From an uncultured Spirochaetaceae bacterium (GTDB taxonomy: Bacteria; Spirochaetota; Spirochaetia; DSM-27196; SLST01), in contig CAZICD010000001.1 of NCBI GenBank assembly GCA_964537725.1, forward strand, positions 63,878 to 127,877: a DNA stretch of 64,000 nucleotides, in the 5' to 3' direction. The notes beneath the pieces were generated by a model. It ran no database searches, was not told the DNA's origin, and was given only the letters and a program-made list of their open reading frames with translations. Within the stretch, counting starts at the first letter, position 1. Each line of letters starts with the position of its first letter. Position numbers and translations under genes: made by a program. Below are positions 1 to 64,000 of the stretch, in pieces.

Positions 1-97
1 AGCTCGAGGAGCCGCTCTGCACCGACGGCTGAACGGGGCGTGGCAGAGCACCGGGATACCCGCTACACTGAGGCTGAGACGGGGAATCGGGGAGAGC

Positions 98-1549
98 ATG
101 ACGAACGGCGACCAGCCCGTTAGCGACAGCTATCGCGAATCCATAGAGAAACTCGTCACGACGCCGGAGATCCGCGAGACCCTCGCCGAGCTCGGGGTGT
201 TCATCCGGAACTTCAGGACCGGCGAGAGCTATCCGAACTACATCTGGCGTGACCTGGGCTACCGCGATGAAGAGCTCAGCGAAGAGTTCTGGCAGAGCAT
301 CATCCACCCGGATGATCGTCCCAGGGCGATGCGTCAGTACGAGGAGGTGCTCCTCGGGAAGAGCACGGTCTACCGGACGGTCTACCGGATTCGCAGCGCG
401 TCCGGCGAGTGGCGCTGGATCGTGAACTCGGGCCGCGTGGTCACGTGGGACGACGATGGTCGGCCCGAGTTCTTCCTCGGCGCGGACGTGGACATCACCG
501 AGCGGCGCGCTACCGAGGAGGCACTCGAGCGCGCGAAGACCGAGGCGGAGGAACAGGCTCAGGAAGCAGAGACGCTGCGGATGGCCGGCGCGATCGTCGC
601 GAGCACGCTGGAGGTCGAGCGGACCGTCCAGCTCGTGCTCGATCAGGCGCTCAACGTCGTTCCGTACGACACGGCGAGCGTCCTGCTCCTGCGCGAGGAC
701 GCGCTCGAGGTGATCGGCGGCAACGGGTGGGACGATCTGGACGCGATCCGCGGTCTGCGCATCCCCTGTCCGGGTGAGAACCCGCACAGCCGCGCGATAG
801 AGACGCGCAACGCGACGGTCGTCAACGACGTCGCCGAGGAGTTCGCCAGATTCTCGAACATCTCGGGCACCGAGATCAGATCATGGCTGGGGATCCCGCT
901 CATCGTGCACGGCGAGGTGATCGGGCTTCTCGCGCTCGACAGCACGACGCCCGGCTTCTTCACGCCGAAACACGTTCGACTCGCGACCGCGCTCGGCGAC
1001 CACGTCGCCGTCGCGATCCAGAACGCGCGGCTCTACGAGCAGACGCGCGAGCTCGCGATGACCGACAGCCTGACCGGGATCGCGACCCGCCGCGCCTTCT
1101 TCGTCCAGGCCGAGCACGCGCTCGAACAGGCGAAGCGCAACGAACAGCAGATCAGCGTCATCATGGCGGACCTCGACCACTTCAAGTCGATCAACGACGA
1201 GTACGGGCACGGCCGGGGCGACGAGGCGATCCGTCTCGCGGCGGACGCCGCACGCGAGGTACTGCGCCGCAGCGACATCATCGGCCGCTACGGAGGCGAG
1301 GAGTTCGCGGTCGTCCTGCCGAATACCGACAGGACCGATGCCACGACGATCGCCGAACGACTGCGCACGCGCGTAGAAGAGATCATCGTACCGGGGACCG
1401 AAGAGCACCTGTCGGTGAGCGTGGGAGTCGTGACGGAGGCGCCGACACCGGCTGAAACGGTCGACGCGGTGCTCGACAAGGCCGACCGCGCGCTCTACGA
1501 GGCGAAGCGGCTCGGGCGCAACCGGGTCGAAGTCTTCGCCGCTTCGTGA
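98..1549 (+). CDS. PAS-GAF-GGDEF diguanylate cyclase
   Basis: 483-aa ORF. PAS-like block (IIHPDDR...GEWRWIVNSGR), GAF-like middle, and a C-terminal GGDEF domain with GGEEF and an RxxD I-site (RRSD, 5 aa upstream). GGGGAGAG Shine-Dalgarno before the ATG. Confidence 0.9.
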   Translation: MTNGDQPVSDSYRESIEKLVTTPEIRETLAELGVFIRNFRTGESYPNYIWRDLGYRDEELSEEFWQSIIHPDDRPRAMRQYEEVLLGKSTVYRTVYRIRSASGEWRWIVNSGRVVTWDDDGRPEFFLGADVDITERRATEEALERAKTEAEEQAQEAETLRMAGAIVASTLEVERTVQLVLDQALNVVPYDTASVLLLREDALEVIGGNGWDDLDAIRGLRIPCPGENPHSRAIETRNATVVNDVAEEFARFSNISGTEIRSWLGIPLIVHGEVIGLLALDSTTPGFFTPKHVRLATALGDHVAVAIQNARLYEQTRELAMTDSLTGIATRRAFFVQAEHALEQAKRNEQQISVIMADLDHFKSINDEYGHGRGDEAIRLAADAAREVLRRSDIIGRYGGEEFAVVLPNTDRTDATTIAERLRTRVEEIIVPGTEEHLSVSVGVVTEAPTPAETVDAVLDKADRALYEAKRLGRNRVEVFAAS

Positions 1550-1598
1550 GGTCGCGGGGCCGCTGGGCGTCAGGAGCTCGAACGCCTCAAGGGCCCGC

Positions 1599-3818
1599 CT
1601 ACTTCTCGGTGAGCGACGTGACGCCGGTCCACGAGGCGCGCTCCGCGGAGTCGGTGGCGAGCCAGATATCGCACTGGTCCACCATTCTGGCCGCGACGAT
1701 GTCGTCGTCCGCGATTGACCCGAATGCCTCCCGCGCCTCGTCGAGGCGGTTGTTGTACCAGAGGCGCAGCGCCCGATCGTAGGTCTCCAGGACTTCACGA
1801 CGCTGTTCATAATCCGACGCGGAGAAGGGCTCGTAGACGGTTACGGGCTCGAGGCGGCCGACGACGGCGATGCGACCGAGCTCACGGACCGGATACGCGT
1901 CGCCGATCCGCTCGCGCGTTGCGTGCGATATCATCGCGTACGTGCCGAACACCTTGTTTGCACCCTCGAGCCGACTCGCGAGATTCATGCCGTCGCCGAG
2001 CGCCGTGTAGTCGAACCGCGTGCGGCTACCGAAGTTGCCGACCGAGACCTCGGCCGTGTTGAGCCCGATGCGCGTGTAGATCTCTCGCCCGACGCCGGGA
2101 ATCTCGCCGTTCGCGGCGGCTTCGGTGATCGGCTTCGCGTACTCGGGGCGCAACTCCGCCAGCCGCTCCTGGCACGCGAGCGCTGCGCGAACGGCGCGCA
2201 GGGGGTGGTCGTGAAGATCGAGCGGAGCGTTCCAGAACGCGATGATCGCGTCACCCTCGAACTTGTCGATCGTGCCCCCCGCATCCTGGATGATGCTCAC
2301 GAGCTCGGTGAGGTAGTGGTTGAGGAAGCCGGACAGCTGCTCGGGCTGCAAGCCCTCGGACAGCGTCGTGAATCCCTGGATGTCGGAGAAGAACATCGTC
2401 AGCTCACGCTTCTCACCGCCGAGCCGCAGCTTGTCCGGATCGCTCTCGAGCTCGGAGATAACGTCGGGACTGAGATACTGACCGAATGCGCCGCGGATGA
2501 AGCGCTTCTGCGCCCCCTCGGTCGCGTAGTTCGCGACGTTCGCGGCCGCGAGCGCGAGAAAGACGGTCACCAGCGGCACGACCATGGGCACCCAGTAGTC
2601 CACGAGGTACCCGCCCACCGCGAGGCCAACGATCGCCGCGAGGACCCCTACGCTGAGCAACGCCTCGGTCACGGTACGCTGAGCGTACGTCGCGGCGAAG
2701 GCGACGCCGAGCGTGAGGATCACGATGAGCACGATGGACGCGCCCGTGGGCAGGTCCTGGAGAAATTCGCCGGCGAGCAGGTTGTCGAGCATCGTCGCGT
2801 GTACCGATACGCCGGGCGCGCGCGGGTCGAGCGGCGTAGGGCGCAGGTCGAGCAAGCCGGAGGCGCTCAGCCCCACGAAGACGTGCTTGCCGGCGAACGG
2901 CTCGGCCTCCACCGTGGGTTCGCCCCCGGAGGCGAGGTTGAACCCGGAGATGACGATGTCGAACGCCGGGAAGTTCTCGTGGAGGTAGCCGGTACGTGCG
3001 CCGGTGTCCGGGTTGGTTTCGCCGGGCGTCGTATAGCGAAGCAGGACGCTCCCGTCGGAGTCGAGGGGGACGCGCGTCTCGCCCACGTACAGCGTCCCGC
3101 CCTCGAAGCGGTAGAGGAGCGGCGCATCGCCGGTCATGATGAGTGGTGCGGAGGCGAGCGCGGGGATCGGCTGGTCGTCGTGGTAGCTGAGCAGCCGGTA
3201 GCGTCGGAACACGCCGTCGTCGTCGTTCTCCTGGTTGACGAAGGCGAGCGTCGCGTTCGCCGGGATCACGTCCTGATGCGGGAACGAAGCCTGCGCGAAG
3301 GTGAACCGACGCCGCATCGCCTCCGGGACGTTCTCGACCGTCAGGTCCGGTCGGCCTATGTACGACGGCCACGGTTCGACGTTCTCGCCTCGACGAGCGA
3401 GCAACTCTGCTCCGTAGATCGTACGGCCGTACTCCGCGGCCGCTGTGAGCATCTGCCGATCGTCGTCAACACCGAACTGGCCCTCGTCCTCGAGGATGAT
3501 GTCGAAGGTGACCGAGGCTGCATCGGCGTGCCGGAAAAACTCGAGCATGAACCCGTAGAAGCTTCGCGGCCACGGCCAGTCGACGCCGTTCTGGCTGCTC
3601 ATGAGCTCGAGGCTCTCCTGGTCGACGAGCACGAGGATCACGTCGTCCGTCGCCTCGGTAGGGGCCGCGAGCGTGCTGACGCGCCAGTCCCACGTCGTCC
3701 GCTCGGGTCCCCGGAGAGCTCCGGTGAGCAGGAGCACCACACCGACCACCGCGGATGCTACTCCGACGACGGTCGCCCGGACATGCTTCGTAGAGAGTAC
3801 GCCTGAAGCGCGTGCCAC
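1599..3818 (-). CDS. CHASE2-sensor class III adenylate/guanylate cyclase
   Basis: 739-aa ORF. N-terminal TM, large extracytoplasmic domain, TM cluster, then a class III cyclase core (MFFSDIQGFTTLSE...KFEGDAIIAFWNAP). GTG start preceded by GAGGAGGAGA. Confidence 0.85.
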   Translation of the reverse strand: MARASGVLSTKHVRATVVGVASAVVGVVLLLTGALRGPERTTWDWRVSTLAAPTEATDDVILVLVDQESLELMSSQNGVDWPWPRSFYGFMLEFFRHADAASVTFDIILEDEGQFGVDDDRQMLTAAAEYGRTIYGAELLARRGENVEPWPSYIGRPDLTVENVPEAMRRRFTFAQASFPHQDVIPANATLAFVNQENDDDGVFRRYRLLSYHDDQPIPALASAPLIMTGDAPLLYRFEGGTLYVGETRVPLDSDGSVLLRYTTPGETNPDTGARTGYLHENFPAFDIVISGFNLASGGEPTVEAEPFAGKHVFVGLSASGLLDLRPTPLDPRAPGVSVHATMLDNLLAGEFLQDLPTGASIVLIVILTLGVAFAATYAQRTVTEALLSVGVLAAIVGLAVGGYLVDYWVPMVVPLVTVFLALAAANVANYATEGAQKRFIRGAFGQYLSPDVISELESDPDKLRLGGEKRELTMFFSDIQGFTTLSEGLQPEQLSGFLNHYLTELVSIIQDAGGTIDKFEGDAIIAFWNAPLDLHDHPLRAVRAALACQERLAELRPEYAKPITEAAANGEIPGVGREIYTRIGLNTAEVSVGNFGSRTRFDYTALGDGMNLASRLEGANKVFGTYAMISHATRERIGDAYPVRELGRIAVVGRLEPVTVYEPFSASDYEQRREVLETYDRALRLWYNNRLDEAREAFGSIADDDIVAARMVDQCDIWLATDSAERASWTGVTSLTEK

Positions 3819-3873
3819 TGTCTCCTCCTCAAAACGAGCCCCTCTGCGTGGGCAGCGCCGGTCTTCAGCGACG

Positions 3874-4875
3874 CTACCGCCCGGCGGCGACCGCCTCGTC
3901 GTAGCGCCGCGCGGCCACGTCGTTGTCGATGCTGCCGCCCTCGGAGGCGTTGCGCAGATCGGTCTTCTCGAGATCGCGGATACGCTGCTGGGGCCGCGGG
4001 TGCGTCTTGGAGAACCCTCGCCGCTCCGCAGAGCCTTCGTACTCGGCCTTCTGCGCTTCGTCCATCCGTTCGAGCACGCGGACGAGCGCGTACGGATCGT
4101 ACCCGACGCGCATCAGGATCTCGACCGCTCGCGCGTCGGCCTGGCGCTCGGTCGCACCGGAGTAGCCGCGCGTGACGAGCGTGTCGACCACGTCGCCGGT
4201 CGTGTCCGAGAAGACCGCGGTCACCTCTTCGAGCTGCTCGTCGGTGACCGTCTCGAGCGCATCGAACATTCCATCCTGCACCGCGGTGAGAACCCGCGCG
4301 GTCCGGATGCTGCCCAGGCCGTGACGCATCGCGACGTGGCCGATCTCGTGGGCGAGCACGGCGGCGAGCTCGTCTTCGCTGCGCGTGAGACCGAGCATGC
4401 CCCGGCTGATGAATATGTGGCCGCCGGGCGTCGCGAAGGCGTTGATCTCATCGGTGTCGAGGACGAGGAAGGTGTAGCCGTGGTAGAGCTGCGGGCGAGG
4501 AGAGGCGAGCGCGAGCGACTGGCCCAGTCGATTCACGTACGAGGTAACGGCGTCGTTATCATACGGGTCGTACTGGTTCAGGATGGTCGCCGCGACCGAT
4601 CGCCCGACGTAGTACTCCTGCTCGGGCGTAAAGGGGCTGTTCGACGCGTCGGCGACGTCGCTGAGCGTCTTCATGCCCGTCTGCGCAAGCTTAGCGCCCT
4701 GCGAGGGGCCGGCTCCGATCCCCAGGTCGCCGAGCTCGCCGACCGCCGACTCGAGCGCGGCACAACCGCCGAGCGCGGCGGCCACGGCGAGCGCGATAAG
4801 CGTGACGACGAGCGCGCGAGGTCGGCGGAACGGGCGCGCGAGGCGGCCCGATCGTGTGGTCCGTGTCGTTCTCAT
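3874..4875 (-). CDS. M48-family zinc metalloprotease, lipoprotein
   Basis: 333 aa. HEIGH zinc motif (LAHEIGHVAMRHG) and a lipobox-like signal (AAALGGCAAL). The start abuts the stop of the upstream SH3b gene. Confidence 0.85.
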   Translation of the reverse strand: MRTTRTTRSGRLARPFRRPRALVVTLIALAVAAALGGCAALESAVGELGDLGIGAGPSQGAKLAQTGMKTLSDVADASNSPFTPEQEYYVGRSVAATILNQYDPYDNDAVTSYVNRLGQSLALASPRPQLYHGYTFLVLDTDEINAFATPGGHIFISRGMLGLTRSEDELAAVLAHEIGHVAMRHGLGSIRTARVLTAVQDGMFDALETVTDEQLEEVTAVFSDTTGDVVDTLVTRGYSGATERQADARAVEILMRVGYDPYALVRVLERMDEAQKAEYEGSAERRGFSKTHPRPQQRIRDLEKTDLRNASEGGSIDNDVAARRYDEAVAAGR

Positions 4876-5361
4876 CTACTCGCCCTCCTCGATGATCTCC
4901 GCACCGATCGCGGTGAGGAAGTCCCCGAGCTCGGACGGGGGAAGCAGCAGCGTTTCCATCTCGTCGACGCCGCCGAAGTCGAGCTCCTGTTGCTCCTGGT
5001 ACTCCTGCTCGACCTGCTCGTTGAAGCCGCGACCGGCGAGCGCGATCTCGCGCGACGTGGTGCCGGTGTCCTCCGACGTGGCGCCGGTGAGGTTCATCTC
5101 GTCCGGCGGCAGGACCGCCGTCGAGTGCAGCCAGCCTTCGCCGCCGCTCGACTCGACCCGCACCCGGACCCAGTCGCCTCGAACGCCGAGCGCCGTGAGC
5201 GACGCTCCGTACGGCACGCGTTCTTCTATCGTGCTGAGAAATCCGGGGGCCGATCTCAGCTCGCCTTCGCGCACCGAAACGGCGATGGGGTCGCCCGGCT
5301 CGATCGCGAACGCGGCGCCGGCGAGCAGAAACAGCAGGACTGCCGTTCCGATTCTCTTCAT
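4876..5361 (-). CDS. Secreted SH3b-domain protein with acidic C-terminal tail
   Basis: Only the last 161 aa of the 811-aa track ORF look real. They have a signal peptide (MKRIGTAVLLFLLAGAAFA) and a bacterial SH3-like core (GDWVRVRVESSGGEGWLHSTAV). ATG at 5361. Confidence 0.65.
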   Translation of the reverse strand: MKRIGTAVLLFLLAGAAFAIEPGDPIAVSVREGELRSAPGFLSTIEERVPYGASLTALGVRGDWVRVRVESSGGEGWLHSTAVLPPDEMNLTGATSEDTGTTSREIALAGRGFNEQVEQEYQEQQELDFGGVDEMETLLLPPSELGDFLTAIGAEIIEEGE

Positions 5362-5477
5362 GGTGCCCTCCGCATGTGCAGTATATGCACGCCGTGGCAG
5401 CGAGTCGAGCGCCAGGGACGCAGTTGACCGTGCCGTCGATCGGTCGCCGCGAACTTGGCCCGGCGGGGAGCTTCGGC

Positions 5478-5483
5478 TACACT
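5478..5483 (+). promoter_or_regulatory. -10-like hexamer TACACT, 7 nt upstream of the MFS ATG (leaderless-type geometry)
   Basis: The sequence reads TACACT cgtcgga ATG(5491). The same spacing occurs at radA. Confidence 0.35.
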
Positions 5484-5490
5484 CGTCGGA

Positions 5491-6747
5491 ATGCAGGGCG
5501 GTATCGCTATTCACATCAGACGGCTCGTGCTCCCGGTCTACCTGCCCATGGTCCTCCTGTCGGTGGGGATGACCGCCCCTGTTGCCGCGTTTCCGCAGTA
5601 CCTCGCGTCGCTCGGCGCGTCGGTCGCGGTGGTGGGCGTTGTGATCTCCATGCGCGGCGTGGGCAACATGGTCAGCGACCTGCCCGGCGGGCTGATCCTC
5701 GGGCGCGTGCGGCTTCGGATCGTGGTCCAGGTCGCGCTCCTGCTCGCGAGCGCCGCCTCGGCGGCGATGGCGCTCATCCCTCACGTCGCCGTGATCGGCG
5801 CGCTGGTCGTCGTGATGGGAACCGCGAGCTCGGTCATGGTCACCGCGATGATGACCTACGTGCGCATCTCCGTACCGGCCGACCTGCGCGGCCGCGCGCT
5901 CTCGCTCACCGGCGGGTCGGTCCGCATCGGCGCGCTGGTCGGGCCGATCGCCGGCGGCCTGCTCGCCGACAGCTTCGGCGTACCGGCGGCGATCGGGCTT
6001 CGAGCCGCGGCGTTCTTCGCGGCGTTCGTCGTCTTCACGATGAGTCCCGACCGCGGAATCGGTGCGCCGGGACGGGCGCGCACGCGGTCCAGGGAGCGCG
6101 AGGCGGGAGGCGCGACGGCGGAACGGCCGGGCCTCGCAGCGCAGTTCCGTGCGATCGGTGCCGGACTCCGCGGGCGTGGCTGGGCGCTCGCGACGGTGGG
6201 GTTCGCGATCCTGATGCTCCAGCTCCTGCGCGCCTCGCGCAACATCGTGCTGCCGCTGTGGGGCGACGAGCTGGAGCTCTCCGCGACGTTGATCGGTTCG
6301 GTCATGAGCGCGGGAGCGGCGCTCGAGCTCGCGCTGTTCATCCCGGCTGGTATCATCATGGACCGTGCAGGACGCAAGGTCGCCGCGGGGCTCTGCATCG
6401 GCATCTTCTCGCTGGGAGTCTTCGCGCTCTCGCTCGCCGGCTCGGTACCGCTCTTCGTCGTCGCGAGCCTGCTCATCGGCCTGGGCAACGGCTTCGGCTC
6501 GGGCATCAACATGACGATCGGGACCGATCTCGCACCGTCGGGGGCGGTGAGCGAGTTCCTGGGCCTCTGGCGGCTCTTCGGCGACGTAGGCGCGGCGGCG
6601 GGCCCCGCGGTCGTGGGCAGCATCGCGAGCGCCGGCGGGTTGCCCGTCGCGATCGTCGCGACGGCGCTCTTCGGGGTGAGCGGTCTCGTCGCGCTGCTCT
6701 TCGCCCCGGAGACGCTCAAGCTCGCGAAGAGCGCCGACGACGGATAG
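5491..6747 (+). CDS. MFS transporter
   Basis: About 12 predicted hydrophobic helices and a central basic loop. Start set at the ATG 7 nt after the TACACT hexamer; the track ORF begins at TTG 5455. Confidence 0.8.
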   Translation: MQGGIAIHIRRLVLPVYLPMVLLSVGMTAPVAAFPQYLASLGASVAVVGVVISMRGVGNMVSDLPGGLILGRVRLRIVVQVALLLASAASAAMALIPHVAVIGALVVVMGTASSVMVTAMMTYVRISVPADLRGRALSLTGGSVRIGALVGPIAGGLLADSFGVPAAIGLRAAAFFAAFVVFTMSPDRGIGAPGRARTRSREREAGGATAERPGLAAQFRAIGAGLRGRGWALATVGFAILMLQLLRASRNIVLPLWGDELELSATLIGSVMSAGAALELALFIPAGIIMDRAGRKVAAGLCIGIFSLGVFALSLAGSVPLFVVASLLIGLGNGFGSGINMTIGTDLAPSGAVSEFLGLWRLFGDVGAAAGPAVVGSIASAGGLPVAIVATALFGVSGLVALLFAPETLKLAKSADDG

Positions 6748-6805
6748 CTGCGCATTGCCGAGTCGGGTCCGACCGTGTATTCTTGCACGCGCAAAGGAGT
6801 CCACC

Positions 6806-7984
6806 GTGTTCACGATTCGAACCATGAACAAAATCGCGCAGCGGGGCATCGCGCTGCTTCCATCCGACCGCTTCACCGTGGGCGACGACGTGCAGGATCC
6901 CGACGCGATCCTCGTGCGCAGCGCGAAGCTCCACGACGAGGAGTTCGCACCGAACATGAAGGCGATCGCGCGCGCGGGAGCCGGGGTCAACAACATCCCC
7001 ATCGACCGGTGCAGCGAACAGGGCATCGTCGTGTTCAACACGCCCGGCGCGAACGCGAACAGCGTCAAGGAGCTCGTCATCGCGGGCCTGTTGCTCTCTG
7101 CGCGCGGAATCCACGAGGGCCTGAGCTGGGTGAGCGAGAACGCGTCGGAATCAGACCTCGCGTCGCTCGTCGAGAAGGAGAAGAAGCGCTTCGCCGGGAC
7201 CGAGATCATGGGCAAGACGCTGGGTGTCGTTGGCCTAGGCGCGATCGGCGTGATGGTCTCGAACGCGGCTACCGCGCTGGGGATGCGGGTCATCGGCTTC
7301 GACCCGTTCATCTCGGTCGACTCGGCGTGGGGACTCTCGCGCGCGGTCGAACGCGCGCGCTCGCTCGAGCAACTGCTCGCGCAGGCGGATTACGTGACGA
7401 TCCACGTGCCGTTGAACGACAACACCAGGGGTATGATCGGAGCGAAGGAGATCGCCGCGATGAAGGAAGGCGCGCGGCTGCTCAACTTCGCGCGCGGCGG
7501 GCTCGTCGACGAAACCGAGCTCGCGACGGCGCTCGAGAGCGGCAAGGTCGCCCGGTACGTGACCGACTTCCCCGGCGAGACGATCGCCGGCGTGCCAGGC
7601 GTTCTTGGTGTTCCGCACCTCGGAGCATCAACGGAAGAAGCGGAGGAGAACTGCGCGGTCATGGCCTCCCGGCAGCTGCGCGACTACCTCGAGCGAGGCA
7701 CGATCACGAACTCGGTCAACTTCCCGGAATGCCAGCTCGACGCGACCGACAATCAGCGGGTCCTCGTCGCGAATCGAAACATTCCCAACATGGTCGGCCA
7801 GATCACGACGATCCTGGCGAACCACTCGATCAATATTCTCGATCTGCTGAACCGCCACCGGGGCGATCTCGCGTACAACATCATCGACATTGACGGGAAC
7901 CTCTCGCAGGAAGCGGTCGACCAGCTTCAGGCGATCGAAGGGGTCATTTTCGTACGCACGATCCAGCCGGTGCTCGGTTCGTAG
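6806..7984 (+). CDS. serA: D-3-phosphoglycerate dehydrogenase with C-terminal ACT domain
   Basis: 2-hydroxyacid dehydrogenase NAD fold (GVVGLGAIG) with a C-terminal ACT-like region (NIPNMVGQITTILANHSINI). AAGGAG lies 6 nt before GTG 6806; an alternative ATG is at 6824. Confidence 0.85.
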   Translation: MFTIRTMNKIAQRGIALLPSDRFTVGDDVQDPDAILVRSAKLHDEEFAPNMKAIARAGAGVNNIPIDRCSEQGIVVFNTPGANANSVKELVIAGLLLSARGIHEGLSWVSENASESDLASLVEKEKKRFAGTEIMGKTLGVVGLGAIGVMVSNAATALGMRVIGFDPFISVDSAWGLSRAVERARSLEQLLAQADYVTIHVPLNDNTRGMIGAKEIAAMKEGARLLNFARGGLVDETELATALESGKVARYVTDFPGETIAGVPGVLGVPHLGASTEEAEENCAVMASRQLRDYLERGTITNSVNFPECQLDATDNQRVLVANRNIPNMVGQITTILANHSINILDLLNRHRGDLAYNIIDIDGNLSQEAVDQLQAIEGVIFVRTIQPVLGS

Positions 7985-7999
7985 GTTCCAGGAGTCTGC

Positions 8000-9010
8000 A
8001 TGAGAACCTCAGTTATCTTCGCGATCATGGCGGTCGCGCTCGCGAGCGCCGCTTGCAGCACCCCCGACCGTGATCTCCCGAACGGCCTGTACGCGGAGAT
8101 CCAGACGGCGAAGGGGGACATCGTCATCGAGCTCTTCGACGAACGCGCACCGGCGACGGTGATGAACTTCGTCGGCCTCGCCGAAGGCGCGATCGACAAC
8201 ACGCACGCGCCCGGAGAACCGTACTTCGACGGGCTGACCTTCCACCGCGTCGAGCCGGGCTTCGTCATCCAGGGCGGCGACCCGAAGGGCGACGGCACCG
8301 GCGACCCGGGCTACCGGTTCCCCACCGAGACGCACCCCGAGCTCGTGCACGACGGGCCCGGCATCGTCGCGATGGCGAACTCCGGACCGGACACCAACGG
8401 CAGCCAGTTCTACATCACGATGGCACCGACGCCTCAACTCGACGGCGGCTACAACGTCTTCGGCGAGGTCGTCGAGGGCATGGACGTCGTCGGCTCGATC
8501 GAGGCCGGCGACCGGATGCGTCGCGTCTCCATCCTCCGGGTCGGAGACGAGGCGCAGGACTACGCACCGTCGCAGGAGTCGTTCGACGCGCTCGTCGCCG
8601 ATATCCGCGCGGAACGCGAACGCCAGCGCGAGGAGGCTCGACAGGCGGCGCTCGACGCGCTGCGCGACGAGTACCCGGGACTCGCCGAGTACGAGGACAC
8701 GGGTCTGCTCCTCGCCGAGATCCGTGCGGGGAGCGGCGCTCCTCCGCAGCAGGGCGACGAGGTCGCGGTGCACATCGTCTGGTCGCTTCCCGACGGCAGG
8801 CAGCTCGACAGCACGCGCGATCGCGGCGAGCCCGAGCGCTTCGTGTACATGCAGAACCGGCTCATCCGTGGGTTGGAGATCGCGATCGGTACGATGAGCG
8901 TGGGTGAGCGGACCGTCGCGGTCGTCCCGCCGGAGCTCTGGGGCGGCAACCGTCCGCCGATGATTCCGGAGGACAGCCACGTCGTCTTCGACATCGAGCG
9001 GCTGGAATAG
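8000..9010 (+). CDS. Lipoprotein fusing cyclophilin-type and FKBP-type peptidyl-prolyl isomerase domains
   Basis: Lipobox (LASAACS). Cyclophilin motifs (FHRV, GGDPKGDGTG, MANSGPDTNGSQFYIT), then an FKBP-like C-terminus (GDEVAVHIVWSLPDGRQLDS...LIRGLEIAIGTMSVGER). Confidence 0.8.
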   Translation: MRTSVIFAIMAVALASAACSTPDRDLPNGLYAEIQTAKGDIVIELFDERAPATVMNFVGLAEGAIDNTHAPGEPYFDGLTFHRVEPGFVIQGGDPKGDGTGDPGYRFPTETHPELVHDGPGIVAMANSGPDTNGSQFYITMAPTPQLDGGYNVFGEVVEGMDVVGSIEAGDRMRRVSILRVGDEAQDYAPSQESFDALVADIRAERERQREEARQAALDALRDEYPGLAEYEDTGLLLAEIRAGSGAPPQQGDEVAVHIVWSLPDGRQLDSTRDRGEPERFVYMQNRLIRGLEIAIGTMSVGERTVAVVPPELWGGNRPPMIPEDSHVVFDIERLE

Positions 9011-9031
9011 CGCGGGCCCGCCGGGCGAGTC

Positions 9032-11212
9032 CTACTCGAGCTCGTCGTAGCCGGTTCGCAGGTCTTCGAGGTACTGGCTGAGCTCGCGCGATTTGCCCTT
9101 GAGCATCGCCACGGACGCCGCTTCCTCGTCGCTGGACATGCTCTTCATCCGGGCCACGTCGATCTCGAGCTGCTTGAGCTGGTTGAGGCTCGAGGCGAGC
9201 CGCAGGCGCAGGATCTCCTGCTCGTTCTTCAGCTCGCCGTACGAGCTCTGCTGCTTCTGGATCTGCATGATCGACCTGTCGTACTCGGCGACGACCTTCT
9301 CGCTCTGCGCCTCCTGACGGCGCTTCTGGAGCGCCATCAGGTCCCGCTCGAGCTCGGTGACCGGAATCCCCTGCATGATCTCGTCGAGCTCCCGATTCTT
9401 CTGGTCGAGCAGCCTGATCTGCTCCACGTAGTTGTCGAGCACCGGCTCGAAGTCCTCGCCCAGCGGTGACCCGGAAGGCATCGCCTCGATCGACGCGATG
9501 AGGCGCTGGCGGATCTGCTCGGCCTCGTCGCCCGGTCCGCCGGCGGTCGTGCTCCGCTCGCCGGAGCGGCTGCGGTCGACGCTTCCCCGACCACCGAGGA
9601 TCCCGCCGATGCGCGCGCCCAGATCGCGCAGCCGCTTCAGCAGTCGCCGTTCGCGCGACTTGTACGCCGGCAGGTGCGAAAACAACCCGATCGCCATGAA
9701 TCCCACCGGAATAAACGACCACATGAAGCCCGGCGAGGTGATCAGGTTGAGCATGACGAGGAAGGCCCCGGTCGCGACGTTGGACACGAGGTGCCCGTGC
9801 CACGAGCTCCGGTTCTTCACGAGCTTGCGGTAGAGACGCAGCTGCTCGCGCGTGAGTCCTTCCGACCGGTCGAGCTCGCGGCTCTCGCGCACGCGCTCGC
9901 GAACGCCCGCGTAGTGGCTCGCGATCCCGATTCCCCAGGCAAAGAGCGGGATCAGGAACCACGGAAACCCGGTGACGCCGGTGAGGAGCCAGATCACGAA
10001 CAGACCGCCGTTGACCCCGGCGTAGCTGACGAAGTGGCCACGGAAGCCCGTCTTCTCCTTCTCGGCGACGTTGGCCGCGTGGTCCTTGTAGTCCTCCACG
10101 AGCGGGTCGTATCCGGCCGACGGAGCGGGCTCCTGCAGCGCACGGTCCCAGCCGCTCTCGCGTCGACGATGCTCCTTGTCGTCGCCGCGCCACTCGTGCT
10201 TGTCCCATTTGTCGGACCAGTCGTCAGAATCCGCGTGCCGGCGGTGCCGGTCGCGATCGGTCGCTTCGTGGTCGCGATGCCCGACCCGGTTGCCGTCGTC
10301 GTCGAAGAACGTCCGCCCGCCGGGCGTCGAGACTTCGACGCCGCGATTCACCGGACCGTAGTCGGTGTGTCCGCCGTCCCGCCTCACGCGGGTGAGGAAC
10401 CCCTTCTCGGCGAGCGACTCGAGCGCCCGGTCGACGCCGGCGCTGCGCCTGGGGATTCGTCGACGGATCTCGTCGATCGAGACTCGGCGGCCCGCCTTCT
10501 TGATCTCCTGCAGGACCAGCGCCTTGAGCTCGTTGAAGTCCTCGTACTGACCGCCGCGCAGGTTCTCCGAGAGCACGCTCCCCGGCGTTCGCTGCCCGCC
10601 GCGCGCACCGTCGGCCTGCTCCGGCTCGGCGCGCTCGAAGAGCGCATCGCGGCTCTCCTCCAGCTCGTCGCCGGGTGCGTCCACCTCGGCGGCGTCCGAC
10701 ACGGCGATCTCGTACGCGTCGAGCTCCCGGGAGACGTTGCGGAGCTTCACGGTGCCAAGATGCGACATGGACAGGTCGACCTTGTTCGCGACGAGATGGT
10801 AGACGTCCTGGGAGATGCAGATCCTGCCCGGACGGGCGATGCTCTGCAGGCGCGTCACGACGGTCACGCCGTCTCCCACCGCGTCGTCCTCGAGGAAGTA
10901 GATATCGCCCAGGTGCACGCCGATGCGCAGGCGCAGCGGCAGCTTCGGGTCGGCCTCGTTGTGCACGCCGACCGCCTCCTGGACCTCCGCCGCGCACTTC
11001 ACCGCGTTGACGGTGTTCGGGAACTCGCAGAGGAAGGCGTCACCGACGGTCTTGATCACCCTGCCGCCGTGCGCGTCCACGGTGCTGCGCACCAGCTTGT
11101 TATGCGTGGCGAGCAGCTCGAGCGTCCCCGCCTCGTCGCGTTCCATCATTCGCGAGAAACCAACGATATCTGTGAACATGATCGCCGCGAGGCGATACTC
11201 CTGCTGCGCCAT
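9032..11212 (-). CDS. Class III nucleotidyl cyclase - winged-helix - 2x 2TM domain - coiled-coil protein
   Basis: ATG at 11212 (MAQQEYRLAAIMFTDIVGFSRMME...TVGDAFLCEF). A wHTH-like segment is followed by a His/Asp/Arg-rich linker. Two 2TM-type units follow (HFVSYAGVNGG...PWFLIP..WGIGIASH; HLVSNVATG...), then a long C-terminal heptad region. Confidence 0.8.
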   Translation of the reverse strand: MAQQEYRLAAIMFTDIVGFSRMMERDEAGTLELLATHNKLVRSTVDAHGGRVIKTVGDAFLCEFPNTVNAVKCAAEVQEAVGVHNEADPKLPLRLRIGVHLGDIYFLEDDAVGDGVTVVTRLQSIARPGRICISQDVYHLVANKVDLSMSHLGTVKLRNVSRELDAYEIAVSDAAEVDAPGDELEESRDALFERAEPEQADGARGGQRTPGSVLSENLRGGQYEDFNELKALVLQEIKKAGRRVSIDEIRRRIPRRSAGVDRALESLAEKGFLTRVRRDGGHTDYGPVNRGVEVSTPGGRTFFDDDGNRVGHRDHEATDRDRHRRHADSDDWSDKWDKHEWRGDDKEHRRRESGWDRALQEPAPSAGYDPLVEDYKDHAANVAEKEKTGFRGHFVSYAGVNGGLFVIWLLTGVTGFPWFLIPLFAWGIGIASHYAGVRERVRESRELDRSEGLTREQLRLYRKLVKNRSSWHGHLVSNVATGAFLVMLNLITSPGFMWSFIPVGFMAIGLFSHLPAYKSRERRLLKRLRDLGARIGGILGGRGSVDRSRSGERSTTAGGPGDEAEQIRQRLIASIEAMPSGSPLGEDFEPVLDNYVEQIRLLDQKNRELDEIMQGIPVTELERDLMALQKRRQEAQSEKVVAEYDRSIMQIQKQQSSYGELKNEQEILRLRLASSLNQLKQLEIDVARMKSMSSDEEAASVAMLKGKSRELSQYLEDLRTGYDELE

Positions 11213-11390
11213 CTCGTCACCACAATAGGGTGCCCGGGTGGCGTCGTCAAGGCAGAGCGTTTGGCCGGTAGTCACGCCTCTTGATACCCGCCGGGTGGAG
11301 TATATGTCACTTTTTTCACAACCAAGCGGCGTTGCGGACGTATAGTTAGGAAGAGCCCGGCCGACGCCGGCCCTCGAGGAGGATTCGCCA

Positions 11391-13211
11391 ATGATCGACC
11401 GACCGAACGCACGCATGGCTCCCCGGGTCAGAACCGCATTCCACGCCGGTTTCGCGCTCGCGCTCCTCGCGACGCTCGGCGCGTGCGCGACCGCCCCACA
11501 GCAACCGGACCTGAGTACCCGCGGCGACTACGGGCCGCTCATCGACTACGCGAGCGAAGCGATCCCGCGCGCGATGGAGGACCACGACGTGACCGGCCTC
11601 TCGGTCGCGCTCGTCGACGGGGACGAGGTGGTCTGGATGCGAGGCTTCGGAGAGGCGGATGCGGAAGCCGGCGTACCGGCCGGCGTACCGGCCGACGAGC
11701 AAACCGTCTATCGAATCGGTTCGATCACCAAGCTCTTCACCGCGACGGCGATGATGCAACTGGCCGAGCAGGGGCTGGTCGACATCGACGCGCCTGTCAC
11801 CGACTACATCCCCGAGTTCCGCGTGCGGTCGCGGTTCGCCGACGCCGGTCCCATCCGGGTGCGACACCTGATGACGCATCACTCGGGACTCCCCGGCGAT
11901 AAGGTCAAGGCGATGTTCGGCGATCCACCGGATCACTACCGCGAGTTCGTCCCCTACCTCGCGACGCAACACGTCTCGACCCCGCCGGACTTCGTCTTCG
12001 CGTACTCGAACCTCGCGGTCGGGCTCGCCGGCGTCGTCATCGAGCGGGCGAGCGGGCTCTCCTACGAGGAGTACGTCACCCGGAACATCCTCGACCCGCT
12101 GGGCATGCGCGGCACATCGGTCTCGCTCGACGAGCGGACGGCGTCAGCCTACGCGAAGGCGTACTCCTCCGGCAACGAGCAGACGGAGCTCGACCTGGGT
12201 AATGCGCCGGCCGGCGGAATCTACTCGAACGTCGAGGACATGACGCGGTTCGTCCGCTTCGCGACCTGCGGTGGCGAGGTCGCCGGTACGCGCGTGCTTA
12301 AGGCGCAGACGCTCGCGCAGATGATGAGCCCGCAAAACGAGACGGTAACGCGTGACCTGGGTCGGCCGATGGGCCTGGGCTGGGCGATCGCACGCGCAGG
12401 ACTCGATCACGTGGAGCCGGTAGCGTGGCACAACGGCTCCACGATGTACCACCAGAGCACGATGGTGGTCCTGCCGGAGCACGGACTGGGCGTCGTGCTT
12501 CTGTCGAACTCGGACACCGGCTCCCGTGTCATCGAGCCGATGGCCGATGCCATCCTCACGATGGCGCTCGAAGTTCGCGAGGGCATCGCACCGCCGGAAG
12601 ACGAGCAGACGTGCGCCGGAGCGACACTCTCGCCGGAGCTCGCCGCCACGATCGCCGGCAGATACGCGACGCCGCTCGGCGTGATCGACGTGCAGCAGCG
12701 GGGCAGACGGCTCGTAACGCGGCTGCCAGGAACGCCGAGACTGCACCTCGTTCCGTGCGACGACGGGTGGCTCGCGCCGCAGTTCCGGCTGCTCGGCCTG
12801 CTTCCCCTCCCGGTCGCCGACCTCGCGGGCGTGCGCTTCGCCGGCGTCGAGATCGACGGGACGCGCTACCTCGCGGTGAAGAGCGGACGCTACGGCCAGC
12901 TGATCGGCGAGGAGCTCGAGGTCGTCCCCATCCCGGCCACGTGGCGCGCGGCCGAGGGCACCTACCGCGTCGTCAACCCCGACCCCGGATGGGGCTTCCG
13001 GCGCGTCGATGCGGAAATCGTGGACGGGGTGGCGATCGCGCGGGTGAGCCTGTTCAACGGCGATGAGCTCCAGCTCGTTCTCGAGCCGCTCAACGAACGC
13101 GAGGCGGTCGTCCAGGGCATTGGCCGGAACACCGGCGACACTCTGACGCTGCGCTTCGAGGGAGACCGGCCGGTGATCGAGGCGACCGGCTACGTGTTCG
13201 AGCGAGAGTAG
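11391..13211 (+). CDS. Serine hydrolase (beta-lactamase/PBP4-like) lipoprotein with extra C-terminal domain
   Basis: S-x-x-K motif (GSITKLF), YSN motif and a lipobox (LATLGACA). GAGGAGG Shine-Dalgarno. Confidence 0.8.
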   Translation: MIDRPNARMAPRVRTAFHAGFALALLATLGACATAPQQPDLSTRGDYGPLIDYASEAIPRAMEDHDVTGLSVALVDGDEVVWMRGFGEADAEAGVPAGVPADEQTVYRIGSITKLFTATAMMQLAEQGLVDIDAPVTDYIPEFRVRSRFADAGPIRVRHLMTHHSGLPGDKVKAMFGDPPDHYREFVPYLATQHVSTPPDFVFAYSNLAVGLAGVVIERASGLSYEEYVTRNILDPLGMRGTSVSLDERTASAYAKAYSSGNEQTELDLGNAPAGGIYSNVEDMTRFVRFATCGGEVAGTRVLKAQTLAQMMSPQNETVTRDLGRPMGLGWAIARAGLDHVEPVAWHNGSTMYHQSTMVVLPEHGLGVVLLSNSDTGSRVIEPMADAILTMALEVREGIAPPEDEQTCAGATLSPELAATIAGRYATPLGVIDVQQRGRRLVTRLPGTPRLHLVPCDDGWLAPQFRLLGLLPLPVADLAGVRFAGVEIDGTRYLAVKSGRYGQLIGEELEVVPIPATWRAAEGTYRVVNPDPGWGFRRVDAEIVDGVAIARVSLFNGDELQLVLEPLNEREAVVQGIGRNTGDTLTLRFEGDRPVIEATGYVFERE

Positions 13212-14326
13212 CCGTCGGGAGCTGCGCTCTCCTCGCCGTCGGCGATCGTCGGGATCGCGTCCAGGCGAAACCGGAGCCGATAGACGGTTCCGGGACCAGG
13301 CGATCGCTCGAGCGCGCCGCCGATCTGGTCGGCCAGCAGCTCGACGAGTCCAAGGCCCAACCGCTGACCTTCGGCGTCTCCCAGGGCACCCGCGGCGCCC
13401 ACGCCGTCGTCGGCGATGCGGAGGTCGCACACCCCGTCGCCGGAGCTCAGGGTCACCTCGATCGATCCCTCCCGTCCGTTCGGAAAGGCGTGCTTCACCG
13501 CGTTGGTAACGAGCTCGTTGACGATGAGCCCGATACAGACCGCGGTGTCCACCGGCACGGCGCACGAGTCGAAGGAGGTGCGAGGTTCCTGTACCCGCGA
13601 CGGCCAGCCGATGGACGCGTTCAGCGTGTCGAGCAGACGCGTCAGGTAGAGCCCCAGATCGACCTCCCCGTACGCTCCGCCGCCGGAGAGCTGCTCGTAG
13701 ACGAGACCGATCGAGTCGACCCGCGTTCGTATGTCGCGCAGCGAGGCCTCCGCAGCCTCATCGCTGACCTCGCTCTGGGCGAGCGAGACGAGGCTCGAGA
13801 TGAGCGAGAGCGAGTTCTTCACGCGGTGCTGGAGCTCGCGATAGAGGATGTCCCGGCTGTCGAGCGCCCCGCGCAACTCCTCCTCGGCTCGACGCCGCGC
13901 CCCGATCTCCTCGCGCAGATAGTCGATCGTCTCCTGGAGCAGCGTCGCGTTCTCGATCCAGAGCACCGTCCCACCGGAGACGTCGCAGCGGCGGCAGGTG
14001 ACCCGGTAGTGCGGCAGCGAGAAGCTCCCGGAACGCATACGCAGCAACCCGCGATTCACGGTGCCGTGGAACACGACCGGTGTGCCCTGGTCGGCAAGCG
14101 TGTCGAGTCTCATGCGGTACCGCGGTCGCTCGAACTCCGGAAACACGCGAACGATGGGCAGGTCGGCGACGTCGTTCGCCTGAAGCCCCGTCCACGTGAC
14201 CATCTGCGCGTTCCAGGTCCGAATCCGGCCCGACTCGTCGAGCACGACGATTCCGTACGGCGCCTGGTCGAGCAGCCCGTCGGGCCGGATCTTCTGCGGA
14301 TGTGGCGGATGGCGTGGCTCAGACAT
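13190..14326 (-). CDS. PAS-domain sensor histidine kinase (HisKA_2/HWE-type)
   Basis: The H-box YRELQHRVKNSLSLISSL is typical of HisKA_2. It has an N-terminal PAS and a C-terminal ATPase (NELVTNAVKHAF...DDGVG). The start overlaps the upstream gene by 8 nt. Confidence 0.8.
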   Translation of the reverse strand: MSEPRHPPHPQKIRPDGLLDQAPYGIVVLDESGRIRTWNAQMVTWTGLQANDVADLPIVRVFPEFERPRYRMRLDTLADQGTPVVFHGTVNRGLLRMRSGSFSLPHYRVTCRRCDVSGGTVLWIENATLLQETIDYLREEIGARRRAEEELRGALDSRDILYRELQHRVKNSLSLISSLVSLAQSEVSDEAAEASLRDIRTRVDSIGLVYEQLSGGGAYGEVDLGLYLTRLLDTLNASIGWPSRVQEPRTSFDSCAVPVDTAVCIGLIVNELVTNAVKHAFPNGREGSIEVTLSSGDGVCDLRIADDGVGAAGALGDAEGQRLGLGLVELLADQIGGALERSPGPGTVYRLRFRLDAIPTIADGEESAAPDGYSRSNT

Positions 14327-14888
14327 GATCGGTCCAGGAGGGGTCGTTGAGGATCAGCCCGATGCCGAGAGGCGCCGGCTCCTCGCGGTTGACGGTAGCC
14401 TCGCCCGAGAGCGAGACCGTCGCGGTCGCCGACTCGAGCATCCCGATCAGCTCCGGCCGGGACACGAGCCCGGGTAACTCGAACAGGTAGGTCTCGTCGA
14501 GCGCCCGTCCCGCTTCGGCCACGACGGAGTTGAGAACGACGTTGCCCAGCTCCACGACGGTCGTGGGGTAGAACGCGAGCGCGTCGTCGGTGCTCACCGT
14601 CTCATCGCCGAGGAGGGCGGTGACGAGCGGCTGCACCGCTGCTCGTGAGATGACGAGCAGCGCGGCCCCGCTGGACCCTCCCGCGAAGGTCATCGCTACG
14701 GCCCACGAACGGTCGTCGGCGGCGAACGCACCGATGCCCTCGTCGTCGATCACCGGCTCGCCGAAGGTGACCGGCACCTCGAACATCTCCGCGAGGATCG
14801 CCTGCGACTGCCGCCAGCCCTCCCGGAGCGCGGTGACGAGCGCAGCCCGCGAACGTCCCCGCCTTCTCGTCGTGTCCGCCGCGTTCAT
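14319..14888 (-). CDS. CheC/CheX-family (CheY-P phosphatase-like) protein
   Basis: 189 aa. One copy of the family motif [D/S]x3-E-x2-N-x22-P is present as T-x3-ELGN-x22-P. ATGA overlap with the receiver gene. Confidence 0.55.
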   Translation of the reverse strand: MNAADTTRRRGRSRAALVTALREGWRQSQAILAEMFEVPVTFGEPVIDDEGIGAFAADDRSWAVAMTFAGGSSGAALLVISRAAVQPLVTALLGDETVSTDDALAFYPTTVVELGNVVLNSVVAEAGRALDETYLFELPGLVSRPELIGMLESATATVSLSGEATVNREEPAPLGIGLILNDPSWTDHV

Positions 14889-15250
14889 GAGGACACCACC
14901 GGCGTCGAAGCGAGAATGCCGGAGATCATCGCCTGATTCACCGGCTTGTTGAGATAGGCCGCGACCCCCATACGCGCGCAGACGGCGCGGGTCTCCGCCT
15001 GGGCGTCCGCGGTCAGTACGACGATCGGGACATCGAGTCCGCGGTCGCGGATCTCGCGCAGAACGTCGACCCCGCGCATTCCCGGCATGAGGAGGTCGAG
15101 GAACACGATGTCGATAGAGTTCTGCTCGAGGATCTCGAGCGCGCGTGCGCCGTCCTCGGCTTCGATGACGCGCCATCCCGCGGCGCTGATCATACGCCCG
15201 ACGATCAGCCTGCCAACCCGCGAGTCGTCCACTACGAGAGCTCGCCTCAT
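14885..15250 (-). CDS. Single-domain response regulator (CheY-like receiver)
   Basis: 121 aa. It has VVDDS, an acceptor Asp in IVFLDLLMPG, a T in VVLTAD and a K in YLNKP. Confidence 0.85.
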   Translation of the reverse strand: MRRALVVDDSRVGRLIVGRMISAAGWRVIEAEDGARALEILEQNSIDIVFLDLLMPGMRGVDVLREIRDRGLDVPIVVLTADAQAETRAVCARMGVAAYLNKPVNQAMISGILASTPVVSS

Positions 15251-15377
15251 TGCACCCCCTTCCCGGTGTCTCAAGGGTGCACGCGATGCAGGGTTACGGC
15301 TGTCAGAGAAGCTCGACACCTCGTGTAGGTCTTCTGCCTACAGCGCGGCCCGCCTGTCACGTCGTGCCGGTGGGCGG

Positions 15378-15383
15378 TATACT
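15378..15383 (+). promoter_or_regulatory. -10-like hexamer TATACT, 7 nt upstream of the radA ATG
   Basis: The sequence reads TATACT cgccccc ATG(15391) with no Shine-Dalgarno in between. Confidence 0.35.
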
Positions 15384-15390
15384 CGCCCCC

Positions 15391-16797
15391 ATGGCGAAGA
15401 AACCCCGGACCCGCTTCGAGTGCAGCAGCTGCGGTCACGAGGAGGCGAAGTGGCTCGGCCGGTGCCCGGCGTGCGGCGAATGGAACACGATGGTCGAGCA
15501 CGAGGTGCACCCGGCGGCGGGCGGCGGGGGCGCGCGTGGCGCGTCGCCGCGGAGTCGGGGCGAGAGCCGGTCGCGAGCGCGTCCCGAACCGATCGGCTCG
15601 ATCGAGGCGAGCGACCAGGTGCGCGCGTCCACGGGCATGAGCGAGCTCGACCGTGTGCTCGGCGGGGGGATCGTCGCGGGGGCGAGCGTACTGGTTGGCG
15701 GTGAACCCGGGATCGGGAAGTCGACGCTCATGCTGCAGATGGCCGCGCAGATGCGCTCGCGGTCGGTTCTGTACGTCACCGGCGAGGAGTCGGCGCAGCA
15801 GATTCGCCTCCGTGCCGATCGGCTGGGAGTCTCGAACCCGGGGCTCGAGATCCTCGCGGAAAACGAGCTCGAGCGGATCGCATCGGTGCTCGCGCCGCGA
15901 ACCGCCGGAGGCGAGGCGCCCTACTCGCTCGTGATCGTCGACTCGATCCAGACCGTCTACTCGGCGGAGGCCGGGTCGGTGCCGGGGACCCCGAATCAGG
16001 TCAAATACACCACATTCGAGATCGCCGAGAGCGCGAGGGAGCACGGGATCGCGGTCTTCTTCGTCGCGCACGTGACGAAGGAGGGCAGCATCGCCGGGCC
16101 CAAGACGATCGAGCACATGGTCGACACGGTGCTCTACTTCGAACAGAGCGACGACGAGACGCGCTACCTGCGCGCGAGCAAGAACCGGTTCGGATCGACC
16201 GACGAGGTCGGGCTGTTCACGATGCAGCAGACCGGACTGATCGAGATCACCGATCCGAACAGCGTCTTCCTCGTCCGCCGCTCCGGTACGCTGCCGGCGG
16301 GGGTGGTCGTCGCTCCGGTCATCGAGGGCTCGCGCGTCCTGCTCGTCGAGGTCCAGGCGCTCACCGTCCCGGCGAAGGGAGGGATCAGCCGCGTGTTCAG
16401 CGACCGGGTAGACTCCGGACGCGTGAGCCGGATGGCCGCCGTGCTGGAGAAACACATCGGCTTGTCGTTCAGCGACCACGACATCTACGTCAACGTCGCG
16501 GGCGGCATCCGCATCCGCGACGTGGGGGTCGAGCTGCCGCTCGCGATCGCGCTCTACTCCGCGCGGACCGACCGGGTCTTCCCGTCGCGCACGACGATCG
16601 CCGGAGAGCTCAGCCTCGCCGGCGAGATCCGCCCCGTGCCGCAGATGGCGCGCCGCGCGCGGACCGCCGGAGACGTGGGTTTCGACCGCTGCTTCGGGCC
16701 TGCGAGCGTCCGACAGGGCGAGACCGGGACGCGGGTGACGTGGACCGGAGTCGGGTCGCTCGAGGACGCGGTGAAGCGGCTCTTCGGCGGCTCGTGA
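15391..16797 (+). CDS. radA: DNA repair protein RadA
   Basis: N-terminal zinc finger (CSSCGHEEAKWLGRCPACGEWNT), Walker A (GGEPGIGKST), KNRFG motif and a Lon-like C-terminus. Confidence 0.95.
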   Translation: MAKKPRTRFECSSCGHEEAKWLGRCPACGEWNTMVEHEVHPAAGGGGARGASPRSRGESRSRARPEPIGSIEASDQVRASTGMSELDRVLGGGIVAGASVLVGGEPGIGKSTLMLQMAAQMRSRSVLYVTGEESAQQIRLRADRLGVSNPGLEILAENELERIASVLAPRTAGGEAPYSLVIVDSIQTVYSAEAGSVPGTPNQVKYTTFEIAESAREHGIAVFFVAHVTKEGSIAGPKTIEHMVDTVLYFEQSDDETRYLRASKNRFGSTDEVGLFTMQQTGLIEITDPNSVFLVRRSGTLPAGVVVAPVIEGSRVLLVEVQALTVPAKGGISRVFSDRVDSGRVSRMAAVLEKHIGLSFSDHDIYVNVAGGIRIRDVGVELPLAIALYSARTDRVFPSRTTIAGELSLAGEIRPVPQMARRARTAGDVGFDRCFGPASVRQGETGTRVTWTGVGSLEDAVKRLFGGS

Positions 16798-16912
16798 CGG
16801 CGGCGCGCAGGCCGGGCGCAGGCGCCCCCGCGCCGCCGCCGACCGCCGAAGCATTTGACCCGTCGCGCCGAGTCGAGTAGCCTTTGCTCAGCAATACTTG
16901 AGTGAGGTGGTT

Positions 16913-17614
16913 ATGAATTTTCCCGGAACACGATCCCGACGGGTACTCATTCTGGCGCTGGCAATGCTCGTCGCCGTGGGCACCGCGGGCGCCTTCGCGC
17001 AGTCTGAAGACGATGCCAACGACGCCGCGAGCGCCACGACGATGGGCGCAGGCGACATCGACGTTGCAGCGTCGGGCGGACTGGGCGGGCTCATCTACCC
17101 GTTCATCGAGCCGCAGCTAGCGGTGGGGCTCGTGCCGCTCGGGCCTGTGACCCTCAGCGTGGGAGCCGTGGGCGACGCCGGATACTGCCTCTTCTGCGGT
17201 CTGCTGCGCGTACTCACGAACGACTGGGCGCTTCGCGCGTACTACTTCGGCGTCTACGGCCGGGTCCTCGCGCACATCTCCGCGCTCACCGACGTGCTCG
17301 GAGACGCGGTCCCGATCGACCCGTACGCCGGTCTCGCGGTGGGTCCGCGCTGGTACGTCGTCGGCGTCGAGTATGTGCCCACCGGTGACAGCTCGACCGC
17401 TACGCTGAACTCGATCATCATCGCCCCGCAGGTGGGTACGAGGCTCTTCTTCGACGAGGACGCCGGCTGGTTCGGCTTCGCCGAGGCGCGCTACCTCTTC
17501 GAGGTCGGCTTCCAGACGCAGACGGTCCAGGCGGGGACCCAGACGTACACCGTGACCGACGACTACTCCGGCCGCGGCGGAAGCGTCTCGCTGGGCGTAG
17601 GGCTGCGGTTGTAG
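16913..17614 (+). CDS. Secreted hypothetical protein, possible outer-membrane beta-barrel
   Basis: Signal peptide (LALAMLVAVGTAGAFAQ) and alternating Gly/aromatic-rich strands. No family recognised. Confidence 0.5.
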   Translation: MNFPGTRSRRVLILALAMLVAVGTAGAFAQSEDDANDAASATTMGAGDIDVAASGGLGGLIYPFIEPQLAVGLVPLGPVTLSVGAVGDAGYCLFCGLLRVLTNDWALRAYYFGVYGRVLAHISALTDVLGDAVPIDPYAGLAVGPRWYVVGVEYVPTGDSSTATLNSIIIAPQVGTRLFFDEDAGWFGFAEARYLFEVGFQTQTVQAGTQTYTVTDDYSGRGGSVSLGVGLRL

Positions 17615-17660
17615 CGGCCGGCTGGCCCGGGCGGCGGGGCGCGGTGGGTGGCCAGGCCGT

Positions 17661-19451
17661 TCAGATGGCCGCGTACTGCGTCTTGAGAAGCTCGGCGTAG
17701 CGGCCGTTCGCCTCGACCAGCTCGTCGTGCGACCCGACCTCTACGATGCGGCCGCTGTCGAGCACCATGATGCGGTCGGCGTCGCGGATCGTCGCCAGGC
17801 GGTGCGCGATGACGAAGCTCGTGCGGCCGCGGGCGAGCTTCGCCGCCGCCTCCTGGACGAGGCGCTCGCTCTCGGAATCGAGGTAGGAGCTCGCCTCGTC
17901 GAGGATGAGGATCTTCGGGTCGCGGACGAGCGCACGCGCGAATGCGATGAGCTGCTTCTGTCCGAGCGACAGGTTGCCGCCTCGTTCGCCGACCTCGTTG
18001 TGGTAGCCCTCCGGCAACGAATCGATCATCTCGTGGATGCCCATCGCCCGGGCGACCTCTTCCACTTCCTCGCGGGTCGCATCCTCGCGTCCGTAGCGGA
18101 TATTCTCGATCACCGTCCCCGAAAACACGTGCGCGTCCTGCATGACGAGCGCGATCTGTGATCGATACGCCTCCTGCGCCAGATCGCGAAGATCGTGTCC
18201 GTCCACCAGAACCGATCCGTAGGTCGGGTCGTAGAAGCGGCAGAGCAGATTTATGATCGTCGTCTTGCCCGAGCCGGTGGGCCCGACGATCGCGATCGTC
18301 TCGCCGGGCTCCGCGGTGAAGTTCAGCTCCTGCGCCACGTAGTCGGTGCCCTCGTACGCGAACCAGACGTCGCGGAACTCCACGCGACCGGCGAGCTCCA
18401 CGTCGCTGCGCGCATCGGCCTTGTCCCGGACGTCCTCCCCCACGTCGAGGATCTCGAAGATGCGCTCGCCGGACGCCATGGTGCGGCTGATCTGGTTGAG
18501 CATGTTGCTGATCTTCTGCATGGGCTGGAAGAAGCGATTGATGTAGGTGAGGAACGCGGCGATGACGCCAATGGTCACCAGCTCCCGGGAGAGCAGGATC
18601 CCTCCGAAGAGCAGGATCAGGACCGGGCCGATCGTCGCGAGCGTCGCGACCGCCTGCCAGAAGTACGCGAGCAGCGGGTAGAAGCGCCGGGTCTGCTGGA
18701 AGTACTCGTCGTTCACCGACGCGAAGTTCTCGATGTTCTCGTCTTCGCGCGCGAAGGCGCGGATCACCCGAATGCCGGAGATCGATTCGTTGAGGAAGGC
18801 GTTGACCGACGAGAGCCGTCGCTGGATCCGCCGGCCGGCGTCGACGAGCCGGTTGCGCAGCACGAAGACGATCACGGCGAACGATGGAATCGTAACGAGC
18901 AGGATAAGCGACAGGCGTGCATCGAGGCTGATCATCGCTCCGGCGATGCCTACGAGCATGAACGCGTCCACGACGATCGTGTCCAGCCCGGCGCGAAGCA
19001 GCTCCTCGAAGACCTGGACATCGTTGGTGAGCCGGCTCATGAGCTGTCCGGCCTTCTGCTTGTCGAAGAACCTGAACGAGAGATGCTGGAGATGACCGAA
19101 GATGTCGCGGCGCAGCGCGAAGAGCACGCGGTAGCCGATCTTCATCATGAGCACGCCCTGGATGCGCGCCGCGACGAACAGTACCGCGAGAAGCCCCACC
19201 ATCGCGAGCCCGATCAGGACGAGACCCCGCACGTTACCATTCGCGATGTGCCGGTCGATCCCGATCTGCAGCAGAACGGGAATCGCGATGAAGGCGCCCA
19301 CGTTGAGCACCGCGCAGACGTACATCACCGCGAGCTTCCGGGCGTGCGGCTTCAGGTACGCGAGGAAGCGACGGAGAATACCCCAGTCGAACTCCGCGAT
19401 GTCCTTCTCGTCGAAGACGGGCATGTCCCTGGCGCTCTTTCGGGTGATCAT
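17661..19451 (-). CDS. ABC exporter, fused permease/ATPase (second half of a heterodimer pair)
   Basis: Six-TM domain plus an NBD with Walker A GPTGSGKTT, signature LSLGQKQ and Walker B ILILDEA. Confidence 0.9.
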   Translation of the reverse strand: MITRKSARDMPVFDEKDIAEFDWGILRRFLAYLKPHARKLAVMYVCAVLNVGAFIAIPVLLQIGIDRHIANGNVRGLVLIGLAMVGLLAVLFVAARIQGVLMMKIGYRVLFALRRDIFGHLQHLSFRFFDKQKAGQLMSRLTNDVQVFEELLRAGLDTIVVDAFMLVGIAGAMISLDARLSLILLVTIPSFAVIVFVLRNRLVDAGRRIQRRLSSVNAFLNESISGIRVIRAFAREDENIENFASVNDEYFQQTRRFYPLLAYFWQAVATLATIGPVLILLFGGILLSRELVTIGVIAAFLTYINRFFQPMQKISNMLNQISRTMASGERIFEILDVGEDVRDKADARSDVELAGRVEFRDVWFAYEGTDYVAQELNFTAEPGETIAIVGPTGSGKTTIINLLCRFYDPTYGSVLVDGHDLRDLAQEAYRSQIALVMQDAHVFSGTVIENIRYGREDATREEVEEVARAMGIHEMIDSLPEGYHNEVGERGGNLSLGQKQLIAFARALVRDPKILILDEASSYLDSESERLVQEAAAKLARGRTSFVIAHRLATIRDADRIMVLDSGRIVEVGSHDELVEANGRYAELLKTQYAAI

Positions 19452-19455
19452 GGCA

Positions 19456-21219
19456 TTACCCCCAGGACTCGGTGATGGGCGTTCCCCGCGTCACCGTCTG
19501 CGCGAGGTAGGTCGTCCGGTAGAGCTCGTTGCGTTTCATGAGCCCGGCGTGCGAGTCCACGTCCGCGATGCGACCTTCGTTGAGCACGATGATCCGGTCG
19601 GCGAGCGCGAGCGTGGAGACGCGCTGCGCGATGATGATCGTCGTCCTGCCCTCCATGAGCTCGCGAAGCTGGTTCTGGATGCGTCGTTCGGTCGCCGCGT
19701 CCAGACTGGACGTACAGTCGTCGAGGATGAGCAGGCTCGGGTCCTGCAGGATCGTGCGCGCGATCGCGACGCGCTGCTTCTGGCCCCCGGAGAGTCCCAC
19801 GCCGTACTCGCCCACGATGGTGTCGTAGCCGTGGGGAAGCGCGGCGATGAAGTCGTCGATCTGCGCGTGCCGGGCCGCCTCGCGGACCTCCTCGCGCGTG
19901 GCGTCGGGGCGCGCGAAGGCGATGTTCTCCGCGATCGTCGCCGAGAAGAGGAAGGTCTCCTGGAGCACCGTGCCGATCTGCGAGCGCAGGTACGGCAGCC
20001 GCCACTCCTCGATGGGGCGATCGTCGATCAGCAGCCGCCCTTCGGTGGGCAGGTAGAAGCGCGGGATGAGCGAGATGAGCGTGCTCTTGCCCGCGCCGGT
20101 GAGCCCGAAGAGCGCGACGTGCTCGCCGGGCTCGATGGTGCACGAGACGTCGTGCAGCACCGGCGGGTGGCCCTCGTAGCTGAAGCCCACCCGGTCGAAG
20201 GTCACGCGCCCGTCGATCGGTTCGGTCCGCGTCCCGGTATCGGTGCGTTTCTGGTCGGGGGTGTCGAGGATCTCGCGGATGCGGATCGTCGATCCCTGCG
20301 CCATGGAGACCATCGACGTGTTGAGCGCGAGGATCATGATGGGGAAGCGCATGATGTTCATGTACGCGACGAAGGCGAGCAGCACGCCCAGGCTCATCGT
20401 ACCCTCGATCACCTGCCACCCGCCGAAGAGGAGAATCACCAGCGCGCCCACGCCGTCGCTTACGAGCAGAATCGGGTTGAGATAGACCTGCAGGAGCGAG
20501 ACGCCCAGGTCCTTGTCGAGCATCTCGCGGTTCTCGCGCTCGAAGAGCTCCTTCTCCTTCTCCTCCGCGGAGAAGGCCTTCGCGACGCGGATGCCGGTGA
20601 GGTTCTCCTGGATGCGCGCGTTGAGGCGTCCCATCTGCCGCTGCTGCCGCAGCACCGCCGTGCGCATCCGCTTGCTGAAGTGGAGGATGACGGCGAAGAA
20701 GACGGGCACGAAGACGAAGACGACGAGCGCGAGCCGCCAGTCCTGGTAGAGCATGAGTCCGAAGACGGTGAGCGAGATGAGGATGATCCGCGTGCGGTGC
20801 TCGATGCCGAAGGCGAGGAAGTTTCGGATCATCTGGATGTCGTACGTCACGCGCGACATGAGGTCACCGGTGCGCGCCTGATCGTAGAACGTCAGCGGCA
20901 GGTGCTGGAGTTTCTCGTAGAGCGTGTTGCGCAGGTCTCGGACGACCGACTCGGCGAGTCGCCAGTAGTTGCGGACCATCAGGTGGATGAAGAGCCCGCG
21001 AAGAACGCCTACGACGGCCATCACGCCGCAGACGAGCAGCAGGAGCTCCATCACCCCCGGCTCGGCTATCCGGGGGTAGATGTTATCCGTGACGTAGCCG
21101 ATCGCGATGGGAATCGTCTGCGCGAGCAGATCGAAACCGATCATCGACACCATCGCGACGATCAGCGCGCCGCGGTGAGCGCGCAGATACGGCAGGAGAC
21201 GCTTGATGATTTGCCACAT
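19456..21219 (-). CDS. ABC exporter, fused permease/ATPase (first half of a heterodimer pair)
   Basis: Six-TM domain plus an NBD with Walker A GLTGAGKST, signature LSGGQKQ and Walker B LLILDDC. It lies 4 nt upstream of its partner. Confidence 0.9.
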   Translation of the reverse strand: MWQIIKRLLPYLRAHRGALIVAMVSMIGFDLLAQTIPIAIGYVTDNIYPRIAEPGVMELLLLVCGVMAVVGVLRGLFIHLMVRNYWRLAESVVRDLRNTLYEKLQHLPLTFYDQARTGDLMSRVTYDIQMIRNFLAFGIEHRTRIILISLTVFGLMLYQDWRLALVVFVFVPVFFAVILHFSKRMRTAVLRQQRQMGRLNARIQENLTGIRVAKAFSAEEKEKELFERENREMLDKDLGVSLLQVYLNPILLVSDGVGALVILLFGGWQVIEGTMSLGVLLAFVAYMNIMRFPIMILALNTSMVSMAQGSTIRIREILDTPDQKRTDTGTRTEPIDGRVTFDRVGFSYEGHPPVLHDVSCTIEPGEHVALFGLTGAGKSTLISLIPRFYLPTEGRLLIDDRPIEEWRLPYLRSQIGTVLQETFLFSATIAENIAFARPDATREEVREAARHAQIDDFIAALPHGYDTIVGEYGVGLSGGQKQRVAIARTILQDPSLLILDDCTSSLDAATERRIQNQLRELMEGRTTIIIAQRVSTLALADRIIVLNEGRIADVDSHAGLMKRNELYRTTYLAQTVTRGTPITESWG

Positions 21220-21266
21220 GGTTCTACTTCACACTGTTCCGGGCTCGGGCGGTGACTCCGGAAGCG

Positions 21267-21295
21267 ATCATACCCGGTCGCGCAGCGAGCGGCAA
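21267..21295 (-). promoter_or_regulatory. Sigma-70-like promoter for the ABC exporter pair (TTGCCG-17-TATGAT)
   Basis: On the minus strand the -35 TTGCCG is at 21295-21290, the spacer is 17 nt, and the -10 TATGAT is at 21272-21267. It lies about 45 nt upstream of ATG 21219. Confidence 0.4.
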
Positions 21296-21359
21296 TGCCC
21301 CGCGTGTGGTGCGGGAATTGTTGATGGCGCGCGGACCCGGGCCGTGGCGCGGCGGCGCC

Positions 21360-21803
21360 TCAGCCGTCTTCGGCTAGCAGGCGCTCGACGAACGCGTACG
21401 CCTTTGCCCGGATCTCGTCGCGAATCGGGCGAACGTACGCGAGCTTCTCGGCCATCGAACCTTCGGCCCTGGAGGGGTCGGGGAACGGCCAGTGGAGGCG
21501 TTCCCTCTCGGCGGGGAAGATGGGACAGCGCTCGGCTGCCTCCTTGTCGCACACGGCGATCACGTAGTCGAAGCGCTCGCCGGAGGCGTGCAGATCGAAG
21601 ACGCTCCTCGTCTCCTTGCCCGTGATGTCGATCCCGTCTTCCTTCAGGAGCTCGACGACGACCGGGTTGAGCTTCCCCGGCTCGATCCCGGCGCTCGTCA
21701 CCTCGACGCGGTCGCCGGCCGCCTTCCGGATGAGCTCCTCGGTCATCTGGCTGCGGGCGCTGTTGTGGATGCAGATCGCGAGGATCCGGGGCTTGTCTTT
21801 CAT
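21360..21803 (-). CDS. arsC: Arsenate reductase, LMW-PTPase/thioredoxin-coupled type
   Basis: 147 aa. P-loop CIHNSARS (CX5R) plus the Cys pair in VCDKEAAERCP. Only the C-terminal part of the 551-aa track ORF is real. Confidence 0.9.
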   Translation of the reverse strand: MKDKPRILAICIHNSARSQMTEELIRKAAGDRVEVTSAGIEPGKLNPVVVELLKEDGIDITGKETRSVFDLHASGERFDYVIAVCDKEAAERCPIFPAERERLHWPFPDPSRAEGSMAEKLAYVRPIRDEIRAKAYAFVERLLAEDG

Positions 21804-21824
21804 TGCTTCTTCCTCCGGCGGCGG

Positions 21825-21872
21825 TTGACGATTCTTTGAGATGAGTATATGCTCATCTACACATTTATGCAA
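21825..21872. promoter_or_regulatory. Divergent arsC / acr3 promoters sharing a palindromic operator
   Basis: Plus strand: TTGACG (21825-30), 17 nt, TATGCT (21848-53). Minus strand: TTGCAT (21872-67), 17 nt, TATACT (21849-44). Inverted repeat AGATGAG-tatatg-CTCATCT at 21839-21858 covers both -10 boxes. Confidence 0.45.
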
Positions 21873-22946
21873 ACCCGACCGCGCCCCATCGGTTTCTTCG
21901 AAAAGTATCTCACCGTCTGGGTCATCGCCTGCATCGTCGTGGGCGTGCTCGTAGGGCAGCTCGTCCCTGAGATCCCTGCCTTCCTGAGTACGCTCGAGTA
22001 CGCGCACGTCTCCATCCCGGTCGCCGTGCTCATCTGGCTCATGATCTACCCCATGATGCTCAAGGTCGACTTCGCGAGCATCGCACGCGCTACCCGCCGG
22101 CCGAAGGGCCTGACGATCACGACGGTCGTGAACTGGGTCGTGAAGCCGTTCACCATGTACGCGATCGCCTGGTTCTTCCTCAAGGTCGTCTTCCGACCGT
22201 GGATCGGCGAGGAGCTCGGGACCGAATACCTCGCCGGAGCGGTGCTCCTGGGCGCCGCACCGTGCACGGCGATGGTCTTCGTATGGAGCCAGCTCTCCGA
22301 CGGGGATCCGGCCTACACGCTCGTCCAGGTGGCGGTGAACGACCTGATCATCCTCGTCGCCTTCACCCCCATCGTGGCGCTGCTGCTCGGCATCAGCGAC
22401 ATCGGCATACCGTGGGAGACGCTCCTGCTGTCGGTCGGCCTCTTCGTCGTGATCCCTCTCGCCGCGGGCTACCTCTCGCGCCTCGCCATCGTCCGCAGGC
22501 GGGGTGCCGACTACTTCGAAAACGTCTACGTCCGGAAGTGGAGCGGCGTGACCCCGGCGGGTCTGCTCCTCACGCTCGTGATCCTCTTCTCGTTCCAGGG
22601 CGACATCATCCTGGCAAATCCTCTGCACATCGTCCTGATCGCGGTGCCGCTTCTGATTCAGACCTATCTCATCTACGCGCTCGCCTACGGCTGGGCGTGG
22701 CTCTGGCGGCTGCCGCACCCGGTGGCCGGTCCGGGTGCGATGATCGGGGCGAGCAACTTCTTCGAGCTCGCCGTGGCGGTCGCGATCAGCCTCTTCGGCT
22801 TGACCTCCGGCGCCGCGCTCGCCACCGTTGTGGGTGTGCTCGTCGAGGTGCCGGTCATGCTGAGCCTCGTACGATTCACGAACCGGACACGGACGGCGTT
22901 CGACAGGCGCGCCGAACAGGCGTCGCGCGCGGCCGGCGCGCGGTAG
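21867..22946 (+). CDS. acr3: Arsenite efflux permease, ACR3 family
   Basis: The N-terminus IGFFEKYLTVWVIACIVVG and a 10-TM profile are typical of ACR3. Start placed at the second ATG, because the first ATG (21849) lies inside the operator palindrome. Confidence 0.9.
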   Translation: MQTRPRPIGFFEKYLTVWVIACIVVGVLVGQLVPEIPAFLSTLEYAHVSIPVAVLIWLMIYPMMLKVDFASIARATRRPKGLTITTVVNWVVKPFTMYAIAWFFLKVVFRPWIGEELGTEYLAGAVLLGAAPCTAMVFVWSQLSDGDPAYTLVQVAVNDLIILVAFTPIVALLLGISDIGIPWETLLLSVGLFVVIPLAAGYLSRLAIVRRRGADYFENVYVRKWSGVTPAGLLLTLVILFSFQGDIILANPLHIVLIAVPLLIQTYLIYALAYGWAWLWRLPHPVAGPGAMIGASNFFELAVAVAISLFGLTSGAALATVVGVLVEVPVMLSLVRFTNRTRTAFDRRAEQASRAAGAR

Positions 22947-22987
22947 CGCGGGCGCCGGAACGCGAGCTCCGGCAGGAAGGGAGACCC

Positions 22988-23371
22988 GTGGCGACCCTGG
23001 ACGTTCTGAAAGCAATTGCCGATCACACGCGTCTTCGCATCCTCAATCTGCTCCTCGAATCGGACGAGCTCTGCGCGTGCGAGATCGAGGCGGTGCTCGA
23101 CCTCAACCAGTCGAACGCCTCGCGTCACCTCACGCGGCTGCGCCAGTCGGGGGTCCTCACCGCCGAGCGTCGCGGTCACTGGGTCCATTTCGCGCTGGCC
23201 CGGCCACACCGGGATCCGCACGAGCTCGTGCACCGTGCGGTTCTCGCGGCACGGGAGGACGGATCGATTCCGACCGGAGACCTGGAACGCCTGCGCGCCT
23301 ACCGCGTCAGCGAGTTCAGCTGCGCCACGATCGACCGCTGGAGCGCGGAGATGGCGAGCGGGGGTTCGTGA
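22988..23371 (+). CDS. arsR: ArsR/SmtB-family metalloregulator
   Basis: It shows LKAIADHTRLRILNLL, the ELCACEI metal site and NASRHLTRLRQSGV (HTH). GTG start follows GGAAGGGAG. Confidence 0.85.
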   Translation: MATLDVLKAIADHTRLRILNLLLESDELCACEIEAVLDLNQSNASRHLTRLRQSGVLTAERRGHWVHFALARPHRDPHELVHRAVLAAREDGSIPTGDLERLRAYRVSEFSCATIDRWSAEMASGGS

Positions 23372-23377
23372 TAGAAT
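23369..23377 (+). promoter_or_regulatory. Extended -10 (TGATAGAAT) overlapping the arsR stop codon
   Basis: TGnTAGAAT lies 30 nt before ATG 23408. The leader contains a GCCTGCC...GGCAG stem. Confidence 0.3.
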
Positions 23378-23407
23378 GGCGGCCTGCCCGGATCGGCAGA
23401 CGTCGCC

Positions 23408-24688
23408 ATGAGCATCAGGTTTCCGCGCGACCTCCAGTACGCGAAGTTCTCCGCTTACGGCTTCCTCAAGAACCTCCGGTTCTTCGAGCCGTTCATGATC
23501 CTCTTCCTCATAGAACAGGGCGTCTCGTTTCTGCAGGTGGGGACGCTGTACGGGATCCGGGAGATCGCCGTCAACGTGCTCGAGGTGCCAACGGGCGCGG
23601 TCGCCGACGCGCTGGGACGGCGACGGACCATGATCGCCTCGTTCGCCGCGTACCTCGTCTCCTTCGTCGTCTTCTGGTTCGGCTCGAGCATGGGCGTGTT
23701 CGTCGTGGCGATGCTGCTCTTCTCGTTCGGCGAAGCGTTTCGCACCGGCACGCACAAGGCCATGATCTTCACCTACCTGCGGCTCCGCGGGCTCGACGCG
23801 CACAGCAACGACTACTACGGCCATACGCGGGCGTGGTCGCAGACCGGCTCCGCGGTCTCCGCGCTCGTCGCAGCCGGCATCGTCTTCATCGCCGGCTCGT
23901 ACCGCTCGGTGTTCGCCTTCTCGATGATCCCGTACGCGCTCGACCTGCTGCTCATGCTCACCTATCCCCGCGAGCTCGACGGCGAGGTTGGCGCGCTGAG
24001 CCTCGAGCGGATCCGCAGGAGCTTCGTCGACCTCGCGCGCGGGCTGCGCGAGGCCGCGCGTCTGCCGGGCGCGTTGCGATCGGTCGTGAGCGCGGCGGCG
24101 TTTTCCGGCTTTTTCAAGGGCACGAAGGACTACCTCCAGCCGATGGTCGCGGCTCTCGCGGTGAGCGTACCGGTCGCCGCCGGACTCGCCGCGCGACAGC
24201 GCGAGGCGCTGCTCGTCGGCATCGTCTACACGGTCATCTACCTGCTGACCTCCATCGCGTCGCGAAGCTCGGCGACGATCGCCCGGCGACTGCGCAGGCC
24301 CGAGCGCGCGATGAACCAGGAGCTCCTCGCCGGGCTCGTGCTCGCGCTCGCGGTAGGGATCACGAGGGCGGTGGGTTTGTCTCTCGTGCCGGTGCTCGTG
24401 TTCGTGTCGCTGTACGTGCTTCAGAACCTGCGAAAGCCGGTTTCGGTCACCGTCGTGGCCGAACGGGTTCCCGACCGGGTGCTCGCGACGGTACTTTCGG
24501 TGGAATCGCAGTTGCAGAGCGTGCTCGCAGCGTTCGTCGCGTTCGTCGTCGGGGCGATGGCGGAGGCGTTTGCCGGCAACGTGGGTCCGGGCGTGGCGAC
24601 AGCCGCCGGCCTCGGTCTGCTCGCCCTGCCGCTCCTGTGGCTGCGTGGCACCGAAGGAGCATCACATGAGCACAACCGGCACACCTGA
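23408..24688 (+). CDS. MFS transporter
   Basis: 426 aa with about 12 hydrophobic helices and an MFS-like GRRR loop after TM2. Confidence 0.75.
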   Translation: MSIRFPRDLQYAKFSAYGFLKNLRFFEPFMILFLIEQGVSFLQVGTLYGIREIAVNVLEVPTGAVADALGRRRTMIASFAAYLVSFVVFWFGSSMGVFVVAMLLFSFGEAFRTGTHKAMIFTYLRLRGLDAHSNDYYGHTRAWSQTGSAVSALVAAGIVFIAGSYRSVFAFSMIPYALDLLLMLTYPRELDGEVGALSLERIRRSFVDLARGLREAARLPGALRSVVSAAAFSGFFKGTKDYLQPMVAALAVSVPVAAGLAARQREALLVGIVYTVIYLLTSIASRSSATIARRLRRPERAMNQELLAGLVLALAVGITRAVGLSLVPVLVFVSLYVLQNLRKPVSVTVVAERVPDRVLATVLSVESQLQSVLAAFVAFVVGAMAEAFAGNVGPGVATAAGLGLLALPLLWLRGTEGASHEHNRHT

Positions 24689-25934
24689 AGACCGCGTGCG
24701 CGCCGTTCACTGCGACCACCGCGCAGACGACGAGGCGATCTACGAGGCGCTCGTACGAGCGACCGACCCGCTCGACCGCGCGCGGGAACGGCTCGGAAGG
24801 GCCCGTACGATCGCGGTCAAGCTGAACCAGGACAAGAGGCCGTCGGACCTCGTCATGTACGACGAACGCAATCGTCAGCAGCTGGTAAGCGACGGTGTCG
24901 CGCGCGCCGTCTTCCGGTTGTTGCGCGAGCGGACCGATGCCGAGCTCGTATGCGTCGACTGCAGCTTCTACACGATGTACCTCGACGCGAGCGTGAAGCA
25001 GACGACTCAGATCGCGGCGCTTCTCGACGAGTTCGACGTGCGCTACGCCGACGGGACGCGCCCTCCGTACACCACGGTCACAACCCCGCACGGGGGTGCC
25101 GTGTTCGGACAGTACACGATGATGCGCGACGCGGTGGAGGCGGACGAGCTCGTGAGCGTGGCGACAATGAAGAACCACGGGTTCATGGGCGTCACGGCGG
25201 GGCTGAAGAACCTCTTCGGGCTCGTCCCGGGCGAGCTGCACGGCGGACGACCGCGACCGTACTACCATCACCTCGTGCGGATGCCGTACCACCTCGCAGA
25301 CTTGGGGCTCATCTTCGACCCGGCGCTGACCGTAGTCGACGCGCTCGTGGGCCAGGCCGGGACCGAGTGGGGGAAGGACCCCGATCTCGCGCGCGTGGTG
25401 GACGCGATCGTCGCCGGCGATCAGGTCGTATCGACCGACGCGTGCGTCGCGCACCTCATGGGTCACGATCCGGCCGCCGACTGGCCGGCCGCGCCGTTTC
25501 ATCGAGACCGCAACGCGCTCCGCGTGGCCGCCGAGAACGGATTCGGCAGCGTCGACCTCGGCCGAATCGATTTTCGCTCGGAGGTGGCCCCGCAGGCGCC
25601 GGGCACGTTCTTTGCCCGCATGACCGACTCCGCCGCGACCAACCGGTCGTGGAGGCGGACGACCTGCGAGCAGGCGCTCTTCTACCGCGACCACCTGTCG
25701 CAACTCGTCGCCCGGTACGCCGGCGAGTACGTGCTGCTCCAGGACGGTGAGGTGCGGTGGCACGACCCGGTCGGAACCATCCGCGTCAGTCGGCGAAAGC
25801 TCGCCGGCTCGAACCCGGATCACGCGATGTGGCTCAAGTACGTCGACCCGGAGGAACGCGAGGGCGAGCGCTACGAGATCTACGAGAGGACGCTCGCCCG
25901 GCTCGACGAGGACCCGGGCGCGTCGGGCCCATGA
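24666..25934 (+). CDS. DUF362-domain protein with a small C-terminal extension domain
   Basis: The pattern IAVKLNQ...MKNHGFMGVTAGLKNLFG...VDA matches DUF362 as I remember it. The C-terminal ~90 aa (YAGEYVLLQDGEVRWHD) form a separate unit. ATG 24666 overlaps the MFS gene by 23 nt. Confidence 0.65.
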   Translation: MSTTGTPEDRVRAVHCDHRADDEAIYEALVRATDPLDRARERLGRARTIAVKLNQDKRPSDLVMYDERNRQQLVSDGVARAVFRLLRERTDAELVCVDCSFYTMYLDASVKQTTQIAALLDEFDVRYADGTRPPYTTVTTPHGGAVFGQYTMMRDAVEADELVSVATMKNHGFMGVTAGLKNLFGLVPGELHGGRPRPYYHHLVRMPYHLADLGLIFDPALTVVDALVGQAGTEWGKDPDLARVVDAIVAGDQVVSTDACVAHLMGHDPAADWPAAPFHRDRNALRVAAENGFGSVDLGRIDFRSEVAPQAPGTFFARMTDSAATNRSWRRTTCEQALFYRDHLSQLVARYAGEYVLLQDGEVRWHDPVGTIRVSRRKLAGSNPDHAMWLKYVDPEEREGERYEIYERTLARLDEDPGASGP

Positions 25935-25941
25935 GCGAGCC

Positions 25942-25958
25942 GGCGCCCCGGGGGCGCC
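25942..25958 (+). terminator. GC hairpin 8 nt after the DUF362 stop (possible bidirectional terminator)
   Basis: GGCGCCC-cgg-GGGCGCC has a 7-bp stem. It lies between convergent genes. There is no clear U tract. Confidence 0.3.
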
Positions 25959-26054
25959 TGGTTCGCGCGTGGCCGCCGGCTGCCGGCGCCGCCCCTCGTT
26001 CGCACGGCGGTGCCGCGCAGCCGAGCAGCCCGGCGGTCGGATCGTTCGGCGCGC

Positions 26055-28541
26055 CTACTCCTCGCGGCTCAGGTCGACGAGGCTGCGTACGCGCAGCGCC
26101 TTCTTCGCCTGCGCGAGCGTCATCTTTGCAGACGGTGTGAGGGTCAGCGTAACCGAGCCACCCGGCCGCACGTGGACGAAGTTGTCGTCGGCGCGGAAGT
26201 CGGCCCCCTCGAGTTCGACCCAGGTCCACAGCGCGACGGCCTTGCTCTTCAGCGTCACCCGGAACGAGCCCTTGCCGCCATCCTTGACGGTCGCGACGAC
26301 CTGTGGATCCTGCGCGAGCTCGAGGTGCTTGGGCCGAGCGAACGTCACGAGGTTCTCGGCGACGCGCCGGCGACCGTCGTAGGCCTCGAGCCAGACCAGC
26401 AGGTCGCGGTCGCTGCGCGCCTCGATGAACCGGCCCATCCGCAGCGTGTGCACGCGCTTGCTTCCGTTCTTCCGGCTCTTCACCTGCTTCTCGCCGGAGT
26501 CGAGCTTCTTCCCTCGCGCGTCGGTGACGGTCCACTTCAGCGTTACATCGCGTGTTTCGAGCGCGTCGTTGGTCAGGTGCACCTCGATCGTGCCCCGCCC
26601 CGGATCCTCGAGCCCGGAGAGCAGGAGCGGGGCGAAGAACTTCTTCGCCATGTAGTGCAGCGCCTTCCAGCGGTGATGGTAGTCGATCGACGACCAGCTC
26701 GCCACGGGCCACGTGTCGTTGAGCTGCCAGTAGATCGTCCCCATGCCGCGGGGCATCGACCGCCGCCAGTGCTCGACCGCGTACTTGATCGCCATGCCCT
26801 GGAGGATCTGGCTCGACCAGAGCGTCTCGTCGAACCCGGTCGGCAGCCGGAACCAGTCGAGCATGTAGTGCATGATCGTGCTGTTGCCGATCCCGCTGCG
26901 CTGGTGGTGCTCCATGACGTAGCTCGTGACGTTGCGGTCCTCGGGGGCGGTGTATCCGTGGGTCGTCTTCGGCTCCGGAAAGCTCTGAAAACCGAACTCC
27001 GAGTTGAACCGATGCTCGCACGTACGGTACCACTCGAACGGCTTGAGGCCGTGCCAGACGTCCCACAGGTGCGCGTCGCCGCAGGTCGGGTTGCGATGAT
27101 CGGCGCGGTCTCCGCAGGGGCTGTGCGGGCTTCCGGGCCAGTACGCGGTCTCGCCGTCGTACTCCTTGACGATCGACGGCAGGATCCGGTCGTAGAGCTT
27201 CGCGTAGTCGTCCCAGCTCATCGTGCGCTCGGTCCACTCGGGACCGACGAGCCCCTGCTCGAGCTCGTTGTTGCCGCACCAGAGAGCCATCGAGGGATGG
27301 TGTCGCAGGCGCCGGACGTTGTCGATCGCCTCCTGCTCGACGTTCGCCATGAACTCTTCGTCGTAGGTCGGGTACGCGTAGCAGGCGAACATGAAGTCCT
27401 GCCAGATGCAGATACCGTACTCGTCGCAGAGGTCGTAGAAGACGTCCTCCTCGTAGAGCCCTCCGCCCCAGACGCGGAGCATGTTCATGTTCGCCTCCGC
27501 CGAGCTCGCGACGAGATCGCGATAGCGCTCGGGCGTCATGCGGTCGTTGTACGCGTCGCCCGGGATCCAGTTCGCCCCCTTGGCGAAGAACGGCACGCCG
27601 TTCACGACGAAGCGAAACGACTCGCCCCATTCGTCCGGGTGCCGATCGAGCTCGAGCGTTCGCAGTCCCACGCGGCGCTGCCAGCGGTCGAGTTCGGCGC
27701 CGTCGGCGTCGGAGAGCTCGACCTCAACGTCGTACAGCGGCTGGTCTCCCATCGTGTTCGGCCACCAGAGCTCCGGGTTCGTCACGGAGACCTTTGCCCG
27801 CGCGCTGCCGGAGGACACGGCGACGACCTTCTCGGCAACCCGCTTACCCGAGCGGCTGACGGTGACCTTGGCGTTCATCCGCGCCGAGCGTGCCCCCTCC
27901 GCCGCAACGCCGATCTCGAGGTCGACGCGCTTGCGGCTGCGATGGTGCTGGCCGACGTGCACATCGGCGAGGCGCGCCGTGGAGAAGGCGACGAGCTCGA
28001 TGTCGCGCCAGATACCGCAGGTGACGGTCCTGATCCCCCAGTCCCACCCGAAGTTGCACTGCTCCTTGCGGATGAAGCCGTGATACCCGAGCTTCTCGCC
28101 GCCGTTCCAGCCCGGCAGGTGCTGCTCGGCTTCCTTGCGAATCGTATACTCGAGCGCGCGGGCGAACCGGATTCGGACCGTGTTCGCGCCTTCCTTGAGC
28201 GCGGCCTTGACGTCGAACTCGTACCGGCGAAACATGTTGTCGGTGCGCGCGATCTCCTTTCCGTTGACGCGGATCGTCGCGAGGGTATCCAGACCGTGAC
28301 ACACGAGCATCACGCGCTCGTGTTCCAGCACCTCGGCCGCGACGGTGAACGAGCGACTGTACTCCCACTCGGTCTCCGCGACCCAGTACGCGTCGAACTC
28401 ACGGGTCCGGTAGAAGGGGTCGTCGATCCTGCCGGCCTCGAGCAGGTCGGTGTGGATACAGCCCGGAACCGTTCCGGGTACGGTCATCCGTCCACCCGCG
28501 TCGCGCGCGGTCCATTGTCCGTTCAGCGAGATCGTCGTCAT
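26055..28541 (-). CDS. Beta-mannosidase (glycoside hydrolase family 2)
   Basis: 828 aa. GH2 sugar-binding N-terminus (LNGQWTARD...), catalytic-region motifs (NMLRVWGGG, WCGNNE) and a long Ig-like C-terminus. Confidence 0.85.
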   Translation of the reverse strand: MTTISLNGQWTARDAGGRMTVPGTVPGCIHTDLLEAGRIDDPFYRTREFDAYWVAETEWEYSRSFTVAAEVLEHERVMLVCHGLDTLATIRVNGKEIARTDNMFRRYEFDVKAALKEGANTVRIRFARALEYTIRKEAEQHLPGWNGGEKLGYHGFIRKEQCNFGWDWGIRTVTCGIWRDIELVAFSTARLADVHVGQHHRSRKRVDLEIGVAAEGARSARMNAKVTVSRSGKRVAEKVVAVSSGSARAKVSVTNPELWWPNTMGDQPLYDVEVELSDADGAELDRWQRRVGLRTLELDRHPDEWGESFRFVVNGVPFFAKGANWIPGDAYNDRMTPERYRDLVASSAEANMNMLRVWGGGLYEEDVFYDLCDEYGICIWQDFMFACYAYPTYDEEFMANVEQEAIDNVRRLRHHPSMALWCGNNELEQGLVGPEWTERTMSWDDYAKLYDRILPSIVKEYDGETAYWPGSPHSPCGDRADHRNPTCGDAHLWDVWHGLKPFEWYRTCEHRFNSEFGFQSFPEPKTTHGYTAPEDRNVTSYVMEHHQRSGIGNSTIMHYMLDWFRLPTGFDETLWSSQILQGMAIKYAVEHWRRSMPRGMGTIYWQLNDTWPVASWSSIDYHHRWKALHYMAKKFFAPLLLSGLEDPGRGTIEVHLTNDALETRDVTLKWTVTDARGKKLDSGEKQVKSRKNGSKRVHTLRMGRFIEARSDRDLLVWLEAYDGRRRVAENLVTFARPKHLELAQDPQVVATVKDGGKGSFRVTLKSKAVALWTWVELEGADFRADDNFVHVRPGGSVTLTLTPSAKMTLAQAKKALRVRSLVDLSREE

Positions 28542-28642
28542 GCAGGCTCCTTGATGAGAGGGTAGGACACCTGCGGCGTTGACGCTTGCCGTGATATGAT
28601 CATTCATTGAACTCATTTGATCTCAACCGAGTCGGGGACGTC

Positions 28643-29530
28643 ATGACGAAAAGCGCACCTGCAAGGTTCCGCGCAGCGGAGGTCCTGCGAGACGCTCAGG
28701 AGTACAGCTGCCACAGCGTCGATGAAAAGGGACTCTGGGAGTTCGAGGCGCACCACCACGTCGATTGCTGCGACCTCACCTATGTCGAGCACGGCGTCCT
28801 CGTGCAGCGAGTCAACGGCATCCAGACCGAGGTCCGGCCGGGCCGGATGACGCTCGTTCGCCCCGGCGACCTGCATCGGGTATGGGGACGTGATCTGCTG
28901 ATGTACAACCTCAACTTCCGAAGCGAAGCGCTTCGCCGGGCGGCCTCGTATCTCGGCGTGGACCGCCTGGTCGAAGAGCTTCTGCGCGCAGAGACCGCGC
29001 CCGTGCTCGGCGTCGCCCATGCGAACCGCGCCGCCACGCTGATCGGCTATCAGGATCTGCTCGTCAGCCAGCACGGCTCGGGATCGACGCGCCTCTTTCG
29101 GGGGTTTCTCGTCGGATGGCTGCTCGACGTCGCCCGCGAACGCAGCGCAGAGCCCGGCGGGGTGCAACCGGCGTGGCTCGCCGACCTGCTTTCCTACATC
29201 GAGGAGCACGTGGAGACGCCGGTCAGTGTTGCCGATCTCGCCGCCGTCTCCGGGCGCAGCGCCGAGCACGTCGCGCGGACGTTCCGCGCGCAGCTGGACA
29301 CGACTCCCTCGGCGGCGGTCAACCGCGCGCGGTTGAACCGTGCGGCCGTGCTGCTCGCACACACGAACCGCAGCATTCTCGACATCTGCTACGGGCTCGG
29401 GTACAACAGCCCGAGTTACTTCTATCGATTGTTCCGGCGCGCGTACGGAGCTCCGCCGAGACGGTACCGCGAGCAGAACTCGGTGCTTCCGGCCGCCGCC
29501 TCCGCGCCGGACGAAGCGCCCGGGCGATGA
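28643..29530 (+). CDS. AraC-family transcriptional regulator
   Basis: Cupin-like N-terminus with a C-terminal double HTH (ICYGLGYNSPSYFYRLFRRAYGAPPRRYR). Divergent from the mannosidase gene. Confidence 0.8.
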   Translation: MTKSAPARFRAAEVLRDAQEYSCHSVDEKGLWEFEAHHHVDCCDLTYVEHGVLVQRVNGIQTEVRPGRMTLVRPGDLHRVWGRDLLMYNLNFRSEALRRAASYLGVDRLVEELLRAETAPVLGVAHANRAATLIGYQDLLVSQHGSGSTRLFRGFLVGWLLDVARERSAEPGGVQPAWLADLLSYIEEHVETPVSVADLAAVSGRSAEHVARTFRAQLDTTPSAAVNRARLNRAAVLLAHTNRSILDICYGLGYNSPSYFYRLFRRAYGAPPRRYREQNSVLPAAASAPDEAPGR

Positions 29531-29531
29531 A

Positions 29532-30728
29532 CTAGACCGAGCCGGGGAAGAGGAAGGGCAGCGCCACGAACGTCCCGATCGCGCTCCCGAGCGTGGTGAA
29601 GAAGAAGACGAGCAGGATCCGCGTGATGCGGTTGCGGTAGAAACCACGGAAGCTCGTGATATCGTCCTGAAGCCGCTCGAAATCCACGACGCGCGGCTTG
29701 CGCAGGACCGCCTCGAGGAGCCCGCTCACGAATCCCACGCCGATCGTGGGGTTCATGCTCGTGAACGGGGCGGCGAGGAAGCTGATGACGATATTCAGCG
29801 GGTGGGCGAGCGCGATGATCGCGCCGATCCCGGAGAGCGTTCCGTTGACGAGGAACCACCGCAGGAGCATCTGCAGCCCCCCGTCCCAGCCGGCGCGGAC
29901 GAAGCCCCACGCGATGAGCCCGGCGACCAGCGCCGGGATGGCCCAGGGCACGGCCTTTCGAAAGACGCCGGGAGGGGGGACCGTGTCGATCCGCGCGAGG
30001 TCCGGCTTCTCGACGCCCTCGTGGATCGCGGTGAGCCATCGGGCGATGCCGGGGACGTGCCCGGCGCCAACGACCACGAGGATACGCGACCCGTCGGTCT
30101 CGTAGCTCTTCGCGGCGAGGTACTGGTCGCGCTCGTCGATCAGTACCTCCTTCGCCGCCGGCAGGTACGCGGCGAGCTCGTTCATCATGCCTTCCAGCGC
30201 ACCCTGCTCCTTCAGCGCCTCGATCTCCTCCTGCGGGAGCTTCTCCCGGCTGAAGACCGAGCCGAGCAGCGCGGCGAGCATCTTCATCTTGCCCCACAGA
30301 CGGGCCTTCGCCCACGCCCGCCGCAGCGTCGTGTGGATCTCGCGGTCGACAAAGCTCGTGGGAATGCCCAGCTCCTGCGCCACCTGCATCGCGGCGAGCA
30401 TCTCTTCACCCGGCGTGACGCCCAGGTCGGCGCCCATCCGCCGCTGGAAGCTCGACAGGACGAGGTTTCCCAGCAGGAGGAAGCCCTTCTTCTCGCGGAT
30501 CACCTTGTAGACGTTCAGGCTCTCCCAGCTGCGCTTCTCCACGAGCGAGCGGTGCCTCGCCTCGTCTATCTCCACGCAGACGCGTTCGGGCTCGAGCTCG
30601 CGGATCGCGCGTCCCACCTCGTCCACGCTGTCGCGCGAGACGTGAGCCGTGCCGAGCAGGATGAACTCGCGACCGCCCAGCTCGAGGCGGGTCACGTTCG
30701 AGGTCGATTCAGATGCCGATGTATCCAT
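29532..30728 (-). CDS. TraB/GumN-family protein with C-terminal membrane domain
   Basis: N-terminus FILLGTAHVSRDSVDEV plus VVGAGHV, followed by 4 TM helices. Confidence 0.8.
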   Translation of the reverse strand: MDTSASESTSNVTRLELGGREFILLGTAHVSRDSVDEVGRAIRELEPERVCVEIDEARHRSLVEKRSWESLNVYKVIREKKGFLLLGNLVLSSFQRRMGADLGVTPGEEMLAAMQVAQELGIPTSFVDREIHTTLRRAWAKARLWGKMKMLAALLGSVFSREKLPQEEIEALKEQGALEGMMNELAAYLPAAKEVLIDERDQYLAAKSYETDGSRILVVVGAGHVPGIARWLTAIHEGVEKPDLARIDTVPPPGVFRKAVPWAIPALVAGLIAWGFVRAGWDGGLQMLLRWFLVNGTLSGIGAIIALAHPLNIVISFLAAPFTSMNPTIGVGFVSGLLEAVLRKPRVVDFERLQDDITSFRGFYRNRITRILLVFFFTTLGSAIGTFVALPFLFPGSV

Positions 30729-30734
30729 GTCGCC

Positions 30735-31697
30735 TTATGCCTTCTTCTTCGCGCCCGCTTCCACGAAACGCTTGCGCAGGCCCTCTTCGCCGGGGTAGAG
30801 GTCGCGCGGAATGCTGCCGCCGCCCATGTGGATGTGTCCGCCGCCGGCGCCGATGCCCTCGAGCGCCCTGCGGATGATCACGTCGGCCGGGCGGTCGTTG
30901 TCTTCGCTGCGGACCGACAACCGGTACTCTTCCCGGTCCGGCTCCACGACGACGACGAAGCTCAACTCGCGAAGCCCGAGGAAGAAGTCGGCGACGAGCG
31001 CCATGACTTCCTGCGTGCACTCCTTCGTGACGGGGACGAAGCAGAAGTCGCCGGCGACGACGCACGCGTTGATCGCCTCGCGGAAGAGACCCAGGTCGCG
31101 CAGCGAGAGGCTGTTCTTCAACAGTCGGCTGCCCATGCGCCAGTCGCCCTTGAAGAAGAGCTCGGTGAACGCATCCAGATCCGGCTCGGAGACACCGCGC
31201 GTCATGAACCCGGTGTCCATCATCAGGCCGATCAGCAGCGCCGTGGCGATGGAGCCGGAGAGCTCGACGCCGGTCTCCTGGTAGTAACTGTAGACGATCG
31301 TGCAGCAGGCTCCGAAGTTCTCGCGGATGTCGTGGAAGCGCGTCGCCGGCTCCACCGGGGGGCTGTGGTGGTCGATGACGCCGTAGATCTCGCCGGGCAG
31401 CCCCGAGATGTTGCTGTTGCCGACGAAGCCGTCGATGATGATGACCTGCGCGTCCTCGGCGATGCCCACGTCGGAGGCGGCCTGGATGGGAATCTTGAGG
31501 GTCTCGATTTCCTCGCCCAGCGAGGCGCTCTGGATCGTCCCGCCGTAGCTGAGATCGGCCTCGATCCCGTCCCGGCGCAACAGGTGCGCGAGCGCGTAGG
31601 CGGCGCCGACCGCGTCGTGGTCGGGGAAATCGTGCGCCTGGATGACGACCGGCCGCTCGCGATCGAGACCGTCGAGCAGGTCGGCGTAGCTACTCAC
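30735..31697 (-). CDS. DHH/DHHA1 phosphoesterase (NrnA-like)
   Basis: Motifs DFPDHDAVGAA, DHH (VIDHHSPP) and GGGH (GAGGGHIHMGGG). GTG 31697 is preceded by GGAGGAGG and overlaps the TPR gene by 8 nt. Confidence 0.8.
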   Translation of the reverse strand: MSSYADLLDGLDRERPVVIQAHDFPDHDAVGAAYALAHLLRRDGIEADLSYGGTIQSASLGEEIETLKIPIQAASDVGIAEDAQVIIIDGFVGNSNISGLPGEIYGVIDHHSPPVEPATRFHDIRENFGACCTIVYSYYQETGVELSGSIATALLIGLMMDTGFMTRGVSEPDLDAFTELFFKGDWRMGSRLLKNSLSLRDLGLFREAINACVVAGDFCFVPVTKECTQEVMALVADFFLGLRELSFVVVVEPDREEYRLSVRSEDNDRPADVIIRRALEGIGAGGGHIHMGGGSIPRDLYPGEEGLRKRFVEAGAKKKA

Positions 31698-33150
31698 CGG
31701 GGTCCTCCTCCCCCGAACGATACGCCCGCAGCCGCCACTCGGCAAGTCGGCGCTCGACGAAGCCCGGCTGCAGGCCTTCCTCGGCTTCCAGGAACGCCGC
31801 CTGCGCGGTCTGGATGCGGCCGAGAAGCTCGAGCTGCGCGCCGAGGTAGAAGTACATCTGCGCCTTGAGCGTGTCGTCGGTGGAGTCGCGGATCTCGGAC
31901 ATCACGAACCCCTCGTTTCCGGGCTGCAGGTAGTAGCGCATCGTGTCGTAGTAGAGCGAGTCGCGCGGGATCGTGTTGACGATCCCGTTCAGGAAGTCGG
32001 TCGACTCCCGGTCGCGTCGGGCGCTCTTCAGCGCGAGCGAGGCGAGGAGCGCGAGATCGTAGCGCGTGTCCTCCTCGTCGTAGGCGCGCTCGAGATAGGA
32101 GAACGCGTCGTCGAACGCCTCGGTCATGTAGTAGAGAACACCGATGGGCGCGTACGCGGGCGTGTAGTCGGGACGCATCGCGAGCGTGCGCTCGTAGTCG
32201 GCGAGCGCCCCCTCGACGTCCTCCTGCGCGTCCCGCGCTCGCGCGCGCAGCGCAAAACCCAGGAAGCGCTCGTCGTTGAGCTCGATCGCACGCGTGAAGT
32301 CGGCCTCCGCTCCGCCGAATCGGCGCCGCTCGAGTCGCACCCGACCGCGGTCTACGTAGTGCCAGTAGAACTGCGGGTCGAGCTCGATCGCCGTGGACAG
32401 ATCGGCCTCCGCGGCGCCGAGCTCGTACTGCAGCGCGCGCGCACGGGCCCGGTCGCTGTAGGCGAAGGAGTAGTCCGGTGCGAGCTCGATCGCCGCGGAG
32501 AGCTCGTGTTCGGCGTCCTCGTAACGCTCCTGTCGGAGATAGACGTTGCCCAGACCGACGCGGGCCACCAGGTTGTCGGGCTCCTGCTCGAGGGCGGCTC
32601 TGAAGTTCTCCGCTGCGGCGCGATACGATCGGCCCTGGACCTGCAGCTCCGCGAGCGCCGAGCGGGCGCGCACGTGCGTCGGGTCGAGCTCGAGGATACG
32701 CTCGAGCAAACGCCGCTGCTCGTCCTCGTCTCCCTGGGCGCCTCGCACGAGCGCGAGGAGGTAGAGCGCGTCGGTGTTCTCAGGCTCTTCGGCGAGCACC
32801 TCGTCGAGCACGCGTGCGGCCTCGTCGGTCTCGCCGGCGATGAGAAAGAGGTTCGCGAGCAGGACGCGCGTGGCCGGATCGTCGGGATCGTCGAGCTCGG
32901 CCTCCTCGTAGGCGGCGATCGCCGCTTCGGGATCTCCCGCCTGGACCGAGAGGCTGATCGCGTCGTACGCCTCGGGCACGGTGAGTACCGGTTCGGGCTC
33001 GGCAGGCGGCGTCTCGGGGACCTGCTCGGCCGGTTCTTCCGCAGGCGGCGCCTCGCGCTCGGTCGGCGAGGTCGCGCACCCGGCGAGGAACAGCGCGAGG
33101 AGCGCGGCGGTGACGGGCGCGCTGAGCGCGGACAACAAGTTTCGTCGCAT
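31690..33150 (-). CDS. TPR-repeat lipoprotein
   Basis: Lipobox (LFLAGCAT) followed by about 10 TPR-like units. ATG at 33150. Confidence 0.8.
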   Translation of the reverse strand: MRRNLLSALSAPVTAALLALFLAGCATSPTEREAPPAEEPAEQVPETPPAEPEPVLTVPEAYDAISLSVQAGDPEAAIAAYEEAELDDPDDPATRVLLANLFLIAGETDEAARVLDEVLAEEPENTDALYLLALVRGAQGDEDEQRRLLERILELDPTHVRARSALAELQVQGRSYRAAAENFRAALEQEPDNLVARVGLGNVYLRQERYEDAEHELSAAIELAPDYSFAYSDRARARALQYELGAAEADLSTAIELDPQFYWHYVDRGRVRLERRRFGGAEADFTRAIELNDERFLGFALRARARDAQEDVEGALADYERTLAMRPDYTPAYAPIGVLYYMTEAFDDAFSYLERAYDEEDTRYDLALLASLALKSARRDRESTDFLNGIVNTIPRDSLYYDTMRYYLQPGNEGFVMSEIRDSTDDTLKAQMYFYLGAQLELLGRIQTAQAAFLEAEEGLQPGFVERRLAEWRLRAYRSGEEDPGE

Positions 33151-33180
33151 CGGGGCCCGATGATATCGATGTCGGTTCCG

Positions 33181-33209
33181 TTGCACAAGCGAGGGCCCGT
33201 TGCTACAAT
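33181..33209 (+). promoter_or_regulatory. Sigma-70-like promoter TTGCAC-17-(TGc)TACAAT, 9 nt before ATG 33219
   Basis: Both hexamers and the TG extension are seen directly. The short spacing implies a leaderless or near-leaderless mRNA. Confidence 0.45.
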
Positions 33210-33218
33210 CAGCGCCGC

Positions 33219-35048
33219 ATGACACAGTCCGGCAGGGCCTACTTCCTGGTGCCGATCGTCTACATCGGCGTCATCTTCGGCCTCCTGTTCCTCCAGTTCT
33301 CCGGCGGAGAGCGATTCACCAGGTCGGTAGGGCCGTTGACGCTCAACGCGACGCGCGGCGCGGCGAGCGAGGACGGTACGCCCGAGGTCCGCGAGCTCGG
33401 TATCTCCTTCGACGGCATCGCGTTCTCGTTCGCCGAGGAGTCCGGGTTGATCGTCGAAACCACCGACGACGTCACCGACATGCGCGCGGTTGGGTACGAG
33501 GTGCTCGACGACGGGTTCGAAGTCGATTTCGAGGGCGGCTACGCGCTCTCGTTCCTGATCGGGCCCGACCCGACGCGCGAGCTCCAGCTCCGACTCGAGT
33601 TGCCCGACGAGCCGGACGGGCTGCGCGAGGTCTCCATTCCCTTCGACCTCGCCGGCGCGCCGGTCGACGCAGATGCCGGGCAGACGAGCTTCGTCACCAT
33701 GCGCGTGGAGGACGACGAGTACTACTTCACCGCACCTCCGCGTGCGACGATCGACCTGGAGAACCGGAAGCTCGTCCTCGAACCGGAGGCCGCCGGTCAG
33801 GCGATCCGCTACGTCGAGGCGACCGAAGGCGACCCGACCCGGGTCGTCCGCTGGTTCGAAGACGAGGCGCTCGCGATCGACGACGACGCGTACGCCGAAA
33901 CGATCGCGGGCTGGGTCGAATCCGCCTACGCGGGCTGGGAGATCGGGCGTTACAACTCGACCGGGCTGACCTGGGACGGTCCCGGGGGCTTCGCGAGCTT
34001 CAGCGAGGAGGCGCTGACCGCGTACCTCGCCGAGGCGTGGGCGCGCGACGAGTACGACCGGGCGTTCGCGGAGATGCGCCGCGCCGTCGATCTCCACGCT
34101 GAGGAGCTCTCGCTGCTTTCGGCGCCCTTCCTGGGCAACCTGGACGAGGCCCGCGAGCGGTTCATCGAGGCCGACCGCGCGCGCATCGATCTCCTCGAAG
34201 AGCAGCTCGAGGCCGGCGACCCGACGCTCTTCCGGCGCCCGTCGGTCTTCCTGCTCGCCGCCGACCGCGGGAGCGAGGAGCTCTACGCCCGGCTGCTCGA
34301 GTTCACCCAGGAGGTCGAGCTTCGCAGCCTCGACCTGGAAAGCGCGATCGGCCTGCTGCGCAACCTCTTCGTCGACCCGCTGCCCGACGACCGGGCGACG
34401 TCGGTCGCACTGCGGAGCGTCGACCTGATCCAGCTCAAACTGCTCGGCGCGATCGCGCGCACCGACTCAGGGTTCTTCGTCCAGACCTCGCCCGGTCAAA
34501 TCGACCTCTACCAGAGCGCGGTCGCCGGCGCCGTGCTCGACGCCTACGGCTCGTCGCGCGACGATCGGACGATCACGGCGATAGGCCGCAACCTGGTCTC
34601 CTCGGTGCTCTCGCTCGCCGACGGCGACGGTATGGTGCCCTCGTCGCTGCTCGTCCGCGGCGAGACGGTGGAGACCGCCGACGGCGCCGTGGCACCCGAG
34701 CGTCTCTACCCGCTCCTCGCCGAGGCGCCGAACTACCCGCGCGAGGTATCGCTCTACGAGGAGGCGGGAAGCGGCACGTGGGCCTGGACGATCGTGCGCG
34801 TCCGACCGGTCCGGATGAGCGATTCCGAGTGGCGGTTCGAGCTCGCCTATCCCCGCCTGCGCACGCATTTCGTGCTCGTGCAGGGCGTCCCGTCCTTCGA
34901 ACGGATGGAGCTCTTCGGCCAGACGTGGCGCGACGCACCCGACTTCGAGATCTACAGCAAGGGCCGACACTACGACCCGGAGACCGACACGCTCATGATC
35001 AAGTACTACGACGATTCGGTTCGGCGCGAAATGGCGGTGTTCTTCTGA
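33219..35048 (+). CDS. Membrane-anchored hypothetical protein (609 aa), no family recognised
   Basis: Single N-terminal TM (AYFLVPIVYIGVIFGLLFLQF), acidic beta-rich and helical regions, and good GC3 codon bias. Confidence 0.6.
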   Translation: MTQSGRAYFLVPIVYIGVIFGLLFLQFSGGERFTRSVGPLTLNATRGAASEDGTPEVRELGISFDGIAFSFAEESGLIVETTDDVTDMRAVGYEVLDDGFEVDFEGGYALSFLIGPDPTRELQLRLELPDEPDGLREVSIPFDLAGAPVDADAGQTSFVTMRVEDDEYYFTAPPRATIDLENRKLVLEPEAAGQAIRYVEATEGDPTRVVRWFEDEALAIDDDAYAETIAGWVESAYAGWEIGRYNSTGLTWDGPGGFASFSEEALTAYLAEAWARDEYDRAFAEMRRAVDLHAEELSLLSAPFLGNLDEARERFIEADRARIDLLEEQLEAGDPTLFRRPSVFLLAADRGSEELYARLLEFTQEVELRSLDLESAIGLLRNLFVDPLPDDRATSVALRSVDLIQLKLLGAIARTDSGFFVQTSPGQIDLYQSAVAGAVLDAYGSSRDDRTITAIGRNLVSSVLSLADGDGMVPSSLLVRGETVETADGAVAPERLYPLLAEAPNYPREVSLYEEAGSGTWAWTIVRVRPVRMSDSEWRFELAYPRLRTHFVLVQGVPSFERMELFGQTWRDAPDFEIYSKGRHYDPETDTLMIKYYDDSVRREMAVFF

Positions 35049-35746
35049 TGCGCGTACCGGCCTTCCACACGTTGCCGCACGAGTGCGAATTCTACTTCGT
35101 ACGCCACGGCGAGAGCGAGAGCAACGCCGAGGGCCGCATCCAGGGTCACAGCGACTCGCCGCTCTCGGAGCTGGGCCGATCGCACGCTCGGGCGGCCGCG
35201 CGCTGGCTCGGGACGCGGGAGATCGACGCCGTGCTCTCCTCGCCGCTCTCGCGCGCGAGCGAGACCGCGCTGGTGATCGCGGACGGCGTGGGCGTGCAGG
35301 CGGTGGAGACGATGTCGGAGCTCATCGAGCTGGACACGGGCCGATTCTCCGGCAAGCGGCTGCGCGACATGGCGACGGAGGACGAGGAGCTCTTCCGACG
35401 GTTTCGCGTGCACAGCTGGGAGGCCGTACCCGACGCCGAGCGGATCGAGTCGCTGCAACGACGGGCCCGCTCGGTCTGGGACCGCCTCCTCGAGCTCGCC
35501 CATACCGGGCATCGCCGGATCGCGAGCGTCACACACGGCGGGATGATCCAGTGGCTGATCAAGGCAACCGTGGGCTCCGAAGAACAGCGGTGGATGCCGC
35601 TCTTCGAGACCTCGAACTGCGGGATCTTCCTCTTCACCGCGCAGTCGACCATGCCCGAACCGGGCACCGCAGACGAGCCGCCGGAGCCCGGCACCGGCTA
35701 CTACGGAAACTGGAAGCTGATCAACTACGTGCCCTACGAGTCGTAG
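35048..35746 (+). CDS. Histidine phosphatase family protein (phosphoglycerate-mutase-like)
   Basis: RHGES catalytic motif (FYFVRHGESESN) and a later H in SVTHGGMI. TGATG overlap with the upstream gene. Confidence 0.85.
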   Translation: MRVPAFHTLPHECEFYFVRHGESESNAEGRIQGHSDSPLSELGRSHARAAARWLGTREIDAVLSSPLSRASETALVIADGVGVQAVETMSELIELDTGRFSGKRLRDMATEDEELFRRFRVHSWEAVPDAERIESLQRRARSVWDRLLELAHTGHRRIASVTHGGMIQWLIKATVGSEEQRWMPLFETSNCGIFLFTAQSTMPEPGTADEPPEPGTGYYGNWKLINYVPYES

Positions 35747-35772
35747 GCCGCGACGCCGGCCTCACCGCAGGT

Positions 35773-36870
35773 CTACACGTAGTACCCGCGTCCGCCGGCC
35801 TCCGCGGCGCCGAATACCTCGTACGCGTCGCGGTCGTAGACGTAGTCCCACGCGCCACGCCGGTGTACGAGCCTGCCCCCGAAACCCGTCTTGAACCGGT
35901 AGAGCCCGTACATGGGATGTCCGCGGTCGGCGGCCGGCGGCACGCCGAAGAGGTCGTAGGTCGAACAGCCGGCCGCGCGCGCCTCGCGGATCGCGTGCCA
36001 CTGCAGCGCGTACGGCGCCATGAGCGAGCGGTGGTCGGCCGCGCTCGCCCCGTAGAGGTACGTGGCCGTGCGACCCGCGTGCGCCACGACGATCCCGGCG
36101 AGCGGACGCGCGGGCGCCGACCGCACCGTGGCGGCCGCCGCGGCCGGCCCACCCGCCGCGCGCGGGCCGAACGCGAGGTAGAGCCTCATTGCCGGCCTGT
36201 GGCCGCGCGCGAGCTCGAACAGACGCGCGAAGTAGTCGAGCGACTGCGGCCGAAACCCCTTCCGCTCGGCGGTGCCGACGTAGAGCCGGTGCCACTCGGA
36301 CAGCCGCTCGGCGCCGACTCGGGCGACCGTCACCCCGCGACGAGCCGCGAGGCGGATGTTGTAGCGCGTCTTGCTGCGCATCGCGGCGAGGATCTCCTCC
36401 TCGTCCGGCGCGAGATCGAGCTGCACCGTGTCCGGCGCGAGCCGGTCGGTGGGGGCCTTGGAGAGACGGTGCTCGCTGGTGCCGAAGTTCATCCGGATCT
36501 CGCGCGATCGCACCGACGGCCGCTCCTCGTCGCCGGCGAATGGGCTGGGCCAGGGAAGGTCGTAGCGGACGGCGATCGGGTCGCCCGGCAGCTCGGCGTG
36601 GAGCTGACCGGAGAGACGCTCGAGGAACCGCCCCTCTTCACCCTCGTCGACCGGGACGTCCGGCCCCGCCGCGACGTAGGCGAGCTCGAAGTCGCCCTGC
36701 CGTTCGAGCTGGACCATCATCCGGGCCTCCGGCGGTCCGAGGTCCATCGTCACCACCCGCGTTCCCAGCTCCCGGCGAAAACGCGCCCAGAGCGGGCTCT
36801 GAAAGAGGTTGCTCGTCGGTCCGAGGTCGTCGGTCGGTGTGGGGGCGAGGTCGATCGCGGCGGCCCTCAT
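35773..36870 (-). CDS. FemAB-family peptidoglycan interpeptide-bridge aminoacyltransferase
   Basis: It shows FQSPLWARF, KTRYNIRLAARRGV, YLYGAS...APYALQWHAI and YRFKTGFGG. Confidence 0.8.
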   Translation of the reverse strand: MRAAAIDLAPTPTDDLGPTSNLFQSPLWARFRRELGTRVVTMDLGPPEARMMVQLERQGDFELAYVAAGPDVPVDEGEEGRFLERLSGQLHAELPGDPIAVRYDLPWPSPFAGDEERPSVRSREIRMNFGTSEHRLSKAPTDRLAPDTVQLDLAPDEEEILAAMRSKTRYNIRLAARRGVTVARVGAERLSEWHRLYVGTAERKGFRPQSLDYFARLFELARGHRPAMRLYLAFGPRAAGGPAAAAATVRSAPARPLAGIVVAHAGRTATYLYGASAADHRSLMAPYALQWHAIREARAAGCSTYDLFGVPPAADRGHPMYGLYRFKTGFGGRLVHRRGAWDYVYDRDAYEVFGAAEAGGRGYYV

Positions 36871-36963
36871 GCGGCCAAGGGTACCGATGCGCGGAGCCGG
36901 GTGTGAAGGGTCCGGGCCCGCCGCGGGCGGGGTGCTGTTCGAGCGCCGCGGGCGGGCGCGGCG

Positions 36964-38475
36964 CTACCCCAGCGCCCCGCGCAGCACGTCCTTCCAGTGG
37001 CGATACGCGTTCTCGTAGGCCGCCTGAACGTCTCCGGGCAGCTCGTCCGGGCTGAATCGCTGCGCGACCGAAAGCCCGTTGAACGCGTCCTCCGGCGAGG
37101 AGAAGACCCCGGCGCCGATCCCCGCGCCGCGCGCGGCTCCCTCGGCGCCGTCGGTCGAATAGAGCTCCACGGTGGTCTTGCTCACCGCGGAGAACGCGGT
37201 GCGGAAGAGCGGGCTCTGGAACATGTTCGCGTTGCCGGCCTTGATGAGGTCGATCTGCATGCCCATGTCGCGCATGATCTCGAGCCCGTATCCGAGCGCG
37301 AACACGACGCCTTCCTGCCCCGCGCGGAGCAGGTGCTCGCGTCGGTGGACGTTGAAGTTCAGGCCGTGGATGGACGCGCCGATGTCGTTGTTCTCGAGCG
37401 TCCGTTCGGCTCCGTTACCGTACGGAAGCACCACGACACCCGCGCTGCCGATGGGCGCCTGCTCGGCGATCTCGTTGATGTCCCCGTACGACGTGGTGCC
37501 GAAATTGTTGTCGACCGTGTGCTGCTTCAGCCAGCGATTGGTGATGCCGGTGCCGTTCACGCACATGAGCACGCCGTAACGCTTGTGATCGGGCCTGTGG
37601 TTGACGTGGACGAATGTGTTCACCCGCGAGCGCTCGTCGTAGGCGGGTCGGTCGACGACGCCGTAGACCACACCGGAGGTACCGGCGGTGGCGGCGAGCT
37701 CGCCGGGCTCGAGCACGCTCAGGCTGAGCGCGTTGTTCGGCTGGTCGCCGGCGCGGTAGGAGACGCGAGTACCCTCGGGTACTCCGAGCTCCTTCGCCGC
37801 CTCGGCGGTCACGCTGCCGTGGTCGCCGAAGCTCTCGCGATACTCGGGCAGGACGCTGCGGTCGAACCCGTAGTAGTCGAGCAGGAAGTCGGCGGGAGCC
37901 TCGTTGCGGGAATCCCAGAGGATACCCTCGGAGAGGCCGCTCGCGGTGGTGCACAGCTCGCCGGTCATGCGGTAGGCGAGATAGTCGCCCGGCAGCATCA
38001 TCTTCCAGACCGACTGGTAGAGCTGGGGCTCCTGATGCTTGACCCAGGCGAGCTTCGCGGCGGTGAAGTTGCCCGGCGAGTTGAGCAGCCGTGAGAGCGT
38101 CTCGGACTCGCCCAGATCGGAGAACGCCTTCTCTCCGTACGGGATGGCCCGACTGTCGCACCATATGATCGACGGGCGGAGCACCGTGCTGTTCCTGTCG
38201 ATCACGACGAGGCCGTGCATCTGGTAGGAGATGCCGATCGCACCGACCGCGTCCACGGCGGCCGCGTGCTTCTCGCGCAGCATGGCAACCGCCCGCTTCA
38301 TGTGCTCCCACCAGAGCTCCGGGTCCTGCTCTGCCCAGCCGGGCTGCCGCGCGACCATGTCGAGCTCGGTCTCCGGGGAGGTGGCGCTCGCGATCGACCG
38401 GCCGGTGGCTACCTCGAGCAGGCTGGCCTTGATCGAGCTCGAACCGACGTCGAATCCCAGCAGATAGTCGGCCAT
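36964..38475 (-). CDS. xylB: Xylulokinase (FGGY family)
   Basis: N-terminus YLLGFDVGSSSIKASL and the FGGY C-terminal signature. It abuts tkt. Confidence 0.8.
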   Translation of the reverse strand: MADYLLGFDVGSSSIKASLLEVATGRSIASATSPETELDMVARQPGWAEQDPELWWEHMKRAVAMLREKHAAAVDAVGAIGISYQMHGLVVIDRNSTVLRPSIIWCDSRAIPYGEKAFSDLGESETLSRLLNSPGNFTAAKLAWVKHQEPQLYQSVWKMMLPGDYLAYRMTGELCTTASGLSEGILWDSRNEAPADFLLDYYGFDRSVLPEYRESFGDHGSVTAEAAKELGVPEGTRVSYRAGDQPNNALSLSVLEPGELAATAGTSGVVYGVVDRPAYDERSRVNTFVHVNHRPDHKRYGVLMCVNGTGITNRWLKQHTVDNNFGTTSYGDINEIAEQAPIGSAGVVVLPYGNGAERTLENNDIGASIHGLNFNVHRREHLLRAGQEGVVFALGYGLEIMRDMGMQIDLIKAGNANMFQSPLFRTAFSAVSKTTVELYSTDGAEGAARGAGIGAGVFSSPEDAFNGLSVAQRFSPDELPGDVQAAYENAYRHWKDVLRGALG

Positions 38476-38476
38476 A

Positions 38477-40474
38477 CTACGCCTCGATCAGCCGCTGGAG
38501 GTTCTCGGCGGTGAAGCCGAGGTACTCCGCCACCTCGCCCCCCGGGCCCGACTCACCGAAGCGGTCGAGCGCGAAGACGTTCTCGCTCCCCGAGGCGATC
38601 GCCTGCCAACCGAAGCCCACGCCCACCTCCGCGGTGACGACCTTCACGCCGGACGGGAAGAGCGAGCTCCGGAAACTCGCGTCCTGCTCGCGCAGCCGCT
38701 CCATCGACACGACGGAGACCACGCGCACTTTCCGGCTCGACTTCCCGGCTGCTTCGAGCGCGAGGTTCACCTCGCTGCCGGTCGCCGCGACGACGACCTC
38801 CGGAGCGCCATCGGTATCCTGCACGACGTAGGCGCCCCGGCGGGCATCGCGCTTCCAGTTCTGCGGCTTGGCGTAGGTGACGAGGTTCTGTCGCGTGAGC
38901 AGCAGCGCGGTGGGTCCCTCGAGCCGCTCCATCGCCATGAGCCACGCCTCCGCGGTCTCTTCTTCGTCTCCCGGGCGGATCACGGTCAGGTTCGGGATCG
39001 CCCGCAGCGCGGCGGCGTGCTCGACCGGCTGGTGCGTGGGGCCGTCCTCACCGACGAAGATCGAGTCGTGCGTGAACACGTACACCACCGGCAGGCCCAT
39101 GATCGCAGCCAGCCGGATAGACGGTCGCATGTAGTCGGAGAAGACGAGGAAGGTCGCGCAGAACGGTCGGAAGAGCCCGTAGAGCGCCAGGCCGTTCGTC
39201 ACCGCGCCCATCGCGTGCTCGCGGACGCCGAAGTTGACCGTGCGGCCGGTCGGCGTCTCGGTCGTGAAGACGCCGTGCTGCGGCATCGCGGTGATGTTCG
39301 ACCCGGCGAGATCCGCAGACCCGCCGATGAAACCGGGCACCGCGTCGGCGATCGCGTTGATCACCTTTCCGCTCGCCTTGCGGGTGGCGTTCTTGCCGCC
39401 AACCTCGTAGGCGGGCAGCTTCACGTCCTTCAGGTAGTCGACGCTCCCCGCCCGGGCGGCGTCCCACTGCTTCGCGAGCTCCGGATTCTCCGCGCGCCAC
39501 GCGTCGAACTCGGCCTTCCACGCGTCGTACTCCTTGCGGAGCTCCGCGGTGTGGGCGGCGAAGTGCGCGGTCGCGTCGGGATGGATGAAGAACTCCTGAT
39601 CCTCGTCGAGGCCCAGGTTCTTCCGGGTCACCTTGATTTCGTCCTCTCCGAGCGGCGCGCCGTGGACTCCGCTCGTACCCGCCTTGTTCGGCGACCCCTT
39701 CCCGATGACGGTGCGCATGACGATGAGGCTCGGTTTGTCCGTCTCGCCCTTCGCCGCGTCGATCGCCTTCACGAGAGCGGCGGTATCGTACCCGTCGACG
39801 TGCTGCACGTGCCAGTCGTACGCCTGGAACCGCGCGCCGACGTCCTCGGTGAAGGTGATGTCGGTGCTGCCGTCGATCGAGATGTCGTTGTCGTCGTAGA
39901 ACACGATCAGTCGTCCCAGACCCAGGTGCCCGGCGAGCGAGGAGGCTTCCGAGGAGACGCCTTCCATCATGTCGCCGTCGCCGGCGAGCGCGTACGTGTA
40001 GTGGTCGATGATCGTACGAGCGTCGGTGTTGTAGGTGGCCGCCGCCATCCGCTCGGCAATCGCCATGCCCACCGCGTTCGAGATACCCTGACCGAGCGGA
40101 CCGGTCGTCGTCTCGATTCCCACCGTGTGGCCGTACTCGGGGTGGCCCGGCGTCTTCGATCCGACCTGACGGAAGCGCCTGAGCTCGGTGAGCGGCAGAC
40201 CGAACCCGGCGAGGTGGAGCAGCGAGTAGAGGAACATCGAACCGTGGCCGGCGGAAAGGACGAAGCGGTCGCGGTTCGCCCAGGCGGGGTCGGCGGGATT
40301 GTACGTCATGACGTCGCCGTAGAGGAGCGCGCCCAGCTCGGCGCAGCCCATCGGGAGGCCGGGATGACCGGAGTTGGCGGCCTGAACCGCGTCCATCGAG
40401 AGCGATCGAACAGAGAGAGCGATGGCATCTATCTTTGCCTGGTCCATGAGTTCCTCCGAATTCGTTTTCGGCAC
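38477..40474 (-). CDS. tkt: Transketolase
   Basis: 665 aa. It shows RSLSMDAVQAANSGHPG, the GDGDMMEG TPP motif and EDGPTHQPVEH. Confidence 0.95.
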   Translation of the reverse strand: MPKTNSEELMDQAKIDAIALSVRSLSMDAVQAANSGHPGLPMGCAELGALLYGDVMTYNPADPAWANRDRFVLSAGHGSMFLYSLLHLAGFGLPLTELRRFRQVGSKTPGHPEYGHTVGIETTTGPLGQGISNAVGMAIAERMAAATYNTDARTIIDHYTYALAGDGDMMEGVSSEASSLAGHLGLGRLIVFYDDNDISIDGSTDITFTEDVGARFQAYDWHVQHVDGYDTAALVKAIDAAKGETDKPSLIVMRTVIGKGSPNKAGTSGVHGAPLGEDEIKVTRKNLGLDEDQEFFIHPDATAHFAAHTAELRKEYDAWKAEFDAWRAENPELAKQWDAARAGSVDYLKDVKLPAYEVGGKNATRKASGKVINAIADAVPGFIGGSADLAGSNITAMPQHGVFTTETPTGRTVNFGVREHAMGAVTNGLALYGLFRPFCATFLVFSDYMRPSIRLAAIMGLPVVYVFTHDSIFVGEDGPTHQPVEHAAALRAIPNLTVIRPGDEEETAEAWLMAMERLEGPTALLLTRQNLVTYAKPQNWKRDARRGAYVVQDTDGAPEVVVAATGSEVNLALEAAGKSSRKVRVVSVVSMERLREQDASFRSSLFPSGVKVVTAEVGVGFGWQAIASGSENVFALDRFGESGPGGEVAEYLGFTAENLQRLIEA

Positions 40475-40510
40475 GTATCATAGCAGGCTATGGGTGAGGT
40501 GTCACGGCGC

Positions 40511-40578
40511 GCCGGCGGCTTCCGCGGGCCGGCGGCTTCCGCGGGGCTGCGGCTTCCGCGGGGCTGCGGCTTCCGCAG
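40511..40578. repeat. Four tandem 17-bp repeats (GSCKGCGGCTTCCGCRG) in the tkt/leuB divergent spacer
   Basis: Units at 40511-27, 40528-44, 40545-61 and 40562-78. Units 1 and 2 are identical. Units 3 and 4 differ from each other by 1 nt. Each unit carries a GCGG-CTT-CCGC mini-palindrome. Confidence 0.85.
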
Positions 40579-40590
40579 CCCGGGCGCCCC

Positions 40591-41697
<1,107 letters not shown>

Positions 41698-41710
41698 CGG
41701 GCCACCGGCC

Positions 41711-42340
41711 CTATCGCTTCTCGAGCTCGGCGGCGATGTCGTCCAGCGCGATGCCTTCGCTCTCGAGCAGCACGAGCAGATGGTACAGGAGATCGGCGGT
41801 CTCGCTCGCGAGCGTCTCGCGCGTTGAGGCGAGCAGGAGCTCGACCGCCTCTTCGCCGGCCTTCTTGCGGATCTTCTCGGGTCCGGAGGTGAACAGGTGG
41901 GTGGTGTAGCTGCCTTCGGGGAGCTCGGCGTGGCGCCGCGCGATCAGCGCAGCGAGGTCGGCGAGCACGGGGCCGATGCGCGCAGCGCCCGGCGCGCGAC
42001 CGGCGTCGTTGCGGCCGGAGGCTTTCGGCCCGGCGGGTGCATCCCCCGCGTGGGCTCCGGCCGTCTCCACGGCGCCGCCGGCCCGGCCGCTCTTCCCCGG
42101 GACGGCCGGCTCGACCTCCTCGCTCAGCACCGCCTCGTACCACGTCCCGTGATCCGCGATTGTGACGGAAATCCCCTCGTGGAACGGCAGCAGCCGTCCC
42201 GTACCGGGGTGCAGCGCCCACAGGTGCCCCTGTTCGAGCGTCTTGCGGAAGCCCTTCTCGTTCTCTTCGAGTACGCCCACGGGCCGTCCGTCCGGGGCGC
42301 AGACGACAAGCGGACTGCTGCTCTCGGCTGCCATCACCAC
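41711..42340 (-). CDS. hisE: Phosphoribosyl-ATP pyrophosphatase (HisE) fused to a degenerate HisI-like N-terminal half
   Basis: The C-terminus SYTTHLFTSGPEKIRKKAGEEAVELL...DLLYHLLVLL is canonical HisE. The N-terminal ~70 aa align loosely to HisI but lack its conserved motifs. A Gly/Ala/Pro-rich linker joins the two halves. Confidence 0.75.
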   Translation of the reverse strand: MVMAAESSSPLVVCAPDGRPVGVLEENEKGFRKTLEQGHLWALHPGTGRLLPFHEGISVTIADHGTWYEAVLSEEVEPAVPGKSGRAGGAVETAGAHAGDAPAGPKASGRNDAGRAPGAARIGPVLADLAALIARRHAELPEGSYTTHLFTSGPEKIRKKAGEEAVELLLASTRETLASETADLLYHLLVLLESEGIALDDIAAELEKR

Positions 42341-43083
42341 TCCATCTGGTCGGTGCCCGCGGCGACCGGATCCTTGAACACCTCGTTCAGATCGATCGTG
42401 CCCTCGTAGATCGCCTTCCCCACGATGACGCCAACGACGTTCGACCGCGCCGACGCTCGGACCTTCTCCAGGTCGTCCATCGAGCCGATGCCACCGCTGA
42501 GGATCACCGGCAACCCGGAGGCGTCGGCCATCGCGTTCGTCCGCTCGATGTCCGGGCCTTCCATGGTCCCGTCGCGGTCGATGCTCGTGTAGACGATGCC
42601 GGTCACCCGGGATTCCTTCGCGCGTGCGGCGAGGTCGGTGTCCTGGTACTGCGTCTCCTTCTCCCAGCCGGAGATCCGCACGGTTCCCTCGAGCGCGTCG
42701 ATCCCCACGAGGAAGACGTCGCCGTAGTGGGCAACCCAGCCTGCGACGTTCTCCGGCCGGCGCGCGAAGGCGGTGCCCACCACGAGCCTGTCGATACCGA
42801 GATCGAGCAGCTCTTCTATGTCCTCGTCGCGGCGGATGCCCCCGCCGAGCTCGATCGTCGCGTCGACGGCTCGCCGGATCTTGCGGATCTTCTTCCGGTT
42901 CGTCCGGCTGTCGCCGCGCGCCGCGTCGAGGTCGACGACGTGAATGCGCTTCGCGCCGGCGTCGGCGAACTTGCGAGCCATCACGACCGGGTCCTTCTCG
43001 TAGATGGTCGCTTCCTCGTAGTCACCGCGGACGAGGCGGACGCACTCGCCGCCCAGGATGTCGATTGCAGGTATGATGGTCAT
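42334..43083 (-). CDS. hisA: ProFAR isomerase HisA
   Basis: It shows MTIIPAIDILGGECVRL, VVDLDAA and GGGIR, and ends with VGKAIYEG. Confidence 0.9.
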   Translation of the reverse strand: MTIIPAIDILGGECVRLVRGDYEEATIYEKDPVVMARKFADAGAKRIHVVDLDAARGDSRTNRKKIRKIRRAVDATIELGGGIRRDEDIEELLDLGIDRLVVGTAFARRPENVAGWVAHYGDVFLVGIDALEGTVRISGWEKETQYQDTDLAARAKESRVTGIVYTSIDRDGTMEGPDIERTNAMADASGLPVILSGGIGSMDDLEKVRASARSNVVGVIVGKAIYEGTIDLNEVFKDPVAAGTDQMEW

Positions 43084-43134
43084 GGCGCCCTCCCACGGAT
43101 GTCCCTGGAATATACGAAAAACGCCCCGGCGCTG

Positions 43135-44655
43135 CTACGCGCCTTCGCCCAGATGCCGATGGAAGGCCGCCACGTACGCCTCGAGCCCCGGCAGCTCGAC
43201 GGCGGAGACCTTGTCCACCTCCAGATCGAACCGGTCGGCGAGATCGGCGGGCCGCCTGGCCTCGAGCGCCGCCCATCCGAGCAGCGCCGCACCGAAGGAT
43301 GTCGCCTCCGGCATGCCGCTGAGCCGGAAGGTCGCCTCGGGGGCGAGCGTCGCGAGCAGCGCGTTGTAGTCGCGGTTGTTGCGGAAACCGCCCTCGGTGT
43401 AGACGGTCACCCCGCTCGCGAGCCCCACGCGTTCGAGCGCGGTGATGGTCTGGATCGCGAGCGAGAGGTTCAGTACCGCGAACGCCCGGCGTGCGTTGGA
43501 GAACAGCTCGGGTGCCGAATCGCCTTCGCGCACCGCGTCGAACGCGAACGTCTCCCCGTGGTCGACGATGCGGGCCTCGGAATCGGGGAACTGGCCGGTG
43601 CCGCGGACGATCGCGGGCAGGATGAACTCCTCGGCCTCGGCGACGACCTGCTGGTAGACCCGAAGATCGAACTCCGGGAAGCCCTCCAGACCGAAGCGCT
43701 CCTGAAGCATCGAGGTGTACATCTCGAACTCCTGACCGCCCATGAGAATGGAGGTCTTCACCGGCTGCCGCAGCGCCGACACGTTGTAGAAGACCGCCTT
43801 GCCGATCTCCTCCTCCGCGAAGGCGACGCGCCGCTCCGGGTGCATCGCGACGCACCAGGTGCCGGTCGAATTGACGATGAAGTCCTCATCCGGCCGCTTG
43901 ATCAGGTACGGCAGCAGCGACGAGTTCGAGTCGTGCACCCCGAGCGTCACCGTCGTCTCCGGGGAGAGCCCGGTGCGTCCGGCCACCGCGGGGTCGAGCC
44001 TGCCCAGCACGGATCCGGGATCGTCGATCGATTCGGGCAGCAGTGCGCGCACCTGAAGCGAATCGGCTACGGAGGAGTAGTCCATGCGCTCGAAGTCGAA
44101 GAGATAGGTATGGCAGCCGACGTAGGTGAAGTCGGCGCCGACGCGCCCGGTGAGCCGATACGCGAGGAACTGCGGGTAGAACAGGACGTGGGCGACCCGA
44201 CGCCACGCGTCGGGCATCTCGCGCTGGAAGAAGTACAGCGCCTTCGCGGCGTTCAGGAGCGCCGGAAACTTCGGCGTGGCGGTCGCGCGCTGCAGTTCGT
44301 TCGGCGAGCCGCACCGCCCGTAGAACGCCTCCTGGAACCCTTCGCCGGGCTCGTAGGTGTAGTCGACGACGGGGATCGCGAGCTCGCCGTCCTCGCCCAC
44401 GCACGCGATCGTCGCCCCGTGCGTCGCGATCGAAATCAGTCCGATCGCGTAGCGCGAGGCGAGCTGCGAGAGCGTATCGAGCAGCCACTCCTCCACCGCC
44501 TCCGAAGGAACCCAGGGGATTCCGTCGTGCTCGACCGAGTCGAAGGTCTTGCTGCGCGAGTCGACGAGGTCGAGTGCCTCGCCGTAGACGTGCACCTTCT
44601 TGTTCGTCTTGCCGATGTCGATGACCGCTACGTAGCTGGCCTGCGATTCGCTCAT
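43135..44655 (-). CDS. FGGY-family sugar kinase (rhamnulo-/fuculokinase-like)
   Basis: 506 aa. N-terminal ATPase motif VAVIDIGKTNKKV. The start abuts the stop of the aldolase-like gene. Confidence 0.7.
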   Translation of the reverse strand: MSESQASYVAVIDIGKTNKKVHVYGEALDLVDSRSKTFDSVEHDGIPWVPSEAVEEWLLDTLSQLASRYAIGLISIATHGATIACVGEDGELAIPVVDYTYEPGEGFQEAFYGRCGSPNELQRATATPKFPALLNAAKALYFFQREMPDAWRRVAHVLFYPQFLAYRLTGRVGADFTYVGCHTYLFDFERMDYSSVADSLQVRALLPESIDDPGSVLGRLDPAVAGRTGLSPETTVTLGVHDSNSSLLPYLIKRPDEDFIVNSTGTWCVAMHPERRVAFAEEEIGKAVFYNVSALRQPVKTSILMGGQEFEMYTSMLQERFGLEGFPEFDLRVYQQVVAEAEEFILPAIVRGTGQFPDSEARIVDHGETFAFDAVREGDSAPELFSNARRAFAVLNLSLAIQTITALERVGLASGVTVYTEGGFRNNRDYNALLATLAPEATFRLSGMPEATSFGAALLGWAALEARRPADLADRFDLEVDKVSAVELPGLEAYVAAFHRHLGEGA

Positions 44656-45780
44656 CTATGCTCCTCCGCTGATCTTCTTGCGGTACCGCTCGACTTCCCA
44701 GCTCTCGATGAAGCGCACGAGATGCTCGTCGAGCGGCCGGGCCCCGCCGAACGATTCGGCACAGGCGGCGATCGCGAGCTCGTCGGCGAAGAGCGCCATC
44801 GCCGTAGCGGCCGCCTTCTGCGTCTCAGCGACCGCAAAAGCCCCCAGCCCCTCGACGGCGACGATGCGCGGATCCGAACCGTGCTCGCCCGCGTACGAGG
44901 TGATCTGCGAACGCAGGCCCGCGGCCGCGTTGATGGGCGTTCCGGGGAGGTAGAGGGGCGCCGATCCGGCGTAGACGATGTGGTCGGGCGTGAACGCGCC
45001 GGCGAGCGGCTCGAAGGCCTCCCGGGACTCGACGCGCCGCGCGAGCTCGGCGTTTGCGGCGAACTCGACCGCAACCTCGCGATGCCACGCCGTCTCGATG
45101 GCGGCGAGCCACCGGTCGCGCGCGGCGGTGTCGAACTCGACCTCCGCGAGGTCGGGCTCGCGGACGAGCGCGCGGCGGATCGTGCGTTCCACCTCGCGGT
45201 GGAGCGCGCGGATCTCATCGGCGCTCTCGCCGGTGATCACCAGCCCGTGATTCTGCAGCATCACGATCCGGGGGTACTCACCGCGTGCCTCCGCGTGCCG
45301 CTGTGCGAGCCGCCGCATCTCGACCGCGAGCACGTACCCCGGCTCGATCGCGGGAACCCAGAGCAACCGGCCGCCGAACAACCGGCGCGCCGCGGCCTCA
45401 CCGTCCTGCGAGCAGGTGAGTCCGTTCACGAAGGCGGGATGGGTGTGGATGACGTAGGGATAGGGGAAGAGCTCGTGCATGAGCGTCTCCACGCTCGGGC
45501 GCTTCTCCTCGCCCTCCGCGCGGGCGGCCATGAGATCGGCGAGCGTCGCCGCTTCGCGCTCGGCGGTCTCCTCGGAATACGACGACTGCCACATCTTCGC
45601 GAGCTCGGGCCGCCGCATGCGGGCGAAGCCCTCGGGACCGATCGTCGCGAGCGGGAAGCCGCTCGCCTTCACGTAGAGCGCCGAATCGTCCTTGTACGAG
45701 GTGTTTCCGCCCCCGGCGAGCACCCACCGGGGGTCGGATCCGTACTCGCGCGAGAGCTCGACGAGTTGCTCAAGACTCAT
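44656..45780 (-). CDS. Class II aldolase/adducin-domain protein (rhamnulose-1-P aldolase-like)
   Basis: It shows LAGGGNTSYK and HTHP. ATG 45780 follows GGAGG at 7 nt and overlaps pyrC by 11 nt. Confidence 0.7.
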   Translation of the reverse strand: MSLEQLVELSREYGSDPRWVLAGGGNTSYKDDSALYVKASGFPLATIGPEGFARMRRPELAKMWQSSYSEETAEREAATLADLMAARAEGEEKRPSVETLMHELFPYPYVIHTHPAFVNGLTCSQDGEAAARRLFGGRLLWVPAIEPGYVLAVEMRRLAQRHAEARGEYPRIVMLQNHGLVITGESADEIRALHREVERTIRRALVREPDLAEVEFDTAARDRWLAAIETAWHREVAVEFAANAELARRVESREAFEPLAGAFTPDHIVYAGSAPLYLPGTPINAAAGLRSQITSYAGEHGSDPRIVAVEGLGAFAVAETQKAAATAMALFADELAIAACAESFGGARPLDEHLVRFIESWEVERYRKKISGGA

Positions 45781-46870
45781 GATCGCCTCCATCGTCGAGC
45801 GCGTAGTCGAGGCGCTCGCCCGCGTAGAACGGTACCACACCGTCGCAGAGATCGGGAACAACCCACGGCGACTCGACGATCCGGATCGTCCCGTCGTTGA
45901 GCGGGAGCCGGTAGAACTCGGCGCCGAACCGGGAGACGAACGACTCGAGGTTCGGGCCGGGACGGCCGGTGCCGGGCGTGCCGCCGGTAGCGTCCACGCC
46001 GGGCCGGCGCTCCGCGTCCGCTTCGGTCAGCGGCAGCCCCGCCTCCTCGAAGAGCGCGGCGAGCAGGGGAATCGCGACCGGTGCGGTGTAGATCCCGGCG
46101 CACCCGCAGGCCGCCTCCTTCGCCTCGCGCGGGTGGGGAGCGCTGTCGGATCCGAAGAAGACGCGCCGGTTCCCCGAGAAGACCGCGTCGCGGACGGCGT
46201 CACGGTCGCGCTCGCGCTTCGCGATCGGCTTGCAGAAGTGGTGCGGGCGCAGCTCGTCGCCGACGACGTCGTCGAGCGTGAGCAGGAGGTGGTGGACGGT
46301 CACCGTCGCGGCGACGGTTTCGGGGAGCGAGGCGAGCGCCTCGATCACGGCTGCCGAGCTCACGTGCTCGATGACGACGCGCAGCCGCGGGAACCGCGAC
46401 ACGATCCGCTCGATGCGCGGCAGGTACGCCTCCTCGCGGTCGAGCGAGAAGACCCCGGGCTCCTCGGCGTGGATCTCGAGCACGAGGTCGTTGGCCTCCA
46501 TCGCCTCGAAGACCGGGTAGAGCGGCTCGACCTCGCTCACGCCGTCGGCGGAGTTGGTCGTGACGCCCTGCGGGTAGAGCTTGCCGCCGATCGCGCCGGC
46601 GCCGGCGAGCGCGGCGACGTCCCCCGGGTCGAGGGTGGGGACGACCTTGAACGTCATCAGCGGCTCGAGGCTGCGGTCGGCCGGGACCTCCGCGAGGATC
46701 TGGCCGCGGTAGCGGCGCAAGTCGTCGGGTGTCGTCACCGGCGGCACGGTATTCGGCATGACGAGCGCTCGCGGGAACCATCGGCTCGTCTCGCGAACGA
46801 CCGGCGCGAGTACCGGAGGCTGTCGGAGATGGACGTGGAAATCGTCGGGGGCACGGAGCGTTACTGCCAT
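45770..46870 (-). CDS. pyrC: Dihydroorotase (homodimeric type)
   Basis: It shows DDFHVHLRQ, a later GGKLYP (carboxylated Lys region), and the FFGSDSAPH motif. Confidence 0.9.
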   Translation of the reverse strand: MAVTLRAPDDFHVHLRQPPVLAPVVRETSRWFPRALVMPNTVPPVTTPDDLRRYRGQILAEVPADRSLEPLMTFKVVPTLDPGDVAALAGAGAIGGKLYPQGVTTNSADGVSEVEPLYPVFEAMEANDLVLEIHAEEPGVFSLDREEAYLPRIERIVSRFPRLRVVIEHVSSAAVIEALASLPETVAATVTVHHLLLTLDDVVGDELRPHHFCKPIAKRERDRDAVRDAVFSGNRRVFFGSDSAPHPREAKEAACGCAGIYTAPVAIPLLAALFEEAGLPLTEADAERRPGVDATGGTPGTGRPGPNLESFVSRFGAEFYRLPLNDGTIRIVESPWVVPDLCDGVVPFYAGERLDYALDDGGDHES

Positions 46871-46957
46871 GCGCGCAGTCTACCCCGACCGGGCCCCGGG
46901 CGACACCACCCTCGGGCCCGGGCTGCCCATTCGGTAGACAGCACCCGGGGGCCTCGC

Positions 46958-46963
46958 TATCTT
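46958..46963 (+). promoter_or_regulatory. -10-like TATCTT, 8 nt before ATG 46972
   Basis: The sequence reads TATCTT aggcctgc ATG with no Shine-Dalgarno. Confidence 0.3.
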
Positions 46964-46971
46964 AGGCCTGC

Positions 46972-48060
46972 ATGGACGCCCTCGCCGAGCTTCGCGCTTC
47001 CACCACGTGGTACTACTCCTCGTTCTCGGCGCTCGACCGGTACTTCGGCCGCGACGAGCAGCCGGTGGTCTGCGTCACGGTCGAAGGCGACCTGGTCACC
47101 CTCGCGAAGGCGGTGCCCGAGCTCGAGTTCCCGGGCGTTCCGCACGCGGACGCTGCGGTCTGGGACGATGGTCGACGGATCTACTTCCGCTGTATCGATC
47201 CCGACGCGAAGCCCGGCCCCCAGGCGTTTCGACCGCTCAACCTGCTCTACGATCCGGCGCGCGAACGCTACCTCGATCCCTACGACGACTACCGGGCGCT
47301 TCGCGGCGAGGAGCTCGAGCCGACCGACGAACCGATCGAGCCGGCGCACCGGGTTATGGACGCGGCGGTCGCGATCTCACGCTACCCCTACCGCCTCGCC
47401 GAACCGCTCGAGCCGCTCGCCCGGTTCCCCGAGCTTGCGCCGGAGACGCTGCGTTCGCTCGTCGCGCAGGTGCTGACCGGACCGTTTCCCGAGAAGGGGC
47501 TGCGACTGCTCGACGAGCACGGGTTCATCGACGCGTATCTGCCCGAGCTCACCGCGATGAAGGGAACGTCTCACTCGAAGGAACACCATCCGGAAGGCGA
47601 CGTCTGGAACCATTCGCTGGAGACCTTCCGCTACCGCCGCTCGCGCGACCTCGCGCTGACGCTCGGCCTGCTCCTCCACGATTCGGGCAAGCCCCTCGCG
47701 GTTCCGCGCGGCGGACGGAAGTTCGACGGCCACGCGGAGATCGGCGCGAAGCTCGCGAGCAGGCTGCTGCGACGACTCGGTTTCGCCGAAGAGCTCGTGG
47801 AGGACGTCTACTGGCTCGTCTCGAAGCACATGTTCCCCGGAGCGCTCCACCTCCTGCCCACCTTCCGGACCGAGCGCCTCATGGCCGATCGTCGCTTCCC
47901 GGTGCTCCTCGAGCTCTACCGCTGCGACCTCGAGTCGACCTACCGCGGACCGGACGGCTACTACCGCGCGTGCAAGATCTACCGTGACTTCATCAAACAC
48001 AGCGCCAATCCGTACCGGGGCGCCGACGGGAAAAAACTCGTCCGCCTCTACGTCGACTGA
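46972..48060 (+). CDS. HD-domain protein, CCA-adding-enzyme-like but without a recognisable nucleotidyltransferase head
   Basis: HD motif region (HHPEGDVWNHS...LLLHDSGKP). The central part resembles the tRNA-NT RNA-binding region. The N-terminus lacks GGxVRD/DxD. Confidence 0.65.
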   Translation: MDALAELRASTTWYYSSFSALDRYFGRDEQPVVCVTVEGDLVTLAKAVPELEFPGVPHADAAVWDDGRRIYFRCIDPDAKPGPQAFRPLNLLYDPARERYLDPYDDYRALRGEELEPTDEPIEPAHRVMDAAVAISRYPYRLAEPLEPLARFPELAPETLRSLVAQVLTGPFPEKGLRLLDEHGFIDAYLPELTAMKGTSHSKEHHPEGDVWNHSLETFRYRRSRDLALTLGLLLHDSGKPLAVPRGGRKFDGHAEIGAKLASRLLRRLGFAEELVEDVYWLVSKHMFPGALHLLPTFRTERLMADRRFPVLLELYRCDLESTYRGPDGYYRACKIYRDFIKHSANPYRGADGKKLVRLYVD

Positions 48061-48836
48061 GGACGTGCCCCGCTCGCGCGCAACCCGATCTCGTAGAGCC
48101 CGCGCAGCGTCAGCCACGGCTCCACGCGCGCGACCTTCGTGCACCGTCCGGCGATGAGACCAGCCTCGCCGCCGGTTGCGAGCACGAGCGGCGAAGCCGG
48201 CGCGAGCTCCGCGGCGATTCCGCAGACCATCGCGTCCACGAGGCCCGCGTACCCGTTCACGATCCCGGAGCGCAACGAGGCGACGGTGTTCGTGCCGATG
48301 TAGCGCTGCGGCGGCTCGAGATCGACCATGGGCAGCGCGGCGGTGTGCGCGATCAGCCCGTTCACGCCGGTCGTGACGCCGGGCGCGATGGCGACGCCGC
48401 GAACGCATCCCTCATCGTCGACGGCCGTGAACGTCAGCGCCGTTCCGAAGTCGACGACCACCGCGGCTCCCCCGGCGATTGCGAATCCGCCCACGGCGTT
48501 GGCGAGCAGGTCGCCGCCCACCTCGCCCGGGTCGTCGGTACGGATCGAGACCGGCAGGTCGAGGCTCGCGCTCACGACGACCGGCTCGATACCGAGCAGT
48601 CTCGCCACGCCGTCGTGAACCGCGCTCGTGAGCGCGGGAACGACGCTCGAGATCACCGCCGCGCGAACGGCGGAGACGTCCACGTCGTCGAAGGCGAAGA
48701 GCTCCCGCAGGTGGAGCAGCACCTCGTCGGCGGTGCGCTGCGTCCGGCTCGCGAGTCGCCAGTGGTGGAGGAGCTCACGGTCGCGTACGAGCCCCACGGC
48801 GATGTTGGTGTTGCCGGCGTCGATCGTGAGGATCAT
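48048..48836 (-). CDS. coaX: Type III pantothenate kinase
   Basis: It shows MILTIDAGNTN and VVDFGTA. ATGA overlap with thrC. Only the last 262 aa of the track ORF are real. Confidence 0.9.
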   Translation of the reverse strand: MILTIDAGNTNIAVGLVRDRELLHHWRLASRTQRTADEVLLHLRELFAFDDVDVSAVRAAVISSVVPALTSAVHDGVARLLGIEPVVVSASLDLPVSIRTDDPGEVGGDLLANAVGGFAIAGGAAVVVDFGTALTFTAVDDEGCVRGVAIAPGVTTGVNGLIAHTAALPMVDLEPPQRYIGTNTVASLRSGIVNGYAGLVDAMVCGIAAELAPASPLVLATGGEAGLIAGRCTKVARVEPWLTLRGLYEIGLRASGARPQST

Positions 48837-50161
48837 CGGTCCGTTCCGTCGGCGAAGCGGTCGAGGAGCCACGGGCGCAGCGCGTCGATGGAGGGCTCCA
48901 TCGCAGACGCCTGCTTCTCGCGACGCATCGCCTCGGCGAGCCGCTCGGGAAGCTCGGGGCGCGCGCCGGTGGCCTGCTCCACCACCTCGCCGAACTTCGC
49001 CGGATGAGCGGTGGCGAGCGTGATGACGCTCGCGTCGGAGGCGCCCTCGCCGTCGAGGTAGCGCTCGGCGGCGCAGACGCCGGCGGCGGTGTGCGGGTCG
49101 AGGAAGACGCCGTGCGCACGGTAGTGCCGCCCCATGGTATCGAGGATCTCCTCGTCGGTGACCGCCTCGCCACCGACCATCGCGCGCATGTCCTGGTAGT
49201 CGGCGCCGAAGATCTCGAGCAACCGCTCGAAGTTGCTGGGGTTGCCCACGTCCATCGCGTTCGCGAGCGTGCGCATGCTCGGTCGCGCGCGGTAGATCCC
49301 GCTCGCGAGGTACTCGGGCACGACGTCGTTGATGTTCGTCGCCGCGATGAAGCCCGAGACCGGCAGGCCCCACCTCCAGGCGAGAATGCCCGCGGTGAGG
49401 TTGCCGAAGTTCCCGCTGGGCACGCAGAAGACGACCTCGCTCGCGATCCGCGACCGCAGCCGAACGAACGCGTCGATGTAGTAGAACGCCTGCGGGATGA
49501 GCCGGCCCAGGTTGATCGAGTTGGCAGACGTGAGATGCGCGCGCCCGGCGAGCTCGCGGTCGGTGAAGGCCTCCTTCACCATGCGCTGACAGTCGTCGAA
49601 GGAACCGGAAACCTCGAGCGCGTGAATGTTGCCGCCAATCGTCGTGAGCTGCTGCTCCTGCAGCGGGCTGACCCGGCCGGAGGGATAGAGGATCACGACG
49701 TCGATTCCGGGTCGATCGTGAAAGGCTCGGGCCACCGCGCTCCCGGTGTCGCCGGAGGTCGCCGTGAGAATCACGGCGCGGTGGTTCTCGCCGTCGAGCA
49801 GGTATTCCATAGCCGCTGCGAGGAAGCTCGCGCCGAAGTCCTTGAACGCGCACGAGGGACCGTGGAAGAGCTCGAGCAGCAGGATCTGATCGGTGAGCGA
49901 GACGAGCTTCGGCGCGAACGGAAAGGCCCGCCGGCAGACCGCGGCGGCCGCCTCGGCGTCGAAGGTCTCCGGCAGCAGCTCGTGCACGAGCTCGGCCGCG
50001 ATCTCCACGAAGGGCCGGTCGGCGGGGCTGCGGAGGATGACCTCACGCAGCCGCGGCTCGGAGTCGGGATGATAGAGACCGCCGTCGGGAGCGAGCCCGG
50101 TGAAGATCGCCTCGCGGAAGTCGACGGACCGATCGCGGTCGCGGGTCGAGTAGAACCTCAT
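48833..50161 (-). CDS. thrC: Threonine synthase
   Basis: It shows MRFYSTR...GLAPDGGLY, PLP-Lys region FHGPSCAFKDFG and SGNFGN. ATGA overlap with the aspartate kinase gene. Confidence 0.9.
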   Translation of the reverse strand: MRFYSTRDRDRSVDFREAIFTGLAPDGGLYHPDSEPRLREVILRSPADRPFVEIAAELVHELLPETFDAEAAAAVCRRAFPFAPKLVSLTDQILLLELFHGPSCAFKDFGASFLAAAMEYLLDGENHRAVILTATSGDTGSAVARAFHDRPGIDVVILYPSGRVSPLQEQQLTTIGGNIHALEVSGSFDDCQRMVKEAFTDRELAGRAHLTSANSINLGRLIPQAFYYIDAFVRLRSRIASEVVFCVPSGNFGNLTAGILAWRWGLPVSGFIAATNINDVVPEYLASGIYRARPSMRTLANAMDVGNPSNFERLLEIFGADYQDMRAMVGGEAVTDEEILDTMGRHYRAHGVFLDPHTAAGVCAAERYLDGEGASDASVITLATAHPAKFGEVVEQATGARPELPERLAEAMRREKQASAMEPSIDALRPWLLDRFADGTDR

Positions 50162-51555
50162 CGCGTCCTCCGCACGGCCTGGTCGCCGGAGAAGAAGGCG
50201 CGGTGCACCGCGTTGAGCGTCTGCTCGCGGTCCTTGCGGTGCACCACGAAGGAGATATTCATCTCCGACGATCCCTGCGCGATCGCGAGCACGTTGATCG
50301 ATGCCTCGCCGAGCGCCTGGAAGAGCCATCCGGAGATCCCCGGTTTGCCGCGCATGTTCTCTCCGATCACCGCGACGATCTCGAGATCGCGCTCGACGGC
50401 GACCCGCTGGATGATCTTCCGGTGCAGCTCGCGTTCGAGCTCGGCCTCCAGCGCGCGCTGCGCGCGTGGCGCATCGGCATCCGGAATAACGAAACAGATG
50501 CTGTGCTCGGATGAGGCCTGCGAGATCATGACGATGTTGATCTTCGCGGCGGCGAGCGTCGAAAAGATGCGCCCGGCGATACCGGGCAGTCCCACCATGC
50601 CGCCGCCTTCCACGTTGAGAAGCGCGACGTTCTCGATCGACGCTATGCCGGTGATGTACTCGGCCTGCGAGCTCGTGTGCGCGGCGATCTGCGTCCCCGC
50701 GGCGTCAGGATTCATCGTGTTCCTGATCCACAGCGGGATACCCTTCTCGACCGCGGGAACCATGGTGTAGGGGTGGATCACCTTCGCGCCGAAGTAGGAG
50801 AGCTCCATCGCCTCCTGGTAGCTGATCTCCGGGAGGACGAAGGCGTCGGCGACGAACCTCGGGTCCGCGCTGTAGACGCCGTCGACGTCGGTCCAGATCT
50901 CGATCGCGCTCGCCTCGGCGCCGGCGCCGACGATGGAAGCGGTATAGTCGCTGCCGTTTCGCCCGAGCGTGGTGGTGACGCCGGTCTCGGTCGCGGCGAT
51001 GAAGCCGGTGACGACCGGCAGATCGTCCCCGTCAAGGTTCGCGCGCACGAGCTCGGTGGTGCGCGCGAAGTCGACGGTGGCGCTGCCGTGGTTGTCGTCG
51101 GTGCGGATGATCTCGCGCGCATCGACGTAGCGGGACGGCAACCCGCGGGCGGCCATGGCGGCGGCGACGATGACGCAGTTCAGCCGCTCCCCGAAGCCTA
51201 CGATGAGGTCCTGCGTGCGGGCCGTGCACTCGCGGACGAGTCTGACGCCGTGCAGCAGGTCGCCGACTTCCTCGCAGAGCTGGTCCACCTGCGCGACGAG
51301 CGCGGCGTCGTCGGGGCAGAGCGTCCGCGCGCTCTCCACGTGCCGCTCGCGCACGGTCGCGATTCGGTCGACGAACCCGTCGTAACCGGCGGCCGACTCG
51401 CTCGCGGCGTCGAGCAACAGGTCGGTGACGCCCTTCATCGCCGAGAAGACGGCGCATACCCGTTCGTCGCGGTGAGCGCGCTCGATCACATCTATGACGC
51501 GGGAGATGCGCCCGGGGTCGGCCACCGAGCTCCCGCCAAATTTCATTACCTTCAT
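50158..51555 (-). CDS. lysC: Aspartate kinase with tandem C-terminal ACT domains
   Basis: It shows MKVMKFGGSSV, TLGRNGSDYTA, WTDVDGVYSADP and two ACT-like repeats. GGAGA lies 7 nt before ATG 51555. Confidence 0.9.
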   Translation of the reverse strand: MKVMKFGGSSVADPGRISRVIDVIERAHRDERVCAVFSAMKGVTDLLLDAASESAAGYDGFVDRIATVRERHVESARTLCPDDAALVAQVDQLCEEVGDLLHGVRLVRECTARTQDLIVGFGERLNCVIVAAAMAARGLPSRYVDAREIIRTDDNHGSATVDFARTTELVRANLDGDDLPVVTGFIAATETGVTTTLGRNGSDYTASIVGAGAEASAIEIWTDVDGVYSADPRFVADAFVLPEISYQEAMELSYFGAKVIHPYTMVPAVEKGIPLWIRNTMNPDAAGTQIAAHTSSQAEYITGIASIENVALLNVEGGGMVGLPGIAGRIFSTLAAAKINIVMISQASSEHSICFVIPDADAPRAQRALEAELERELHRKIIQRVAVERDLEIVAVIGENMRGKPGISGWLFQALGEASINVLAIAQGSSEMNISFVVHRKDREQTLNAVHRAFFSGDQAVRRTR

Positions 51556-51641
51556 CACCAGGTCTCCGCGATAGAATTTCGTGAGAAATTCGGGACGACG
51601 TGGCAGTCGTCGCCGTCTCAGAGTATGATGAAGGTCGCCTG

Positions 51642-52712
51642 ATGCGCAACACGCAGACCGCTCGAAGCCTGTTCGCCCTCCTGCTCGTCGCCTTCGTGGC
51701 GTACTCGGCCGAGGCGACCGACCAACCGGATGATCACTACGACCCGCTCGCGACGGCGCTCTCCTTCTCGCCCGAGTACACCGCGCCGGTGATCGACGCG
51801 CAGGGCGATCCCGTCGCGCGCATCGCCGACCTCAACGGAGACGGGCGCGACGACACGGCGTTGCTCACCGTAGCGGTGGACGTGGGCGTCCCTACGAGCG
51901 CCGAGACACTCTCCGATCCGTTACGGCTCTACGCCGAGCAGCCGGTCGACCCCTTGTTCATCCTGGAGGCTCACATGGCCGGGCAGGAGGCGATCCTGAC
52001 CGTCGAGCTGGGACGACGGACCGTATGGACGGGCTTCGAGCTGGTGAGGCTCACCGATTCGCCCGTTCCGGTCGCCGTGTCGGTGGGCTTTCGCGGCCGC
52101 GCGGCCTCCAGCACCGAGCTCGTCGTCTTCCAGCGCGACGACGTCTCGCGATTCGCCTTCGAAGAGAGCCGGAACGAGCGCGGGATGCTTACCGACCTGA
52201 CGTCCGACGGGGTCCTCGACGTCGTCACCGCCCGCCGGGCGCCGGAGGCCGGCAGGGGATACGAGACCTTCCTCGAGCTCCACGAGCTGCGCGCCGACGG
52301 GTACACGCGAACCGCCTCGCTTCCGCTCGTGCGGACCGTCAACGCCTTCCTCGACGCCACGGCGCTCGAAATGGAGCGCGAATCCTGGGACGCGCTTCGC
52401 CGACGCGTACGGGGTGCCGCGACAAACGGGGTGCTCGCCGACGCGTTCCGTGGTGTCGCCGACGAAGACCTCGTCGCCGACACGCGCTTCGACTATCCCG
52501 GCAGCGGCGACGATATCGCCGATGTCACCTTTCCGCGGCTCGCCGACAACCCCTTCCCTTCGCCGTACGTGGGCCGATCCTTTCGGATCGTCTTCCGCGT
52601 AGAGTGCTGCGACGCGCCCGTGCGATTCTTCGAGGCGGTCCTCGCGCTGGACACGAATCCCTTCGACGGCTCGGTCCTCACTTTCTTGACAGACGACGGA
52701 GCCGGGAAGTAG
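51642..52712 (+). CDS. Secreted hypothetical protein with FG-GAP/VCBS-like calcium loops
   Basis: Signal peptide (LFALLLVAFVAYSAEA) and two DxxxDGxxD-type loops (DLNGDGRDD, DLTSDGVLD). Confidence 0.55.
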   Translation: MRNTQTARSLFALLLVAFVAYSAEATDQPDDHYDPLATALSFSPEYTAPVIDAQGDPVARIADLNGDGRDDTALLTVAVDVGVPTSAETLSDPLRLYAEQPVDPLFILEAHMAGQEAILTVELGRRTVWTGFELVRLTDSPVPVAVSVGFRGRAASSTELVVFQRDDVSRFAFEESRNERGMLTDLTSDGVLDVVTARRAPEAGRGYETFLELHELRADGYTRTASLPLVRTVNAFLDATALEMERESWDALRRRVRGAATNGVLADAFRGVADEDLVADTRFDYPGSGDDIADVTFPRLADNPFPSPYVGRSFRIVFRVECCDAPVRFFEAVLALDTNPFDGSVLTFLTDDGAGK

Positions 52713-52721
52713 CATCCCGGA

Positions 52722-54005
52722 GTGGATCGTTACATCGTCGAAGGAAGCTACCCCATCCGCGGCCGCATCCGCGCCAGCGGCAACAAGAACGCCGCACTGC
52801 CCTGCATAGCAGCGACCCTCCTGACCGACGAGACGGTCGTCCTGAAGAACGTCCCCGACATCGAGGACGTCCACGTATTGCTCGAGATCCTTCGGGAGCT
52901 CGGCGGAACCGTCGAGCGGACGACCGCGCACGGCGAGTGGAAGATCACGACGCACGACATTCGGAGCTCCGAAGTACCGCTGGAGATGGCGAAGAAGATT
53001 CGCGCCTCGATCCTGCTCGCCGGGCCGCTGCTCGCGCGGACGGGCCGCGTCCAGCTGCCGCCGCCGGGCGGCGACGTGATCGGGCGACGGCGGCTGGATA
53101 CCCACTTCCTCGCGCTGAGCGCGCTCGGCGCTCAGGTGGAGATCGACGGGGTGTTCAACCTCACGGCGAACAAGCTCGTGGGCGTCGAGATCTTCCTCGA
53201 CGAGGCGTCGGTCACGGCGACGGAGAACGCGATCATGGCGTCCGTGCTCGCCGAAGGCAGGACGGTCATCCAGAACGCCGCGAGCGAACCGCACGTCCAG
53301 GATCTCTGCCGCATGCTGAACGCCATGGGAGCGAAGATCACGGGCATCGGATCGAACATCCTGACGATCAACGGTGTCGCAAAACTCGGGGGAACCGAGT
53401 TCAAGATCGGCTCGGACTTCATGGAGGTCGGGAGCTTCATCGGGCTGGCGGCGGTCACGCGCGGTGAGCTCATAATCGAGGACGCTGCGCCGCAGAACCT
53501 CAAGATGGTGCGTCTGGCCTTCGGGAAGCTGGGCATTCACTGGGAGCGTGACGGCGAAGACATCAGGGTCGCCGCCGGACAGACCCTGCGCGTCGTGCCC
53601 GACATGGGCGGTATGATCCCCAAGATCGACGACGCGCCGTGGCCGGGGTTCCCGCCCGACCTGACGAGCATCATCACGGTCGTCGCCACGCAGGTCGAGG
53701 GGACGGTGCTGATCCACGAGAAGATGTTCGACGCGCGGATGTTCTTCGTCGACAAGCTGATCGGGATGGGCGCACGGATCGTGCTGTGCGACCCGCACCG
53801 GGCGGTGGTGAGCGGTCCGTCGCGGCTCTCGGGCAGCGAGATGACCTCCCCGGACGTCCGCGCCGGGATGGCGATGGTGATCGCGGCGATCTGCGCCGAG
53901 GGGACGAGCGTGATCCACAACGTCTACCAGATCGAACGGGGTTACGAGGACCTCGTCGGGCGGCTGCACCAGCTCGGCGCGCAAATCGAGCGCGGCGGCG
54001 ACTGA
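52722..54005 (+). CDS. murA: UDP-N-acetylglucosamine 1-carboxyvinyltransferase
   Basis: It shows [10 protein letters not shown] and a catalytic Asp variant in the PGGDVIGRR loop. 427 aa. GTG start. Confidence 0.95.
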
Positions 54006-54040
54006 TCCGCGCGACGCAGGCCGCGGCCGGGCCCCATACC

Positions 54041-54811
54041 CTACTCCGACGGACGCACGTTCCCGGTCTCGCCCTCCTCGGCGAGGAGCGTCTCGTACGC
54101 CGCCTGAATCCGCTTGAACGCCTGCTCGGTCGCCTCCCGCTGCCGCTCGCTCAGCGTCGCCGCGGTATCCGGATGGAACTGGGCGGCGAGCCTGCGGTAC
54201 GCCGTGCGGACCTCGTCTCGACTCGCGTCGCGCGCGATCCCCAGCACCGCACACGCCTCCGCGTCCCGGAACCGCCTGAGCACCAGCTCGCGCGCGATAA
54301 ACCCCTCGTCGATGCCCACCCTCCGCGCGATCGCGCGCACCTCATCGCGCGCGGGCAGCGTTGCGCGCGTACGGCCCACGGCGTTCCACGCGGCGGTCAC
54401 GACGCGCTCTCGCTCGTCGAGCGGGCACGCGGCCGCCAGACGCGCCGCGTAGACGTCGATCCCGCTCCACGGGTGCGTGGCGGCGGCGACGATCATCCGT
54501 TCGACCTGACGACGCGCCCAGCGGTCGGGATGGACCGGGCGCAGCTCCGCGGCGAGCCGGTCGACCGCCGCCGGGTCGACCCGCGGATGCGGCTGCAGGT
54601 GGCCGAGCAGCTCACCGGCGAGCGCGACCTGCCGCGGCAGCCACGCGGGAGCGTCGTCGCCGTCGAGATAGCGGATCGTGGCCCGGTGCACCCGGAATTC
54701 GGCCCAGACCAGATCGACCAGAAACCCGATGAACAGCCCGAACAGAGCGCCGAAGACACCGCCGAGCAGCCCTACCGCGAGCCCGGCGAGCGTTCCCCAG
54801 TAGCGCCTCAT
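54041..54811 (-). CDS. DjlA-like membrane-anchored J-domain co-chaperone
   Basis: N-terminal TM (LAGLAVGLLGGVFGALFGLFIGFLV), a helical middle, and a C-terminal J domain with HPD (RRLAAQFHPD). ATGA overlap with the upstream gene. Confidence 0.75.
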   Translation of the reverse strand: MRRYWGTLAGLAVGLLGGVFGALFGLFIGFLVDLVWAEFRVHRATIRYLDGDDAPAWLPRQVALAGELLGHLQPHPRVDPAAVDRLAAELRPVHPDRWARRQVERMIVAAATHPWSGIDVYAARLAAACPLDERERVVTAAWNAVGRTRATLPARDEVRAIARRVGIDEGFIARELVLRRFRDAEACAVLGIARDASRDEVRTAYRRLAAQFHPDTAATLSERQREATEQAFKRIQAAYETLLAEEGETGNVRPSE

Positions 54812-56505
54812 TCGCGGGTGCCCAGGGCGACGTAGGAGAGCGCGAGGAAGAGCAGCAGCGCCTGGAGGCAGGCCACGAGGACCGCGGTGAGGGTCACGCT
54901 CACCGACAGGAGCACCGTCGACACGAGCAGTCGCTGGGCGTACTGGAGCGTGAGGTAGACCGGGAGGATGAACACCGGAGCGAGGGGGATCAGGACGAGC
55001 GTGGGGATGGGAGGCATATGGAGGTAGCGGCTTCGGTAGCGCCAACCGAACCCCATCAGCAGCAGCGAGAGAATCAGAAAGGTGAACGGAGCGAGCAGCC
55101 GCATCAGCAGCTCGACCTCCACCGGTTCGGGGATGAGACCGTAGGCGTCGAGTACGGACACGGTGCGCACGAGCGCGGCGATGCTCGCGGTGGACGGTTC
55201 GCGGGAGACCGATCCGAGCAGCCACAGCTCCCGGGCCGAAGGTTCGACCTCGATCAGATGCTCGAAGGAGGCCGACGGCGCGCCGGCGTGGACGGTGGGC
55301 GCCATCCCGAGCGCGCGCGACTCGCGGTCGATGACGTTCAGGACGAAGTGGCCGTCGGTGAGCTTGCCGTACTCGCTCGAGACATGAAGCGTCCTCGTCC
55401 CGTCGGATGCAACGCGTAGGAGCTCGATCTTCTGGCCGTACACGCCACTCGCGGTCCGAACGAGTTTGCCGATGGCCAGCAACTCGACGAAGTCGGCGCC
55501 GGTGCGGTTGACGAGGACAACGTCCGGTGCACCCGGCATCCCCATCACCGACTCGACTTCGTCCCGGAAGACCGCCATCGACCGAACCTGCTCCTCGGCG
55601 GCGCGCAGGTAGCGCTCCACGTCCACATCGCGTGGATAGTCCCGCGCGAGCTCGACGAACCGGTAATACGCGTCCACGTAGTTCTGACGCGTGAGCGCCG
55701 CCTTCGCCGCCTGCTTCATCTGGAAGAGCTCGTACTCGGCGCTCTCCTCGTCGTCGGGCGCGAGCGCCTCCAGCCGCCCGAGCGCCTCGGCGGCGATCCG
55801 GGCCGCATCGGCGTTGCCGGGCGCGAGCGCGCGGGCGAGGGTGGCCATGTAGTGCGCCGTCGAGTAGTCCTCGTCCTGCATCGCCGCCGATGCGCGGTCG
55901 ACGAGCTCGCCGGCGGTGGCGCTCTCCGGCACGGCGAACCGCTCGTCCTCCTGCGTCGCCTCGAGCCGCACCGCGTCGGCGCGGGCGGCGTCGCGAACCT
56001 CTATCAGCAGCTCCTCCACCTCCTCGCTCTCCCCGACGAGCGCGAGGTACTGATTGAGATCGGAGAGCGCCTGCGTGTAGTTCTGACTCTCGCGAGCCTC
56101 ATCGGCCGACTCACGCAGTCGGCTCGCGAGCGTCGTCGTGAACTCCAGCGATTCGACTCGCGAAGCAGCCGAGGGATACCCGACGAGATAGGCGCCGGCG
56201 AAGACGAGCGTGAGCGCGAGCAGGAGGCCGATCGATCGACCGAACCGCTCGAAGGTCGACCGCGCGGCCCCGGACGACTGCATGGGCACGATCCAGCCGA
56301 AGACGAGCAACGTCGCCCACCCCTGCGCGACCGGCGCGAGCCGCAGGTACTCCGCCCACGTGCGTGCGGTGATCCACGACCACTGGAACTCCGCGAGCAC
56401 GGTCTTCGTGGTGAACGAAAAGATCGATACGAGCAGCAGCACGCCGAACGCGACGCCGTGACAGATCACCGAGGAGGCGAGCAGCTTCCTCCAGCTCTCA
56501 CCCAT
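54808..56505 (-). CDS. Integral membrane protein (3 TM, large extracytoplasmic region, 3 TM) with helical TPR-like insertion
   Basis: 565 aa. The topology resembles LptF/LptG-type permeases, but no sequence motif was recognised. 8-nt overlap with the upstream gene. Confidence 0.55.
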   Translation of the reverse strand: MGESWRKLLASSVICHGVAFGVLLLVSIFSFTTKTVLAEFQWSWITARTWAEYLRLAPVAQGWATLLVFGWIVPMQSSGAARSTFERFGRSIGLLLALTLVFAGAYLVGYPSAASRVESLEFTTTLASRLRESADEARESQNYTQALSDLNQYLALVGESEEVEELLIEVRDAARADAVRLEATQEDERFAVPESATAGELVDRASAAMQDEDYSTAHYMATLARALAPGNADAARIAAEALGRLEALAPDDEESAEYELFQMKQAAKAALTRQNYVDAYYRFVELARDYPRDVDVERYLRAAEEQVRSMAVFRDEVESVMGMPGAPDVVLVNRTGADFVELLAIGKLVRTASGVYGQKIELLRVASDGTRTLHVSSEYGKLTDGHFVLNVIDRESRALGMAPTVHAGAPSASFEHLIEVEPSARELWLLGSVSREPSTASIAALVRTVSVLDAYGLIPEPVEVELLMRLLAPFTFLILSLLLMGFGWRYRSRYLHMPPIPTLVLIPLAPVFILPVYLTLQYAQRLLVSTVLLSVSVTLTAVLVACLQALLLFLALSYVALGTRE

Positions 56506-57481
56506 GCTCGACCTCCCGTCTCCACTCCTCGAGCGGGGGAAGGAATACGAGCCCGGCGAGGAGTCCGACACCGAGCGCCGCGAGCAGCGCCGCCGAGGCG
56601 AACGGAAGCGCACGGGAATCGAACGCGGCGATCAGCACGTCACGCAGCACGCCGGCGTGCACCGCCGGGACGATCCAGAACGCGAACCGAAGCGCCGAGA
56701 GGACCAGAACGACGTTGAAGAGCGGCCAGCGCGTGAGGCGAGCGAGCGTCCACGAACCGAGGAGATAGACGCCGAGCGCCGCGAGATTGAGCAGGCCCGG
56801 CAGCACGCGGTCTCCGGCGAGCGAGAGCAGCCGGGCTGTGGACGCGACGTCCCGCGTGAGCCCGGCGAGGAGCGCCGGGGGCCGCACCATCGCGGGGTAC
56901 GAGTTGGACACGCCGCGCAGGTCGATCGTCGCCTCGCCGTCATCGGCGGCCGTGGTCAGCGCTCCGGGGGGGACCTCGAGCTCGCCGGAGACGGGGTCGA
57001 TCTGCGCGCGGGGTACGACCGAAAAGCCGGGGGTCCGCCGCTCCTCGTGGAGCACGAGCGGCGCGAGCTCGGAACCGTCACGGTCGAGCGCGTACACCCG
57101 CCGGAGCTCGGCCCGTACGATGCGTCGCTCGGGCACGACGATGGCGGGATCGGGCGGTGCTGCGCCCACGACGCCGGTCACGAATCCGCCGGCGACGAGC
57201 GCGCCGGTCCACGCCGCGAAAAGGATCCCTATCGCCGCTGCCGGCGCCTGCATCCTGCGCACCGCCGAGAAGAGCGCGATCGCGCCGGCGAGCAGGACGG
57301 ATACCGGCCAGACGAGCGCGAGCGCGTACAGGAGTCGCGCGATGAACGACGGCGAGAGACTTGCCCCGGATGGATCAAAGCCGATAACATAGCCGTGCGC
57401 TACGACCAGCGCGCTCGAGGCGAGCACGATCAGCACGAACCAGAACAGGAATCGCACCAGCAGGCGGATTGCGGCTTTCAC
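56498..57481 (-). CDS. Integral membrane protein (3 TM, ~110-aa loop, 3 TM)
   Basis: 327 aa from GTG 57481. Longer track starts would run into the divergent sigma-factor gene. LptF/LptG-like topology only. Confidence 0.5.
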   Translation of the reverse strand: MKAAIRLLVRFLFWFVLIVLASSALVVAHGYVIGFDPSGASLSPSFIARLLYALALVWPVSVLLAGAIALFSAVRRMQAPAAAIGILFAAWTGALVAGGFVTGVVGAAPPDPAIVVPERRIVRAELRRVYALDRDGSELAPLVLHEERRTPGFSVVPRAQIDPVSGELEVPPGALTTAADDGEATIDLRGVSNSYPAMVRPPALLAGLTRDVASTARLLSLAGDRVLPGLLNLAALGVYLLGSWTLARLTRWPLFNVVLVLSALRFAFWIVPAVHAGVLRDVLIAAFDSRALPFASAALLAALGVGLLAGLVFLPPLEEWRREVEHG

Positions 57482-57488
57482 CGGGCAG

Positions 57489-57497
57489 ATCGTAGCA
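57489..57497 (-). promoter_or_regulatory. Extended -10 TGCTACGAT, 7 nt before GTG 57481
   Basis: The minus strand reads TGcTACGAT ctgcccg GTG. Confidence 0.35.
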
Positions 57498-57548
57498 CGG
57501 CCCCCGAGTCGATGCAATATTCGTCGCGGGACGTGAATAGGAAGCCGG

Positions 57549-58118
57549 GTGCCGGGTAGTATCCCTGAACGAGAAGAACGAGCACTCATTGAGCGTGCGC
57601 AGCGTGGCGACACGGCCGCATTCGGCGTGCTCGTGCAGCGGTACCTGGAACGCGTGTACCGCGTCGCGCACGCGATCGTGCGCAACGCCGACGAGGCGGC
57701 GGATATCGCGCAGGACACGTTCGTGAGGGCGTTCCGCCGGATGGACCGGTTCGACCCGCAGCGGCCGCTGTTTCCCTGGCTCTACCAGATCGCCCGCAAC
57801 CTGGCGCTCAACCGAATCGAGCGGGTGCGCAGACGCGAGGCGACGCTGCCGGAGCAGGACGCGCTGCTGGCCGTCGGCCCGGGACCGGAGGAGGCTCTGA
57901 TAGCCGCGAGCGAGTCGGAGCGCGTGCGCGCGGCGGTCGCGTCGCTGCCCGAGGCGCATCGCGAGGTGATCGAGCTCAACCACTTCCAGGAGTGCTCGTA
58001 CCGGGAGATGGCCGATATCCTGGGAATCCCCATCGGCACGGTGATGTCGCGCCTCTATCACGCGCGAAGGCGTCTGAAGAGGCTGCTCGACGAGGAGACC
58101 AGCGATGTCCGCGTATAA
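57549..58118 (+). CDS. ECF-type RNA polymerase sigma factor
   Basis: Region 2 (LIERAQRGDTAAFGVLVQRY...FVRAF, PWLYQIARN) and region 4 (EVIELNHFQECSYREMADILGIPIGTVMSRL). Confidence 0.85.
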   Translation: MPGSIPEREERALIERAQRGDTAAFGVLVQRYLERVYRVAHAIVRNADEAADIAQDTFVRAFRRMDRFDPQRPLFPWLYQIARNLALNRIERVRRREATLPEQDALLAVGPGPEEALIAASESERVRAAVASLPEAHREVIELNHFQECSYREMADILGIPIGTVMSRLYHARRRLKRLLDEETSDVRV

Positions 58119-58566
58119 TCCAGACGAGAATATTCCCGAGGACGATATTCGCATCCGCATCCAGGCGCTCGTCGACAACGAGCTGCCCGAGGGCGAGATC
58201 GAGGCCGTGCTCGCAGAGATCGAGGGATCCTACGAGTATCGCACCGAGTACGCCGAGCTGCTGAAGCTCCGCCGCAAGCTTGGACCCGGCCCCGCGCAGC
58301 GCGTATCCGACGAGTGGGTCGAGCGCGCGGAGGCTCGCGTCACCCGTCGCATCGGCCGGGGGCTGGGCATGGTGCTCTTCCTCGGCTCGTACCTCGTCCT
58401 GCTCGGCTACGCGATCTACACGATGCTCCGCGAGCCCGACGTGCCCCTGATCGTCGCGGTGCTCATCCTGGGCGTCGTCGCCGGCTTCGTCATCTTGCTC
58501 GCGACCGCGATCGCGGATAGAGTACGGGAGCGAAAGACCGACAGGTATCGGGGGATCATACGATGA
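58105..58566 (+). CDS. Putative membrane anti-sigma factor (no zinc-finger Cys/His)
   Basis: It overlaps the sigma gene by 14 nt. The N-terminal helical segment (IQALVDNELPEGE) sits where ZAS motifs usually lie. Two C-terminal TM helices. Confidence 0.5.
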   Translation: MSAYNPDENIPEDDIRIRIQALVDNELPEGEIEAVLAEIEGSYEYRTEYAELLKLRRKLGPGPAQRVSDEWVERAEARVTRRIGRGLGMVLFLGSYLVLLGYAIYTMLREPDVPLIVAVLILGVVAGFVILLATAIADRVRERKTDRYRGIIR

Positions 58567-58883
58567 TTGTCGCTACGACCGACTCATTGCCGGGACGACG
58601 CGTAACCGCGGTGCTGGGCCTGGTTCGCGGAAACACGATCCGTGCCCGCCACCTGGGAAAGGACATCTCGGCAGCCTTCAAGAACCTCGCCGGCGGCGAA
58701 ATCTCCGACTACACGAAGATGATGGCCGAAAGCCGCGAGCAGGCGATCGACCGCATGATCGAGGACGCCGAGTCGGTCGGAGCCGACGCGATCGTCGGTG
58801 TACGGTTCACGACGAGCTCGGTGATGCAGGGCGCCGCCGAGATCCTCGTCTACGGCACAGCGATCCGTTGCGAATCGGAATAG
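58563..58883 (+). CDS. YbjQ/UPF0145-family protein
   Basis: 106 aa. It shows VRGNTIRARHLGKDI...GGEI..Y......R..A...M...A...GADAIVGVRF. ATGA overlap with the upstream gene. Confidence 0.85.
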   Translation: MIVATTDSLPGRRVTAVLGLVRGNTIRARHLGKDISAAFKNLAGGEISDYTKMMAESREQAIDRMIEDAESVGADAIVGVRFTTSSVMQGAAEILVYGTAIRCESE

Positions 58884-58901
58884 GACTCATCTCCCCACAG
58901 G

Positions 58902-58910
58902 TTATCCACA
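58902..58910 (+). promoter_or_regulatory. Perfect DnaA-box 9-mer TTATCCACA (box 1)
   Basis: Exact match to the consensus high-affinity box, 19 nt after the ybjQ stop. It is preceded by a partial direct copy (CCCCACAGG / ATCCACAGG). Confidence 0.4.
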
Positions 58911-58942
58911 GGCTGAAACGGCCCTGGAACGCGGTTTCAGCC
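58911..58942 (+). terminator. Hairpin after ybjQ (GGCTGAAAC...GTTTCAGCC)
   Basis: 9-bp stem with a 14-nt loop, immediately after DnaA box 1. No U tract follows. Confidence 0.3.
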
Positions 58943-59126
58943 CCCTCGCGGGGTATCGTGACCGCGTCGAATTCGGCCGGATGCAGCCGGAATTGACGTA
59001 ATTACTTTCACAGAAAGGTATTATACGATTGTCAACGGATTCCAGGCCTTTTCTTTGGATTTCGTGGGGCGGAGTATCTTAAAACCTGTATAGCGGTTGG
59101 CCCGAGCGAGGTGTGTTTTGCACGGG

Positions 59127-59135
59127 TTATCCACA
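59127..59135 (+). promoter_or_regulatory. Perfect DnaA-box 9-mer TTATCCACA (box 2)
   Basis: Exact match in the same orientation as box 1, 31 nt before the stop of the minus-strand regulator gene. Confidence 0.4.
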
Positions 59136-59166
59136 AGCAGTCTCGTGCATGCATCAGCCGTGCCGA

Positions 59167-59862
59167 CTATCGGCATTCCAGACGGTATCCGCGGCCTCGC
59201 GAGCACGAAATCGTGGGTGGCGCGGGCCAGTCCGACGCGGCCTGCGCGAGCCTGCTCCGCAGGCGGGAGAGATGCATGTCGACAGCCCTGCTCGCGGGAC
59301 CGTGGTCCGGGACGACCGCCTGAAGCGCCTCGCGCGGGACCGGATCGTCGCCCCCGCGAGCGAGCATCTCGAGCATGGCGAGCTGGACAGGAGAGATCCC
59401 GACGCGGTGCGCCGGGTCGTCGCCGTCCACCGAGACCCAGTAGCGACCGAAGTGGAGCTCGCCTGCCGCGCACCTCACCATGCGGCGCCGGAGCAGGCGC
59501 CGAACGCGATAGCGCAGTTCCTGCGCGGTCCACGGTTCGACGAGCACGTCGTCGCAGGCTGCGTCGTCGATCGAGTCGAGCGCCGAGGGGGATCCGTAAA
59601 CGAGGACGGGCGGGGCGGCGGGAAGGCCTGCGTCGGAGGCAACCAGGCTCGCGGGCCCGATGATCAGTACGGGGATGTCGCCGTCGGAGAGCGAGGCGAG
59701 CGCGCGTGCGTCGACGTTGTGCACCGCCCGACGCGTCCCCGATTCGAGCGCGAGCCGGACGCGCTCGCGCGTGTAGTCGTCGGCGCCGACGAGCCAGACG
59801 TCGGAGACCGGTCGGTCAGGACTCTTCGTTGAGCTTGCGCTTGAGCGCTTCGAGCTCTTCAT
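59167..59862 (-). CDS. OmpR/PhoB-type winged-helix regulator with degenerate (non-phosphorylatable) receiver
   Basis: C-terminal wHTH (ISPVQLAMLEML...AVDMHLSRLRSRL...GRGYRLE). The receiver positions D, T and K read I, G and E. The start is uncertain; ATG 59862 overlaps the pspA 3' end by 47 nt. Confidence 0.65.
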   Translation of the reverse strand: MKSSKRSSASSTKSPDRPVSDVWLVGADDYTRERVRLALESGTRRAVHNVDARALASLSDGDIPVLIIGPASLVASDAGLPAAPPVLVYGSPSALDSIDDAACDDVLVEPWTAQELRYRVRRLLRRRMVRCAAGELHFGRYWVSVDGDDPAHRVGISPVQLAMLEMLARGGDDPVPREALQAVVPDHGPASRAVDMHLSRLRSRLAQAASDWPAPPTISCSRGRGYRLECR

Positions 59863-60631
59863 CGACCTCTTCGGCGGAACCCGAGTCAGAGGAACCCGGA
59901 GACGCGCCACCGGCCTGGGAAGAACCGGCATTCTCACCGGACGAGCCGCCGGTCTTGTCCTCGATCGCCATCTTCTGCTTCAGGTCCTCGAGGAGCTGTT
60001 CGGTGTTTCCGCCGGCCTCGAGCTGGGCGAACTGCTGCTCGAGGCTCTCGCTCTCGGTCGTGCCCTCGATCTCGAGCATCGCGTCGTTCTCGGCCTCGAT
60101 CTGGTCCATGCGCTTGCTCATCTGGTCGAAGGCCTCGAAGGCGGATGTGTCGGCCATACCGCCGATCGTCTCGTTGATCCGCTTCTGCGCCTCGGCGCGT
60201 CGGGCACGGGCTACGAGCAGGTTCTTCTTGCGCTGTGCCTCCTCGATCTTCTGCTGGAGCCCTCGCAGGGCGCTCTTCAGCTTCTCGACCGATTCGTGCT
60301 GCGCCTCCCACTGCTCCTTGTACTGAGTGGCGGTCTTGTCGAACTCCTGCTTGCGGATCAGCGCTTCCTTGGCGAGGTCGTCCTTCCCGGCGCGGACCGC
60401 GAGCATGGCCTTGCGCTCCCACTCCTGGCCGGCGGCGAGGTTCTCCTTCACCTGGCGCTCGAGCTTCTTCTCGTCCGCGATCGCGGACGCGACGCTCTTC
60501 TTCGACTCGATGAGCTGCTGGTTCATATCGACGATCAGCTGGTTGAGCATCTTCTCGGGATTCTCAGCCTTGCTGATCATGTCGTTGAGGTTCGATTTCA
60601 CGACTCGTCTGAAGCGATCAAAGATTCCCAC
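59816..60631 (-). CDS. pspA: PspA/IM30-family protein with Gly/Ser-rich linker and extra C-terminal helix
   Basis: GTG start after GAGGAGG. The N-terminus GIFDRFRRVVKSNLNDMISKAENPEKMLNQL is canonical PspA. Long coiled coils are followed by the tail GGSSGENAGSSQAGGASPGSSDSGSAEEVDEELEALKRKLNEES. Confidence 0.9.
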   Translation of the reverse strand: MGIFDRFRRVVKSNLNDMISKAENPEKMLNQLIVDMNQQLIESKKSVASAIADEKKLERQVKENLAAGQEWERKAMLAVRAGKDDLAKEALIRKQEFDKTATQYKEQWEAQHESVEKLKSALRGLQQKIEEAQRKKNLLVARARRAEAQKRINETIGGMADTSAFEAFDQMSKRMDQIEAENDAMLEIEGTTESESLEQQFAQLEAGGNTEQLLEDLKQKMAIEDKTGGSSGENAGSSQAGGASPGSSDSGSAEEVDEELEALKRKLNEES

Positions 60632-60642
60632 AGCGGGCCTCC

Positions 60643-61035
60643 TCAGGTCGATTGCCGGTACTTCGCGAGCCGGCTGTAGTGCTGCGCGAGCGCGAGCCCG
60701 GTCGAATCGAGCGACGCCTGGAACTCCTCGAGGTCCATGGACGGGAACTCCAGACTGTCTATCAAGATGACACTGTCCTCTTCGATCGCATAGGCCCCGT
60801 GGACCATCTCGGCGTTCAGCCGCAGGAGCTCTTCGAAGAACTCCTCGCGCTTCTCGCCGGGAACATCCATGACCTTCGCCCGAAGCGTCACGAGCTCGTC
60901 CTGGACGTAGACGACGACCGAGCTCAGCCCGTTCTCCTCGTCGGTGAGCAACCACATGTTCTCACCGATTTCCTCATAGATCAGTTCTAGGTTGATGAAG
61001 AAGCTTTCCAGCTTCTCCTGTGCTGACGCTGCCAT
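60643..61035 (-). CDS. Small acidic protein, YbjN/CesT-like (type III chaperone-like fold) by composition and pattern
   Basis: 130 aa. The alternating beta/alpha pattern (WLLTDEENGLSSVVVYVQDELVTLRAKV...LLRLNAEMVHGAYAIEEDSVILIDSL) fits this fold. AGGAG lies 7 nt before ATG 61035. This is a fold guess only. Confidence 0.55.
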   Translation of the reverse strand: MAASAQEKLESFFINLELIYEEIGENMWLLTDEENGLSSVVVYVQDELVTLRAKVMDVPGEKREEFFEELLRLNAEMVHGAYAIEEDSVILIDSLEFPSMDLEEFQASLDSTGLALAQHYSRLAKYRQST

Positions 61036-61063
61036 CACGCGACTCCTGTGAAATGTAAACCGT

Positions 61064-61082
61064 GTGACGGGAGAACCGTCAC
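61064..61082 (-). other. Intra-operon hairpin between the STAS and YbjN-like genes
   Basis: GTGACGG-ttctc-CCGTCAC on the minus strand has a perfect 7-bp stem. It is followed by acggTTTacaTTT and then the Shine-Dalgarno. Confidence 0.35.
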
Positions 61083-61111
61083 CTCAATCGGCTGCGGCAC
61101 GCCGACCGCGA

Positions 61112-61663
61112 TCAGCCGAGGAACACCTGCCCGGCCGTGTCGATCGCAAGGATCGTCTTGCACTCCGAGCAACGGAACCGGCCGGCCTTGGTCGCCTTGA
61201 GCTTCTTCCCGCAAATGGGACACTTGAAGATCTTGGGGAAGACGTCCGACCGCTGGGTCGTCCCGCCCTTGGAGAAGAACTCGACCGCCTCGTCCAGGCT
61301 GTCCTTGATGTTGAAGAACTGCGAGAAGCCGAGGAGCTGAAAGACCTCGTAGACCTTCGGCTGGATCTCGAGCAGGACGAGGTCGCCGCCACGCGGGCGT
61401 ACCGACTTGAGAAACGCGGTGAACGAACCGATGCCGGTGCTCGACACGTAGTTCAGGCCGGCGCAGTGGAAGATCAGCTTCGTGAAACCCGCTTCGATCG
61501 CACGATTCACGCGCTTCTGAAAGAAGTTGCTGTTGTAAGTATCGATGTAGCCGGTGAGAAACAGAACGAGACCGCCTTCGACGTTGTCAATCTGCTGGAG
61601 CTTGATCTTCAGGCTGTCATCTTTCTCTTCGTCGAACCCTGCAACAATGTCGTTATTAGCCAT
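61112..61663 (-). CDS. STAS-domain protein (anti-sigma antagonist fold) fused to a C-terminal CxxC...CxxC zinc ribbon
   Basis: 183 aa. STAS pattern (LVLFLTGYIDTYNS...LIFHCAGLNYVSSTGIGSFTAFL...VYEVFQLLGF), then FKCPICGKKLKATKAGRFRCSECKTIL. GAAGGAGAA Shine-Dalgarno. The gene is visibly AT-richer than its neighbours. Confidence 0.8.
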   Translation of the reverse strand: MANNDIVAGFDEEKDDSLKIKLQQIDNVEGGLVLFLTGYIDTYNSNFFQKRVNRAIEAGFTKLIFHCAGLNYVSSTGIGSFTAFLKSVRPRGGDLVLLEIQPKVYEVFQLLGFSQFFNIKDSLDEAVEFFSKGGTTQRSDVFPKIFKCPICGKKLKATKAGRFRCSECKTILAIDTAGQVFLG

Positions 61664-61719
61664 GGTTCTCCTTCAGATCCCGCGGACGCGGCCAGTTTTT
61701 TACATTTTAACCCGATCAC

Positions 61720-61748
61720 ATAGTATGAGAGCAACGGAGCTTTGTCAA
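61720..61748 (-). promoter_or_regulatory. Near-consensus sigma-70 promoter TTGACA-17-TACTAT for the STAS/PspA operon
   Basis: On the minus strand the -35 TTGACA is at 61748-61743, the spacer is exactly 17 nt, and the -10 TACTAT is at 61725-61720. The leader to ATG 61663 is about 50 nt. Confidence 0.55.
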
Positions 61749-61938
61749 ACTTGGCCGTTGCCCCTTTCACCCAGAATGTACCACGTCCGGCGGGGCTTCG
61801 CCGGTCGAATTCGGCGCCGCCGGAGTCGGCCCGCACGCGTCGTACGAGCGTCCCGGCCGGGCGCGCTCGAGTAGACCAATTCGCGTCCCCGTTGGTATAC
61901 TCGCGATGGTTCGGGTGAACGAGCCGGGAGGAGAGCCC

Positions 61939-62424
61939 ATGAAAAAGCTCGCGTTCGTCGTTCTCGTGGCTGCGCTGCTCACTCTCGTCGCGACTCCCGG
62001 GATCTCGCAGGTAACCCCGCAGGAGTTCGAGTCGGTCATCAACTTCGAGGATTCGATCGAATCGCTCGCGACGCTCGTCAACACCGGCGCGTACGATCGG
62101 ATAGACGTGGACCGCTACTACGTCCTCGACGGCGCGGTCGCATCCACGCAGATCTTCAATCCGGACCCCGAATCGTTCCAGGCGGTCATCGAGCTCGTCT
62201 CGAGCGAATGGGTCGGCCTCGAGCGCATCGAGGCGTACCATATCTACGTGCTCGTCGAAGGCCCGGAGTACGCCGCGCGTATCCCGGAGAGAATGCCGCG
62301 CGACCCGGGACCCGAAGTCATCCAGACCAATCAGGAGCTGCTCGTCATCGGTCCGTTCATCGGGACCGCGATGCTCGACGCCTCCACCGAAGTGGCGGTC
62401 ATCCAGGCGGTCGCGCTGCGCTGA
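61939..62424 (+). CDS. Small secreted hypothetical protein
   Basis: 161 aa from the ATG after GGGAGGAGAG. Signal peptide (MKKLAFVVLVAALLTLVATPGISQ). No family recognised. Confidence 0.55.
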   Translation: MKKLAFVVLVAALLTLVATPGISQVTPQEFESVINFEDSIESLATLVNTGAYDRIDVDRYYVLDGAVASTQIFNPDPESFQAVIELVSSEWVGLERIEAYHIYVLVEGPEYAARIPERMPRDPGPEVIQTNQELLVIGPFIGTAMLDASTEVAVIQAVALR

Positions 62425-62432
62425 GCGCAGCC

Positions 62433-63569
<1,137 letters not shown>

Positions 63570-63588
63570 AAAAAATCTCCAGACGAAT

Positions 63589-63617
63589 ATTGTATACCCG
63601 ACCCGTGCAGTCGTCAA
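63589..63617 (-). promoter_or_regulatory. Sigma-70-like promoter TTGACG-17-TACAAT for the sigma-54 activator gene
   Basis: On the minus strand the -35 is at 63617-63612, the spacer is 17 nt, and the -10 is at 63594-63589, 19 nt before GTG 63569. Confidence 0.5.
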
Positions 63618-63661
63618 GCGAAACGTGGTGACGGGCGGGGTGCAACGGGGTAAGCTCAGGT

Positions 63662-64000
63662 ATGGATCGCGATCCTCTCCTGCACGGACTCGTCGAGCCG
63701 GATCGCGTGCTGCGGCTGCTCTCTCTGGGACTCCTGGGAGCGCTGCTCATGCTCGCCGACGGATACGTGCTCATCATCGTGTCGCGTCAGATCGGCATCT
63801 ATCTGCTGCTGGCGGCGGTCGCGTCGACGGGCCTGCTCGCGATCGTGCTCGTCATCGCCGCCTATCGCGCGGAGGTCGAGCAGATGTGGCAGACGGTCCG
63901 CGACGGCCGCTACCCGCGGCGCCAGTTTCGGCGCCTCGTGCCCCTGCTCGCCGCGGCGTTCCTCCTCCTCGTACCCGGCTTCGTCACCGACGCGGTGGGT
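63662..64000 (+). CDS. fxsA: FxsA-family membrane protein (5' partial, runs off the window)
   Basis: Not in the ORF track because no stop is reached. ATG 63662 gives MDRDPLL..., two TM helices, then LLLVPGFVTDAVG, which matches the PGF-TD signature of FxsA. Confidence 0.65.
   Translation, partial: MDRDPLLHGLVEPDRVLRLLSLGLLGALLMLADGYVLIIVSRQIGIYLLLAAVASTGLLAIVLVIAAYRAEVEQMWQTVRDGRYPRRQFRRLVPLLAAAFLLLVPGFVTDAVG

What the first reader, a model, noticed from the sequence alone, without database searches (positions are those of the whole stretch)
59167..61748. PspA/IM30 operon with an unrecognised partner set (STAS-zinc-ribbon, YbjN/CesT-like protein, Vipp1-like-tailed PspA, dead-receiver wHTH)
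Seen in the sequence: four minus-strand genes sit in one tight array. They are 61663-61112 (STAS plus zinc ribbon), 61035-60643 (130-aa acidic protein), 60631-59816 (PspA) and 59862-59167 (OmpR-type wHTH), whose start overlaps the pspA tail. A near-consensus TTGACA-17-TACTAT promoter drives the array, and it ends in the AT-rich DnaA-box spacer. The first two genes are visibly less GC-rich than the rest of the window. PspA has a canonical N-terminus, but then carries a ~25-aa Gly/Ser linker and a terminal amphipathic helix (AEEVDEELEALKRKLNEES). Established knowledge: an extra C-terminal helix on a flexible linker distinguishes Vipp1/IM30 from E. coli PspA. Classical systems pair PspA with PspB/PspC/PspF or LiaI/LiaF/LiaRS, and none of those is present here. 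Inference: a partner-switching-fold protein and a chaperone-fold protein may gate PspA assembly, with the wHTH protein as a phosphorylation-independent autoregulator. I cannot match this membrane-stress module to a described one.
Basis: partly seen in the sequence, partly recalled or inferred. Interest (0 to 1): 0.7.

Follow-up and report, generated by a model that had tools for sequence, protein, structure and literature searches.

The report
Spirochaete PspA operon led by STAS protein
A real, conserved four-gene membrane-stress operon of uncultured spirochaetes joins the already-described chaperone–PspA pair to two partners not reported in the two PSP surveys I checked: an almost invariant STAS–zinc-ribbon protein and a phosphorylation-dead response regulator.

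Summary
The TTGACA-17-TACTAT promoter is conserved.

The order STAS→CesT→PspA(→wHTH) recurs in 50 of 62 informative, roughly dereplicated Spirochaetales loci, with gaps of a few to tens of bases.
- The CesT/Tir–PspA pair is already published (Ravi et al. 2024).
- The low GC of the first two genes comes from amino-acid composition (GC3 0.84), not foreign origin.
- STAS–ZnR is not a dedicated PspA partner. It persists where CesT, PspA or wHTH are missing, and more distant family members sit in unrelated contexts.

New points:
- STAS–ZnR is under extreme purifying selection: 98–100% amino-acid identity where third codon positions are only 54–66% identical.
- The PspA matches Synechocystis Vipp1 best and over its full length. 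This includes the C-terminal helix that recent papers call unique to Vipp1.
- The wHTH start lies inside that tail's coding sequence.

Verdict: a new variant of a known kind. The anatomy is solid; the mechanism is inferred. Interest is moderate.

The parts
61720..61748 (-). Sigma-70-type promoter, TTGACA-17-TACTAT (extended GTTTGACAAAG at the -35)
   Evidence: Consensus scan, 10 of 12 matches. The -35 is invariant and the -10 nearly so in 10 loci with diverged flanks. A TTGAC core is present in 74 of 83 distinct STAS-ZnR upstream regions, most reading TTTGACAAA-N14-TAnnAT.
61664..61719 (-). 5' leader with a conserved A-rich element (GGGnAAAAATGTAAAAA) and the Shine-Dalgarno sequence AAGGAG
   Evidence: Alignment A3. 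A (T)GTAAAAA motif recurs in several more distant loci. Function unknown.
61112..61663 (-). STAS-ZnR: 183 aa, SpoIIAA/RsbV-type STAS domain with the phosphorylatable Ser retained (S75), plus a C-terminal 4-Cys zinc ribbon. Hyper-conserved.
   Evidence: Pfam STAS 3.3e-23; TIGR00377 58.8 bits against a cut-off of 53.45. S75 aligns with SpoIIAA S58. AF2 pLDDT 92.6; Foldseek TMt 0.89-0.91 to SpoIIAA/RsbV over the STAS part only. 98-100% aa identity where third codon positions are 54-66% identical.
61064..61082 (-). Stem-loop GTGACGG-TTCTC-CCGTCAC in the STAS-CesT gap
   Evidence: Read from the sequence. Hairpins of different sequence sit at the same place in L005-L009. They are absent where the gap is about 20-30 nt. 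Not a canonical terminator.
60643..61035 (-). CesT/Tir-type (YbjN-like) acidic chaperone-fold protein, 130 aa
   Evidence: PF22550 1.7e-23 and PF10722 above cut-off. 464 homologues, the named ones from Spirochaetota. The gap to pspA is 11 nt here, with a median of 13 nt over 50 loci.
59816..60631 (-). PspA/IM30, 271 aa, GTG start with AGGAGG 6 nt upstream
   Evidence: PF04012 3e-52. The best solved relative is Synechocystis Vipp1, residues 1-269 against 1-266, E 3e-48. Synechocystis PspA scores 79 bits and E. coli PspA 73.5 bits.
59819..59950 (-). PspA C-terminal extension: about 25-aa Gly/Ser linker plus the amphipathic helix EEVDEELEALKRKLNEES (Vipp1 H7-like)
   Evidence: Aligns with Vipp1 VIDQELDDLRRRLN at high posterior probability. 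The tail alone ranks Nostoc Vipp1's C-terminus first in the PDB, but at E 0.31. It is present only in the window clade, the Salinispira clade and a few other loci. Most spirochaete orthologues end at about 230 aa.
59167..59862 (-). Atypical OmpR/PhoB-family regulator: pseudo-receiver plus wHTH, 231 aa. Its ATG lies inside the PspA tail coding sequence (47-nt overlap).
   Evidence: Trans_reg_C 2.9e-8. An NCBIfam CseB alignment covers residues 22-228. The acceptor Asp and the Lys are lost. The AF2 model has a (beta-alpha)5 domain plus wHTH and matches MtrA, VanR, KdpE, HP1043, RitR, CosR and GlnR. It evolves fast, at 25-43% identity where PspA is 60-86%. The ATG comes from GAT-GAA, which is kept in some relatives but not all.
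58884..59166 (.). Conserved AT-richer spacer at the operon's 3' end, with two perfect DnaA boxes (58902-58910, 59127-59135) and a TTGGCACG-like motif just after the wHTH stop. Context only; not shown to belong to the operon.
   Evidence: and 20 (sigma-54-like match at 59150-59165 with 2 mismatches, not above chance).
62433..63560 (-). Conserved left-hand neighbour: receiver plus sigma-54 AAA+ activator lacking a DNA-binding domain. Context only; no link to the operon shown.
   Evidence: Pfam. It aligns to NtrC model positions 3-377 of 463. The PspF model scores 240.6 bits against a cut-off of 443.55. Syntenic in most loci.

Best explanation
This is a sigma-70-driven operon of a high-GC Spirochaetota (Spirochaetaceae-like) genome. 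It extends the known CesT/Tir-PspA membrane-repair dyad with two lineage-specific regulators.

Shown:
- A strong, deeply conserved promoter precedes a 183-aa STAS-zinc-ribbon protein. This protein keeps the phosphorylatable serine of SpoIIAA/RsbV and is under extreme purifying selection.
- It is followed, at distances that in many relatives leave no room for separate signals, by a CesT-fold acidic protein. Next comes an IM30/PspA with a Vipp1-like N-terminal amphipathic helix and a Vipp1-like C-terminal helix. Last comes an OmpR-type regulator whose receiver can no longer be phosphorylated and whose start codon lies inside the pspA tail.

Inferred:
- PspA is the effector that coats or remodels stressed membrane.
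- The CesT-like protein, made in coupled amounts, holds PspA or one of its terminal helices in an assembly-incompetent state.
- The atypical regulator, translationally coupled to PspA, feeds back on transcription and is probably controlled by protein-protein contact rather than phosphorylation. This is the logic of PspF-PspA and ClgR-PspA.
- STAS-ZnR is the signal input. A serine kinase/phosphatase pair encoded elsewhere would set its phospho-state. That state would decide whether it binds a target in the operon, either a protein or, through the zinc ribbon, DNA. CapS and VapS work this way at other stress operons.
- Because STAS-ZnR also occurs without PspA, it is most likely a broader envelope-locus regulator that has PspA as one of its clients.
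For: Family assignments.

Operon status:
- STAS>CesT>PspA occurs in 50 of 62 informative loci.
- STAS>PspA occurs in 6 more, three of them with a 7-nt gap.
- The median STAS-CesT gap is 34 nt, with 14 of the 50 at 7 nt or less. The median CesT-PspA gap is 13 nt.
- The conserved promoter lies only upstream of STAS. No conserved promoter is visible in the STAS-CesT gap.

Order is kept while neighbours diverge to CesT 41-58%, PspA 54-74%, wHTH 24-38% and the sigma-54 activator 33-50%.

STAS-ZnR: S75 aligns with SpoIIAA S58, and S74/S75 are nearly invariant. Purifying selection is shown.

wHTH: pseudo-receiver. The overlapping start is called by independent gene callers, and AGAGG lies 3 nt upstream of the ATG.

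Literature:
- The CesT/Tir-PspA dyad is interpreted as chaperone plus effector (PMC11237479).
- A STAS two-domain protein at the head of a stress operon works as a phospho-switch, in CapS and VapS (PMC13373217).
Against: No experiment or complex prediction links STAS-ZnR or wHTH physically to PspA.

STAS-ZnR stands alone or is followed by other genes in several loci (L018, L053, L054, L096, L099). Its 48-65%-identity relatives have no PspA nearby.

The whole region from the sigma-54 activator to the LptF/G-like pair is syntenic in this lineage. Part of the conserved order is therefore shared ancestry rather than selection for an operon.

No kinase or phosphatase partner was found among the 29 window ORFs scanned.

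In the window, a stem-loop separates STAS from CesT.

The wHTH start inside the tail is not conserved in all tail-bearing relatives.
Confidence: 0.5

Rival explanations
1. STAS-ZnR is functionally independent of PspA. It is an abundant, slowly evolving regulatory protein that anchors a long syntenic envelope-maintenance region. The CesT-PspA(-wHTH) cassette merely sits downstream of it and reads through from its strong promoter. Its real clients could be a sigma/anti-sigma pair elsewhere, or the LptF/G-like membrane pair that follows it directly in genomes without PspA.
For: STAS-ZnR is retained without CesT/PspA. It is followed at 63 nt by the 304-aa and 586-aa membrane proteins in L054, and by the same pair in L099. 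A homologue of the 587-aa protein lies next to a 65%-identity STAS-ZnR in L105. Distant family members sit in unrelated contexts. The evolutionary rate differs greatly from the other three genes. The promoter travels with STAS-ZnR whatever lies downstream.
Against: In 56 of 62 informative loci a pspA gene lies on the same strand. It sits directly after STAS-ZnR in 6 of them and after the short cesT gene in 50. Gaps go down to a few bases, and this includes three lineages that lost CesT and have a 7-nt gap. Co-transcription is hard to avoid there. Stable co-transcription over this divergence usually reflects shared function.
Confidence: 0.3
2. STAS-ZnR is a CapS-like DNA-binding autorepressor. 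The zinc ribbon replaces CapS's wHTH and binds the invariant promoter or leader. Phosphorylation of S75 releases it and induces the whole operon. The pseudo-response-regulator then serves another target.
For: It has the same size and layout as CapS: about 184 aa, N-terminal STAS with a conserved Ser, a small C-terminal nucleic-acid-type domain, and first position in a stress operon. Its pI is basic at 8.56. Promoter-proximal sequence is conserved beyond the hexamers in the window clade.
Against: The leader is not conserved across the wider set of loci although the protein is about 80% identical there. The zinc-ribbon Pfam hits are all below their cut-offs, and no DNA-binding family was matched. 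No solved structure covers both domains. This is analogy only.
Confidence: 0.12
3. The first two genes, or the whole cassette, are a horizontally acquired island. This is what the lower GC suggested.
For: Total GC is 0.57-0.59 against about 0.68 for the window. The PspA is most similar to cyanobacterial Vipp1.
Against: GC3 is 0.84-0.87, the same as the flanking genes. GC2 is low because the proteins are rich in K, N, F, I and E. GC3 of STAS-ZnR tracks each host locus, from 0.32 to 0.85. The locus is syntenic across the lineage. Tail-less spirochaete orthologues are just as Vipp1-like in their core.
Confidence: 0.03

Closest known systems
CesT/Tir-PspA dyad (Ravi, Anantharaman, Aravind et al., mSystems 2024, PMC11237479)
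   Same: A CesT_Tir-superfamily gene lies immediately upstream of pspA on the same strand, and occurs as a stand-alone unit or inside larger operons. The paper proposes a chaperone-like role for it in assembly. Pfam PF22550 matches the window protein at 83 bits.
   Different: The published larger operons add band-7/flotillin, an AAA+ ATPase, YqiJ/YuaF, or polyamine genes. None of these is here. The paper's text and the one supplement held do not contain the word STAS. An atypical OmpR-type regulator overlapping pspA is not described there either.
Vipp1/IM30 of cyanobacteria and plastids
   Same: Full-length similarity to Synechocystis Vipp1, E 3e-48. The layout is the same: N-terminal amphipathic helix, core, an ELxxLKxxM motif, a low-complexity linker, then a (V/I)DxELxxL(K/R)(R/K)(K/R)LN helix.
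   Different: The host is a spirochaete by the source names of the nearest proteins, so no thylakoids are expected. The tail is present in only some spirochaete clades and looks like a repeat of the preceding terminal motif. Independent origin therefore cannot be excluded. Placement in a PspA/Vipp1 tree was not done.
E. coli PspF-PspABC, B. subtilis LiaIH-LiaFSR and M. tuberculosis ClgR-PspA-Rv2743c-Rv2742c
   Same: A PspA effector is co-encoded with its own transcription regulator. ClgR-PspA is the nearest in logic, with the regulator in the same operon as PspA (my knowledge of the literature, not tested here).
   Different: There is no PspB, PspC, LiaI/F, histidine kinase, PspM or PspN. The promoter is sigma-70-type, not sigma-54. 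The nearby sigma-54 activator has a receiver, lacks an HTH and fails the PspF cut-off. The regulator here is a pseudo-receiver OmpR-type protein.
SpoIIAA/RsbV partner-switching antagonists, and the STAS two-domain regulators CapS and VapS (PMC13373217)
   Same: The STAS fold, at TMt about 0.9, and the conserved phospho-serine position. Like CapS, the protein is about 184 aa, has a second small C-terminal domain and heads a stress operon.
   Different: The C-terminal domain is a 4-Cys zinc ribbon, not a wHTH. No GHKL kinase or PP2C phosphatase gene is adjacent. No solved structure has this two-domain layout.
Atypical (phosphorylation-independent) OmpR/PhoB regulators: HP1043, RitR, CosR, GlnR
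   Same: A receiver-like fold without a working phospho-acceptor, joined to a Trans_reg_C wHTH. These proteins appear among the structural matches, and HP1043 gives the best TM-score, 0.50.
   Different: There is no detectable sequence kinship beyond the family level. Here the gene overlaps pspA, and an 18-residue disordered N-terminus is encoded in the other frame of the PspA tail.

Membership tests
PspA/IM30 (PF04012) | Profile match above the curated cut-off over the whole domain | tested here: met
   177.8 bits against a cut-off of 33.9, covering residues 2-219.
PspA/IM30 (PF04012) | N-terminal amphipathic helix and a helical core alignable to solved PspA/Vipp1 | tested here: met
   Residues 1-269 align to Synechocystis Vipp1 1-266, and 1-143 align to E. 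coli PspA. The N-terminal helix has muH 0.54.
PspA/IM30 (PF04012) | Forms rings, rods or carpets and binds stressed membrane | not testable with these tools
   Needs biochemistry or cryo-EM.
Vipp1 sensu stricto | C-terminal extension: flexible linker plus an extra helix (H7) | tested here: met
   The tail-only search is not significant on its own (E 0.31).
Vipp1 sensu stricto | Belongs to the cyanobacterial/plastid Vipp1 clade in a phylogeny | tested here: inconclusive
   It scores far higher against Vipp1 (168 bits) than against Synechocystis PspA (79 bits). A tail-less spirochaete orthologue shows the same pattern, 145 against 85 bits.
Vipp1 sensu stricto | Host with thylakoids, and a role in thylakoid biogenesis or maintenance | tested here: not met
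   The nearest public proteins and contigs are named Spirochaetota or Spirochaetaceae. The statement that these organisms lack thylakoids rests on general knowledge.
CesT/Tir-PspA dyad | CesT_Tir-superfamily protein | tested here: met
   PF22550 at 83.4 bits against a cut-off of 27. No solved sequence relative exists. The fold was not modelled here.
CesT/Tir-PspA dyad | Gene immediately upstream of pspA on the same strand, conserved across genomes | tested here: met
   Found in 50 of 62 informative loci, with a median gap of 13 nt. The dyad also occurs in a Gemmatimonadales genome without STAS or wHTH.
CesT/Tir-PspA dyad | Physical chaperone-client interaction | not testable with these tools
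   Only single-chain structure prediction was available.
SpoIIAA/RsbV-type anti-sigma antagonist | STAS fold | tested here: met
   PF01740 3.3e-23. TIGR00377 scores 58.8 bits against a cut-off of 53.45. Foldseek gives E 3e-9 and TMt 0.89 to SpoIIAA.
SpoIIAA/RsbV-type anti-sigma antagonist | Conserved phosphorylatable Ser at the start of helix 2 | tested here: met
   S75 aligns with SpoIIAA S58 and with the equivalent TM1442 serine. It is nearly invariant in 60 sequences down to 37% identity.
SpoIIAA/RsbV-type anti-sigma antagonist | Cognate GHKL anti-sigma kinase and/or PP2C phosphatase encoded alongside | tested here: not met
   None in the operon. None among the 29 ORFs scanned between 30.7 and 63.6 kb. 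None in the Pfam tables of related loci. The rest of the genome was not available.
SpoIIAA/RsbV-type anti-sigma antagonist | Single-domain protein of about 110-120 aa | tested here: not met
   A 4-Cys zinc ribbon occupies residues 144-182, modelled at pLDDT about 90.
OmpR/PhoB response regulators | C-terminal Trans_reg_C winged helix | tested here: met
   34.1 bits against a cut-off of 26.2.
OmpR/PhoB response regulators | Receiver domain with the acceptor Asp and the conserved Thr/Ser and Lys | tested here: not met
   The fold is receiver-like. The acceptor position is G, R or S, and the Lys position is E, D or Y. Pfam Response_reg gives no hit.
Classical PspF-PspABC system | PspB/PspC partners, a PspF activator and a sigma-54 promoter upstream of pspA | tested here: not met
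   No PspB or PspC among the neighbours. The nearby activator scores 240.6 bits against the PspF cut-off of 443.55, has a receiver and lacks an HTH. No sigma-54 match lies upstream of the operon. The conserved promoter is sigma-70-type.

The most novel reading that the evidence does not exclude
A phosphorylatable STAS-zinc-ribbon protein, working with the CesT-fold chaperone, directly gates polymerisation of a Vipp1-like ESCRT-III-family protein. This would be partner-switching control of a membrane-remodelling polymer rather than of a sigma factor. In addition, the Vipp1-type C-terminal helix would be homologous to the cyanobacterial one. Its origin would then not be tied to thylakoids, and a non-photosynthetic model for its function would exist.
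Probability: 0.12. Interest if true: 0.75.

Novelty: new variant of a known kind. Interest (0 to 1): 0.5.

Why it matters
PspA/Vipp1 proteins are the bacterial ESCRT-III relatives that repair membranes. How their assembly is switched on is known for only a few model systems.

This locus offers a compact regulatory set that the two large comparative surveys of PSP systems I checked do not describe. It is conserved across many uncultured spirochaetes and at least one cultured one, Salinispira pacifica, which has the first three genes.

Two side results could interest specialists. First, a 183-aa STAS-zinc-ribbon protein is conserved at 98-100% amino-acid identity while its synonymous sites have diverged heavily, which points to an important function that is still unknown. 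Second, a Vipp1-type C-terminal helix occurs outside cyanobacteria. Recent papers use that helix as the diagnostic of Vipp1 and of thylakoid evolution (PMC11304991, PMC12658273).

Tried and rejected
- Foreign origin of the first two genes: rejected by GC3 and by the host-tracking GC of orthologues.
- Dual coding or RNA-level constraint as the cause of STAS-ZnR conservation: rejected because third positions diverge freely.
- Sigma-54 promoter for the operon: no match upstream. The only local match, at 59150-59165, lies after the wHTH stop and is within chance expectation. Its -24-like TTGGCAC is conserved in the window clade but the -12 is not.
- Internal promoter in the STAS-CesT gap: none conserved.
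- Known RNA family in the leader or spacer: nothing credible in Rfam.
- Replication origin at the DnaA-box spacer: there are only two perfect boxes and no clear skew switch in 64 kb. The Salinispira copy lies at about 75 kb of its record. Left open.
- Partner kinase or phosphatase in the window: none among the 29 ORFs scanned. About 20 ORFs between 0 and 30 kb were not scanned.
- Solved homologue of the CesT-like protein by sequence: none.
- Complex prediction: not available.

Full report
**Observation.** The window is a high-GC sequence (about 68% GC). Its nearest public proteins and contigs are named Spirochaetota, Spirochaetaceae or Spirochaetales MAGs.

Pfam assigns them as follows:
- 61112-61663: STAS (3.3e-23), with weak zinc-ribbon hits at its C-terminus.
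- 60643-61035: CesT_Tir_1 (1.7e-23), plus YbjN just above its cut-off.
- 59816-60631: PspA_IM30 (3e-52).
- 59167-59862: Trans_reg_C (2.9e-8), with no receiver hit.

NCBIfam adds the anti-sigma-antagonist superfamily model for the first protein, above its cut-off. It also gives a full-length response-regulator alignment for the last. Public contigs that carry the identical PspA have the same four genes called, including the 47-nt overlap of pspA and the regulator gene.

**Promoter and operon.** The TTGACA-17-TACTAT site at 61748-61720 is one of three promoter-like sites in 4 kb, against 0.5 expected. I aligned the upstream regions of ten related loci, whose flanks cannot otherwise be aligned. 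GTTTGACAAA is invariant in them and the -10 is nearly so. A TTGAC -35-like core lies within 140 nt upstream of STAS-ZnR in 74 of 83 distinct upstream regions. Most of these read TTTGACAAA-N14-TAnnAT, and the set includes outliers of 52-65% protein identity.

No sigma-54 site lies upstream. The STAS-CesT gap has no conserved promoter. In several loci it holds a stem-loop of varying sequence.

**Conservation of order.** One scan of GTDB genomes with a CesT alignment gave 12 loci. One scan of metagenome contigs with a STAS-ZnR alignment gave 80 more. I located homologues of the window's proteins in all of them with tblastn. After crude dereplication, 62 loci had enough downstream sequence to be informative:

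| Arrangement after STAS-ZnR | Loci |
|---|---|
| CesT > PspA > wHTH | 33 |
| CesT > PspA, no detectable wHTH | 10 |
| CesT > PspA, too short to tell about wHTH | 7 |
| PspA > wHTH, no CesT | 6 |
| wHTH only | 3 |
| neither | 3 |

- The STAS-CesT gap has a median of 34 nt, and 14 of the 50 gaps are 7 nt or less.
- The CesT-PspA gap has a median of 13 nt.
- Three CesT-less loci have 7 nt between STAS and pspA.
- The order survives while CesT falls to 41-58%, PspA to 54-74%, wHTH to 24-38% and the upstream sigma-54 activator to 33-50% identity.
- Salinispira pacifica (CP006939) has STAS-CesT-PspA without the regulator.
- A contig carrying the Alkalispirochaeta americana STAS-ZnR sequence has STAS-ZnR alone.
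- A Gemmatimonadales genome has only CesT-PspA.

The four-gene order is therefore real and widespread in one spirochaete lineage. It is also modular.

**Caveat on synteny.** A much longer block is conserved in this lineage:

sigma-54 activator > 172-aa secreted orphan < STAS-ZnR > [CesT PspA] [wHTH] [YbjQ < anti-sigma < ECF sigma <] 327-aa membrane protein > 587-aa protein >

The 587-aa protein has a weak LptF/LptG hit. A DnaJ-domain gene follows it in the public loci that extend that far; I did not check this in the window. Some of the conserved order is thus inheritance. In loci without CesT/PspA, STAS-ZnR is followed directly by the two membrane-protein genes (L054 and L099).

**STAS-ZnR.** This is the most striking component.
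- Conservation: against loci where CesT is 77-82%, PspA 80-83%, wHTH 34-43% and the activator 57-60% identical, STAS-ZnR is 98-99% identical. Its third codon positions are only 54-66% identical. In the 100%-identical L004 copy, 35 of 184 codons differ synonymously. This is protein-level purifying selection, not recent transfer, dual coding or RNA constraint.
- GC content: GC3 is 0.84, the same as in neighbouring genes. It tracks the host in every locus, from 0.32 to 0.85. The low total GC is explained by composition.
- Expression: a strong consensus promoter suggests high expression. By the general expression-rate relationship, that may account for part of the slow evolution. This is inference.
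- Fold: the STAS domain aligns with SpoIIAA and TM1442, placing S75 on the phosphorylated serine. S74, S75 and the four cysteines are invariant or nearly so in 60 sequences down to 37% identity. The AF2 model has pLDDT 92.6. It matches SpoIIAA and RsbV at TMt about 0.9 over the STAS part only. No solved chain covers both domains.
- Family spread: the roughly 180-aa STAS-plus-ribbon family is large, with 184 representatives of 50%-identity clusters at E<1e-30. Five members at 48-65% identity were looked up, and none lies next to CesT or PspA.
- Missing partners: no GHKL kinase or PP2C phosphatase lies in the operon, among the 29 window ORFs scanned, or in the Pfam tables of related loci.

**PspA.** The best solved relative is Synechocystis Vipp1 (sll0617), aligned over residues 1-269 against 1-266 at E 3e-48. 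Synechocystis PspA reaches 79 bits and E. coli PspA 73.5 bits.

The alignment includes the tail: window EVDEELEALKRKLNE against Vipp1 VIDQELDDLRRRLNN. The tail alone ranks Nostoc Vipp1's C-terminus first among 177,635 PDB sequences, but at E 0.31. Its hydrophobic moment (0.43) is close to that of Vipp1 H7 (0.49).

Recent papers state that this extension is unique to Vipp1 and arose with thylakoids (PMC11304991, PMC12658273). Two cautions apply:
- Only the window clade, the Salinispira clade and a few other loci have the tail. Most spirochaete orthologues end at about 230 aa, after the canonical LLEDLKxKM motif.
- The tail resembles a repeat of that motif, as it does in Vipp1, so independent duplication is possible.

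A tail-less spirochaete orthologue is also closer to Vipp1 than to cyanobacterial PspA. The core similarity is therefore a property of the whole clade. I could not build a tree.

**wHTH.** The protein aligns with true OmpR-family regulators along its whole length. It has G, R or S at the acceptor Asp and E, D or Y at the conserved Lys. The AF2 model (pLDDT 79.5) shows a disordered 18-residue N-terminus, a (beta-alpha)5 domain and a winged helix. Foldseek returns full-length OmpR/PhoB regulators, including the phosphorylation-independent HP1043, RitR, CosR and GlnR.

It evolves fast. Only 11 clear orthologues were found by the word-based search.

Its ATG at 59862 is made by the GAT-GAA (Asp-Glu) codons of the PspA tail and is preceded by AGAGG. 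No other start codon lies between it and the first receiver strand. The GAT-GA(A/G) that creates the ATG is kept in L004, L005, L006 and L012. It is GAC in L007-L011 and L022, where the start must differ.

**Comparison with what is known.** The CesT/Tir-PspA dyad, stand-alone or within larger operons, was described by Ravi et al. 2024. That paper and Popp et al. 2022 do not mention a STAS partner. The word is absent from the first paper's text and held supplement. Its only match in the second is the surname Stasi in the reference list. Popp et al. note only that pspA in Spirochaetota tends to sit near HTH genes.

The nearest functional analogies are:
- for the regulator, PspF-PspA and ClgR-PspA (my knowledge of the literature);
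- for STAS-ZnR, the recently described CapS and VapS. These are STAS two-domain proteins of about 184 aa that head stress operons and are switched by serine phosphorylation. One is a repressor and the other a direct inhibitor of an effector (PMC13373217).

**Mechanism.**
- Shown: the anatomy, the promoter, conservation of order, selection on STAS-ZnR, the retained phospho-serine, the dead receiver, and the Vipp1-like termini.
- Inferred: the CesT-like protein chaperones PspA. The pseudo-regulator is made in step with PspA and feeds back on transcription through protein contact. STAS-ZnR is a phospho-switch input acting on a component of the operon or on its DNA, and it has a wider remit than PspA alone.

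I put about 0.9 on the anatomy and about 0.35 on this mechanism. The main rival, at 0.3, is that STAS-ZnR is functionally independent and PspA merely sits behind its promoter.

**Verdict.** This is a new variant of a known kind of system. The hyper-conserved STAS-zinc-ribbon protein and the Vipp1-type tail outside cyanobacteria are the points worth following. Interest: 0.5.

Noticed in passing
window 58884-59166: The spacer between the convergent wHTH and YbjQ genes holds the only two perfect DnaA boxes (TTATCCACA) in 64 kb, about 225 nt apart. The same pair at the same spacing recurs in L004, L005, L009, L012, L019, L022 and L042, with conserved blocks between them (GAACCGCTAYACAGGTTTTAAGAT; TTGACA-N5-TAA). 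It could be a DnaA-box cluster, a small RNA gene or something else.
   Followed up: partly
window 59150-59165 (minus strand): A TTGGCACG-type sigma-54 -24-like motif starts 1-2 nt after the wHTH stop and is conserved in L004, L006, L009 and L022. The -12 element is not consistently conserved. The match is within chance expectation for the window.
   Followed up: partly
window 62433-63560 (-) and 61906-62424 (+): Two genes are the conserved left-hand neighbours of STAS-ZnR in most loci. One is a receiver plus sigma-54 AAA+ activator that lacks any DNA-binding domain (GAFTDA loop). The other is a 172-aa secreted acidic protein with no family match. The activator's target is unknown.
   Followed up: partly
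window 54808-57481 (-): A 327-aa multi-pass membrane protein and a 565-587-aa protein with a weak LptF/LptG hit (5e-5, below cut-off) lie here. This pair follows STAS-ZnR directly in loci that lack CesT/PspA (L054, L099). A homologue of the larger protein lies next to a 65%-identity STAS-ZnR in L105. This is a possible alternative functional partner.
   Followed up: partly
L019-L021, about 8300-11400: One or two tandem copies of an IS element (DUF772 plus DDE_Tnp_1_2 genes) are inserted between pspA and YbjQ. They lie just beyond the DnaA-box spacer, in otherwise identical metagenome contigs.
   Followed up: no
window 61664-61719 and related loci: An A-rich leader element (AAAAATGTAAAAA) lies between the -10 and the Shine-Dalgarno sequence. 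It is conserved in the window clade and recurs as (T)GTAAAAA in several distant loci. Another group of loci has a leader of about 110 nt with a second promoter-like site (CTTGCGGC...TATACT).
   Followed up: partly
window 61064-61082: A stem-loop lies between STAS-ZnR and cesT. Hairpins of different sequence occupy the same position in L005-L009, which suggests a conserved RNA-level feature such as processing, stability or attenuation. It is absent where the gap is very short.
   Followed up: partly
window 57549-58883 (+): An ECF sigma, membrane anti-sigma and YbjQ cassette runs convergent to the operon. It is present in some loci and missing in others (for example L004). It behaves as a separate insertable module in the same envelope-related region.
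   Followed up: no
L002 3403-4887: A contig 97-100% identical to the window over the four genes continues into different downstream genes (a short-chain dehydrogenase) instead of the spacer and YbjQ. This is either a rearrangement in a close relative or a misassembly.
   Followed up: no
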